Shown here: positions 1-43,374 of the stretch, piece after piece | How positions within the stretch are numbered: position 1 is the first letter of the stretch | Layout: each line of letters opens with the position of its first letter | IMG/VR virus record: IMGVR_UViG_3300043173_000426 | Span: 1 to 43,374 of that record | Direction: 5' to 3' (one strand) | From: a virus | Lineage: Duplodnaviria > Caudoviricetes | Length of the DNA stretch: 43,374 nt | Made by a program: the position numbers and the translations under genes | The notes under the pieces: model-generated | The model's database searches: none | What the model was told of the DNA's origin: nothing | Seen by the model: the letters and a program-made list of their open reading frames with translations, nothing else

Positions 1-3
1 GCT

Positions 4-300
4 ATGAGCGAAGATCGAATCCCCTACACGCCCATCAAGGGCTACCGCGAGCTCGACAGCGAGGAGATCGCCGACATGAACCGCCTCAAGGAGCTCGAGG
101 CGATGGTGCTTGCCCGGATTGCCGAGCTCCGCGATGCCACCAAGTACGACCCCCGGTGGATCGCCATAGGGCAGACCGACATCGAGAAAGGGTTCATGTC
201 GCTCAACCGCGCCGTGGCGCAGCCCCAGGGCATCGAGCCGCCGTCAATGATTACGACCTTCCGCGGCACGGATGCGCTCGGCGAGCACTCCATCGGCTGA
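4..300 (+). CDS. acb2: Acb2-family anti-CBASS cyclic-oligonucleotide sponge, allele A
   Basis: IKGYRELDSEEIADMNRLKE...PRWIAIGQTDIEKGFMSLNRAVAQP matches my recollection of the Acb2 pattern ([20 protein letters not shown]...[24 protein letters not shown]). The size is similar. Confidence 0.88.
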   Translation: MSEDRIPYTPIKGYRELDSEEIADMNRLKELEAMVLARIAELRDATKYDPRWIAIGQTDIEKGFMSLNRAVAQPQGIEPPSMITTFRGTDALGEHSIG

Positions 301-743
301 TGGGCAAGCACAGCATCCCCGCACTTCTCGTTCTCGCTTCTTTTGCTGTTGAAGCGAAACCCCCATGTTCGACGAACTACCATGAGGTCTTTGGCAACTG
401 CTACGCAATGAACCGTTTCCTTACTATCGACGAGCAATGGCTGACCCCGGCGCTCCCCGGCCTCCCTGATTACACAGCCTTCGGGGGCGGAAGTGACGGG
501 AGTGGTGGCGACGCCGGCACCGACGGCGGCTCTGCAGATTCCGGGGCTTCGGCCTCCGCTGACTCTGGCGACTCTGGCGACTCTGGCGACTCTGGCGACT
601 CTGGTCCTTCTGCTGACTCCGGCCCCGACCAAGGCCCAAGCCACGGCGGCGGTCGTGGAGGCCGGGGGAAAGGCGGTAAAGGTGGCAAGGGTGGCCACGG
701 TGGCCACGGTGGGCACAGCGACGGAGGGGATCATGGCAAGTAA
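300..743 (+). CDS. Putative secreted low-complexity protein (signal peptide, Cys pair, DSG repeats, GGK/GGH tail), 147 aa
   Basis: The ATG at 300 overlaps the acb2 stop (TGATG). The N-terminus MGKHSIPALLVLASFAVEA resembles a Sec signal. It is in frame with track ORF 156..743. Confidence 0.65.
   Translation: MGKHSIPALLVLASFAVEAKPPCSTNYHEVFGNCYAMNRFLTIDEQWLTPALPGLPDYTAFGGGSDGSGGDAGTDGGSADSGASASADSGDSGDSGDSGDSGPSADSGPDQGPSHGGGRGGRGKGGKGGKGGHGGHGGHSDGGDHGK
561..605 (+). repeat. 9-bp tandem repeat GACTCTGGC x5 (Asp-Ser-Gly)
   Basis: Read directly. The last copy ends in GGT. Confidence 0.95.
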
Positions 744-828
744 GCGCAGCATCATTAACTGGCCGCTCGCCATCATCCTGATCGGCTTCACCATCCTGGT
801 GTGGGGCATCGTCTACGGCTACTGGTGA
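733..828 (+). CDS. 31-aa single-pass membrane protein
   Basis: GGAGGGG RBS precedes the ATG at 733. The product MASKRSIINWPLAIILIGFTILVWGIVYGYW is conserved in the right-end copy with mostly synonymous changes. Confidence 0.75.
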   Translation: MASKRSIINWPLAIILIGFTILVWGIVYGYW

Positions 829-837
829 CGCCAGTCA

Positions 838-1236
838 ATGGTCTACAGTCAGCCCAGGCCGGCACGTTCACCACTCATCTGTGGCGCGTGCCGGGAGTGC
901 TGCAAAGGGCCCCGGGAGCTCGAGCTATTCGAGCCGTCGTTCATGTGGCACACCGAGGCGCGGGGGGGCAAGACCTTCCTCGCCACCCGCGACAACGGGG
1001 ATTGCGTGTACCTATGCTCCGGCGGCTGTTCTATCTACGAGACCAGGCCAAACGCCTGCCGGGATTTCGATTGCCGGGACTACGTGACGCACCCTGGAAT
1101 GTCGAGACGCATCCGCCTCCAGGCGGCCAGGAGAATCACAATGGACACCACCGTACACAACCCCTGCAATCCGGCGAAGCCAAAGAAGCGCAAGAAAAAG
1201 AAACGATCCGCTAACCCGCCGGCGGTAGGCCGCTGA
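838..1236 (+). CDS. YkgJ-family cysteine-cluster (Zn/Fe-chelating) protein
   Basis: CGACRECC...GDCVYL...CSIYETRPNACRDFDC motif and a basic C-terminal tail. Confidence 0.85.
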   Translation: MVYSQPRPARSPLICGACRECCKGPRELELFEPSFMWHTEARGGKTFLATRDNGDCVYLCSGGCSIYETRPNACRDFDCRDYVTHPGMSRRIRLQAARRITMDTTVHNPCNPAKPKKRKKKKRSANPPAVGR

Positions 1237-1241
1237 CGTTC

Positions 1242-1279
1242 GGGGCGCTGCGTGCCAGCGCGGCGCCCCTACTTTGTTT
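1242..1279 (+). terminator. Intrinsic terminator where the early and late arms converge
   Basis: Stem GGGGCGCTGCG / CGCGGCGCCCC (11 bp, one G-U pair) with a 6-nt loop, followed by TACTTTGTTT. Confidence 0.65.
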
Positions 1280-1610
1280 GCGTCACCGTGATGAGCTCGC
1301 GGAGCAACCCCGAGACTTCCGCCTGCCCTTCCCGCATATTCTCGAATCCCTTTGATTGCGTCTCCTCCATCGAGGCGAGTCGGCGCTCGATGCCGTGCCC
1401 CCGCCATCCCTGCTCGCCCTGGTGATCGGGGCCGTGCCAATCGTGGAGATCGGCGATGTGGTGCTGGGCGGTTTCGTTCATGTGGCAATACGGCTTGCTG
1501 GTGAATAGGTTCTGGAACAGCGGGCGGGCAAAGGCGCCAACAATAGCGGCGACACCAATGAGCAGGGCAGTAATAATTCCCCCCCATACGCGAGGGTCAA
1601 AAGCGTCCAT
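1269..1610 (-). CDS. Membrane-anchored protein at the end of the lysis region
   Basis: N-terminal TM helix and C-terminal coiled coil. AAGGTAGG RBS-like sequence upstream. Confidence 0.65.
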   Translation of the reverse strand: MDAFDPRVWGGIITALLIGVAAIVGAFARPLFQNLFTSKPYCHMNETAQHHIADLHDWHGPDHQGEQGWRGHGIERRLASMEETQSKGFENMREGQAEVSGLLRELITVTQTK

Positions 1611-1719
1611 CAGCCTACCTTAGACGAACCGGGGGGGGTGCCTGAGAACTCTTAACAAATATGCACGAAGGAGCCGAAGGCCATCAACACCAGCACGACA
1701 CCGAGAACCGCCAGCGCCG

Positions 1720-2049
1720 CTACTTTATCTCGGCCGCTTGCTCGCGCAACGCATTCCGATATTGTCGGGCGATTCGGATCTCGTCCTGCAGATTGACTAT
1801 GAGGGCGCCATCGCCCGGATACAAAGCCCCACTCTGCCGGCGCGCATGGATTGACAGGAGCTCCCGCTCCATTCGTTCCAGACGGTTGTCGTTCGCCAGG
1901 CGCTCCTGGTCGTTCCTGAGCAGGAGTTTCTGCTGGAGCATTGTCGTCGCCGTTTCGCCGGCGTTCGCGTATCGATCCTCCGCTAAAAACACGCCGACTA
2001 TGAGAGTCCCTATCAAAGTCACCCATGCCGCAATTTCCCCAATTTTCAC
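1720..2049 (-). CDS. TM plus coiled-coil lysis-region protein
   Basis: N-terminal TM (IAAWVTLIGTLIVGVFLA) followed by a coiled coil. The start overlaps the holin stop. Confidence 0.7.
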   Translation of the reverse strand: MKIGEIAAWVTLIGTLIVGVFLAEDRYANAGETATTMLQQKLLLRNDQERLANDNRLERMERELLSIHARRQSGALYPGDGALIVNLQDEIRIARQYRNALREQAAEIK

Positions 2050-2537
2050 AACTGGCTGGCCAGCTTCTTGGTGATCTGCCGGTCAGCGAACCACCAGGAC
2101 AACGCCAGCGCCGTCAGGTACAGGATCGTCGCAATGATACGTTCCTGCAAAGTCTCGGAGTCGTCCCCAAGGGTGAAGTAGATCCCGGTGGTAACGCCCA
2201 CCAGGGCGAGGGTCAGCAGCGGGCGCATCATGCCGCGCACCACGTCGACCGCGATAATCCAGCCGGAGTCTCCGGTGCTCCACCGCTTGCCGCTCTCGGC
2301 GTAGCTGGCCTCGAGGCCCTTCCAAGCCGCGGCGGCTTCGGCGCCCTCCATGTCGAGCTCCTTGATGTCGCGCGCGATCTCGGCCTCCTTGTCCATGTGC
2401 TGGAGCTCGAGCCCCATCTTGGCGAGCTCGTGCTTCTGGTTCTGGCGGTCAGTAAAGAACTTGACGCCCCCCGAGAGTACCGAGCCGATGAGCCCGGTGG
2501 CGCCGCCACTCATCACGCCGAGAATCAAATCCATCAT
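2046..2537 (-). CDS. Holin (3TM GTA-type holin-like)
   Basis: Start MMDLILGV after a GGAGGT RBS. Hydrophobic N-terminus, VRGMMRP motif, two further TM helices and a WWFADR end. Confidence 0.75.
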   Translation of the reverse strand: MMDLILGVMSGGATGLIGSVLSGGVKFFTDRQNQKHELAKMGLELQHMDKEAEIARDIKELDMEGAEAAAAWKGLEASYAESGKRWSTGDSGWIIAVDVVRGMMRPLLTLALVGVTTGIYFTLGDDSETLQERIIATILYLTALALSWWFADRQITKKLASQL

Positions 2538-2932
2538 GGCACTACCTCCAGTTGAAACGGTTGCTTGCCCAGGTGCTCCACCAGGCGCCGGAGCGTGGCG
2601 CGCGACAGCAGCACCGCGAGCTGCAGGGCGTCGGGGCCCGGCAGCTTGCCCATCCGCGCGCCGGGCAGAATGCACCCCTTGGTGTGCTGGACGATGTTGC
2701 CGGCGTGGATGAGGATGTTCGAGCGTCCCGGGACGCGGGTCACGGCATAGACCTCACCGTATTTCGGCGAGCGCACCCACCGGCACGGGTAGGTGCCTGG
2801 GGGGATGCTCGAGAGGTTGCGGCGGTTGTCCTTCCACGGCGGCTCCATCGTGAAGCACCGGAAGTCGCCGGCCACGAGCTCGCCGACGGTGCCCTGCTCG
2901 GAGCTGTCGAGGCGTGTCAGCAGTACGTCCAT
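2534..2932 (-). CDS. DUF5675-family protein, putative endolysin
   Basis: TxGEL...CFTMEPPW...SIPPGTY...VPGRSNILIHAGN...TKGCILPG pattern, adjacent to the holin. The ATG at 2932 overlaps the upstream stop. Confidence 0.8.
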   Translation of the reverse strand: MDVLLTRLDSSEQGTVGELVAGDFRCFTMEPPWKDNRRNLSSIPPGTYPCRWVRSPKYGEVYAVTRVPGRSNILIHAGNIVQHTKGCILPGARMGKLPGPDALQLAVLLSRATLRRLVEHLGKQPFQLEVVP

Positions 2933-3231
2933 CAGTTGCGCCGCTTGCGCCCAGCCGGGAGCGCGTCCCGGAGCTCCCCGAGAGCCTTCGCGTTTTCGTT
3001 GCGCGCCGACTGGATGGACGCCACCGCCTGGTTGACCATCTGGCTGTTCTCCACCAGGAGGGTGTTGTTCCACACGATGGCGCAGCCCCACCTGTCGACG
3101 ATCTTCTCACTCTGCGGATCCTTGCCCTTGAACTTTTGCCACCAGGCGCAACCGGCACCGAGGCATGGCACTTGAACGAGCGGGCAGACAGGACCGGGTT
3201 CAGTCTTTCTCAGCCAGGATAACGTCCACAT
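2932..3231 (-). CDS. Cys-rich hypothetical protein downstream of the tail fibre
   Basis: CPL..PC..AGCAWW...WGCAI followed by a coiled-coil tail. The start is uncertain. Confidence 0.7.
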   Translation of the reverse strand: MWTLSWLRKTEPGPVCPLVQVPCLGAGCAWWQKFKGKDPQSEKIVDRWGCAIVWNNTLLVENSQMVNQAVASIQSARNENAKALGELRDALPAGRKRRN

Positions 3232-4195
3232 ATTTGAGCTCCAGTGACAAGGTGTGTGCGTGCGTGCCGTCTCCGCCGGTCGGTTGACTTTGCTCGAACG
3301 AGTTGTTGCCCAGGTAGATCGGGTTAGCCGCGGTCGGAATATTCACGAGGAACCGCGCGTTCTTGGTGCCGTGGGTATGCGCCGGCATTTCAGCGATGGT
3401 CAGTTTATGGGCGCCGGTCTCAAGGCCCGAACCGAACACGGTCAGGAAGTCTACCGAACCGCCTTGGCCGACGGCGGTCTCGGTGATGCGCAGCGCCCTG
3501 TCAGCAATCCCTGTTTGTTTCGTCCAGCCAAGCGGCGGGGCATCCTGGTTGAACAACATCCGGGTGCCTTGCTCGAACGAGTCGTTTAGCCCCTTCTTGG
3601 AGAAGTCGGCCGCGAGACCGTCGATGGCCCGCCAGTTGGTGGCCTTGTTGGTGATGGAGAGGAAGCCCACGGCCACGGCCGAGAGCCCCGAGTCGAGCAC
3701 GCCCGAGTCCCATACCACGGTGGCGGTGGTGACGGTGGTGAACGCACTCACGGTGATGCGCCCGTAGAGCGTGCCGGCAGAGACGACGGCGCGCACCCGG
3801 CGCCCCACCTGGAAGGTCGTGCGCTTGTCGCCAGCCACCGAGAAATTTGTGTCGTCGACGAAGGTCGGCGCTGAATCGGTGAACTCAGTCCATTCGTCAG
3901 GGATCGCAGCGGGGGCCACGAAGCCGACTCCGGCGATGTTGTCCATCGTCCATTGCACCGCACCGCTCGAATTACGCAGGCGGATCTTGTACTTGCCCTC
4001 GAGCCATACCTCGGCACGGCCGGCGGCATCGAGCACCACCGGGTTGGCATTGCTCACCCCGCCGGTGCCGTCGGTAAACGACGCCTTGGGGGTGGAGCTC
4101 CCTTCCTCGTAGGTGTCGAGCTGGCCGCCGGAGAGCGGTTCGCCATTGCTGTCGAAGGCCCGGAACATGGGATCGCCCAGGTAATGTACGGTCAT
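3200..4195 (-). CDS. Tail fibre/spike with N-terminal virion-binding domain
   Basis: FDSNGEPLSGGQLDTYEEGSSTP...NANPVVLDAAGRAEVWL is a typical podophage spike anchor. The C-terminus has a collar-like PPLGW segment and HKLTIAEMPAHTH/HAH motifs. Confidence 0.85.
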   Translation of the reverse strand: MTVHYLGDPMFRAFDSNGEPLSGGQLDTYEEGSSTPKASFTDGTGGVSNANPVVLDAAGRAEVWLEGKYKIRLRNSSGAVQWTMDNIAGVGFVAPAAIPDEWTEFTDSAPTFVDDTNFSVAGDKRTTFQVGRRVRAVVSAGTLYGRITVSAFTTVTTATVVWDSGVLDSGLSAVAVGFLSITNKATNWRAIDGLAADFSKKGLNDSFEQGTRMLFNQDAPPLGWTKQTGIADRALRITETAVGQGGSVDFLTVFGSGLETGAHKLTIAEMPAHTHGTKNARFLVNIPTAANPIYLGNNSFEQSQPTGGDGTHAHTLSLELKYVDVILAEKD

Positions 4196-7100
4196 TGCTC
4201 TCTCTCCAGTCGCTCGCGCATTTTACGCACGGTGCTCGGGCTCAGTGAATCGGCGGCACTCTTGAATAAGTTGTTTCGCTCGCGCAGGAGCGCCTTTTTG
4301 TCGCGGGTCTTATCGGCCACGCTCTTGGTCGGGTCGAGCCGATTTTGACGCAGGGCGCGGTTGATGCGCGTGGCTTGCCGGCTCATCGAATCCATCGTAA
4401 AGCGCAGACCGAACAGTGCCGCGCGCCCCTCTTGGTTGATGTAGACACCCGGATCACGGCCCTCGGCGCGGATCTTGTTGAACGTGTTCGTAATCAATCG
4501 CGTCTCCTGGCGGAGCTCGTAGAACTCATCTTCGTAAGCTGTTCGCCGAAGCGGCAGCGAGCGCGTGAACCGCCGGATGATCGGACGGTCGGCCCACTCC
4601 TTGGCCGGGCCGTCGGGCAGTTGCGCACTGATGAGGCCGTCGGTACCCATCGTCAGATACATCCCCAGGGTGCCCAGGTAGCCCCGCACGTAATGGTCGT
4701 ACAGCAAGGGGCTCATGCCGAGCTTCTCCCCCATGAAGATAGCCGTTTCGCTCGACCACGGCCGGAACTGCTCCGAGGCTTCGACTTTCATCAGATCGTC
4801 CGGGATCACCCGCCCGCCGGTAAAATTGCGGTTCCGCGCGTGATCCAGCATCGGGCTGAATATCTGCGGGACCGGCGCCATGTTGAGTTGCTCGGCGAGA
4901 ATCACGCCCACCGCGTCGGTGAACTGCTTGCCGTCGCGGTCCTTGATGAACTCCAGGATGCGCTCCGGGATGCTGGCCCATAGCATGCCGAGCTCGAAGG
5001 GTTTCGGGATAAGCCACGGCTGGTCGAAGCCCGGCACGAAGATCACCCAATGCAGATCCCGAACCCAATCCGGGAGCGCGTTGTAACGGTCGTCGTCCTG
5101 GTTGATCCACCAAAGCACCATCGACGGCAGCGTGAGGCCGAGCATACCGCGCATGAGGAGCTGGCCGGCGGCCTCGCCGCCCGGGAGGCCGGGGGCGCCG
5201 CGGGCCGTGGTTTGCCGACCCTTGGTCTCGTAGAGCTCGCGCTCGAGGCGGTACAAGCCCTGCATTCTCGCGTTGAGGAACGGCACGGTGGCGATGAAGT
5301 TGCGGATGAAGTCCCCAGCGCCGCGCATAGCGAAGTCCGTTGAAACCTCGCGGCCCCGGAACGCGGCCTCCTGGAGTGACTTGCCCTCCTTCACCGACGC
5401 CTTGAACTCCGCCAGGCGCGTGCCGTACTCGAACGCGCTGCCGACCTCGAGCCAGAAGTCGATCAGTTTGTTCGGCGTGTTGAGCACCTTCTCGAGCGTG
5501 ATCCCGCTTCGCAGATACAGCGTGGCGAGCTCGCGCCTGGTGGTCGCCGTCTCGCTGCGCACCGAGCTCGCAAAGCCGCCGCCGTTGGCGAGGAACAGCC
5601 AGTAATCATCGGATCGCTGCAGCCGGTCGATCAGTCCCCGGATGCTCGACACGAACGGGATCATATTGGATCGACGCAGTAGCCAGCCGCTCGCCGAGTC
5701 ACGCAGAAGGTTGGGAATAAAGAAGTCCGGCAGCGCCGTGACGCCGAAGGTCAGAGTGCGCTTGAAGCCCTGCATGATGCGGATCACGAGGTTCGTCGGC
5801 CGCCAGCCAAACGACAGCATGGCGCGCAACAGCATCGGATCGGCAATCTCGAAATACTCGCGCCGGCCGTTGAACATCACCGAGTCGATGTTGTCGCCGA
5901 TGGGCGCGTTGCCGAAGGTGAAGAATTTCATAAAGTCCCCGAAGTGGCGCTCGACTTCATCCTGAAACATCGTCGTGCCCTTGCCGCTAACCATGCCGGC
6001 AAGCGGCGTCCCGTCGGAGAGCACCACGCCCATGTCGTCGAGGATCCCCTCAATCTTGGCCGCCACCTGGGCCGAGTCGATTTTAATGACCTTGGTATCG
6101 CGCGGGATACGGGTGGCGAAGCGCGCCGCCCCCTGGCCGCGGCGGATGAGCCCGTAGACCTTTTGCTTGGCGAGGTTCTGCACCGAGAGATCCACGAGCG
6201 CGGCCGTCGACTGCATGATGTTGTTGTAAATGTCGTTGATGTTGGCGGTGCCGCCGAACAGGCGCTTGAACGCCGCGCGGTTGATGAACCGCTTCTCGCC
6301 GGTGGCGAGCTCCTGGATGCGATGGAACGGCACGTAGGACTTATTCATCTCCTGGATGAGCGCGCGGCTTTGCTGGGAGACGATGCCGGCCTCCTCGTAA
6401 AAATCCATCATCCGGTCGAGGAAAGCCTGATAGTCCTTGAACGCCTGGACGATGCGCGGGTTTTCCCTGCCCTGGCCGACAAGCGCCTGGAGCTCGCGCA
6501 CACCGAGGAGCTTCTCCCGGCCCTGGCGCTTGAGCTCCATGCCGCGCATGCCGGCGAAGTACGCCATCGTTTCGTCCATGACGTCGGCCACCGGCTCGAA
6601 CACCTGGCGGAGCCCCTTGCCGGTGAACACGATGTCGCCGTTGATCTGCAGCCCGATGGTGCCGTGCTTGAATACCGCACGCACCACACCGCGCACGCCA
6701 CGGATGAGGCGCATGACTTTGTACGGGGAGAGATCGGCGTCACCGATGTCGCCCTTGATGGTGCGCTCGAGGATCTTCACACCCTGGAGCTCGTCGAGCG
6801 TGTTCTCAATCGCCCGGTCGTCAAACTTGTCGGCGGTCTCCTCGAGCGCGAACCATAGATCCTGGACCCGCCCGCTGAACGTAGTGTCGGTGCCGATCTT
6901 CGAGAGTGCACGATTCAGCGCCCCCTGGCGGAACCAAGCGTGCATGTCGGCCTGGGCGCGAACTATCGCGTCCTCGAACTTGGACCCGCTGATGAGATTC
7001 ACGAACTCCTCGTAGAAACCTGGAGCGCGGGTGATGGCCTCCTCCTCCTGGGTGAGAAACAGGCGCAGGAACTCGGCGAATCCCTCCTCGAGTGATTTGA

Positions 7101-10100
7101 CGTCGTAGCTCAAGCCCCGTACTTCATCGCGGAATTGCTTCGAGCGGTAGGCGAAGGAGAAGCGCGAGTCGGTGTCGTCAAGGAAGTGGCCGAGCTCGTG
7201 GGCAACGACCTCGAGATCGTTGTTGTGCCGGATGCGGAGCTCCTCGATGTGGTCACGGTAGAACCCGAGGCGCGACTTTTGCCCCTTCACGCGGCCCTGA
7301 TAAATCTTGATGCCGAGATCGCGCTGCACGCGGGCGAGGATGCGCTCGCGCCGCAACGGCTTGTCCGGGGCGATGGGCGTCTTGAGCTTGCCGAACCCGG
7401 ATGGCGGCTTTTTCGGTGCCCCTGGTTGCGGCTCCACCAGCTGGGCCTCAACGATGAACCCCTTGTGCTTGACGCCAGGCTGCGCCGCGCGCGTGCCGGG
7501 GCCGAGGGCGGCACCGACGGCGGCCGGCGTTGTTTGGCTGATGCGGAACATGATCGCGCGCGTGGCATCGAACTGGAATCCGAACTGCCGATAGAACTTC
7601 TCGAGGCGCTTCTGCGCCCCCGTCGGGGTGAGGTTGGGCCCGCGTGGCGTGAAGTCTCCGGGTGCCTGTGGCATGAGCGTCACGGTGCGCCCGAAGCGGT
7701 CAGCGTGCACGATGAGCTGCCCCATGAAGCGCGTCCCGACGCCGGCGCTGCGGGCCTTGCGCGGGAGCTCCACCAGGTCGAGCGACAGATCGCCGTCCAT
7801 GTCCTCGGTGATCTGCACCGTGCCGCCGGCCTCGATGATGGTGCGGCGCACGAGCTCGAGGCTGCGCTCCTCGAGATCGACCTCGGGCTCCAACCCCGGG
7901 GGCACGTCCGTCATGTCGAAAGTTGGAGGCACCCCGCCGGCATGCGAGGGTTTTATCAGCGCCCAACCCTTCTCACTGAACGAACCGATGCCGGCGTCGG
8001 CGGCGTTGGAGATAAACGCATCGAGAACTTCAATCTGACTGCTTTTCAAGAACGTGCCGACATTCAGGATCGCCGCTATTTGCTCAGACAGGATTGTGGG
8101 AACGGCGCTCGGGCCGCTATGGATGATGGCGGTGGCGGCGTTGTGCTGAACGATGGCCCGGGAGAGCCGACTCGCGCCGGTACGAATGTCGTCAGTGCGC
8201 AAGCGGGCCATCTCCTCCAGGCTCATTTCAAGGAACACGAGCGGCACGTTTTGATTGTCCAGCAGGACCACCCCGTCGGGATACTGCTCTTGGATTTTCT
8301 TAACGATGACCCGGCCCTTGTCGGAGCTATTGATAGGACCGAGCTCCTGTTCGGCGCCTCGCACGCGGCGGATGCGGCGTTCGACGACAGGGATAGGCAC
8401 GTTGCGGCGGCCTGGTGGGATCGGAACACGTACCTCCGGCCGGAGGAGATCCAACTCAACCGGCAACACGCTGGCGCTGCGCACATCCGGGGCAACGACA
8501 ATACCGGCCATCACCTGGATGCCGGTGCCGCGGAGCAATTCAGCGAGCGCGGCGGTGGTGTTCTTGTCGGCCGTGCTCTGCTTGAGCCCGCCCGAGGGAT
8601 GGTTGTGAGCGAACCACACCTTGGCTGCCCCGGGCGTCTCGAGCACGGAGCCGGCCACGATTCCGGGATCGGTATCGGCGGTGGTGCCGGCCGCGACGTC
8701 GGCGATAGAGCCGGCAACGAGAGCCTTATCCACCTGGGCGGCGTTCACCCGGCCGATGGAGTGGCGGATGATGCGGAGGATCTGGCCATTCTCGTTCGTC
8801 ACCAGCGCGATGAACGACTCCTGAGCATCCTTGCGGTGCGGCGCGACGACGTGCACGGCATCCTCGATAGTGACCACCCGAGAGATGGCGGAATGGAAGG
8901 TGCCGGTGCGTACCTGTTTCACGCGGGGCTTGCCCAGGCCGGGCACGACAGCGGTGCCGGTGCCCGTCGGTTTAGCGGCGGCCTTTTTCAGTGCGGCGCC
9001 GAGAACAGAAGGGCCCTTGAAAATCTTGTCCTCATCGAGACCTTTCGGCTTCGGCTTGCCCTCGGGGGCGAACAGATCGAGCTGCCCCTCGGCCTCGAGC
9101 TTCTCTTTGTCGGTGAGCTCGTCGCCGTTCTCATCCTCCCTGACGACGTAGGTCGTTCCGCCCTCACTGACGATCCCGGGGCCGTCCGTCTCGATGTCCT
9201 CGCCCCCGGGCTTGTTCATCTCGACGATGCGGCCCTCGACGTTGCTGCGCTGCGTGACCGTGCGATCCGCCAGCTGGCCCGACTCGAGCCCGACGACGGT
9301 GCCGCCGTTGTCCTCGAGCCATTGCCGGAACTCGGTCTCTACCTTGCCCTTGGAAAAGAAACCGTGCGCGCTCATCACGGCCACCAGGCGCCCGCCGGGC
9401 TCGAGAAGCTCCCAGGCATGGCGAACGTGCGCGATGTCCTGGTTGTTCGAGAACGGCGGGTTCATCACGATGATGTCGTGCTTGGTGCGGTACTCCAGGA
9501 AGTCCCGTTGAACGACCTTGACGGCGTGCTTGTGGGCGAGGGCGCGCGCCTGGGCATCGAGCACCTTGACGAGTTGTGGGCTGCGCTCGAGGGCGGTGAT
9601 GGTGATGTCGTCGAAGCCGGCGTAAATCTCCGCCATCTGTTCGACGATGTTGCCGGAGCCGGCGGATGGCTCGAGCACGGAGTCGCCCGGTTGCCCCTCC
9701 TGGGCCGGCTGGGCGTCGGCCTGCTCGACGAGCTCACCAGCGAGATCGGAGGGCGTCGGGAAGAAGTCGATCCCGACTCCCTTCACCCCCACCAGGTCGC
9801 GCTTGAGTTTGTCGAACTCGCGGCGTGCCGTGATGATGGGATCGGTGGTGGGGCCGGCGGCCTTGAGCGAGATCAGCGCGGCCCGCGCCTCCTCCCACTT
9901 CTCTTGAGTGCGGAGCCCTGCGTTCTGAGCCCGCTTGTGCGCCTTCTCATCGAACTTCCCCGTCGGGACATTGACCGAGCGGAGATCCTCGACGAGGGCC
10001 TTCGATTTGACGTTCGCCAGGATGATGGGCAAGGAGCCATCTTCGACGGCATCGGCCATCGCGCGCAGGTTGGCCTGGATGCTCTCGAGGCGCCGGCCGT

Positions 10101-13100
10101 CGGCGTGCATCGAGTCGATGATGCGGGCCCGCCTGGGCGTCAAGTTCTGGCTGGCGGTGCCCGGGTCCATCTTCGCGTCGATCTGCTTCTGCATGTTGTC
10201 GGCGGTCTTGCGAAGCGAGGCGGCGACTTTCTGACTGCGCGCCTTGTCGAGCGCCCGGGCCTTCGCCGTGCTCGGCAGCTTGGCCTCGACCTCGAGATGG
10301 CGGGCGGCGAGCTCCACCTGCAGCGCCCGGAGCTCGAGCGTGATGGCGGCGGCGTTCTCCTCGCGCTCGGCCTGGGGTGCGCTCACATCGGCGAGCGCCA
10401 AGCCTATGCGCTCCTGGGCATTGCGGAGAGCCGCGACTATGACGTTACCCTCGCGCGTTCCTCCCGGTTCACCGCCCGGTTCACCGCCCGGTTCGGCTGC
10501 CGGAAGCCCCACCGGCAACTTCTCGGCACGGGCCTCCAGCTTGCCGATCTCCCGGCGAATATCCGCCATGTCCTCCTCGGCGCGGTGCCGGAGCCTGGTG
10601 GCTTCGAGCTTGGAGAGCTCGGGGTCTTTGGTGAGCTGGCTTATGTCGATGGCCGCGTCACGGAGCTCCCCCTGCAACACCGCGATGGACTGCTCTATGC
10701 TCTCGCGCGTTTCGCCGCCTGGTTCGCCCGCTGGTCCGACCGGACGAACTCCTGCGCCACTGTCAGGCTCGGGCACTTCACCCCGCGGGCCTTGGCCTTC
10801 GTCCTGCCCTCCGGGGAGCTGCACATCCTCATCAGTCGCGCCTGGGCTTGGTTCTTGCTCGGCATCGGTTTTCTCCTTGTCCTTCTCGGCTTGGGCCCGG
10901 CGCTCAGTGATGCCCGCCACGATAGCCTGCTGATCCCGGACACGAGAGCGGGCGACCTGGAGGAGCTTCTTGTCGGGTTTCTTTTTCTCCCGCTTGGCTT
11001 CGGCGAGGAGGTTCTTCACCGCGGCATGCGCTTCAAGGAGCCGGCGCTGCTCAGTGACGAGACGATCCTCCGCCGGCACCTGGGGCGTGACCGGCTTCCG
11101 GCCAGGCGGAACGTCGGTCAGCAAAGCCTCGGGACCGAACACCAGCCGGACGGCCTTGCCGAGCTCCGCCTTCGGAGCGTCGAACGTCACCTCTGGCGCC
11201 AGGGCTTGCGCAAGGTTGGCGATGGACAGGTCATTGGTTGTCTCGCCGACGGCCTTGGTGAGCTGGGTGGCGCCTTCGCTGCCAGTGGGGAACGCCTGGT
11301 TGATGGTGGCCTCGAGCTCGGCGGCTTCGCGCTTGCGCCGCTTCTGCTCCCCGGGAGCGAGCGCACCGATGGGCGGCGCCTCCAGCCGTGGGCGATCCGT
11401 GTCTTTTACTGTCTTTCCGAAGATGGCAGCGAGGCGTGTGCCGATCTTGCCCGGAGTCAAGCGGAGCGATTGCTCAGGACCGAACGTGATCACCACGTCC
11501 TTGCCCTGGGCAAAGACCGTCACGGAACCCTCGGTCTCCCGGCGCTTGACGCTCATGCCCGGCGATCCCTTGGTGATGATAGCGGCGAGCTCGGTGGCCT
11601 TCGCGTTGCGGGCAATCTCGCGGCGAATCTGCTTGATGTTCCCCGTCGTGATGCCGGCCAGCGCCGCGATCATCTCGTCGAGCTCCTGGTCGGTGAGCTC
11701 GGGCTGCTCCTCGACGGCCTCCTCGACCGCGCCCTCGGTGATGGCGGTGGCCAAGTCCTCCATCGCCTTGGCGGCAGGCACGTCGCCAGCCGCGAAATCG
11801 GGGGCGAGCTCGCCGGCCCGGATGGCGGCGGCAATGTCGTTGAATCCCTCGCGGAGCTCGGCGCGCAGCGCCTCATCCGGCGGCGCCACGAGCTCGCCGG
11901 CCACCGCGAGCTCCTGGGGCGTGTCCTGGTCCTCGACCTCGAGCGTCAGGTTATCGAGGATAGTCTCGTGGAGCTCGAGCTCGGCGAACGCCTTATCGAG
12001 CACCCGGAGCTCTAAGGCGTTGAGGGTGATGAGCTGTTCGCCACCTTGCGTGACTTTGCCGCGCGCTTGCGGCTGCGCCCCGGTGGGAGCGGGCGGGGTC
12101 GGGGCGGCACCCGGAGCTGCGCCTCCTGGCTCTCCAGGAGGTTGCCCTGGTGGAGCCCCAGGAGCAGGAGCCGGTTCAGGAGCGCCAGCCGGCGTGAGTC
12201 TCGGGGGGTTGGCCCCGAAGAAGTCCGGGATCGTGCCCCCGGCGGCCTTATCTTCTTGGGCATTGGCTTTCTCTATCTCACGGTTGGCGGCGGCGAGCAA
12301 GTCAGAGAGGCTCGCGGCTTCATCCCCGAATATGTCCTCGGTCTGCTGGCGGGCGACTTCCACCTGGAGGAACTCGGCGATAGTGGAGAAGGCGCGGCCC
12401 ATGCGCTCGGCGCTGCGGATGTTGGCCGCGATGAAGCGCGCGAAGCCGACGGCTTCCGGGTCGCGCTCGCCGAACAGGTCCGACTGCTCGAGGAGCTGCT
12501 CGATGGTTCCGCCCTTGCGCTGCTGCTCGCGGATCATCTCGATGGCATCGGTGAGCTTCTGCGGGATGTTGAGCCCGGCCAGCTTCTCGTCGATGGCCTT
12601 GGCCTTGGCGAACGCCGGCGCCGCGGCCTGGAGGGCGGCCAGGATGTTCTTGATCTGCGGGTTGGCCGATTCCGCCTGCAGCGCGATCAGCCGGTCGTCA
12701 CCGTAGACCCGGGCGAAGATGGCCGAGTTGATACGGTCGGCGAGCTGCTTGGTGGGCCGGCCCTGGTCGTCGATGAACTGGGCCGACTCCTCGGCACCGA
12801 TGGCGGCGAGAAAGCGGCGCAGGAAGGGCTCATTGCTGGCGGCGAGCGGGTCGCCCGACTGGTCCGGGTTGAACAGCGCCAGATCGTCGTCGGTGAGCCG
12901 GGCGGCGTCGGCACGGGCGGCCTCTGCCGGCGAGAGCTCGAGCCCGACGGGCTGGTTGGCCTGGCGGGCGAACTCCTCGAGCTCTACCTCATCGCCGAGG
13001 AAGCGCACCAGGAAGGGATCGGCCTGGGCGTTCACATCCCGCGTGCCCACACCGACGGCGGTGGCCATGCCCGGCAGGGCTTCCCGGAACGCCTCGCCGC

Positions 13101-15411
13101 GCTCATCAGTGAGCGCCTGGCGGGCGGCGATGGTGCGCGCGTTCCCGCTGATCACGACGTTCTGCATGATGGGCTTGCCGTTGGCATCGAGCACCGGCTT
13201 CCCGTCGGCGTCCTCCTTCGGCATGCGCCTCACAATCGGCGCACCGTCGGTGACGTTGGGCGAGTCGCCGAGGAGCTCGGGATTCAGGTTGCCGGCAATC
13301 TTCGCTATCTGGACGGCCGAGGCTTTCTTGCTGCGGTCACGAGGCTGGAGACGGGCAGGGAAATCCGGGTTGATGTTGCCTTGGTCGTCGTGGCTGGTGA
13401 CGAGCTCGTTCACGTCAACCACGCCGAACTCGACTGCCACCTTGTCGCCGCGTGGCGTGAATACGGTGCGCTTGGTGCCGGTCGGCTTCGTCACCTGGTC
13501 GGCGGCGATAGCGGCGGCTTCCTCCTCGGTGGGCGGCGGTGGCACGGCAGCCTCTCGACGGGCAGCCTCCTTGGCGGCGGCGTCCTGGGCAGTCTCCAGC
13601 GTGACGCGGGCACGGCTCTCCTCGGGGGTCTCGCGCGGGAAGCCTGGAGGCTCCGGGGCCGGCGGCGTACCGGGAGGCTGGTCGTCGCTGGGCAGGAAGC
13701 CGCCAGGGGTGGCGATGGCGGTGGTGGTGCCGACGATGAGGCCGATGCCGGCGGATTCGGCCGTGCCCTGGAGGAGCGGATCGCCTTCGGCCACGTTGCC
13801 GATCACCTGCTGAAAGAACTCTTGGGCGCTCTCCCCGACGCCGGTCAGGGTCACGCGAGCGAACTGTAACGCCTGCTCACCGAACAGGCCGAAACGGTTG
13901 AACAACGTCACCACGGCGGCGTTCTGGATGAACACTTCGTCGGCACGCCGCTCGGCCTCCTCGGGCTTGATGCCCTGGTCTACCAACGACTGGAAGGTGC
14001 CACCGGCTTCGGCCATAGCCTCCAGGACGCCCGACGCGGCGGCGCCGGCCCACATGGCGGCGGCGTAGGACATTTTGGCGAGAGCTGCGACTCCTTTGGC
14101 GATGCCGATACCGGGCGCCCAAAAGACGGCGCTCGATCCGAAGCCGGCCATCGTTTTCTCGATGAACTCCGGGCTGGGCGGCATGAGCCCCTCGGCGATG
14201 CCCTGCGCTGTCAGGGCCCCGGACTTGAGGGCCTCGATGTTGGTCTTGTTCCCCAGGAAGCCGACAATGCCGCCACTCACGGCCACGGCACCGGACGCGA
14301 GCCCCCTGGTGCGCCGCTCGCCGGCCTCGCCTGGCGTCTGGTCGAGCGGCCCGAAGGCTTCCATCACGTCCTTGAGGATCTCCGGGTCGTTGGTGTGCTG
14401 GGCAGCGAACAGCGCGAACGCCACCGGGATCGCGTTCATCACCTGGGCGGTGGCGTCACCGAGGAGCGTGCCCTCGCCGATGATGTTCTGCGGGAACGCC
14501 TGGCGGGCGTCGGCCGCCTGCTTGGCGGTCTGCTTCTCGTTGTCGCCGAGGATCTCGCGAGTGCGCTTGGCTACGTCCTCCTTCGTGCGGAAGGCGCGGC
14601 GGGCAACACGCTCGTCGGGCTGGGCGCCGGTGGCGAACCGAGTGAGGGCCTCGAGCGCCTGGCCGCCACGGATGGCCGGCTGGAGGTTCGCGCCCGTGAG
14701 CTGCGCCTCGGGGGTGCCGGGTTCGCCAGGGAGCTCGAGGCCGGTCAAGCCCTCGGTCGAGGGTGGCTGCGCCGGGCCGGGCTGCTTGGCAGCGGAGCGA
14801 GCTCGCGCAGCTTGCTCGGCGGCTGGGATGCTCTCGAAAGCGGGGAGCTCGGCGCCCTCGGCAACGCGGGCCTTCGCACGCTCGATGGCGATGCGCTGCT
14901 GCTGGTCGGATACCCGCTCACCCCGAAGTAGCGCCTCGACATCGACCTGGCCGCGCACCAGGCTGGGGATGTTGGTGGGTGCGCCCTGGTTGAGCTCCGG
15001 GTCGGTGACGGTGATGCTGATCTCGGTGGACTGCTGACCGTCAGGGCGATCCAGTCTGCCGAGCTCACCCTCCAGGGCAGACGGCGCCGTGGGGATACCT
15101 GGGGGCGCCTGGGGTGCGCGTGGCTGCGTCTCCCGGGCATGCGTGGGGATTTGTGCCTGTGAAACCCCCGGCCTGCCTGGTTCTCCTGGATCCTGTATGG
15201 GGGTTTGCGAAGGCGCTGCAACACCGGGGGAACCCGGGGGCAATTCCGTCTGGAGCTCCGGCCCACCGATGGCCTCGAAGAACGGGCGAATCAGTACCGG
15301 CTCATCGCTCTCCTGGGCGAACTTGCGGCGTAGACCGTCGGCGATCTCGAAATCACTGAGCTCCGAGAACTCAGGGTGCCGGTGGCGAAACTGCTGGAGG
15401 GCGGTTGCCAC
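4192..15411 (-). CDS. Giant polyvalent ejection (internal virion) protein, 3739 aa
   Basis: It is the third gene of the ejection cluster and has a GTG start. Motifs: ParB-like (LQPRDR, GAPIV, SGNART), MTase (LEPSAGSG, NPPF), JAB (HNHPSG), GNAT, HELGH zincin, and an LPD38-like C-terminus. Confidence 0.9.
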   Translation of the reverse strand: MATALQQFRHRHPEFSELSDFEIADGLRRKFAQESDEPVLIRPFFEAIGGPELQTELPPGSPGVAAPSQTPIQDPGEPGRPGVSQAQIPTHARETQPRAPQAPPGIPTAPSALEGELGRLDRPDGQQSTEISITVTDPELNQGAPTNIPSLVRGQVDVEALLRGERVSDQQQRIAIERAKARVAEGAELPAFESIPAAEQAARARSAAKQPGPAQPPSTEGLTGLELPGEPGTPEAQLTGANLQPAIRGGQALEALTRFATGAQPDERVARRAFRTKEDVAKRTREILGDNEKQTAKQAADARQAFPQNIIGEGTLLGDATAQVMNAIPVAFALFAAQHTNDPEILKDVMEAFGPLDQTPGEAGERRTRGLASGAVAVSGGIVGFLGNKTNIEALKSGALTAQGIAEGLMPPSPEFIEKTMAGFGSSAVFWAPGIGIAKGVAALAKMSYAAAMWAGAAASGVLEAMAEAGGTFQSLVDQGIKPEEAERRADEVFIQNAAVVTLFNRFGLFGEQALQFARVTLTGVGESAQEFFQQVIGNVAEGDPLLQGTAESAGIGLIVGTTTAIATPGGFLPSDDQPPGTPPAPEPPGFPRETPEESRARVTLETAQDAAAKEAARREAAVPPPPTEEEAAAIAADQVTKPTGTKRTVFTPRGDKVAVEFGVVDVNELVTSHDDQGNINPDFPARLQPRDRSKKASAVQIAKIAGNLNPELLGDSPNVTDGAPIVRRMPKEDADGKPVLDANGKPIMQNVVISGNARTIAARQALTDERGEAFREALPGMATAVGVGTRDVNAQADPFLVRFLGDEVELEEFARQANQPVGLELSPAEAARADAARLTDDDLALFNPDQSGDPLAASNEPFLRRFLAAIGAEESAQFIDDQGRPTKQLADRINSAIFARVYGDDRLIALQAESANPQIKNILAALQAAAPAFAKAKAIDEKLAGLNIPQKLTDAIEMIREQQRKGGTIEQLLEQSDLFGERDPEAVGFARFIAANIRSAERMGRAFSTIAEFLQVEVARQQTEDIFGDEAASLSDLLAAANREIEKANAQEDKAAGGTIPDFFGANPPRLTPAGAPEPAPAPGAPPGQPPGEPGGAAPGAAPTPPAPTGAQPQARGKVTQGGEQLITLNALELRVLDKAFAELELHETILDNLTLEVEDQDTPQELAVAGELVAPPDEALRAELREGFNDIAAAIRAGELAPDFAAGDVPAAKAMEDLATAITEGAVEEAVEEQPELTDQELDEMIAALAGITTGNIKQIRREIARNAKATELAAIITKGSPGMSVKRRETEGSVTVFAQGKDVVITFGPEQSLRLTPGKIGTRLAAIFGKTVKDTDRPRLEAPPIGALAPGEQKRRKREAAELEATINQAFPTGSEGATQLTKAVGETTNDLSIANLAQALAPEVTFDAPKAELGKAVRLVFGPEALLTDVPPGRKPVTPQVPAEDRLVTEQRRLLEAHAAVKNLLAEAKREKKKPDKKLLQVARSRVRDQQAIVAGITERRAQAEKDKEKTDAEQEPSPGATDEDVQLPGGQDEGQGPRGEVPEPDSGAGVRPVGPAGEPGGETRESIEQSIAVLQGELRDAAIDISQLTKDPELSKLEATRLRHRAEEDMADIRREIGKLEARAEKLPVGLPAAEPGGEPGGEPGGTREGNVIVAALRNAQERIGLALADVSAPQAEREENAAAITLELRALQVELAARHLEVEAKLPSTAKARALDKARSQKVAASLRKTADNMQKQIDAKMDPGTASQNLTPRRARIIDSMHADGRRLESIQANLRAMADAVEDGSLPIILANVKSKALVEDLRSVNVPTGKFDEKAHKRAQNAGLRTQEKWEEARAALISLKAAGPTTDPIITARREFDKLKRDLVGVKGVGIDFFPTPSDLAGELVEQADAQPAQEGQPGDSVLEPSAGSGNIVEQMAEIYAGFDDITITALERSPQLVKVLDAQARALAHKHAVKVVQRDFLEYRTKHDIIVMNPPFSNNQDIAHVRHAWELLEPGGRLVAVMSAHGFFSKGKVETEFRQWLEDNGGTVVGLESGQLADRTVTQRSNVEGRIVEMNKPGGEDIETDGPGIVSEGGTTYVVREDENGDELTDKEKLEAEGQLDLFAPEGKPKPKGLDEDKIFKGPSVLGAALKKAAAKPTGTGTAVVPGLGKPRVKQVRTGTFHSAISRVVTIEDAVHVVAPHRKDAQESFIALVTNENGQILRIIRHSIGRVNAAQVDKALVAGSIADVAAGTTADTDPGIVAGSVLETPGAAKVWFAHNHPSGGLKQSTADKNTTAALAELLRGTGIQVMAGIVVAPDVRSASVLPVELDLLRPEVRVPIPPGRRNVPIPVVERRIRRVRGAEQELGPINSSDKGRVIVKKIQEQYPDGVVLLDNQNVPLVFLEMSLEEMARLRTDDIRTGASRLSRAIVQHNAATAIIHSGPSAVPTILSEQIAAILNVGTFLKSSQIEVLDAFISNAADAGIGSFSEKGWALIKPSHAGGVPPTFDMTDVPPGLEPEVDLEERSLELVRRTIIEAGGTVQITEDMDGDLSLDLVELPRKARSAGVGTRFMGQLIVHADRFGRTVTLMPQAPGDFTPRGPNLTPTGAQKRLEKFYRQFGFQFDATRAIMFRISQTTPAAVGAALGPGTRAAQPGVKHKGFIVEAQLVEPQPGAPKKPPSGFGKLKTPIAPDKPLRRERILARVQRDLGIKIYQGRVKGQKSRLGFYRDHIEELRIRHNNDLEVVAHELGHFLDDTDSRFSFAYRSKQFRDEVRGLSYDVKSLEEGFAEFLRLFLTQEEEAITRAPGFYEEFVNLISGSKFEDAIVRAQADMHAWFRQGALNRALSKIGTDTTFSGRVQDLWFALEETADKFDDRAIENTLDELQGVKILERTIKGDIGDADLSPYKVMRLIRGVRGVVRAVFKHGTIGLQINGDIVFTGKGLRQVFEPVADVMDETMAYFAGMRGMELKRQGREKLLGVRELQALVGQGRENPRIVQAFKDYQAFLDRMMDFYEEAGIVSQQSRALIQEMNKSYVPFHRIQELATGEKRFINRAAFKRLFGGTANINDIYNNIMQSTAALVDLSVQNLAKQKVYGLIRRGQGAARFATRIPRDTKVIKIDSAQVAAKIEGILDDMGVVLSDGTPLAGMVSGKGTTMFQDEVERHFGDFMKFFTFGNAPIGDNIDSVMFNGRREYFEIADPMLLRAMLSFGWRPTNLVIRIMQGFKRTLTFGVTALPDFFIPNLLRDSASGWLLRRSNMIPFVSSIRGLIDRLQRSDDYWLFLANGGGFASSVRSETATTRRELATLYLRSGITLEKVLNTPNKLIDFWLEVGSAFEYGTRLAEFKASVKEGKSLQEAAFRGREVSTDFAMRGAGDFIRNFIATVPFLNARMQGLYRLERELYETKGRQTTARGAPGLPGGEAAGQLLMRGMLGLTLPSMVLWWINQDDDRYNALPDWVRDLHWVIFVPGFDQPWLIPKPFELGMLWASIPERILEFIKDRDGKQFTDAVGVILAEQLNMAPVPQIFSPMLDHARNRNFTGGRVIPDDLMKVEASEQFRPWSSETAIFMGEKLGMSPLLYDHYVRGYLGTLGMYLTMGTDGLISAQLPDGPAKEWADRPIIRRFTRSLPLRRTAYEDEFYELRQETRLITNTFNKIRAEGRDPGVYINQEGRAALFGLRFTMDSMSRQATRINRALRQNRLDPTKSVADKTRDKKALLRERNNLFKSAADSLSPSTVRKMRERLEREQ
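4250..5500 (-). other. LPD38-like domain of the giant protein (approximate bounds)
   Basis: EYGTRLAEF...REVSTDFAMRG...VPFLNARMQGL...IPKPFELG pattern typical of large polyvalent protein C-termini. Confidence 0.7.
6950..7370 (-). other. Zincin-like metallopeptidase domain of the giant protein (approximate bounds)
   Basis: RLGFY...VVAHELGHFLD...EEGFAE (HExxH plus downstream Glu). Confidence 0.75.
7550..7860 (-). other. GNAT acetyltransferase-like domain of the giant protein (approximate bounds)
   Basis: ARSAGVGTRFM (motif A-like), HADRFGRTVTL and LEKFYRQFGF. Confidence 0.75.
8010..8900 (-). other. Tandem JAB/RadC-like domains of the giant protein (first with HNHPSG, second degenerate)
   Basis: QESFIAL...WFAHNHPSGGLKQSTAD, followed by a similar unit VVLLDNQN...NAATAIIHSG...IEVLDAFI that lacks HxH. 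Confidence 0.75.
9210..9780 (-). other. N6-adenine DNA methyltransferase domain of the giant protein
   Basis: DFFPTP, VLEPSAGSG (SAM binding), IVMNPPF (catalytic motif IV) and LEPGGRLVAVM. Confidence 0.88.
12350..13470 (-). other. DdrB-like ParB-superfamily domain of the giant protein (approximate bounds)
   Basis: LVTSHD...NPDFPARLQPRDRS...GAPIV...VISGNARTIA...FARQAN. Confidence 0.75.
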
Positions 15412-15412
15412 G

Positions 15413-16486
15413 TCACTGTTTGTTCACGAAGTCACGCGCGACATTTCCAAACTTCTTGAACGCTTCAAGCTGCTTTGTCCGTTTGGGGCTGTCCGGGCCA
15501 GGCCGGGCCCGATTGTCACCCGCGCCGGCCGCTTCTGTGATCTGCACGTCGAACTTACGGGCGGCCTGGGTCACGGCGTCGGCATGAGTGACGCCGCCAC
15601 GGGCGAAGATCCTCGAGGCTTCATCGAGTATCGCCAGTGCGAGCGACCGCCGTTCGGGATCGAGCACCTTGATCTCGTTGGTGCGCGGGTCGAAGAACTC
15701 ACCCACACGGTCATTGATGATGGCCTTGATCGCATTGGTGTCGGCGGCTTTGATTTCGCCGGGGCCAGTGCCGGAACCTCGACCACCCCCCGCGCCGGTC
15801 TTGGGCGCCGCCACGTTGGTCGGTGCCACGGGCCCCTCGGGGCCGGCAACATTGACGCGCCGCTGCCGGGTTTCGCCGGGCTCCCCGGTGCCACCTTTGA
15901 TGATCTTCTGCCCCTGGGCGATGCCTGCCTGCTTCTGGAGCTCGGCCACGGCAGACATGGCGGTTATCGCGCGGCGAATAAACAGCCCGTTAGGCTTGGA
16001 CGGCACATCCTCCTCCGTGAGCTCGGGGAAGCGGCGAAGGAGCGCCTCACGCCCCTGGGTGTATTGCTGCTGTCCCTGCTCGGGTGTCACGTCGGGCGGT
16101 AGCGAACCAGCGAACCCCGTAGCGAACCGCCCGACAGCAATGATGCGCGTATTGAAGGCGTTGAGGTCCATCTCGCGCTTTTTGGCCTGGGCCTCGAATA
16201 TCTCGGTCAGCTCCTCCGGGTGATTGATTGCGAAAGCCCTGCCGGCGCCTGCTTTGCCCTCCTGCAAATCCTGGCGCGATTGGGCGAGAGAAGCGGCGCC
16301 AGCCTCGGTACGTTCGTTCTGCCGAATGTCGAAGGCATTGATCTGATTTACTTGTTGCGCCGACGTGACCCGTGACGGCTGGAGCTCCTCCGCACGGCGG
16401 TTGGCGGCGAGTGAGTTGCGGGCCCGCACGATGGCGAACACATTCGGGAAGTCAGACGACGACACGCCGCTACTACTGGCAGCCAT
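15413..16486 (-). CDS. Ejection/DNA-transfer protein (middle gene of the cluster)
   Basis: Ala/Gln/Gly-rich helical protein positioned between the gp7-like gene and the giant ejection gene. Confidence 0.65.
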   Translation of the reverse strand: MAASSSGVSSSDFPNVFAIVRARNSLAANRRAEELQPSRVTSAQQVNQINAFDIRQNERTEAGAASLAQSRQDLQEGKAGAGRAFAINHPEELTEIFEAQAKKREMDLNAFNTRIIAVGRFATGFAGSLPPDVTPEQGQQQYTQGREALLRRFPELTEEDVPSKPNGLFIRRAITAMSAVAELQKQAGIAQGQKIIKGGTGEPGETRQRRVNVAGPEGPVAPTNVAAPKTGAGGGRGSGTGPGEIKAADTNAIKAIINDRVGEFFDPRTNEIKVLDPERRSLALAILDEASRIFARGGVTHADAVTQAARKFDVQITEAAGAGDNRARPGPDSPKRTKQLEAFKKFGNVARDFVNKQ

Positions 16487-17220
16487 CAGGTGGCCCCCCC
16501 GAATGCTCCGGCAACGCCGCCACCGCCGCCACCGCCGGCCCCCGTGGCGATAGCCTCGCTCGAGGTCTTGAAGAAACCGGCCAGTGCGTCCCCACGCCGG
16601 CGGCGTGCCTGATTCTCGATGGCCCCGATCTCCGATTGCTGTTGCGCAACATTCTGGCCAGTCCCGAGGATCGTGTTGACGTTGCGCCCGGTGGTCGTTG
16701 ACCGCTCTCTTACGAGTGCGTCGGTGGCGTCCTGCCCGACGTTCGACAGCGCAAGCAGGCGATTGAAACGGTTGCCCTGGGTCGTCTGGAATCGGTTGAA
16801 CGCCCGGTCGAACTCGTTGGTGGCTTCGCCCTGGTTGAAGCGCGTGAGCTCCTTGCCGGCGCGCCCCGATGTGGCGAGCCCTCGAGAGCTCAGGAAGTTG
16901 TTGATGCCCTTCTCGCCCTGCTCGATGCGGAACTGAAAACCCGGATCCGCCTGGAAGTCCTCGGCGCTGAACGGGCGCGTCAGTTCGTCAATCTCCTCCC
17001 CGAGCGTGCCGATGGATTCCTGGCCGACGTCGATGAACGGGCGGAGCTCCTCCTCGATGAATTGGAACCCCTTCTCGGATTCCTCGAGCGCCTTATCCTC
17101 GGCCGCGAGCGCGATAGCTTGGGCCCGTTGCTCGTTGATGGTGGAGCCGGCGCTCGCACTTTTGGAGGCGGCCACCAAGGCTGCACCGACGACGACGGCA
17201 GCGATTGCTACGACTGGCAT
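16486..17220 (-). CDS. P22 gp7-like DNA transfer (ejection) protein
   Basis: Likely start MPVVAIAAVVVGAAL (17220). DPGFQFRIEQG...SSRGLATSG motif and a Gly-rich C-terminus. Confidence 0.8.
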   Translation of the reverse strand: MPVVAIAAVVVGAALVAASKSASAGSTINEQRAQAIALAAEDKALEESEKGFQFIEEELRPFIDVGQESIGTLGEEIDELTRPFSAEDFQADPGFQFRIEQGEKGINNFLSSRGLATSGRAGKELTRFNQGEATNEFDRAFNRFQTTQGNRFNRLLALSNVGQDATDALVRERSTTTGRNVNTILGTGQNVAQQQSEIGAIENQARRRRGDALAGFFKTSSEAIATGAGGGGGGGVAGAFGGAT

Positions 17221-17672
17221 AAGATTCTCCCCATGAGGTACTGGTCCCGAAGCTGTCCGTCTTTCAGTAGCGATGCGTGGGATATGCCCTCGACACCGAA
17301 ACCGCACGCCTTGGCATAAAGGTAGACGTGCCGCGCCTCCACTTCGACCCAGGTGATGAGTTTGCGCGCCGGAGTGTTTGCCGCCATCCAGTCACAGGCG
17401 AGTCGACAGCCAGCGATAGCATGCTTGCCCCGGAACGGTTTCAGTATCCCGGTGTGCCACTCAAACGTGATCGAGTTGGTGGGCGTGACGATGAAGATCC
17501 CCATCGGTTCGCTATCGAGCCACGGGACCAGGTAATACACCGACTCGTGAAACGTCGGCACGAAGCCCTCCGGGTCGCCGGTCCCGTCGTCGCTGCCCTC
17601 GGCCCACACATCCTCATCAGTGAGGAGCGCGGCGACCAGGCCGGGATCGTGGGTTCTACTGACTTCGATCAC
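17208..17672 (-). CDS. GNAT-fold virion-associated protein (P22 gp14/DUF2824-like)
   Basis: FEWHTGILKPFRGK...ACGFGVEG...DQYLMG, in the conserved position before the ejection genes. Confidence 0.75.
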   Translation of the reverse strand: MIEVSRTHDPGLVAALLTDEDVWAEGSDDGTGDPEGFVPTFHESVYYLVPWLDSEPMGIFIVTPTNSITFEWHTGILKPFRGKHAIAGCRLACDWMAANTPARKLITWVEVEARHVYLYAKACGFGVEGISHASLLKDGQLRDQYLMGRILCQS

Positions 17673-18025
17673 GGGACGAACACCAGGATCCGGTAACTCG
17701 CGTCGGTGACAACGATTGCGCCGGCCGTCGGGTTGGTGGCGCGCACGGTGACGGTATCGGGCGCGCTCACGTAGCCGTCGAACAACACAGCGCCCGGTGA
17801 GGAGACCGTCGTCACCACGACTGCCGCGCCGACCAGGGCGCCCGCTATCGTGACGAGCTTCTCGGCCATGCCATGAGCTGCCACGTTGCCGAACGCGAGG
17901 GTGCGAGTGGCGGTAAATTCCTCGGCCAACCCACGCAATGCACGCTCCACTTGGCTCTGCCAGGTGCCGAATACGCGCGGCTCGAGCTCGGTGCCTTTCC
18001 GCGGGCTCGAGATTTTAATGCCCAT
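17669..18025 (-). CDS. Small beta-rich tail protein (needle/knob position)
   Basis: Translationally coupled between the gp10-like and gp14-like genes. The C-terminus is beta-rich (GYVSAPDTVTVRATN). Confidence 0.65.
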   Translation of the reverse strand: MGIKISSPRKGTELEPRVFGTWQSQVERALRGLAEEFTATRTLAFGNVAAHGMAEKLVTIAGALVGAAVVVTTVSSPGAVLFDGYVSAPDTVTVRATNPTAGAIVVTDASYRILVFVP

Positions 18026-19575
18026 CAGCTCGCCTTGAGCTCCATGCCCACAATCACCCGCTTCACGGGATCGGTGACGGTGAGCTCGTACACGCGGTCC
18101 CGTGCCCGGCCAAGAGATCGCCAGATGGCCCGGGCGCGCCGTTGGCCGATCTTGCCGATGCTCCGCCAGTATTCATTGCTCCAGGTGCCGCCGCCGTCAT
18201 TCGACCAACGCAGCATCGCCTGGGGGTCGGAGCCCTGGCCGTTGGCGAGGCCGACGCCGGCCTCGAACACGACTTGCAGCGAAGCGTGCCCGATGATCCG
18301 CTCCGAGTCATGGATATGATAGCCGCGCGCTTTCAGGTGGATCTCCTCACCAGCATCGTCGAACAAGCCGGCGGCCTGCTCCCACAGATTGCCGGCGGTG
18401 TAGTCGCTGACCAGGTGCTTGTTGAGAAAATAGATATGGTGCTGGGGGACGAAGCGTGCGCCGGCGCCGGTCTTGAGCTCGTGCCATTCCTTCTCACGCA
18501 CATCGTAGGCGAACGCCTGCTTGCCCGTGGGGAAACTCAGCACATAGAACTCACGGCCCCGGTCCACCATCACCCAGGCGATGGCATCGGTGGAGAGCGA
18601 GTAGCCGGCAATGGCCTCCTCGATGGCCTCATTGCTGATGCGAACGGGTTGATAGTTGACGAAGCTGATCACCTGGATGGCGCCGTGATCGTCGACGGCA
18701 AGGCATACCAGCGTGTCGGCGTAACGCGAGACACTCCACGGCGCGTGAACGCCCCACTGGATCTTGGCGCCCTGGAGACGCTCGAACGTGAAATCGGCCT
18801 GTCCGGTGTTTTGCCACACTTCGGTCGAGCGGTCCCCGAACAGCCAGAGCTCCCCGTGGTCGGCGACGACATTGCGCAGCTTGTCCGGGTCGGACTCGGC
18901 GCTGGCGAAATCGAGAGCGTTCCAGGAGGCGCCGTCTTTGAGCGAGCTCACATACCACTGATCGGTGCCCTCATCGTTGACGATGAAAAAGCCGTCGAGG
19001 TAGGTGACATGGGTCGGGCGCGCGGGGAAGTCCGGGTCGGTAATGCGGGCGAGCTCGCCGCCTTCGATGATGGCGACGACGGCCGGGGCCGCCAGTGTGA
19101 TGGTGAGCTCGAGCGCCGGCACGTCGACGGTGGTTGACGTCATTACCGACGGGGTTTGCAGGGCCAGGGGCAGGAGCAGGAGCGGCGTCTCGAGGGTGAT
19201 GGCGCCGAGCTCCACGCCGGGAAAAATATAGCCGTTGCTGCCATCGACGATCATGAGCTGGGTGCCGTTGTCGTCCATCGACACAAAGCCGGACTCGCTC
19301 AACAGCAAGCCGGCAACGAAGCTCACACCGTCCGGGCGGATAACCTCGAGTCTGTCCTGGAACACGGCATAGGCGCGGTTCCCGAACTGGTGAACGCCGC
19401 GGGCCGGGAGCTCGCCCCAGTTGCCGAACGGTTTGAGTCCGGGGCGACCGTAGATGGCTCGGACGCTCTTGGCATTGCGGTTGGTCGCCGTCTCAATGTA
19501 GCAATTCACCAGCGTCTCGGTGTCGACGGCGAATGACTTGCCTTGCTTGAAGCCGGCGGCAAACGGCAGGAGCAT
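18025..19575 (-). CDS. P22 gp10-like tail nozzle / packaged DNA stabilization protein
   Basis: VSMDDNGTQLMIVDG, YLDGFFI, DFASAESDPD, LRWSNDGGGTWS and WRSLG motifs. Confidence 0.9.
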   Translation of the reverse strand: MLLPFAAGFKQGKSFAVDTETLVNCYIETATNRNAKSVRAIYGRPGLKPFGNWGELPARGVHQFGNRAYAVFQDRLEVIRPDGVSFVAGLLLSESGFVSMDDNGTQLMIVDGSNGYIFPGVELGAITLETPLLLLPLALQTPSVMTSTTVDVPALELTITLAAPAVVAIIEGGELARITDPDFPARPTHVTYLDGFFIVNDEGTDQWYVSSLKDGASWNALDFASAESDPDKLRNVVADHGELWLFGDRSTEVWQNTGQADFTFERLQGAKIQWGVHAPWSVSRYADTLVCLAVDDHGAIQVISFVNYQPVRISNEAIEEAIAGYSLSTDAIAWVMVDRGREFYVLSFPTGKQAFAYDVREKEWHELKTGAGARFVPQHHIYFLNKHLVSDYTAGNLWEQAAGLFDDAGEEIHLKARGYHIHDSERIIGHASLQVVFEAGVGLANGQGSDPQAMLRWSNDGGGTWSNEYWRSIGKIGQRRARAIWRSLGRARDRVYELTVTDPVKRVIVGMELKAS

Positions 19576-19579
19576 GGCG

Positions 19580-19990
19580 CTACCCCTCGTTGATGTTGTA
19601 GCGACCGCGACGGCGGTTCGCCTGGAAGTCGAGCAGCGTCCGGTCGAACCTGGTATCCGGGACCACCAGGTACTCGGCGATCAGCTGGCGCTTCGCCCGG
19701 TCGGCCTGGGCGATGGTGATGGCGTCGACCACCTTCTCAGCCTCCGACGCGAGCTCGAGGGCCAGCAACAGACGCAACCCCCGGATGTGGGAATCCGGGA
19801 GCTGTATCTCAGAGTCGAGCGTGAGATCCGTGTGACCGATGTGGATACCGTCGGTCTCCCAGGAGTGAAGGAGTTCGTTCAACGTGATGAGGCCGTCGTC
19901 GGCCTCCTCCGCGGTCGCCACTTCGCCTCGAGCGACCAGGTTGATCTTGCGCATCGAGCGCGTGATCAGATCTCGCGCGATGATACTCAT
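19580..19990 (-). CDS. P22 gp4-like head-tail adaptor
   Basis: ARDLITRSMRKI...EEADDGLITLNELLHSW...LALELA, between the coat and nozzle genes. Confidence 0.8.
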   Translation of the reverse strand: MSIIARDLITRSMRKINLVARGEVATAEEADDGLITLNELLHSWETDGIHIGHTDLTLDSEIQLPDSHIRGLRLLLALELASEAEKVVDAITIAQADRAKRQLIAEYLVVPDTRFDRTLLDFQANRRRGRYNINEG

Positions 19991-19993
19991 GGG

Positions 19994-20152
19994 CTACTCG
20001 AGCTCGTCCTCGCCGTCCTGCTTCTCGGCCGCGTCCTCGCCCTGGTCGGGGTTGACGACTTTGCCGGGATCCTTGCCGACGGGATTCTGCTGTTCCTCGG
20101 TGCCGGAAACGGCGTGGCTCGTATCCGGGACTGCCTTTGGTTTCGCTGCCAT
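19994..20152 (-). CDS. 52-aa acidic peptide (not in the ORF track)
   Basis: Translated by hand as MAAKPKAVPDTSHAVSGTEEQQNPVGKDPGKVVNPDQGEDAAEKQDGEDELE. It has an AAGAGGG RBS and stops just before the gp4-like start. Confidence 0.65.
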   Translation of the reverse strand: MAAKPKAVPDTSHAVSGTEEQQNPVGKDPGKVVNPDQGEDAAEKQDGEDELE

Positions 20153-20177
20153 CGTGCTGCCCTCTTGTCAGGTTGAG

Positions 20178-20203
20178 AAAAAACCCCGGCCCGAAGGCCG
20201 GGG
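20178..20203 (-). terminator. Intrinsic terminator after the coat gene
   Basis: Minus strand reads CCCCGGCC-TTCG-GGCCGGGG-TTTTTT. Confidence 0.9.
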
Positions 20204-20229
20204 GAAGTGGTCTCCAAGGGAGGAGGAGA

Positions 20230-21492
20230 TCAGACCGTCGTCCAGTACCTCACGGCGAGGTCCGGGTAGATGGCTTTCCATCCGTAGAGGATGTCGAGCC
20301 GGATGGCCTCGCTGTCCGTTGCGATGTCGTAGGCCCGGATCACGCGGATGCTGAGACCCTTGTGCGTGGCACGCGCTTTGAATACCGCGCCGAGCGGCAT
20401 GATGAGCGGCACCGTCACCAGGGCGAAGGCGTTGCGGTGGAATCCCAAGTGCTGGGCGTAGCTCGTCACCGTGGCACCCAGGAGCGTGATGGCCGCGTCG
20501 TCGGCAGGCGCGGCCGAGACCGTCTGGTAGGGGCCGCTCGTGATGATTGCCGGGCTGATGGTGATGGTGGCAGGGCCAGTGGAGGCACCGGAGTTGGCGT
20601 CGGCCAGTACCGTGAACTGCTGCAGATAGCCGAGATCCTGCTTCACGCCCTCCCCCGGAATCGGATTGACGGCGTTGACGCCGGCAATGGTGAACACATC
20701 ACCGGCTACAACAATCGGGGTGAGGCTGTTCGTCCACGCTTGCGTGACGATGGTCTGACTGTTGGTGGTCTTGGACGCCGCATAGGTGACGTTCTGAGCC
20801 GCACCGTCGACAGTCGGCGTGCCGGTTCCCACGCCGTTGGTGTGGGTCGCCACGTTCTGATCCATGTAGATGTCGATGTCGTCGACGATGTTGACGCGCC
20901 CACGGGTCCACGCCTCACTCACGAGCCGCTCCTGCAACAGAGCTGCCTGGCCGCCGGCCATCGAGTGGGTCATGTTGGATTTGCCGATCAGCCGACGCCG
21001 GTCCCGGTTGTTCGAGCCCGAGGGCGGGATCGCCATCTCGTCCATGCGGATGCCGAGGATCGCGAACTCAGCGAAGGTGTCGGGCTTCACGAACGAGCCG
21101 TTAGACACCGAGCTCCACACCTGGTCGTAGAGGGCGAGACCCTCCTTGTCGACCGTCTGCGCGAGGGTAATCATCGCGGGCGTGATGTAACGCTCGCTGT
21201 ACTGCTCGATGGTCATGGTGAGGTCGATGCTCGAGAACTCCCAGCCGACGTGCTTCTGGCTGGACACGGTGATCGACGTGTTGGCTTCCTCGACGTCCTG
21301 CTTGACCAGCGTGGCCCCGTCGGACGTGACGAACTTGACGGGCTTTCGGATATTGACCGACTGCCCTACTTTGACGAACTCCTCGCGGTATTCACGATGG
21401 ACCTGGTTCGCCATCTGTAGGTTGTTCTCCAACTGAAACAGCGCCTCCTGGGCGATGATGGTTGGAGTGATAAGCGCATTTGAGACTGCCAT
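20230..21492 (-). CDS. Major capsid protein (P22 coat family)
   Basis: SNALITPTIIAQEALFQLENNL, KVGQSVNIRKP, FHRNAFALVTVPL and RLDILYGWKAIYP; 420 aa, followed by a terminator. Confidence 0.93.
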   Translation of the reverse strand: MAVSNALITPTIIAQEALFQLENNLQMANQVHREYREEFVKVGQSVNIRKPVKFVTSDGATLVKQDVEEANTSITVSSQKHVGWEFSSIDLTMTIEQYSERYITPAMITLAQTVDKEGLALYDQVWSSVSNGSFVKPDTFAEFAILGIRMDEMAIPPSGSNNRDRRRLIGKSNMTHSMAGGQAALLQERLVSEAWTRGRVNIVDDIDIYMDQNVATHTNGVGTGTPTVDGAAQNVTYAASKTTNSQTIVTQAWTNSLTPIVVAGDVFTIAGVNAVNPIPGEGVKQDLGYLQQFTVLADANSGASTGPATITISPAIITSGPYQTVSAAPADDAAITLLGATVTSYAQHLGFHRNAFALVTVPLIMPLGAVFKARATHKGLSIRVIRAYDIATDSEAIRLDILYGWKAIYPDLAVRYWTTV

Positions 21493-21518
21493 GAGAAAGT
21501 GCTCCGTGGTTCATGGAA

Positions 21519-22562
21519 CTACCCTCTCGCCGCCATCTGCTTGCGTCGGATCGCGCGGTACTCCTCGGGGCTGGCATTGTCGAGATCGACCTGCCGGCCT
21601 TGAGCACCGCCGCCTTCGGTCCCGCTGATGGGTGGAGGGGCGTTCGAGACTGTCGGTGCCACGTTCGCCGCCTCACTCGCGGGGGGTTGGCTGCCATTCC
21701 CTGTCGGCTTGTTCGCCGCGACAGCCTTGACGGCTATCTTGGCGAGCTCCCGAGCCACGGCAGTCTCTCCCTTCACGGTTGCGATGCGCTTCGCTTCGTC
21801 CGGGTGTTTGCCGAGATAATACAAGGTCTCGGCGCCTTCTTCGTTCATGTCGATAAGTTGGTCGGTCATCAGCTGGTTGACCTTGAGCTTGTCGGAGTAA
21901 GCGACCTCCTCGAAATCGTTGTATTTGTCGCTCACTTCGCCCCAGCTGGCAGGGATCGGCGGCGGGGCGGTGCCGGCGCCACCCTTGTCGGGCGACTGCT
22001 CGGCAACCTGCTGGGCCGCCAGAAACTTAGCTTTGGCCTCGGCGTACTCATCCCACGATGCGAAATCGTCGGACACGGGCTCCTCGGCCGGCTCTGCCTT
22101 CGCTACCTCCTGGGCGGTGCGTTCCAGTTCGGTGATGCGATCACGCGCCTCGGCGAGCTCCTTCTGTAGCCGGGCTGTTTTCCTCGCGCGCCGACTCTTG
22201 GGGCGCTTGTCCCCATCGGTCGACTCACCGCCTTCTTCCGCAGCGCCAGCCGCCGCCTCGCTCGAGCTCCCACCATCGGCCGATGGTGGTCTCGATTCAT
22301 CGTCGTCGGCATCGCCTTCCCCGTCGTCGTCGTCACCGTCGCTCTCGTCGGGTGCGCGCTTGGATTCCTGTGGTCTCGCTTCGGGCGCCTGTAGTGCCGG
22401 TTCCTCCGTTACTACATGGCTCCGCGTATCGTATCCACGGGTCTCGCTTGCCCGCGCCACCAGCTCATCATCCTCGGTTTCGCTTGCCGAGATTTGATCG
22501 CGAGTCGGTGGCTCCGGTGGCTTCGGTTCCGTATCAGGCGTCGGGGTTGGTTCAGTTGGCAC
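21519..22562 (-). CDS. Capsid scaffolding protein
   Basis: Acidic and coiled-coil protein upstream of the coat gene, with DFASWDEYAEA, LYYLGKHPDEA and a basic C-terminal helix. Likely GTG start at 22562 after GAGGGAG. Confidence 0.8.
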   Translation of the reverse strand: MPTEPTPTPDTEPKPPEPPTRDQISASETEDDELVARASETRGYDTRSHVVTEEPALQAPEARPQESKRAPDESDGDDDDGEGDADDDESRPPSADGGSSSEAAAGAAEEGGESTDGDKRPKSRRARKTARLQKELAEARDRITELERTAQEVAKAEPAEEPVSDDFASWDEYAEAKAKFLAAQQVAEQSPDKGGAGTAPPPIPASWGEVSDKYNDFEEVAYSDKLKVNQLMTDQLIDMNEEGAETLYYLGKHPDEAKRIATVKGETAVARELAKIAVKAVAANKPTGNGSQPPASEAANVAPTVSNAPPPISGTEGGGAQGRQVDLDNASPEEYRAIRRKQMAARG

Positions 22563-22566
22563 GTCT

Positions 22567-22827
22567 TTACTCCCTCGGTGGGATTTTAGTCGAGCCGCGC
22601 CGATTGTCCACGCCCAGGGGCTTGAGCAGATGCGGGCGGCGGTCGCCGTGAGCGAACCTGGCAACGACACGGCGGCGGATTAAACGGTGACACACCTGAC
22701 AATAGGTGTCATCGGTGACGCACTGGCCGATGCCGTCGACTCCGATGGCGCGCGGGTAGCGCACCAGGCGGTGAAGCCCCAGCCGGCAGGCGAGATCGCG
22801 GTGCCGGTCGGCGGCCTGGGCAATCAC
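22567..22827 (-). CDS. Small Cys/His hypothetical protein
   Basis: The GTG overlaps the portal stop (TAGTG). CRLGLH...CQVC motif. It fills the gap between portal and scaffold. Confidence 0.5.
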   Translation of the reverse strand: MIAQAADRHRDLACRLGLHRLVRYPRAIGVDGIGQCVTDDTYCQVCHRLIRRRVVARFAHGDRRPHLLKPLGVDNRRGSTKIPPRE

Positions 22828-24923
22828 TAAGCGACGGCGCCGGTCGGCACGTTGTCGAGCGGCAATCCTTCGGCCTGGGATTCCGCTGTCTGCGCGGCAA
22901 TCATTTCGGCCACGGTCACGTTGATGAGCTCCACCAGGGCCTCGCGGTCGAGCCCGGCCTCCTTCATCAGCTCCATGAGCTTGATCTTCTCCTGGGCCTC
23001 CTTCGCTTCCGCCGTGACCACCTTGGCCTCGGCCGTGGCGAGTTCGGCCTCGGCCAGCACCGCGGCGGTCTTTTGCTCAGGCGACGGTGGCCGGGGCTCA
23101 CCCTCATCCCCGCGCTCGCCCTCGAGGAGCTCCTCGGGGATGGTGCGGCGCAGGCGCTCGGCCATCATCTTGGCGCCGGGGAAGTCGAGATTGCCGGCAA
23201 CCAGATCGCGCACCAGGGGCGCGGCGTCCGGGTCGCGCTCGAGGTAGGCGAGCACGCCGGCGACGGCGGCCTGGCGCTGGCTCGAGAAGCTGGGCCCGAC
23301 CTTGACGTTGACGCCGAAGCGCCCACCCCGGAGATCGTTGATGAGCGTCTCCTCACCAGTCTCCTCATCCGTTACCGGCGCAAAGAGCTCGAGAAAATCC
23401 TCGCTCTCGTCCTCGTGGAGCAGGCGCACCACGCGCTTGGTGTCGTAGACCCTCGGGATCATGTCGACCAGGATGCGCGCGGTATGCCGGATCCCTCGCG
23501 CCAGGTTGTCGGTATAGGTGAAGGTGTTCGTGTTGGTCGTCTGCCGAAGCTGGGCGATGGCCACGCCCGACTGCTTGGCGGTGTCGGGGTCGCCGATGGA
23601 GGCGCCGAACTGGGCGACGGTGGCCCTGATGTCGTTGTCGGCGGCGATGGTCTCCTGGACGAACGCCGGCGAGAGCTCCGGAGGGCGATCCCGCTGGGGG
23701 GCGTTGAGCCCCGGCACCGCGTTGTAGAGCAGCACCGACTTATTGCCCTGGTTCGCCTCGCCCCACTCGGTGAGATGATCCTCCACTTGCTCGGCGGCGG
23801 CGATGTAGGGAGCTTTCGGCTGCAGGGCGGCGAGCTCCGTGGTCGCGGTGCGCCAATAGTTGTAAGCCCGCTGGGCGTCCTTGGCATGGCGCACGATGCC
23901 GCGCGTCTTGATGCGCCCGGAGACGGCGAGCTCCTTGCCCGTCACCATCACCACCGGCACCCACTGGCACGGGAACTCGACCGGGCCCTCGAGGATGCGG
24001 GTGCCACCGACGCGATACCACTCGACCTTGTGGGAGCGCACGGTGCGGCGTTTGAGGATTTCAAGACCACTGTCGAGGAGCTCGTCCATGACGTTGGCCT
24101 GCCTGCCTGAATCGACCACCTTGCCGTCAGAGAATTGAACGAGCTTGCGCTCCACCGGGATGCGCCGGAAATATTCGGCCACCGCCACATGGTCGTCCGT
24201 CTGCCGAAACCAGTTCACCCAGGGCGCCAGGAACTCGTTGTTGAGATCGCCGGCTGGGAACATGCCCGGGTAGCGTAGATCGAACTCCTTGCGCTCCATC
24301 CAATCCATGAGGAACGCCCAGTTCATGTCACTTCGGTCGGCCTTGTGCGCGCTCGGGTCCGGGACGACGAGGGTCGGATCCAGGAGGCGTTCGATACCGA
24401 TGGCCTGCTCGAACATATCGTCGTCGACGTATTCGGTACGCACGACCCAGTACCCCAACCCGCCGGCGTAGACGGTCTCGAGCGCGGTGTCGTAGGCGTC
24501 CTGGGCGCTGGATTGCATTTCGATGTCGCGGATGAGCGCCTCGAAGGCGTCGGCCCGGCTCATCTGCTTGCCGGCCTTGGTGGTCATGTCCTCATCGCCC
24601 ACGTTACTGGTGGCGGTGATGTTGATGCTGATCTTGTTCTGGCGACTCTCGCCGATGGCCTGGTCAACGAACGCCGGCAGCTTGTTGATGGTGAGCATCG
24701 GGCGCTCGGTGCCGCGCAAGCTCTTGGCCTCCTCGCTCCACTGGCCTTCGCCATCGAGGAACCGCACATCCTCGCGGTACTCGTTGAGGTTCGGCCGCAT
24801 GCCATCGAGGCCGATGTCGAGGCGCCGGCGGGCTTCGGCGGTGAGCTCGGTCTCGCCTTCGGTGATCGGCTGAAAGTGTGCGCCGCTCTCGAAGGTGACG
24901 ACCTCAGATTTTTCTACTGCCAT
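22827..24923 (-). CDS. Portal protein (P22-like)
   Basis: 698 aa directly after terL, with GEGQW, RPMLTINKL, GIVRHAKDAQRAYNYW and VKVGPSFSSQRQ. Confidence 0.93.
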   Translation of the reverse strand: MAVEKSEVVTFESGAHFQPITEGETELTAEARRRLDIGLDGMRPNLNEYREDVRFLDGEGQWSEEAKSLRGTERPMLTINKLPAFVDQAIGESRQNKISINITATSNVGDEDMTTKAGKQMSRADAFEALIRDIEMQSSAQDAYDTALETVYAGGLGYWVVRTEYVDDDMFEQAIGIERLLDPTLVVPDPSAHKADRSDMNWAFLMDWMERKEFDLRYPGMFPAGDLNNEFLAPWVNWFRQTDDHVAVAEYFRRIPVERKLVQFSDGKVVDSGRQANVMDELLDSGLEILKRRTVRSHKVEWYRVGGTRILEGPVEFPCQWVPVVMVTGKELAVSGRIKTRGIVRHAKDAQRAYNYWRTATTELAALQPKAPYIAAAEQVEDHLTEWGEANQGNKSVLLYNAVPGLNAPQRDRPPELSPAFVQETIAADNDIRATVAQFGASIGDPDTAKQSGVAIAQLRQTTNTNTFTYTDNLARGIRHTARILVDMIPRVYDTKRVVRLLHEDESEDFLELFAPVTDEETGEETLINDLRGGRFGVNVKVGPSFSSQRQAAVAGVLAYLERDPDAAPLVRDLVAGNLDFPGAKMMAERLRRTIPEELLEGERGDEGEPRPPSPEQKTAAVLAEAELATAEAKVVTAEAKEAQEKIKLMELMKEAGLDREALVELINVTVAEMIAAQTAESQAEGLPLDNVPTGAVA

Positions 24924-24925
24924 TG

Positions 24926-26269
24926 TCAGGTTCCCATCCAGTCGCCGGCAGCGGGGGGTGCCGTGCGTTTCTTGCGGCCCATCCGGCGCCGCAGCCAGTT
25001 AAACCGCTTTGCAAACTCACCGAACGCATCAGCGCCATCGCTCGCCCAATCGTGTTCCGGGCGATCACTCCAGGCGCGCATCTTGTCGTTCCATTTCTTG
25101 TGGTAGGTCCACAGGGCATCGAGGCCCACCTGGCAGGTTGCTTTGTGGAAGCGACACGCCGGCAGCGCCACGCGCACCGCCTCGATGGTCTCGTCCTTGC
25201 TCTGGACGCGGGGATTGACCACGAACTTGATGCCGAACTTCTTCGCGCGGGCATTCTTCGATTCGCCGACCGTCCACTCGCCGCCCTCAATGTCGTGGGG
25301 TGCAATGTGCTCCCCGTAAAGATAGCCCTTTTCCAGCGCGCGCGATTGAATGGCACGGGCGTAATGCGCCAGGCCCTCGCCCTCGGCCTGATAGTAGTCG
25401 ATGAAGTGCACCGCGTTCGAAAACGGCACCAGCTGAAAAAACCAGATTGCGGTCGAATCCCCGAAGCCGATGTCCCATGCCGTGTGCACGGGCAGCACCG
25501 TGTCGTGAGGAAAGTTGCCGATGTGGCCGGCGGCCTCGAGCTTGGCGAGCTCCTTCGCGTAGTAGGCCCCCTCCGTGGGCGCGGTGAACGAACAGTAATA
25601 TTCTTGTTCGATCATCGCCTCGCTCATGCCCTCATCGCGCTCCTCCTGGATGGCGGCGGCGTCGAGCTCGTGGGTCTCGCGGATGCTCGAGATTTCCGCG
25701 TAGTACCGCGGATTGCCTTCGGCCTGGAGGCGCGTGAACGTGTCGAACGTGGTCTTGCCGTGGTTGCGGCCGAAGGGGGTGTAAATCCAGATCGCCCAGC
25801 CGCCGTTCTCCCGCAGGATGGGGCGCAGATACGCCCAGGCCGCGGGGTTGGCGCGCTGCCATTCCGAGAAGATGATGCCGACCGGGTTGGCGCCGAGGAG
25901 GCTCTCGAAATGGTCACTCCCCACGCACTGATAGATCGAGCCGTTGACGAGCTCGATCTTCATCTCGGTTTTGTTCGCCTGGCCCTTGCGGATGCTGTGC
26001 GGGAACGCCTGGTCGATACGCCGGTGGCCACGCTTGTTGATGGAATCCCACACCACCTTGCGCGCCTGGGTGGCCGCCGGGAGCATGTGCCAATAGGTGC
26101 CGACCCGGTTAAACGACTCGTGGGCGATGAAGTTCATCGCCACATCGTCTTTCCCCCAGCGACGGTGAGCGACTTCACACGCACGTTTCCCGCGTGCACC
26201 GCCGGCCGCCATGAATTGCCAGAGCGGCAGTTGATACCACCGGGGATCCCAATCGTTGGGTATTTCCAT
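24926..26269 (-). CDS. terL: Terminase large subunit
   Basis: PRWYQ, AHRRWGKD (Walker A), IIFSE (Walker B variant), YTPFGRNH, EQEYYCSF, AWDIGFGDSTAIW and HDWASDGADAF. Confidence 0.95.
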   Translation of the reverse strand: MEIPNDWDPRWYQLPLWQFMAAGGARGKRACEVAHRRWGKDDVAMNFIAHESFNRVGTYWHMLPAATQARKVVWDSINKRGHRRIDQAFPHSIRKGQANKTEMKIELVNGSIYQCVGSDHFESLLGANPVGIIFSEWQRANPAAWAYLRPILRENGGWAIWIYTPFGRNHGKTTFDTFTRLQAEGNPRYYAEISSIRETHELDAAAIQEERDEGMSEAMIEQEYYCSFTAPTEGAYYAKELAKLEAAGHIGNFPHDTVLPVHTAWDIGFGDSTAIWFFQLVPFSNAVHFIDYYQAEGEGLAHYARAIQSRALEKGYLYGEHIAPHDIEGGEWTVGESKNARAKKFGIKFVVNPRVQSKDETIEAVRVALPACRFHKATCQVGLDALWTYHKKWNDKMRAWSDRPEHDWASDGADAFGEFAKRFNWLRRRMGRKKRTAPPAAGDWMGT

Positions 26270-26310
26270 GGGATTCCTATGGGATTCCTATGGGATTCCT
26301 ATGGGATTCT
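26268..26310. repeat. 11-bp tandem repeat ATGGGATTCCT (3 perfect copies plus 1 imperfect) between terS and terL
   Basis: Read directly at 26268, 26279, 26290 and 26301. Confidence 0.95.
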
Positions 26311-26369
26311 CCTGGGAATCCTCGAGGGTGGTGATTAAGCCTCATTTCCCGGGCTTAACCGCCCCCCCA

Positions 26370-26738
26370 TCATTTCACAATCTCCAGGTGAGGTTTGACC
26401 GCCGGCTCGTAATTTTTCAACGTCACGGTCAGCGGCGCATCCTCGGTACCGGCGATCTCCACCCGGTCACGCCAGCCGAAGCGGTTTTTCATGTTGAAGA
26501 TCCAGAAAGCCGGCGGGCCATGCGCCACCTTGCCCATCATGGCGAGGCGCCCGTAGCGCATCCACCAGGCTTCGCAGAGCTCGCGGCCGAGCTCGACGGC
26601 CTGGGCGAACGGACGGTGATACTGCTTGGACTTGGGATCACACCAGTCGTAGACCGTCTGCCGGCTTACCCGGAGATAGTGCGCGAGCTCCTTGATGCCG
26701 GCACCGTTCGCCATGTGCCTGAGCACCTGGTCGGGCAT
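26370..26738 (-). CDS. terS: Terminase small subunit (HTH)
   Basis: HTH (IKELAHYLRVSRQTVYDW), FAQAV...CEAWW and WIFNMKNRFGWRD, immediately upstream of terL. The start may lie slightly further upstream. Confidence 0.85.
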   Translation of the reverse strand: MPDQVLRHMANGAGIKELAHYLRVSRQTVYDWCDPKSKQYHRPFAQAVELGRELCEAWWMRYGRLAMMGKVAHGPPAFWIFNMKNRFGWRDRVEIAGTEDAPLTVTLKNYEPAVKPHLEIVK

Positions 26739-26764
26739 GGCGCGGTTGTAGCGTGGCCGGCGCG

Positions 26765-27067
26765 CTATAGCCCTCGCATCACACTACCCGGGAGTCTGTC
26801 CGGGTAATCCCGGTCGTACTCTCGCATGACGCCCTCCGTCACGGCGCGCGCTTGCCCTGGGCCCGCCAGGAAGCGGTGATATTTCGCTTCCGGGAACTCG
26901 AGGGTGACGGCGAATTGACCGTGAATGTCTGAGAAAACGGAGCGTGTCACGCGCGCGAGATCCTGAACTCCGTGCATCTGGAGAGCGGCCTCAATCGCGC
27001 GTTTCACAGGAATCGACGCACCCAGCGAGGAGCCGGATGGTCCTGTAACGACGTTAGAAATTTCCAC
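26765..27067 (-). CDS. Hypothetical protein
   Basis: 100-aa ORF tiling the late operon. Confidence 0.55.
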   Translation of the reverse strand: MEISNVVTGPSGSSLGASIPVKRAIEAALQMHGVQDLARVTRSVFSDIHGQFAVTLEFPEAKYHRFLAGPGQARAVTEGVMREYDRDYPDRLPGSVMRGL

Positions 27068-27362
27068 CTGGTTGTACCGTGAGCTCTACTGCCGGTTCGG
27101 TCTCGTGAGTGTGGCCCGACGTATCGAGCATTTTGCACCGGATGGCGTAACGGATCTTGGCCCCGATGGCTGGCGCGGTGATGTCGACGACGGTCTTAGT
27201 GCCCTGCACCCGGAGGTTCGAGAACGTCGGGCCGGCGGGCTCCGCAGCCCAGGCGACGGTGCAAATCCTGGCACCGCGCAGCGGCGCACGCCACTCGAGA
27301 AAGTGTTCGCGGAGCTCGTTGGAACTCATGTCGCTCCAAACTCTCGGGCGGGGGGTTGCCAT
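27054..27362 (-). CDS. Putative fibre-tail adaptor (single beta-sandwich domain)
   Basis: AGGAGG RBS. Paralogous to the N-terminus of 27412..28257. Confidence 0.6.
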   Translation of the reverse strand: MATPRPRVWSDMSSNELREHFLEWRAPLRGARICTVAWAAEPAGPTFSNLRVQGTKTVVDITAPAIGAKIRYAIRCKMLDTSGHTHETEPAVELTVQPGGNF

Positions 27363-27411
27363 TCTATCCTCCTGTGCTCTGTTGACTGTAGCCGGTTCAA
27401 TCAGACCGTGG

Positions 27412-28257
27412 TCACGGGATCCACCAGATGTTGAGCTCAGGGCCGAAGCTCTTACAGTGCGTCCCGACCGCAGTCTCGATCAATTCATCGGTCGCCGTGA
27501 TCCTGATCTCGAGCGTGAAGTCTGTCGGTGTTGGGGTTTCAGAGCGGGCGTCTGTATTTTTATTCCAGTCAATGGTCGTATAGCCGTCGGGCGTTGGAAA
27601 AGCCCCCTCCGGGCCTGGCCCGCATTCGGCCGGATTGAACGGATAAGTCGTTACATCGTTGAACTGCGAGCTCACGTCCTCACTCAGAGTTTCCCAGGGC
27701 CCACCGCCGGAAATTATGACCACCTTGGTCAATGACCAGTCGCGCTCAAAAGTTCGGTTGCCGAAATCCACCAAGCGAATCGTGTGAAAGGCGCCCGGGG
27801 CGCGTTCGGATTCGTAAGAGAATCCCACGCTCGGCACCGATGGTTCTGGTGTGTCCGGGTTGTCGAATGCCGGCGCGAGCAACACCAGACTGAGGATTTT
27901 GGTCGGCACTTCGAGCAGCGGGCAATTCATCAACAGCACACCGTCGTAGGTGCCGCCAGGAGTGACGCGGAGCTCGAGGGGCGGCTCGGTCTCGTGGATG
28001 AAGCCGGCAGAGTCCGTCAGTTTGCAATGCACCAGGTAGTCGATTGTCGCCCGAGAGCTCGGCGCGCTGATGTCGACCAGCGTGCGGTCCCCGTCAATCG
28101 TCAGGTCTGTGAAAATGAGCCCCGGAGGATCAGAGATCCAAGCAACGGAGCCCGGGGTGATCGTCGCTCCCTTGAGCGGTCCCCGCCAGTCGAGCTCGTG
28201 GGCCCGGAGCATCGAAGGCGTCAAATCCGCCCATCCCCGTGGCCGTGGTTCAGGCAT
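27412..28257 (-). CDS. Putative fibre-tail adaptor domain fused to a C-terminal extension
   Basis: The first ~104 aa align by eye with 27054..27362. The linker LLEVPTKILSLVLLAPAF resembles one rope repeat. Confidence 0.6.
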   Translation of the reverse strand: MPEPRPRGWADLTPSMLRAHELDWRGPLKGATITPGSVAWISDPPGLIFTDLTIDGDRTLVDISAPSSRATIDYLVHCKLTDSAGFIHETEPPLELRVTPGGTYDGVLLMNCPLLEVPTKILSLVLLAPAFDNPDTPEPSVPSVGFSYESERAPGAFHTIRLVDFGNRTFERDWSLTKVVIISGGGPWETLSEDVSSQFNDVTTYPFNPAECGPGPEGAFPTPDGYTTIDWNKNTDARSETPTPTDFTLEIRITATDELIETAVGTHCKSFGPELNIWWIP

Positions 28258-31200
28258 CAGCCAGCCCTCGCCTGGGTCATGGTGCTGCCGGCGGTTGCGG
28301 TAATCATTTTCGATCCGATAGCGCCGTCGAGCATCGTCGAGCCCACCGATATTGAAAGCAGCGCAACCCCATCACCGGCAGAGGTCGGAACCCCTGCAAG
28401 GGCGACCGGCGGGAACAGCACCAGGTTGAACGTCTTGAGTGCCGCCTCCACCACCACCAGGTTGGGGTCGGCCACCACGCTTGGCGCGAACAGTTGCAGC
28501 GAGAGCGTGCGCAGCGGCGCCGTCACCAGGGCGCCCCTGGCGACCGTCGGCGCGAGGAGCGTGATGGTCTTGGTGAGCAGCGGCGCCTCGAGCACCAGGT
28601 CGTCGAAAGCCGCCACCGTCGGCGTCAGCAACGTCAACGTCAGGGTGCGCAGCGGCGCCTCGACGACGAGCTCGATCTCCACCGTCGGCGCAAAGAGCTC
28701 GAGGGGGAACGATTTCAGCGGGGCAGCGATCCCGGCACCGGCCGCCACCGTGGGCTCGAGCAGGTTGAGGAAGAAGAAGAAAACGTCGGGCACCAGGATG
28801 GTGTGCGAGGGCGCGAACAGGGTCAGCGTCAGGGTGCGCAACGGGGCCTCGACCACCGTGTTGGTGACACCCGAGAACACGCTCGGTACATGCAGGGTGA
28901 GCGTTTTCGAGAGCAGCGGGACGGCGATGGCGCCCACGGTCGGGGCGAACAGCACCAGGCTCAGGGTGAGCGCCTGGGGCCTTATGGTGACGCCGCCGGC
29001 GCTGACCGTTGGCACCAGGAGCTCGAGCGGGAAACTCTTGAGTGGCGTGTCGACGCGGATGCCGGCGAGCGATGGCCCGAACAGGGTGAGCGTCAGCGTC
29101 TTGAGCGGGGCCTCGAGCTCCACCCCCTGGGCGGTTTCCACCGACGGCTCGAGCAGGGTCAGCGTCAGCGTGGCGAGCGGGGCCGTGACCAGCGCGCCGA
29201 TCCCGACCGTCGGCGTTCCGAGCGAGAGCGTCAGGGTCTTGAGCGGGGCCGCTACCGTGACGCCGGTCTCGGCGGCGGGCTCGAGCAGGGTTAGCGTCAG
29301 GGTCTTGAGCGGGGCGTCGACGGTGACACCCGTGAACAAGGCCGGCGTCAGTAACGTCAATGTCAGGGTCTTGAGCGGGGCGCTGGCCGTGACGCCGGTG
29401 TGCACCGCCGGCGTCAACAGCGACAGCGTGAGCGTCTTGAGAGGCGCGCTCGCCGAAGCACCGCCGGCCACCGAGGGCACCAAGAGGGAAAGCGTCAGGG
29501 TACCCAGCGGCGCAACCACCGTGACGCCGGTGTGCACGACCGGCGTCAGCAAGGTCAACGTCAGCGTCTTGAGCGGCGCCTGGACGACAACACCGAAGCC
29601 CACGGCCGGGGTGAACAAAGTCAGCGTCAGCGTCTTGAGCGGCGCGGTCGCGGTGACGCCCGTGTGCACGTCGGGGGTCAACAGGGTGAGCGTGAGCCCC
29701 AGGGCCGGAGACGTCAGCGCCACCCCGATGGCCACCGAGCTGGGCGTGAGCAAGGTGAGCGTCAGCGTGCGCAGCGGCGCCGCTACCGTCACACCGCTGG
29801 CTACCGTGGGCACCAGAAGCGTCAATGTCAGGGTCTTGAGCGGCACATCCACGGCCACCCCGAAATTGGTCGATGGCGTGAGCAGCGTCAGGGTGAGAGT
29901 GCGCAGCGGGGCGACCACCGTGACGCCGGTGTGCACGTCGGGGGTGAGCAGCGTGAGCGTCAATCCGAGAGCCGGTGACGTCAGCGTGACGCCGATCCCC
30001 ACCGAGCTGGGCGTCAGGTTGACCAGGGTCAGGGTGTCGAGCGGAGCCAACACGGTGACGCCGGTCTCGACCGCCGGCGTGAGCAGCGTGAGCGTCAGGG
30101 TGCGCAAGGGCGCATCGACCGCCACACCGAAGTTGGTCGATGGCGTGAACAGCACCAGGGTGAGGGTGAGCAGCGGCGAGCTCGTCGAGGCGCCAGTCTC
30201 GACGGCCGGCGTCAGCAAGGTGAGCGTCAGCGTGCGCAGCGGCGCCTCGAGCTCGACGCCGGTGGCCACGGAGCTCGGGGTGAGCAGCGTCAAGGTCAGC
30301 GTATTGAGCGGCACCACCACCGTGACGCCGGTCTCGAGGGCGGGCACCAGGAGGGTGAGCGTCAACGTGTTGAGCGGGGGGTCGACCGTGACGCCGGTAT
30401 TCAGGGCCGGGGTCAGCAGCGTCAACGTGAGGGTTTGCAATGGCGAGGTCGCAGACACCCCTATTGCAACCCCTGGCGTCAGCAGCGTGAGCGTCAACGT
30501 GTGGAGCGGGGTATCGAGGGCGACCCCCGTGAGGACCGCCGGCGTCAACAACGTCAGGGTAAGGGTACGGAGCGGCGTGTCGACGGTGACGCCGGTGTGC
30601 ACGGCGGGGGTGAGCAGCGTCAGGGTCAGAGTGGCCAGGGGCGTGTCGACCGTGACGCCGGTGTGCAGGGCCGGCGTGAGCAGGGTGAGCGTCAAGGTGC
30701 GCAGCGGCGCCTCGAGCTCGACGCCCGTCGCCAAGGAGCTCGGGGTCAAGAGCGTCAGGGTCAGAGTGCGCAGCGGCGCCTCAATGGTTACTTCGGCGCC
30801 CTGGGCTACGTCGGTAAACGTCGGCGTGGAGGTGTAGGTTGCGAACGCCGTGCCGTCACCCTCGACCACGCGCAGCTTAATGTCGTCGAGTTCAAGCAGG
30901 TCGGCGGAGATCAATAAAAACGAAACCTCGGCCTCGATAATGTCGCCGACCGTGAAGTCAACGGGGAGCTGGAATACGCCGGTGGACTCCTCGGCGGCGT
31001 TGTTGTTGGTGATGAGCGTGTCACCCCCACCCAGCAGTTTGACCGCGCAATCATCCCCATCCGCGTACCAGGCGGTCGCCCGGGTCTGGACGTTGCTCGA
31101 GCTCGCCGTCACGTCTTGCCAGGCGTCGGCGTTCTTCTGCGATTGCCACTTGAACGACGGCGTGGTGGCGGTGGCGACCGTGATTTTTATCTGCACGCGG

Positions 31201-31649
31201 GCCCGCAGGGGCACGTCGGAGCTCACATCCTGGCCGGTGATGGCCGTGTCTACCGCCGCCGCCCAGGTGGCGCCGCGGTTCACGTTCGGGGTCAGCAAGG
31301 TCAGCGTGAGCGTGGCCAGCGGCGCGTCGACCGTGACGCCCGTGAACAGGGCCGGCGTGAACAGGGTCAACGTGAAAGTCTTGAGCGGCGTCTCCACCGG
31401 CGCCATCGGATTTTGGAACGCCGGGGTGAGCAGCGTGAGGGTCAGCGTGCGCAGCGGCGTGTCGACGGTGACGCCGGTGTGCAGAGCAGGGGTGAAAAGG
31501 GTGAGCGTGAGCGTGCGGAGCGGCGTCTCCACCGGCGTCATCGCGACAGATTCCTTTTCTGCCTCGGTACGGAGCGAGCCGTCCTGGGCGCTGCCGGTGC
31601 CTTTTTCGGTCTCGGTGCGAAGTGCCCCGTTTTGAATCGGGTCAGGCAT
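28257..31649 (-). CDS. Repeat-rich 'rope' fibre protein, 1130 aa
   Basis: About 40 repeats (4 + about 36, counted by eye) of consensus TGVTVDAPLRTLTLTLLTPAVx, interrupted by one globular domain. Confidence 0.8.
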   Translation of the reverse strand: MPDPIQNGALRTETEKGTGSAQDGSLRTEAEKESVAMTPVETPLRTLTLTLFTPALHTGVTVDTPLRTLTLTLLTPAFQNPMAPVETPLKTFTLTLFTPALFTGVTVDAPLATLTLTLLTPNVNRGATWAAAVDTAITGQDVSSDVPLRARVQIKITVATATTPSFKWQSQKNADAWQDVTASSSNVQTRATAWYADGDDCAVKLLGGGDTLITNNNAAEESTGVFQLPVDFTVGDIIEAEVSFLLISADLLELDDIKLRVVEGDGTAFATYTSTPTFTDVAQGAEVTIEAPLRTLTLTLLTPSSLATGVELEAPLRTLTLTLLTPALHTGVTVDTPLATLTLTLLTPAVHTGVTVDTPLRTLTLTLLTPAVLTGVALDTPLHTLTLTLLTPGVAIGVSATSPLQTLTLTLLTPALNTGVTVDPPLNTLTLTLLVPALETGVTVVVPLNTLTLTLLTPSSVATGVELEAPLRTLTLTLLTPAVETGASTSSPLLTLTLVLFTPSTNFGVAVDAPLRTLTLTLLTPAVETGVTVLAPLDTLTLVNLTPSSVGIGVTLTSPALGLTLTLLTPDVHTGVTVVAPLRTLTLTLLTPSTNFGVAVDVPLKTLTLTLLVPTVASGVTVAAPLRTLTLTLLTPSSVAIGVALTSPALGLTLTLLTPDVHTGVTATAPLKTLTLTLFTPAVGFGVVVQAPLKTLTLTLLTPVVHTGVTVVAPLGTLTLSLLVPSVAGGASASAPLKTLTLSLLTPAVHTGVTASAPLKTLTLTLLTPALFTGVTVDAPLKTLTLTLLEPAAETGVTVAAPLKTLTLSLGTPTVGIGALVTAPLATLTLTLLEPSVETAQGVELEAPLKTLTLTLFGPSLAGIRVDTPLKSFPLELLVPTVSAGGVTIRPQALTLSLVLFAPTVGAIAVPLLSKTLTLHVPSVFSGVTNTVVEAPLRTLTLTLFAPSHTILVPDVFFFFLNLLEPTVAAGAGIAAPLKSFPLELFAPTVEIELVVEAPLRTLTLTLLTPTVAAFDDLVLEAPLLTKTITLLAPTVARGALVTAPLRTLSLQLFAPSVVADPNLVVVEAALKTFNLVLFPPVALAGVPTSAGDGVALLSISVGSTMLDGAIGSKMITATAGSTMTQARAG

Positions 31650-31657
31650 CGGGCTCT

Positions 31658-32485
31658 CTACACGCGATCAACCGCCGTCACTTCTGGCGAGCCGTCGCTG
31701 AGATCGTTGGTGTCGTCTTTGAAGAAGTGCAGGAAATACTTGAACCCGCTGGCGATTTCCTGCTGGAGACTATAGGTGCCATCGGAACCGCTCGAGATGA
31801 GCTGCGCAACGGGAGGGCCAACAGGCTTCGGCGGCGATCCCTCATCGGACAAGTAAGCCGTCACCTGGACGCTCACAACAGCGGAGCCTCTATCGGCGTC
31901 CTTTGTCGTGCCGTCGATCTTGCCGGCCACGACCACGGTGAGGTGCCCCGTCCCCGTGCCGATAATTCCGTCAACAACCGTGACGACTGCAAACTCGTAC
32001 TCGTCACCGTTGATCGAATCCGCGTTGGTGATGTCGATAGCCCAATGCTGTTCGTAAAGAACGTCATCGTCCACCGTTTGAGTAAGATTGCCTCGGTTTA
32101 CCTGCTCGTCGCTGTTGGCGTCGTAAGCAGTCCAGCCCTTGCCGGTGCAATTCACCTTGGACGAGTCGGATCTTTCGGCGGCAACCAGCACAGTCCCATC
32201 GACCATTTGCGCCGATGAGGCAGCAAGCCGGATCTCCCCACTCGAGGTCAGATCAGTCCAGCTCCCCGCGTCGGTTATATTCCGCCACACAATTTGGAAT
32301 GTGGCGTTGGTGGCGATGTTCATGTCGTCGCCGTCGTAGTTGACGCAGAGGATCAGCTGCTCCGCATCGTGGAATTGCTGGTCGGTGTCTCGATCCCCAC
32401 GCCAATTACGGGTAGCTCCACCCGCCTCATCGATCCCGAAGCGCATGTAGTTGTAGCAACCACCAGCGGCAATGAGCTCAGTCAT
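31658..32485 (-). CDS. Fibre-cluster structural protein (beta-rich, two domains)
   Basis: Acidic and beta-rich. The N-domain resembles the domain inserted in the rope protein. The C-domain is a prealbumin-like GKIDGT...SDGTYS segment. Confidence 0.65.
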   Translation of the reverse strand: MTELIAAGGCYNYMRFGIDEAGGATRNWRGDRDTDQQFHDAEQLILCVNYDGDDMNIATNATFQIVWRNITDAGSWTDLTSSGEIRLAASSAQMVDGTVLVAAERSDSSKVNCTGKGWTAYDANSDEQVNRGNLTQTVDDDVLYEQHWAIDITNADSINGDEYEFAVVTVVDGIIGTGTGHLTVVVAGKIDGTTKDADRGSAVVSVQVTAYLSDEGSPPKPVGPPVAQLISSGSDGTYSLQQEIASGFKYFLHFFKDDTNDLSDGSPEVTAVDRV

Positions 32486-32796
32486 GGCGTTGGGTTCCCG
32501 CCTAAATCGGAAATCCGTTCAAACTCCTGGACCCGGCATAAGAAGATGATGTGATTCTTCCTCCCCGGATTGTGCCCGCGCGTTCGGTGCATCTCCTTGT
32601 ACTCCGCGAGCTTCGCTCTTGCCTGGGGGAGTGTCGTACCAGGCGGAAGATGATCGAACTGCCTGGACTCGTATCCGTAGTCGTCCCGGTCACAGTGATC
32701 GCATTCGTCCAGGGGCACAATTTTCCAAGACACCAGCATCCATTCCACGTCATCCGGGTCAACCGCATCGGGGAAATCGTTGTCGTCCCAGCTCAT
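32482..32796 (-). CDS. Hypothetical protein
   Basis: 104 aa with CxxC. Overlapping start and stop with both neighbours. Confidence 0.6.
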   Translation of the reverse strand: MSWDDNDFPDAVDPDDVEWMLVSWKIVPLDECDHCDRDDYGYESRQFDHLPPGTTLPQARAKLAEYKEMHRTRGHNPGRKNHIIFLCRVQEFERISDLGGNPTP

Positions 32797-33608
32797 CAGA
32801 GCGGTGCCGTCAGATCGCCGTTGTCGTTGCGGAAGCGAGAAACGGCCTGCTGGTACACGGAAGGGACGGCGAGAAAGAGTTGCGGGGGTGTGCGCGTGAA
32901 ACGGAGCCTACTCGAAAGGATCGATGGGTGGTTGAACACCTCGGGCGCATTACGAATTTCTCCGACAAAGCCTTCTCCAGACAAGTCAGGCTCATTAACT
33001 CCATCGCCCTCGGCGAGCATCTGCCACCAAACCCACAGCCCTTGGCTCCCGGCGATGGCGCGGCGAGGGTGCATTCCCTCCATAGCACCAGTGACTTCGT
33101 TGTCCGTTAGCACATTCCCTCGGTAGAAGCGGAAGTCTGCGAGAACGCCGTCCCACTCCGACTCAGTAGCAGGGTCATCGCCCGCACCAACGGCCAGGAA
33201 GTCCATGTTTCCGCCTGCACCAACGTCGTTGGTGTCTGACGCGACAACCGAGCCGTTTTTAAGAATCTCCATTAAATGCGTGCTGTCGGTATAGCGCACA
33301 GCCCAATGTGCCCACTCACCTAAGATAACCGAACCCGCCCCGGAGCCGAACTCATCCTCGCCGGAACCGAAATCATAAACGACATCGAGGGACTCGTTTC
33401 CCGCCCCAGTATCCGCAGGCATCCGAAAGACAAGAAAGCCGCCGGCGCCGGCAATACTGCACAGCATCCCGCCCTCGAAGGGATCGCCATCGCCACCAAC
33501 GCTTTGAGCAAGCGCCCAGATCATGAACGTGAAATCATCCGACGTGTCCATCTCGAAATCCGAAGTCGTGATGACCTGCCCCGAATCATCTTCAAAAAGA
33601 AACGCCAC
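32796..33608 (-). CDS. LamG/concanavalin-A-like domain protein (putative glycan-binding fibre component)
   Basis: DFTFMIWA, GEWAHWAVRY, ILKNGSVV and WDGVLADFRFY...LTDNEV. Likely GTG start at 33608 overlapping the upstream TAG. Confidence 0.8.
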   Translation of the reverse strand: MAFLFEDDSGQVITTSDFEMDTSDDFTFMIWALAQSVGGDGDPFEGGMLCSIAGAGGFLVFRMPADTGAGNESLDVVYDFGSGEDEFGSGAGSVILGEWAHWAVRYTDSTHLMEILKNGSVVASDTNDVGAGGNMDFLAVGAGDDPATESEWDGVLADFRFYRGNVLTDNEVTGAMEGMHPRRAIAGSQGLWVWWQMLAEGDGVNEPDLSGEGFVGEIRNAPEVFNHPSILSSRLRFTRTPPQLFLAVPSVYQQAVSRFRNDNGDLTAPL

Positions 33609-33865
33609 TACAAAAGCCCGCCTCGCTTCAATGCCGTATACGCGAACAGCAGGATCTTCGCGCTGGCGTTGGTGTTCGCCTTGTACGGTTCCGAGAGCGC
33701 CGCCACATAGCTCGCCTCGTTTGCCTCGATCCAATCTTCGGTTTCTTGGATAGCCACTTCGAGATCGGAGAAATTCAGGTTTTTAGAGTTGCCCAGCTTC
33801 TTGATTACGCGCTTCACCCACGGCCGCGCGATCTGTTTGCGCTCAATGCGAGATAGAATCGCCAT
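33608..33865 (-). CDS. Small helical hypothetical protein
   Basis: GAGGAG RBS; coupled to the LamG gene. Confidence 0.7.
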   Translation of the reverse strand: MAILSRIERKQIARPWVKRVIKKLGNSKNLNFSDLEVAIQETEDWIEANEASYVAALSEPYKANTNASAKILLFAYTALKRGGLL

Positions 33866-33874
33866 GTCAGCTCC

Positions 33875-34420
33875 TCAGACAAAAATAATGGTCGGGTAGA
33901 GTGCGACCTCGGCCAGAACGTCGGTGTCGGTGTCATCAATGCGCAGGGCCATCACGACCATTTCGCCGGCTTGTGGTGTTCCGCCATTGTTCAGATCCCA
34001 TCGCGCTTCGATATACTTGCCGTCATCGGCCGTCGCCCATCCGAACGTCGAATTATCCCCATCGCTGCCGTCGCCACCAGTGCGGGCGTCGGGATCCGGG
34101 CCCTCAGCATTGAGGGTCGCGGCGCTTGGTTCTTCATCTACCGCCACGGACGCCCAGGAAGGATCAACCGACAGGTCGCCCGCCTGTATATTCGCAAGCG
34201 CCATCACACGAAGCGTGGCGGTTCCAGAGGGGAGCGTCGTCGGCATCATAAAGCGCAGCGCCCAAACACGATCAGCGCCGAGATCGGGGGCGCTCGCAAC
34301 CCCAAGCCCTTCCTCAGACGGCGAGGCATTGCCACCCGTGCCGACAAACAGATAAGGGAAAATTTCGCCACTGGCGCCCTCGGGATACGCCGAGTGAGGC
34401 CATATAACTTCGCCGGTCAT
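33875..34420 (-). CDS. Beta-rich structural protein of the fibre cluster
   Basis: Acidic, jelly-roll-like composition. AGGGG RBS. Confidence 0.65.
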   Translation of the reverse strand: MTGEVIWPHSAYPEGASGEIFPYLFVGTGGNASPSEEGLGVASAPDLGADRVWALRFMMPTTLPSGTATLRVMALANIQAGDLSVDPSWASVAVDEEPSAATLNAEGPDPDARTGGDGSDGDNSTFGWATADDGKYIEARWDLNNGGTPQAGEMVVMALRIDDTDTDVLAEVALYPTIIFV

Positions 34421-34444
34421 GTTCTTGCGCCCCTTGCTTCATAG

Positions 34445-34476
34445 GCCCGCTCTCGAGGAGCTCCCCGAGAGCGGGC
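34445..34476. promoter_or_regulatory. Strong intergenic hairpin without U-tract (mRNA stability or attenuation element)
   Basis: Perfect 11-bp inverted repeat GCCCGCTCTCG...CGAGAGCGGGC just after the 144-aa gene. Confidence 0.6.
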
Positions 34477-34482
34477 GCGCGG

Positions 34483-34917
34483 TTAGATTTGAAAGATGCC
34501 GGTAGCGTTGAAGTTCACACGGAAATCCGTGCCATCGCCGGCGGTCTCGTCCTGCCCAAAGTTGATATTGAGCATGAGCGCATCCACCGGGGCCGAGGCC
34601 GTGTCCGAGTAGATGACCATGTGCCGGGCCGGGCCGATACTGCCGCCGGAGGCCGTCCACACCTGGTCGGCCGCGTCGAACGTGACCGTGCCGGAGCCCT
34701 CGACCCAGGTCGGGGTCGTCAAGTCCTGGCCGGGGTTGGTGTAGCCGAAGTTGGTCGCCAGAGCATTGGCAACGATGTCGGATCGCTGGGTGTTGGCTTG
34801 GGTGAAGGTATGCGTCGAGTTGTAGAGCTCGCCCTTGAACGTGTCGCCGTCCATGTCGATGGTGTTGTCTCCGAAATACTCCACCATCTTGTCGTAGTTC
34901 TGAATTGTTACTGCCAT
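34483..34917 (-). CDS. Putative fibre subunit ('bead') protein, 144 aa
   Basis: IDMDGDTFKGELY...GY..PGQ.L...TFDAADQVW...ARHMVIY...INFG...GIFQI is a widespread small phage structural pattern. AGGAGA RBS. It is the first gene of the fibre cluster. Confidence 0.7.
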   Translation of the reverse strand: MAVTIQNYDKMVEYFGDNTIDMDGDTFKGELYNSTHTFTQANTQRSDIVANALATNFGYTNPGQDLTTPTWVEGSGTVTFDAADQVWTASGGSIGPARHMVIYSDTASAPVDALMLNINFGQDETAGDGTDFRVNFNATGIFQI

Positions 34918-35011
34918 GAGAGTCTCCTGATGCTGGTCTGTGCCCGGATCTGCCCAGGGGGGAGTCTCTACGTGGCGGTCTCGATAAAGGCGGTATCACG
35001 CCATAGATGGA

Positions 35012-35230
35012 TTACTCCGGCCCGACACTGATGGTGGCGCCGGGCTTGCCGACGGAAGGAGTCTCGACACGGCGGTTGGTGGCGCCCTCGAGGAGCTCGA
35101 GCGAATGCTCGTACTCCTGGAGTCTCGTGGTGGCGCGCTTCTTCGCGTCACCCTTGTAGGCGCCGGCCTGCAGCTTGCCGAGCAACTTCGCGTGTGCGGT
35201 TTTCACATGCTCGTAGCGGGGAATACTCAT
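35012..35230 (-). CDS. Hypothetical protein
   Basis: 72 aa with an AGAGGA RBS and an ATGA overlap. Confidence 0.6.
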   Translation of the reverse strand: MSIPRYEHVKTAHAKLLGKLQAGAYKGDAKKRATTRLQEYEHSLELLEGATNRRVETPSVGKPGATISVGPE

Positions 35231-35544
35231 TGTTTGCGTTCCTCTTTTGCCTGTTCGGCTTTTTCGAGTGTGGTCTGTACGCCCTCAACGTCAAGATAGC
35301 CCTCGGGGGTGAACCCGATGATCTTCTGACATTTGACGTTCGTGCAAACTATAGCCGAGCCCTTGGCCCATTTCCGATCATGCTGGGGGTCGGGGCGCAC
35401 GAACACGCGGAATTTCATGCAGCCGCAGCGGCAGCGCAACGCGACTTCGCCGGTGCCTGGAATGACTTGCTTGCCAGGGACGTGGAGGGTCGCCCTGGGC
35501 GTGTGGATGATGAGCTTCGACTTCTGCCGGTCGCAGGGTTCCAT
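35227..35544 (-). CDS. Zn-ribbon-like hypothetical protein
   Basis: CRCGC...CTNVKC motif and a GAGAGG RBS. Confidence 0.65.
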   Translation of the reverse strand: MEPCDRQKSKLIIHTPRATLHVPGKQVIPGTGEVALRCRCGCMKFRVFVRPDPQHDRKWAKGSAIVCTNVKCQKIIGFTPEGYLDVEGVQTTLEKAEQAKEERKQ

Positions 35545-35621
35545 AGCGTGCCTCTCAATCGGGGGGTGCCCGTAAGGTGAGCATAGACCCGAACGCCTCG
35601 GATTCCCCGTCTTTTCAGGTG

Positions 35622-35846
35622 TCAGGTTTGCTCTTTGGACAGTCGGCGCAACGCACGAAGAAGAACGGTGGGACCATCGTCAAGTTGCACCGAGCGCAGC
35701 CGTCCCGCGACCGCAGCCACACAACGCGCGATGTCGCCACGACACTTGTCACAGACTCCCGTGGTACGCCCGCAGTCGGGGCACGGCGGGTTCTTGGTTG
35801 CCTCAATGCTTGCGTCGGTCACGGGTGAGCTGGGCCGCCACGCCAT
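35622..35846 (-). CDS. Possible small CxxC-CxxC protein
   Basis: CPDC...CDKC motif. Both the start and the frame choice are uncertain. Confidence 0.35.
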   Translation of the reverse strand: MAWRPSSPVTDASIEATKNPPCPDCGRTTGVCDKCRGDIARCVAAVAGRLRSVQLDDGPTVLLRALRRLSKEQT

Positions 35847-36165
35847 CGGCCGGCCAATACCAGTGAACGATGTGATTCAACAACGCCCACCTGGCGGGCA
35901 TGCCGAGGAGCTCCCCGAACGTCGCCAGCATCGACAGCGTGACGAGGAGCTCCGGGTCGGCCGTGGTTCCCATGTTGGAAATGCTCGCGTGGAGCACATA
36001 CCCGCCGTGCTCGAGCTCGGAGACCACCAGCAGCTTGTGGGTGGGGCCGGCGTCGGCCGCGTACTCATCGAACGACTTCGGCGCCACCACCGGGTTGATG
36101 GGGTGCTCGAGGGCGTAGAGGATGAGCTCCGCGAAGGTCTTGCCCGGCTTGACGAGCGCGCTCAC
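35803..36165 (-). CDS. Hypothetical protein
   Basis: 120 aa. GTGA overlap with the upstream ORF. Confidence 0.6.
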   Translation of the reverse strand: MSALVKPGKTFAELILYALEHPINPVVAPKSFDEYAADAGPTHKLLVVSELEHGGYVLHASISNMGTTADPELLVTLSMLATFGELLGMPARWALLNHIVHWYWPADGVAAQLTRDRRKH

Positions 36166-36365
36166 GAGTCACCCGCCTCGGCCCGGCACTCGAGCTTGCG
36201 CATGTTGCCGTCCCGGTCGGACCACGCACCGTTGCCGGCGAGCGCCTTCTGAATCCGGCACTCGCTCCAGGTCATGCCCTGGGCAACCACCGAGTAGCCG
36301 CCCCTGGTGACGTTGACCGAGACCAACATCACCAGGGCGACCGTGACCAGGTTCCGCCCGATCAC
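36162..36365 (-). CDS. Small hypothetical protein with hydrophobic N-terminus
   Basis: Frame of track ORF 36162..36395, with a likely GTG start overlapping the upstream stop. Contains a Cys pair. Confidence 0.5.
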   Translation of the reverse strand: MIGRNLVTVALVMLVSVNVTRGGYSVVAQGMTWSECRIQKALAGNGAWSDRDGNMRKLECRAEAGDS

Positions 36366-36685
36366 TTGTTCTCGTCCAGCTTGTGGTCCCCGCACCAGTC
36401 GGTCAGGAACACGACCGGATAGCCGTTCATCGTGGGTGCGCGACGCCGGCAGCGGCCGAGGGTGCTCTCGGTCTCACGGCCCGGGCTCTCGACCGTCACC
36501 TTGGCGACAAAGAACATACAGGTCTTACAGCGCATCGACACATTCCGGTGGCGCCAGGGATCCGGGCTCAGGGTGTTGTCAGGGCCATGCTGCAGCCGGC
36601 GGCCAGCCTCAACCTCGGCGGTATCCTGGGAACGAGCGGGCGTCTGGTTTAGGAATGATTCCCCTTGCTTCTCGCGTGTTGCCAT
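36362..36685 (-). CDS. Four-Cys metal-binding phage protein
   Basis: CKTCMFF...GRCRRRAP...YPVV..TDWCG. The ATG at 36685 follows GAGGAG. Confidence 0.7.
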   Translation of the reverse strand: MATREKQGESFLNQTPARSQDTAEVEAGRRLQHGPDNTLSPDPWRHRNVSMRCKTCMFFVAKVTVESPGRETESTLGRCRRRAPTMNGYPVVFLTDWCGDHKLDENK

Positions 36686-36696
36686 ATCAAATCTCC

Positions 36697-37125
36697 TCAA
36701 TGATGGGCCAGGGGTGCATCAGGCACGACCTGGCTCAGTTTCCCGGGGGGGTCCGGCGCCTCCTGCTCCGGCTGGGGGGGCTCGTTGAACATATCGCCCT
36801 GCAACGGCTGGCCGATGGCTTTGAGTCCCAGCAATAGCGTGAGAGCGAAGCCCTCGGCGTGCTGGGGTTCCATCTTGGCGCACTTCTCGACCACGGTCAG
36901 CGCCGCACGGTTCATGCCGCGGGCCACCAGCGCATTCCTCGAGGCCGTGATGTCGGCGTTGATCTTCTTGCGCGCCGCGCCCTTGGAGGCGATGAGCGTG
37001 CAATGATCGACGATGCACCCCCGGACTTCCTGATTGTCGATGGCGAGCTCCTTCTCGGTCCTGGGCTCGACCGCCTTGCCGGCGCCCCGTGCGCCCTTCT
37101 TGGTGACTTTCTTTTTCGATGCCAT
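36697..37125 (-). CDS. GapR/DUF2312-like DNA-binding protein
   Basis: Basic N-terminus. RKKINADITASRNALVARGMNRAALTVVEKCAKME resembles the GapR helical core. GAGGT RBS. Confidence 0.5.
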   Translation of the reverse strand: MASKKKVTKKGARGAGKAVEPRTEKELAIDNQEVRGCIVDHCTLIASKGAARKKINADITASRNALVARGMNRAALTVVEKCAKMEPQHAEGFALTLLLGLKAIGQPLQGDMFNEPPQPEQEAPDPPGKLSQVVPDAPLAHH

Positions 37126-37130
37126 GTTCT

Positions 37131-37592
37131 CTACCTCTCGGTGACGACGGTGATGAGACGCCCGTACTGCGCCTCGAAACATTTTCGCTTGAGCTTAAAT
37201 ACAGGGTCCAAGCCCTCGCGGGCCTTCGGCTTAAAGTCTCCGGTGATGAGCTCGCCATCGCGCACGTACTCGGCGTCGGCCACGTACTCGAACACCTTTA
37301 TCACGCCGGCTGGCCCGTCGATGTGGATGGGGTAGCGGGGGTGATGTAGGAGATCGGTGAGCAATTCGTGGTCGAGCTCGCGCATGAGGCCAACAAACCA
37401 CCGCGCCTCGCCGCCCGAATCGTAATGGAGGAACTCGGCGTGCCCGCATTGTTCGCACCTTTTCGGTCGCTTCAACACGTGCCAGGCCCGGCAGGCGCGG
37501 CACGTCCAAATCTTGTGACTTTGGCCGTAGCCCTCAATGCGCGTGCCGAACTTGCCCGGCATCTTGCGCAGGAATACGACAGGCGGGCTCAC
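37131..37592 (-). CDS. DUF1064-like PD-(D/E)xK nuclease with Zn ribbon
   Basis: CRAC...CEQC, YDSGGEARWF, YVADAEY...GDFK and FKLKRKCFEAQY. Confidence 0.75.
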   Translation of the reverse strand: MSPPVVFLRKMPGKFGTRIEGYGQSHKIWTCRACRAWHVLKRPKRCEQCGHAEFLHYDSGGEARWFVGLMRELDHELLTDLLHHPRYPIHIDGPAGVIKVFEYVADAEYVRDGELITGDFKPKAREGLDPVFKLKRKCFEAQYGRLITVVTER

Positions 37593-38131
37593 TTCTCGAG
37601 CTCACCCCCGACGTGGCACGTTGTCGGCTCCACGAACCCGAGCCCCGCCTTCGCTTTCTTGAGCAGGGCCTCGAGGAGCTGTCGCTTCTTGCCGATGGTC
37701 GAGATCCCGAAGAACTCACAATCCGCGAGGAGCTCGTCGTCCGTTGGCCGAGAGCCTGGTGAACGCCGGGCCTGGGTGATCTGGCTCCGAAGATACTTGC
37801 GGGCTGCTTGGGGCGTGGCATGGCGAACGTGCATAAGGAGCTCGTAAGCCCGCTGGGCGTGCGCCACCTTTATCAGTTGCCCGACCAGGTTCCGCCATTC
37901 CGCAGGTTCCCCGTGGAACAGGGTGCCGGCAATCTCCCAAATCCGCTTGGTGATGTCCTCGGGGACCGGGGCCGCCAGCGCCTCGGTGAGTTGCTCCGTC
38001 GAGACTGGAACGTGGCCCTGGATTGCGTCCAGGCAGAGTTTGACCGCCAGATCGCGGCGGTCAGCCGTCAGGGTTAGCACTACGCGGTCCACGAGGATCT
38101 CCGCGTTCTTGTGGTGTGTGGTTTCAGTCAT
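37589..38131 (-). CDS. Hypothetical protein (possible replication-related helical protein)
   Basis: The ATG at 38131 follows GGAGGGAG. The function is a weak guess. Confidence 0.55.
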   Translation of the reverse strand: MTETTHHKNAEILVDRVVLTLTADRRDLAVKLCLDAIQGHVPVSTEQLTEALAAPVPEDITKRIWEIAGTLFHGEPAEWRNLVGQLIKVAHAQRAYELLMHVRHATPQAARKYLRSQITQARRSPGSRPTDDELLADCEFFGISTIGKKRQLLEALLKKAKAGLGFVEPTTCHVGGELEK

Positions 38132-38501
38132 GGTCTCCCTCCAGGGTCTTGTCGACCAGCTCAGGCGAGCGACGCAGGAGCGTACCCTCTCGGAGCTCAA
38201 TCCACGGCGGCACGCTCAGAATACCCGCAACGAACGATTTGCCCTGCTCGGTGAGCTCGTACTCGCCCTTACCGAACCGCGCCACCAGGCGCCAGTGCGT
38301 CAGATAAGCGGCATCGGTCGACGCCTTGGCGGCGCGAGGGAAAATCTCGCGGGTGTGATGGACGCCGGGCCCCAGGCGGGAGAGCCAGGTCATAAAGCGC
38401 ACCATTTCAGGGTGAAGCCAGCGGCGGTAGGTGCGGCGCTCATGCCCACACGTCGGGCAAACCTCGCGCTTGACGATCTCGAATAGCTTGTGCTTGCTCA
38501 T
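38124..38501 (-). CDS. CxxC plus winged-helix-like protein
   Basis: The ATG at 38501 follows GGGAGAG. CPTCG...YLTHWRLV...GEYELTEQGKSF. Confidence 0.65.
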   Translation of the reverse strand: MSKHKLFEIVKREVCPTCGHERRTYRRWLHPEMVRFMTWLSRLGPGVHHTREIFPRAAKASTDAAYLTHWRLVARFGKGEYELTEQGKSFVAGILSVPPWIELREGTLLRRSPELVDKTLEGDHD

Positions 38502-39056
38502 TCTGCTCTCCCATAGTTCCGCTGGAGCGCGTCCTGACAGGGATGTACCCCTGGGCACCCGGCGGCTCGACCCCTGACCCGACGATCCACTTATCGGCGG
38601 CGGTTTCCATCCTTTGTGGTCGCCAGCCCACCCCTGTCTATCGCCGTTTATCCCCCGCGAGGGGATGCCGCGCTCATAGCACTGGATCGTCGTTCTGGAT
38701 CGCCGAGCCGCCTTATCGTGGGCCGTACTGATCAGTGACCGCCACGTCGACTGCTACAGGAAGGAGGGAGGAGGAGCCGGCCTTACCGCCGGCGGGGTTC
38801 AGTTCCCTCGAGGCTGCGCGCCGGCTGGGACATCCGACAATCCACACAGGCTGGAAGCGTTGCGCTTGGAAGGAATACCGGCACGCAGGCTCGAAGGAAC
38901 TGATGGTTGAATTATTGAACGTCCCATAGGGGGAATCTACTTCATGGGTGGCCCAAAAGAAACCCCGGCCGGGAAGGGGGGTTGTGAAGGGTCCAGCCGG
39001 GGGTGTTGGAAAGGCGGGGTCGAATCGCCGTGGGCGTTTTATCCCACAAATGCGCG

Positions 39057-39085
39057 TTGCGTGCAATATCTTCGAGGAATATCAT
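39057..39085 (+). promoter_or_regulatory. Sigma70-like early promoter
   Basis: TTGCGT-N17-TATCAT in the divergent intergenic region, upstream of the AGGAGA RBS and the ATG at 39118. Confidence 0.65.
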
Positions 39086-39117
39086 TCGTGGTGGGACATC
39101 ACACACAGGAGAGAAGC

Positions 39118-39324
39118 ATGGCCTTCATGTCCGTTATCTGCCCGTGTGGCGCCTGTGGCGCCATTATCAACTGCAACCCGGACCTGGTGCCGGCCCTCAA
39201 TATCAGCGGTGAGAAGCGGCCCATCTGCCGGGTCTGCGTGGATCGCTGGAACCAGCTCCACCCGGAGCTCCCCGACTTCATCGTGCACCCGGACGCCTAT
39301 GAGGCCCAGGAGGTGGAGGCATGA
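39118..39324 (+). CDS. Small Zn-finger-like early protein
   Basis: CGAC...CRVC motif and an AGGAGA RBS. Confidence 0.7.
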   Translation: MAFMSVICPCGACGAIINCNPDLVPALNISGEKRPICRVCVDRWNQLHPELPDFIVHPDAYEAQEVEA

Positions 39325-39539
39325 GCATCAACGTCGAAAACGTCGCGCAAGCCTACGCCGCCACCCTGGCCGACGCGATCAAGAACAAGTGGCTGACCTG
39401 GAATCGTGCGATGGCGCTGATCGAGGATATGACTGGCCACATGCCGTTGGCGCGGGCCGGGCAACGCCGGTTCGCCCACCTGACCCACAACGCGCTGGAT
39501 CACATCATCAGCATGGGCAAGAAGGAGGCGAAGCCATGA
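39321..39539 (+). CDS. Hypothetical protein
   Basis: ATGA overlaps on both sides and a GGAGG RBS. Confidence 0.7.
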   Translation: MSINVENVAQAYAATLADAIKNKWLTWNRAMALIEDMTGHMPLARAGQRRFAHLTHNALDHIISMGKKEAKP

Positions 39540-39760
39540 GCGACCAATGCAAAAGCTGTGACGCAGAAGTGAAGTGGGTCCGAATGGTCACGGGCGGCAA
39601 GATGCTCGTAAACCTGCCCCCGGAGAAGCGGATCATTTTTCGGCCAAGCGGCGGAGTCGCTGACGCACCAGGCGGTGTGCTGGGGGCTGTCGTCGACGCC
39701 TATACATCCCACTTCGTCACCTGTCCGAAGGCCGACGAGCACCGGAGGCGCAAATGCTGA
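39536..39760 (+). CDS. Small Zn-binding phage protein
   Basis: CKSCDAEVKW...SHFVTCP motif and an AGGAGG RBS. Confidence 0.75.
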   Translation: MSDQCKSCDAEVKWVRMVTGGKMLVNLPPEKRIIFRPSGGVADAPGGVLGAVVDAYTSHFVTCPKADEHRRRKC

Positions 39761-40620
39761 CCGAGGAACAAGCTGCCCTCCACTCCAGCCACATCGGGGG
39801 CTCGGACGCGGCGACCGCGTGCGGGCTCTCCCCCTGGCTCTCGGCCCGGGAGCTCTACTACATTTTTCGTGGCGAGATGGAGCGCGATCCCATCGACCCC
39901 ATCAACGCCTTCCTGGGCCACCAGCTTGAGCCGATGATCGTCAACTGGTATGTCGAGCAGACCACCAACCCGGTGCGCAACTACCACCGCACCAAGCACT
40001 CGAAGCAGCACCCGTGGGCCATCGCGCACCCGGATCGCGTGCTCGTGGGCTACCGTGGCGGGCTCGAATGCAAGACAGCCGCCACCCCCGAGGGCTGGGG
40101 CCCTGGCTGGGACCAGAGCGATGCCACCATCCCCGATCACATCCAGTGCCAGGTAGCGCATTACATGGAGGTATTCGAGTACGATTTTTGGGACGTGGCG
40201 GTGTTCTTCCTGGTGAGCCGCGAGTTCCGCCGTTACCGTATCGAGCGCGACGACGTGATGGGCCGCGACCTGATGAACGCCGAGCGCACGTTCATGGAGC
40301 ATGTCGAGAAGGGCGAGCCGCCGGCCTGGGACTACAACCACCCGACGACGCTCGAGCTCCTCAAGGCCATCTACCCCGGGACCAACGGCAAGTCGATGGA
40401 TCTCACGACGTCAACGCTCGAGTGGTGGAACGTCATGGACGATGCCCGGAAGCAGCGCCGGCAATACGACCAGGTGGTGCAGGCAGCCAAGTGTCACATC
40501 GTTGCCGCGATGGAGGAGCACGCTCTCGGGTACTGCCCGGACGGCGAGACCATCACGCAGAAACGGACGGCGAACGGCGCGCTGATTCTCAGCAAGCGCA
40601 AGTTCGTCAATTTCCAGTGA
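39754..40620 (+). CDS. YqaJ / lambda-exonuclease-family recombination nuclease
   Basis: IGGSDAATACGLSPW, GHQLEP, AHPDR, LECKT and QVAHYM. Confidence 0.92.
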   Translation: MLTEEQAALHSSHIGGSDAATACGLSPWLSARELYYIFRGEMERDPIDPINAFLGHQLEPMIVNWYVEQTTNPVRNYHRTKHSKQHPWAIAHPDRVLVGYRGGLECKTAATPEGWGPGWDQSDATIPDHIQCQVAHYMEVFEYDFWDVAVFFLVSREFRRYRIERDDVMGRDLMNAERTFMEHVEKGEPPAWDYNHPTTLELLKAIYPGTNGKSMDLTTSTLEWWNVMDDARKQRRQYDQVVQAAKCHIVAAMEEHALGYCPDGETITQKRTANGALILSKRKFVNFQ

Positions 40621-41015
40621 AGCGCCGGATCTTCATCAAGATGAGCGCGGCCGGCATCGCCTATGCAGCGGTCGGCCCGGCCGTGCCCTATTGGCCAATG
40701 GACACCCTGCCAGCCACTCCCATCCCCGAGGAGGGCGTGCTGGCAGGGTTCCCGCTCAAGGTGCGCCCGTTCGGGCCCGACGGCCCGCTGACGGATTGGA
40801 TCCACACTTTCAACAACGCCCACAAGCTGGTAATTGAGCAGATGCCGCCGTGCAAGATTGTCGGGATCGAGATCTCGGTGACGTTCCCCGAGATGGACTG
40901 GACGATAGAGCAGGTCGTCCCGATGCCCGCCACGGTATTCATTGAGGAACAGCAAGACGTGACCTTTTGGTGGGCCCAACCCGGGATCATCGATCCCAGC
41001 ATCGACGCTATTTAA
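40617..41015 (+). CDS. Hypothetical protein with twin-arginine-like signal
   Basis: The GTG overlaps the exonuclease stop. N-terminus MKRRIFIKMSAAGIAYAAV. Confidence 0.6.
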   Translation: MKRRIFIKMSAAGIAYAAVGPAVPYWPMDTLPATPIPEEGVLAGFPLKVRPFGPDGPLTDWIHTFNNAHKLVIEQMPPCKIVGIEISVTFPEMDWTIEQVVPMPATVFIEEQQDVTFWWAQPGIIDPSIDAI

Positions 41016-41028
41016 CAGGAGAGGAATC

Positions 41029-41811
41029 ATGGGACAAGACATTGAAATCACCGAGAGCTCCGAGAACGTGATGTCGCTCGCCGACGTGAAGCAGCACATC
41101 CAGATCATCCAGGCAGTTCTGAAAGGCGCCATGAAGGATGGCGTTCACTACGGGGTCATCCCTGGCACCAAAAGGCCCTCGCTGTGGAAGGCCGGCACGG
41201 AGCTCATATTCACCACCTTCCGCCTGGGCACCCAACCCACCATCGAGGAGACCGGCGACGGCTACCGGGTCACGGTGCGGGTGTTCCACATCCCCACCGG
41301 CAACACCATCGGCTACGGCATGGGCTCGGCGTCATGGGGCGAGGAGAAATACGCCTGGAAGAAAGCCCAGCCAGGGGAGTACGCGGCTGCCGAACCAGGC
41401 GACACGCGCATCAAGTATTACGGCCGCGACGCCGTGCAGCAGATCCGCACCAACCCGTGCGATCTGCAAAACACCATTCTCAAGATGGCGGTCAAGCGCG
41501 CGCGGGTCGATGCCTGTCTGACGTGCACCGCGGCCTCGGACGTGTTCGAGCAGGATCTCGATACCGTGCCCAGGGACGAGCGCCGGAACGGCAACGGCAA
41601 CGGCAACGGCAACGGTGGCTCATCCAGTGAGCCAGTGACCGATGTTGACGACGCTAAGATCCTGGTGGCCATCGAGTCGGCCAAGAACGCCGACGAGCTC
41701 ATCGTGGTGTTCGACGCCATCAACGAGATCCGCAACGCCAAGCAGAAGGTCTCGCTCATGGGCGCGTACAAGGTGCGGCTCAAGGAGCTCGGCCCGGAGG
41801 CGGTCGAATGA
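41029..41811 (+). CDS. Putative single-strand annealing/recombination protein
   Basis: HYGVIPGTKRPSLWKAGTE...NTILKMAVKRARVDA...SDVFEQD, near the exonuclease. An (NG)n linker leads to a small C-terminal helical domain. AGGAGAGG RBS. Confidence 0.65.
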   Translation: MGQDIEITESSENVMSLADVKQHIQIIQAVLKGAMKDGVHYGVIPGTKRPSLWKAGTELIFTTFRLGTQPTIEETGDGYRVTVRVFHIPTGNTIGYGMGSASWGEEKYAWKKAQPGEYAAAEPGDTRIKYYGRDAVQQIRTNPCDLQNTILKMAVKRARVDACLTCTAASDVFEQDLDTVPRDERRNGNGNGNGNGGSSSEPVTDVDDAKILVAIESAKNADELIVVFDAINEIRNAKQKVSLMGAYKVRLKELGPEAVE

Positions 41812-42083
41812 GACGCCACGTGCTCTCCCCGGAGCAAATCGCCTACCACTTACAGATCATCGCCGATGGCAGGCTGTCGCGACGCGACACACAGGCGAGG
41901 GCGCTCATACTACTCAACGAGGTAGACACGTACTGTCGGGACCGGGACAAAGTTGAATACTGGCGCAAGACGAGCGTAGACCTCGCGGAGCTCCAGCCGA
42001 AGTCCCCATTTACCCCCCGCGAATCTACCGCACCGTGGTACCGCCGCCTCTTGGCTCGGGCACGGTCCTGGATCCGCTTATGA
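41808..42083 (+). CDS. Hypothetical protein
   Basis: ATGA overlap and a GGAGG RBS. Confidence 0.6.
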   Translation: MRRHVLSPEQIAYHLQIIADGRLSRRDTQARALILLNEVDTYCRDRDKVEYWRKTSVDLAELQPKSPFTPRESTAPWYRRLLARARSWIRL

Positions 42084-42292
42084 GTGTCTGCGAGTACCCG
42101 AGTCGAGTGATCGCCTGTGAGCACCACTACTGCCGCTGCATGCGGGCCAACGAGCTCGCCGAGATGGGGTTACTGGTCGCGTCGATAGCAGTCCATTGGG
42201 AGCTGGTGCCGTGCCGCCAGAAGGGCCCCCATGCCGTCCTGGATGCGCGTAGCTGCATTTCCCAACCAGGAGGCAACGATGGCAACGTGTGA
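42080..42292 (+). CDS. Cys/His-rich hypothetical protein
   Basis: ATGA overlap at 42080. It tiles the operon. Confidence 0.45.
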   Translation: MSVCEYPSRVIACEHHYCRCMRANELAEMGLLVASIAVHWELVPCRQKGPHAVLDARSCISQPGGNDGNV

Positions 42293-42536
42293 GAACGCCG
42301 GCTGCAGGGGGCGCTTCACGCCCAAACGGAACTGGCAAAAGTTCTGCTCGAGCAAGTGCCGGGCGTTCTCGAGGAACCAGGTGCTCAAGGACCGTTACAC
42401 GACACCCCAGGCGCATACCGTGTTGATGGCGGCGATGGCGTGGTATGCGGCAGCCGGGGCCTTCGAGGAGACCGAGTACCTGAAACAAGCCTGTGCGCGA
42501 CACTGGTCTGCCGAGAACCCGGAGGAGGAGACATGA
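42279..42536 (+). CDS. Zn-finger-like protein (C-x4-C...FCSxxC)
   Basis: MATCENAGC...QKFCSSKCR and an AGGAGG RBS. Confidence 0.7.
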   Translation: MATCENAGCRGRFTPKRNWQKFCSSKCRAFSRNQVLKDRYTTPQAHTVLMAAMAWYAAAGAFEETEYLKQACARHWSAENPEEET

Positions 42537-42841
42537 GCAACGTGCGTGATACTTCTTTTGAGGCTTATGACTTTGTTCGCGCCCTCGGAATTACAGGCGC
42601 ACAACGAGAGCGGATCGCGGTGTACCTCTATCGGCGTGATTCACGGACGCGACAAGAAATCAGCAAAGGAACGGGCATCACCATCAATGCTGTCTGTGGC
42701 CGCGTCAATGAGCTCGTGAAAGACTACAAACTCGAGGAGGAGGCTCCCCGCACCTGTTCGATCACCGGGCGACAGGCCCATCCACTACGACTCCCCATGA
42801 ACGCCTACCAGCGCGAACCAACCCAGGAGCTACTGCTATGA
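42533..42841 (+). CDS. Winged-HTH DNA-binding protein
   Basis: TSFEAY...TRQEISKGTGITINAVCGRVNELVK...CSITGR and a GGAGGAG RBS. Confidence 0.75.
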   Translation: MSNVRDTSFEAYDFVRALGITGAQRERIAVYLYRRDSRTRQEISKGTGITINAVCGRVNELVKDYKLEEEAPRTCSITGRQAHPLRLPMNAYQREPTQELLL

Positions 42842-43122
42842 GCGAAGATCGAATCCCCTACACGCCCATCAAGGGCTACCGCGAGCTCGACAGCGAGGAG
42901 ATCGCCGACATGAACCGCCTCAAGGAGATCGAGGCGATGGTGCTTGCCACGGTGGCGATGCTGCGAGACGCCACCAAGTACGACTCGCGGTGGATCGCCA
43001 TCGGGCAGACCCACATCGAGCAAGGATTCATGGCGCTCAACCGTTCGGTGGCCAAGCCGGAAGCCATCGACCCGCCCGCCGTGGTGACGCACGCTGGGCT
43101 CGGCGAGTTCCCCATCGGCTGA
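42838..43122 (+). CDS. acb2: Acb2-family anti-CBASS sponge, allele B
   Basis: Same motifs as 4..300, with a diverged C-terminal two thirds. Confidence 0.88.
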   Translation: MSEDRIPYTPIKGYRELDSEEIADMNRLKEIEAMVLATVAMLRDATKYDSRWIAIGQTHIEQGFMALNRSVAKPEAIDPPAVVTHAGLGEFPIG

Positions 43123-43214
43123 TGGGCAAGCGCAGCCTCATCAACTGGCCACTCGCCATCATCCTGATCGGCTTCACCATCCTGGTGTGGGGCATCGTGT
43201 ACGGCTACTGGTGA
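43122..43214 (+). CDS. 30-aa single-pass membrane protein, allele B
   Basis: MGKRSLINWPLAIILIGFTILVWGIVYGYW. The ATG overlaps the acb2 stop. Confidence 0.75.
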   Translation: MGKRSLINWPLAIILIGFTILVWGIVYGYW

Positions 43215-43223
43215 CGCCGGTCG

Positions 43224-43374
43224 ATGGTCTACAGTCAGCCCAGGCCGGCACGTCCACCACTCATCTGTGGGGCGTGCCGGGAGTGCTGCAAGGGCCCGCG
43301 GGAGCTCGAGCTATTCGAGCCGTCGTTCATGTGGCACACCGAGGCGCGGGGGGGCAAGACCTTCCTCGCCACCC
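43224..43374 (+). CDS. YkgJ-family protein, allele B (truncated by the window end)
   Basis: Same amino-acid sequence as the start of 838..1236, with synonymous changes. Confidence 0.8.
   Translation, partial: MVYSQPRPARPPLICGACRECCKGPRELELFEPSFMWHTEARGGKTFLAT

Follow-up and report, generated by a model that had tools for sequence, protein, structure and literature searches.

The tail nozzle protein of an uncultured P22-like podophage carries, inside a single propeller loop, two tandem copies of the repeat that makes up a separately encoded rope protein of the same phage. We propose that each copy docks the 144-aa bead protein by beta-augmentation, and that the six nozzle subunits would thereby display a skirt of ~12 bead dimers, a reading to which we assign a probability of about 0.7. 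The window, that is, the whole stretch of DNA analyzed, is a complete virus record of 43,374 bases. Its minus strand encodes portal, coat, scaffold, gp4-like adaptor, nozzle, and ejection proteins, while a fiber module upstream of terminase holds the 144-aa protein (phrog_644), a 1130-aa repeat protein, and a related pair measuring 281 and 102 aa.

The nozzle gene (18025..19575, minus strand) encodes an intact single chain of 516 aa, a tail nozzle/head-closure protein of the P22 gp10 type that matches phrog_578 (E 1.6e-104) over positions 6–469 of 486. The AF2 model (pLDDT 90.7) has the fold of the P22 gp10, Pam1, and Pan3 nozzles, with Foldseek matches to Pan3 (9vyg_M, E 3.4e-33) and P22 (9jg6_a, E 1.1e-28) and a propeller/platform fold comparing with 9jg6_a at TM 0.78/0.86. 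The gene also occupies the place of a gp10-type nozzle, after the coat and gp4-like adaptor and before the ejection proteins. We treated an antisense ORF at 18142..19137 (plus strand) as a shadow of the nozzle gene, which is rich in GC. Elsewhere in the window, 4192..15411 (minus strand) encodes a 3739-aa polyvalent protein with ddrB-ParB, methyltransferase, RadC/JAB, and LPD38 domains, whose orthologue in the relative G001 is a 3025-aa frame; several central regions have no match.

Alignment with homologues revealed that the nozzle carries a true insertion, as the first-pass annotation had proposed. Among the best 120 of 1281 matches, query included, the flank-to-flank segment measures 76–86 aa in eight nozzles, one of them the query, and 22–32 aa in the other 112, giving a net insert of ~50 aa relative to the insert-less homologues. 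In the window, the insert region runs in frame from Gly-120 to Gly-172 (19060..19218, minus strand; net 50 aa), of which the peptide originally quoted covers Gly-120 to Ala-168, and it lies between propeller strands 115–119 and 177–178. AF2 modeled residues 120–175 as coil with pLDDT 55–65, a low value that is partly an effect of alignment depth, since the insert is covered in just 8 rows out of 116. Within the best 120 matches, all eight insert-bearing nozzles fall in one 12-row branch together with four insert-less proteins. In a tree of the top 30 nozzles with the insert removed, a single origin was not rejected (p-AU 0.385), and the tree also fits one gain plus one loss. A region search for further insert-bearing nozzles added none among 586 candidates, and no cultured phage with the insert appeared among the records examined (best identity 37%); the extra residues of the one long cultured-collection homologue that was checked sit elsewhere in the protein.

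The loop that holds the insert is a general insertion hot spot or display site. It exceeds 36 residues in 15 of 150 representatives (50% clustering); 14 of these carry unrelated inserts of 37–298 residues, and only one (P0007) carries the rope pair. Pfam provided no name for any of the 13 unrelated inserts scanned, and independent grafts of the rope motif in other nozzle lineages were found neither in the 150 representatives nor in the nozzles of the fetched loci. Approximately 50–270 extra unrelated residues occupy the same loop in P0260, P0317, P0319, P0324, P0326, P0336, P0338, P0339, P0362, P0368, P0373, and P0378. The place of the loop in the blade and its tolerance of inserts suggest that it faces outward.

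The rope protein (28257..31649, minus strand; 1130 aa), likely a tail fiber, consists of ~38 repeats of 22–24 aa with a non-repeat domain at about residues 125–285. A PSSM built from 38 of its repeats located two units in the nozzle insert, repeat 1 at residues 125–144 (19144..19203, minus strand; 25.3 bits, 0/2000 shuffles) and repeat 2 at residues 147–166 (19078..19137, minus strand; 24.2 bits). The second follows the first by 22 aa, which is the period of the rope itself. For comparison, the rope repeats scored 18.6–61.5 bits (median 50) when left out one at a time. None of 2000 shuffles of the query insert reached its best single or its summed score. All eight inserts contain exactly two repeat units, and their summed scores were likewise unmatched by 2000 shuffles each; the best single score was unmatched in six inserts and was reached by 3/2000 and 7/2000 shuffles in those of P0005 and P0009. 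The motif is absent from all 112 insert-less nozzles, where the best window scored −4.9 bits. These data bear out the original suggestion that the insert reads as two copies of the rope consensus and scores better than shuffled sequence.

Scanning the phage proteins with a profile of the repeats, as had also been advised, gave a mixed result: the HMMER profile ranked the nozzle as the top non-rope match in the window, but weakly (E 0.058), and the collar fusion described below reached only E 4.9. Taken by itself, the nozzle value over the window would be compatible with a chance likeness of Leu/Thr/Pro-rich sequence. This explanation was ruled out by the composition-preserving shuffles noted above and is extremely improbable, given also the exact period and the rarity of the pattern P-x3-hydrophobic-x-[LI]-x-hydrophobic-x2-P, which occurs in 3 of 712 window ORFs, namely the rope (37), the nozzle (2), and the collar fusion (1). 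Further searches linked the two proteins across phages. With the rope alone as query, tblastn picked out nozzle inserts on two further contigs (E 1.2e-6 and 5.1e-5), nozzle residues 118–168 in reverse found the G001 rope (E 4.8e-5), and a PSSM trained on the repeats of other phages scored the window nozzle copies at 17.9 (repeat 2) and 4.1 bits. At the DNA level, the best candidate source of the insert in the rope gene was 76% identical over 54 bases, which is not decisive. PDB sequence searches with the rope and the repeat profile gave nothing significant, and an ESM Atlas search with rope residues 284–500 returned only unnamed clusters under 0.9. The ropes at 28257..31649 of the window, L139:8751-10727, and L142:6885-10973 contain ~38, 26, and 33 repeats, respectively; their inserted domains differ, and they share the same 45-aa non-repeat C-terminal tail, a candidate anchor.

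A third virion protein carries the repeat. The window encodes two proteins resembling the GP4 gp77 fiber–tail adaptor, or collar: a solo collar without a repeat (27054..27362, minus strand; 102 aa; ESM Atlas 0.91, TM 0.77) and a collar fusion (27412..28257, minus strand; 281 aa) that joins a gp77-like domain, 49% identical to the solo collar over ~100 aa, to one rope repeat and a distal domain. PF23148 scored E 0.014 on the solo collar and E 1e-5 on its G001 orthologue, neither reaching the cut-off, and E 0.0058 on the G001 orthologue of the fusion. Among 13 GP4 and KPP25 proteins, our own collar profile matched the GP4 93-aa protein at E 8e-4. The single repeat in the fusion (residues 112–131; 27865..27924, minus strand) scored 14.6 bits, with 0/2000 whole-protein shuffles as high; across all 712 six-frame ORFs, only two windows outside the rope scored better, and the next one below it reached −1.0. 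A repeat occupies the corresponding position in the orthologues from G001 (18.9 bits) and, more diverged, from G005, so that the further single copy noticed in this adaptor fusion at first pass stands. The distal part swaps among these proteins, being an unnamed domain here, LamG-like in G001, and DUF7483-containing in G005, while the gp77-like domain and the single repeat are kept (window 27412..28257; L007:816-2339; L142:10977-13790). We regard the distal part as a candidate receptor-binding cassette.

The putative partner of the repeats is the bead protein (34483..34917, minus strand; 144 aa), which matches phrog_644 at E 4.6e-21, a widespread unannotated family with an estimated ~980 stretches in the viral collection. 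Its AF2 model (pLDDT 95.9) has the fold of the GP4 gp80, garland, and arm-segment proteins. Superposition by VIA on the GP4 fiber I chain 8jou_a gave Z 8.3, near the level that VIA grades as middling, and an rmsd of 3.3 Å over 119 of 136 residues, in agreement with the gp80-like fold expected of a bead. Other VIA matches were a 1031-aa baseplate chain of phage KP1 (Z 14.0), which we take to be T4 gp7-like, a Bxb1 tail-tip chain (9d93_Ra, Z 9.8), PhiKZ gp139 and a baseplate chain from phage 812 (Z 5.3, 9euf_b among them), and a 7-7-1 tail-fiber entry (Z 4.8). Foldseek paired the bead with GP4 gp80 at probability 0.75 and E 0.23 and gave no match at E under 0.001. By sequence, the bead matched none of the GP4 or KPP25 proteins (E 0.26), and PDB searches with the bead and its profile returned nothing significant. 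A 105-aa Cys-rich protein (phrog_18929; 35227..35544, minus strand) adjoins the bead gene in the window, as it does in G001 and G005.

Insert, rope, and bead occur together where they can be examined. The complete independent relative G001 has the insert, a 26-repeat rope, a bead, and a tagged collar, and every insert-bearing record that reaches the fiber module (the window, its near-copy L002/L048, and G001) has rope, bead, and tagged collar. As G003 and G004 are fragments, two independent genomes (the window and G001) are long enough to test rope and bead, and both agree with the predicted co-occurrence; in the genomes open to testing, no insert was found in a phage devoid of a rope. The closest insert-less relatives (P0008 and P0010-12) were left out of this comparison, not being placed in any genome. 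Of nine insert-less records searched whole, one (G007) has a bead; it has a rope as well, so both can be present in a phage that lacks the insert. Of the 78 bead loci, 47 encode a protein with the motif (at least 15 bits), and the opposite strand gave none; this count is partly circular because the general PSSM was trained on those loci, many of which are near-copies or short. In other nozzle loci, the motif appeared in 1 of 36, and that locus contains a bead. The general PSSM does yield false positives, with one opposite-strand match of 16.8 bits in 26 further loci, and PSSMs miss other dialects, such as a 21-aa array beside the bead in L023.

Arrays of this 21-aa dialect, which do not contain the second proline, lie beside bead genes at L023:1385-2959, L104:13898-15421, and L075:7850-9418. 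In a P22-like phage (L015:3114-8132), the nozzle is split between an ORF of 508 aa, which includes a large unrelated region, and one of 433 aa; these are followed by a bead and then by a 314-aa protein with four N-terminal rope repeats (27–32 bits, 0/1000 shuffles) and a segment that looks needle-like by eye. Locus L062:3849-9284 combines an insert-less nozzle and a bead with an ORF of 290 aa, a post-nozzle protein that bears five repeats. The C-terminal parts of these two repeat proteins are weakly similar to each other, and the PDB gives no support for labeling either one a needle. The neighbor of a bead gene at L116:2111-4675 encodes ten repeats joined to an M14 zinc carboxypeptidase domain. 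The cultured cyanophage Pam1 (L144:7866-9003; gp9, gp10 region) has a bead homologue (E 8e-6) directly after its nozzle, and its gp10, homologous to the Pan3 needle (E 2.4e-7), has 50 additional residues at the N terminus, in two strand-like units. The satellite phage MiniFlayer (L145:5186-9997; gp6, gp8) encodes a bead homologue together with a protein of 1376 aa whose repeat-like strands follow a different dialect. Pam1 gp10 and MiniFlayer gp8 look repeat-like by eye but serve as leads at most, as 26–726 of 1000 shuffles scored as well.

Conservation within the insert is limited to the motif positions. In 16 copies from eight nozzles, Pro-6, Leu-8, and Pro-17 are kept in every copy, and positions 10, 12, and 14 are always hydrophobic. 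Identity to the query is 25–67% within the insert compared to 62–90% in the rest of the nozzle, and dN/dS against three relatives is 0.20, 0.46, and 0.57 in the insert compared to 0.06–0.12 outside it. All eight nozzles, with identities as low as 57%, keep two copies and the motif positions, and the remaining positions change freely. Such a pattern would be the signature of a candidate binding motif. It also argues against the insert being a tolerated passenger, in which recombination would have brought two rope repeats into a permissive loop, where they serve no notable function. This possibility arises from the 14 of 150 representatives in which the loop accepts unrelated inserts, and it is in line with an insert dN/dS 3–5 times that of the rest of the gene, with the four close relatives that have no insert in a tree that allows loss, and with G007; we judge it very unlikely in view of the two copies and motif positions retained amid free change elsewhere.

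The nozzle repeats follow the dialect of their own clade. Position 14 is Leu in the nozzle inserts, as in 37 of 38 repeats of the window's own rope, rather than the Gly that is commoner in other phages (123 of 192 repeats), and from this sequence comparison the inserts appear to use the form of the own-clade rope. The match to the rope consensus is nevertheless partial: at position 8 the nozzle copies always have Leu, and at position 15 they carry small residues, whereas the rope has Arg/Lys at position 8 in 24 of 38 repeats and Leu/Phe at position 15 in 36 of 38. Given these differences, and scores at half the rope median, the partner or the affinity may differ. Conceivably, the strands bind something other than the bead, such as each other (in a hairpin or an inter-subunit sheet), the rope, or the collar. 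We consider this quite unlikely: the rope itself includes an Ala-Leu variant at positions 7–8, AF2 predicts no structure in the insert alone (at the shallow depth already noted), and only one bead-like gene was found in each of the window and G001.

Our preferred reading therefore keeps the bead as partner of the nozzle repeats. A single copying event would have carried the repeat from the rope gene to a loop in which many inserts are tolerated. The insert would stay extended until beads bind, with its prolines and alternating Leu/Ile/Phe residues facing the bead groove, and each repeat would pair, as one more strand, with the edge strands of two bead chains, in the manner of phages A1002 and 812. 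Two repeats on each of six nozzle subunits would give ~12 bead dimers. This decoration of the tail periphery may provide surface contact or tie the rope and collar fibers to the tail; the repeats are presumably no core part of DNA gating. As judged from the distribution of the repeat, one small bead protein likely clips onto several parts of the particle (rope, nozzle, and collar).

The number of beads follows from analogy. In Pseudomonas phage A1002 (PMC13730344), residues 243–468 in gp39, its nozzle-rope protein, carry 11 dimers of gp40/gp41 by beta-augmentation, that is, ~226 residues at ~20 per dimer. By this measure each repeat probably takes one dimer, and each nozzle subunit two, which makes the one dimer per subunit envisaged in the first-pass annotation doubtful. 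A variant of the same explanation retains that count, with both repeats wrapping a single dimer, one per edge strand, for six dimers per tail. Such an arrangement suits an insert that has to start from and come back to a single hairpin, and in phage 812 scaffold strands run between the C-terminal strands of neighboring dimers, a dimer offering two edges (PMC13433997). However, the A1002 ratio and the spacing of the two copies at the rope period oppose it, and a strand capped on one side would have its hydrophobic face half open; we consider the variant unlikely. A broader and tentative extension of docking at one dimer per repeat, which we hold to be somewhat unlikely as a whole, treats the 22-residue repeat as a transplantable address tag placed on rope, collar, nozzle loop, and, in other phages, the post-nozzle gene, at each of which bead dimers would polymerize. 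The twelve nozzle tags would nucleate a closed 12-dimer garland (six dimers within subunit loops and six bridging neighbors), bead links would join nozzle, collar, and rope in one lattice, and each bead lineage would read its own dialect. If true, the tags and beads would form a natural set of orthogonal peptide–protein connectors.

Beads-on-a-string strand docking is already known, and what we describe is a variant of that design; the internal two-unit graft and a repeat common to three virion proteins appear to be new, as far as the literature searched goes. The understanding of podophage tails is unchanged by the finding. What it adds is a code that can be read from sequence for a structural theme so far met one cryo-EM map at a time: a short motif would predict the sites and number of bead dimers from the genome alone. 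It also names a candidate partner for phrog_644 and shows how tail decoration can evolve by the copying of 66-base units. The small peptide–dimer pair is also a possible display connector.

A shared strand-donation code across distant virion proteins had been put forward as not known to be described, which overstates its novelty, since scaffold strands that thread dimers of this fold are published for A511, phage 812, and GP4 and a nozzle with a rope has been solved in A1002 (PMC13730344). The BW3 chain of A511 runs across gp105 dimers, gp105 accepting His-tags as a strand (PMC10811340); scaffold linkers complete seven-stranded sheets between dimers in phage 812 (PMC13433997); and the gp80 fold of GP4, like the phage 812 arm segment, is threaded by scaffold strands (PMC13730344, PMC13433997). 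Similarly, T4 gp8, A511 gp105, phage 812 gp118, and the Milano and 7-7-1 garland proteins form dimers strung on an extended core-tail chain (PMC10811340, PMC13433997). As far as those texts describe them, these are myophage baseplates with single scaffold proteins, in contrast to the one repeat tag found here on several unrelated virion proteins. Within the literature searched, with most subscription papers and supplements outside it, neither a two-unit graft inside an intact gp10-type nozzle nor a single repeat code common to rope, collar, and nozzle was reported. The nozzles of P22 (gp10), Sf6 (gp8), Pam1 (gp8), and Pan3 (PF11134, phrog_578) share fold and gene order with the one described here; they differ in that the motif is absent from the 112 insert-less homologues and that other lineages place unrelated domains in the same loop.

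Fiber I of Ralstonia phage GP4 has gp80 dimers on a rope and gp77 as a 15-fold adaptor (PDB 8JOU), with five dimers per fiber (cited in PMC13730344). The same three parts are present here, namely a gp77-like collar, a bead of gp80 fold, and a separately encoded rope, the last with the ~20-residue period of a GP4-type rope (~38 repeats of 22–24 aa). In contrast, the repeat sequences are unrelated, the GP4 nozzle has no such motif, and the collar gene is duplicated here, with one copy bearing a repeat and a distal domain. A scan for the rope repeat in 13 GP4 and KPP25 proteins gave best scores under 2 bits, not above shuffles; KPP25 proteins stood in for those of A1002, as their lengths equal those of A1002 gp39–gp42. 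The link to the solved systems rests on fold and architecture because neither repeat nor bead has sequence similarity to GP4 or KPP25, and by analogy the system likely works like the GP4/A1002 type, sharing fold and parts, with no sequence link detected. The A1002 nozzle-rope protein is the nearest precedent. There, too, the nozzle supplies extended strands for dimers of gp80 fold, an arrangement predicted here from sequence and fold; A1002 uses a split nozzle and one long 11-unit rope that forms the fiber itself (PMC13730344), whereas the present phage combines one intact 516-aa chain, with two units in a propeller loop, and a separate 38-repeat rope.
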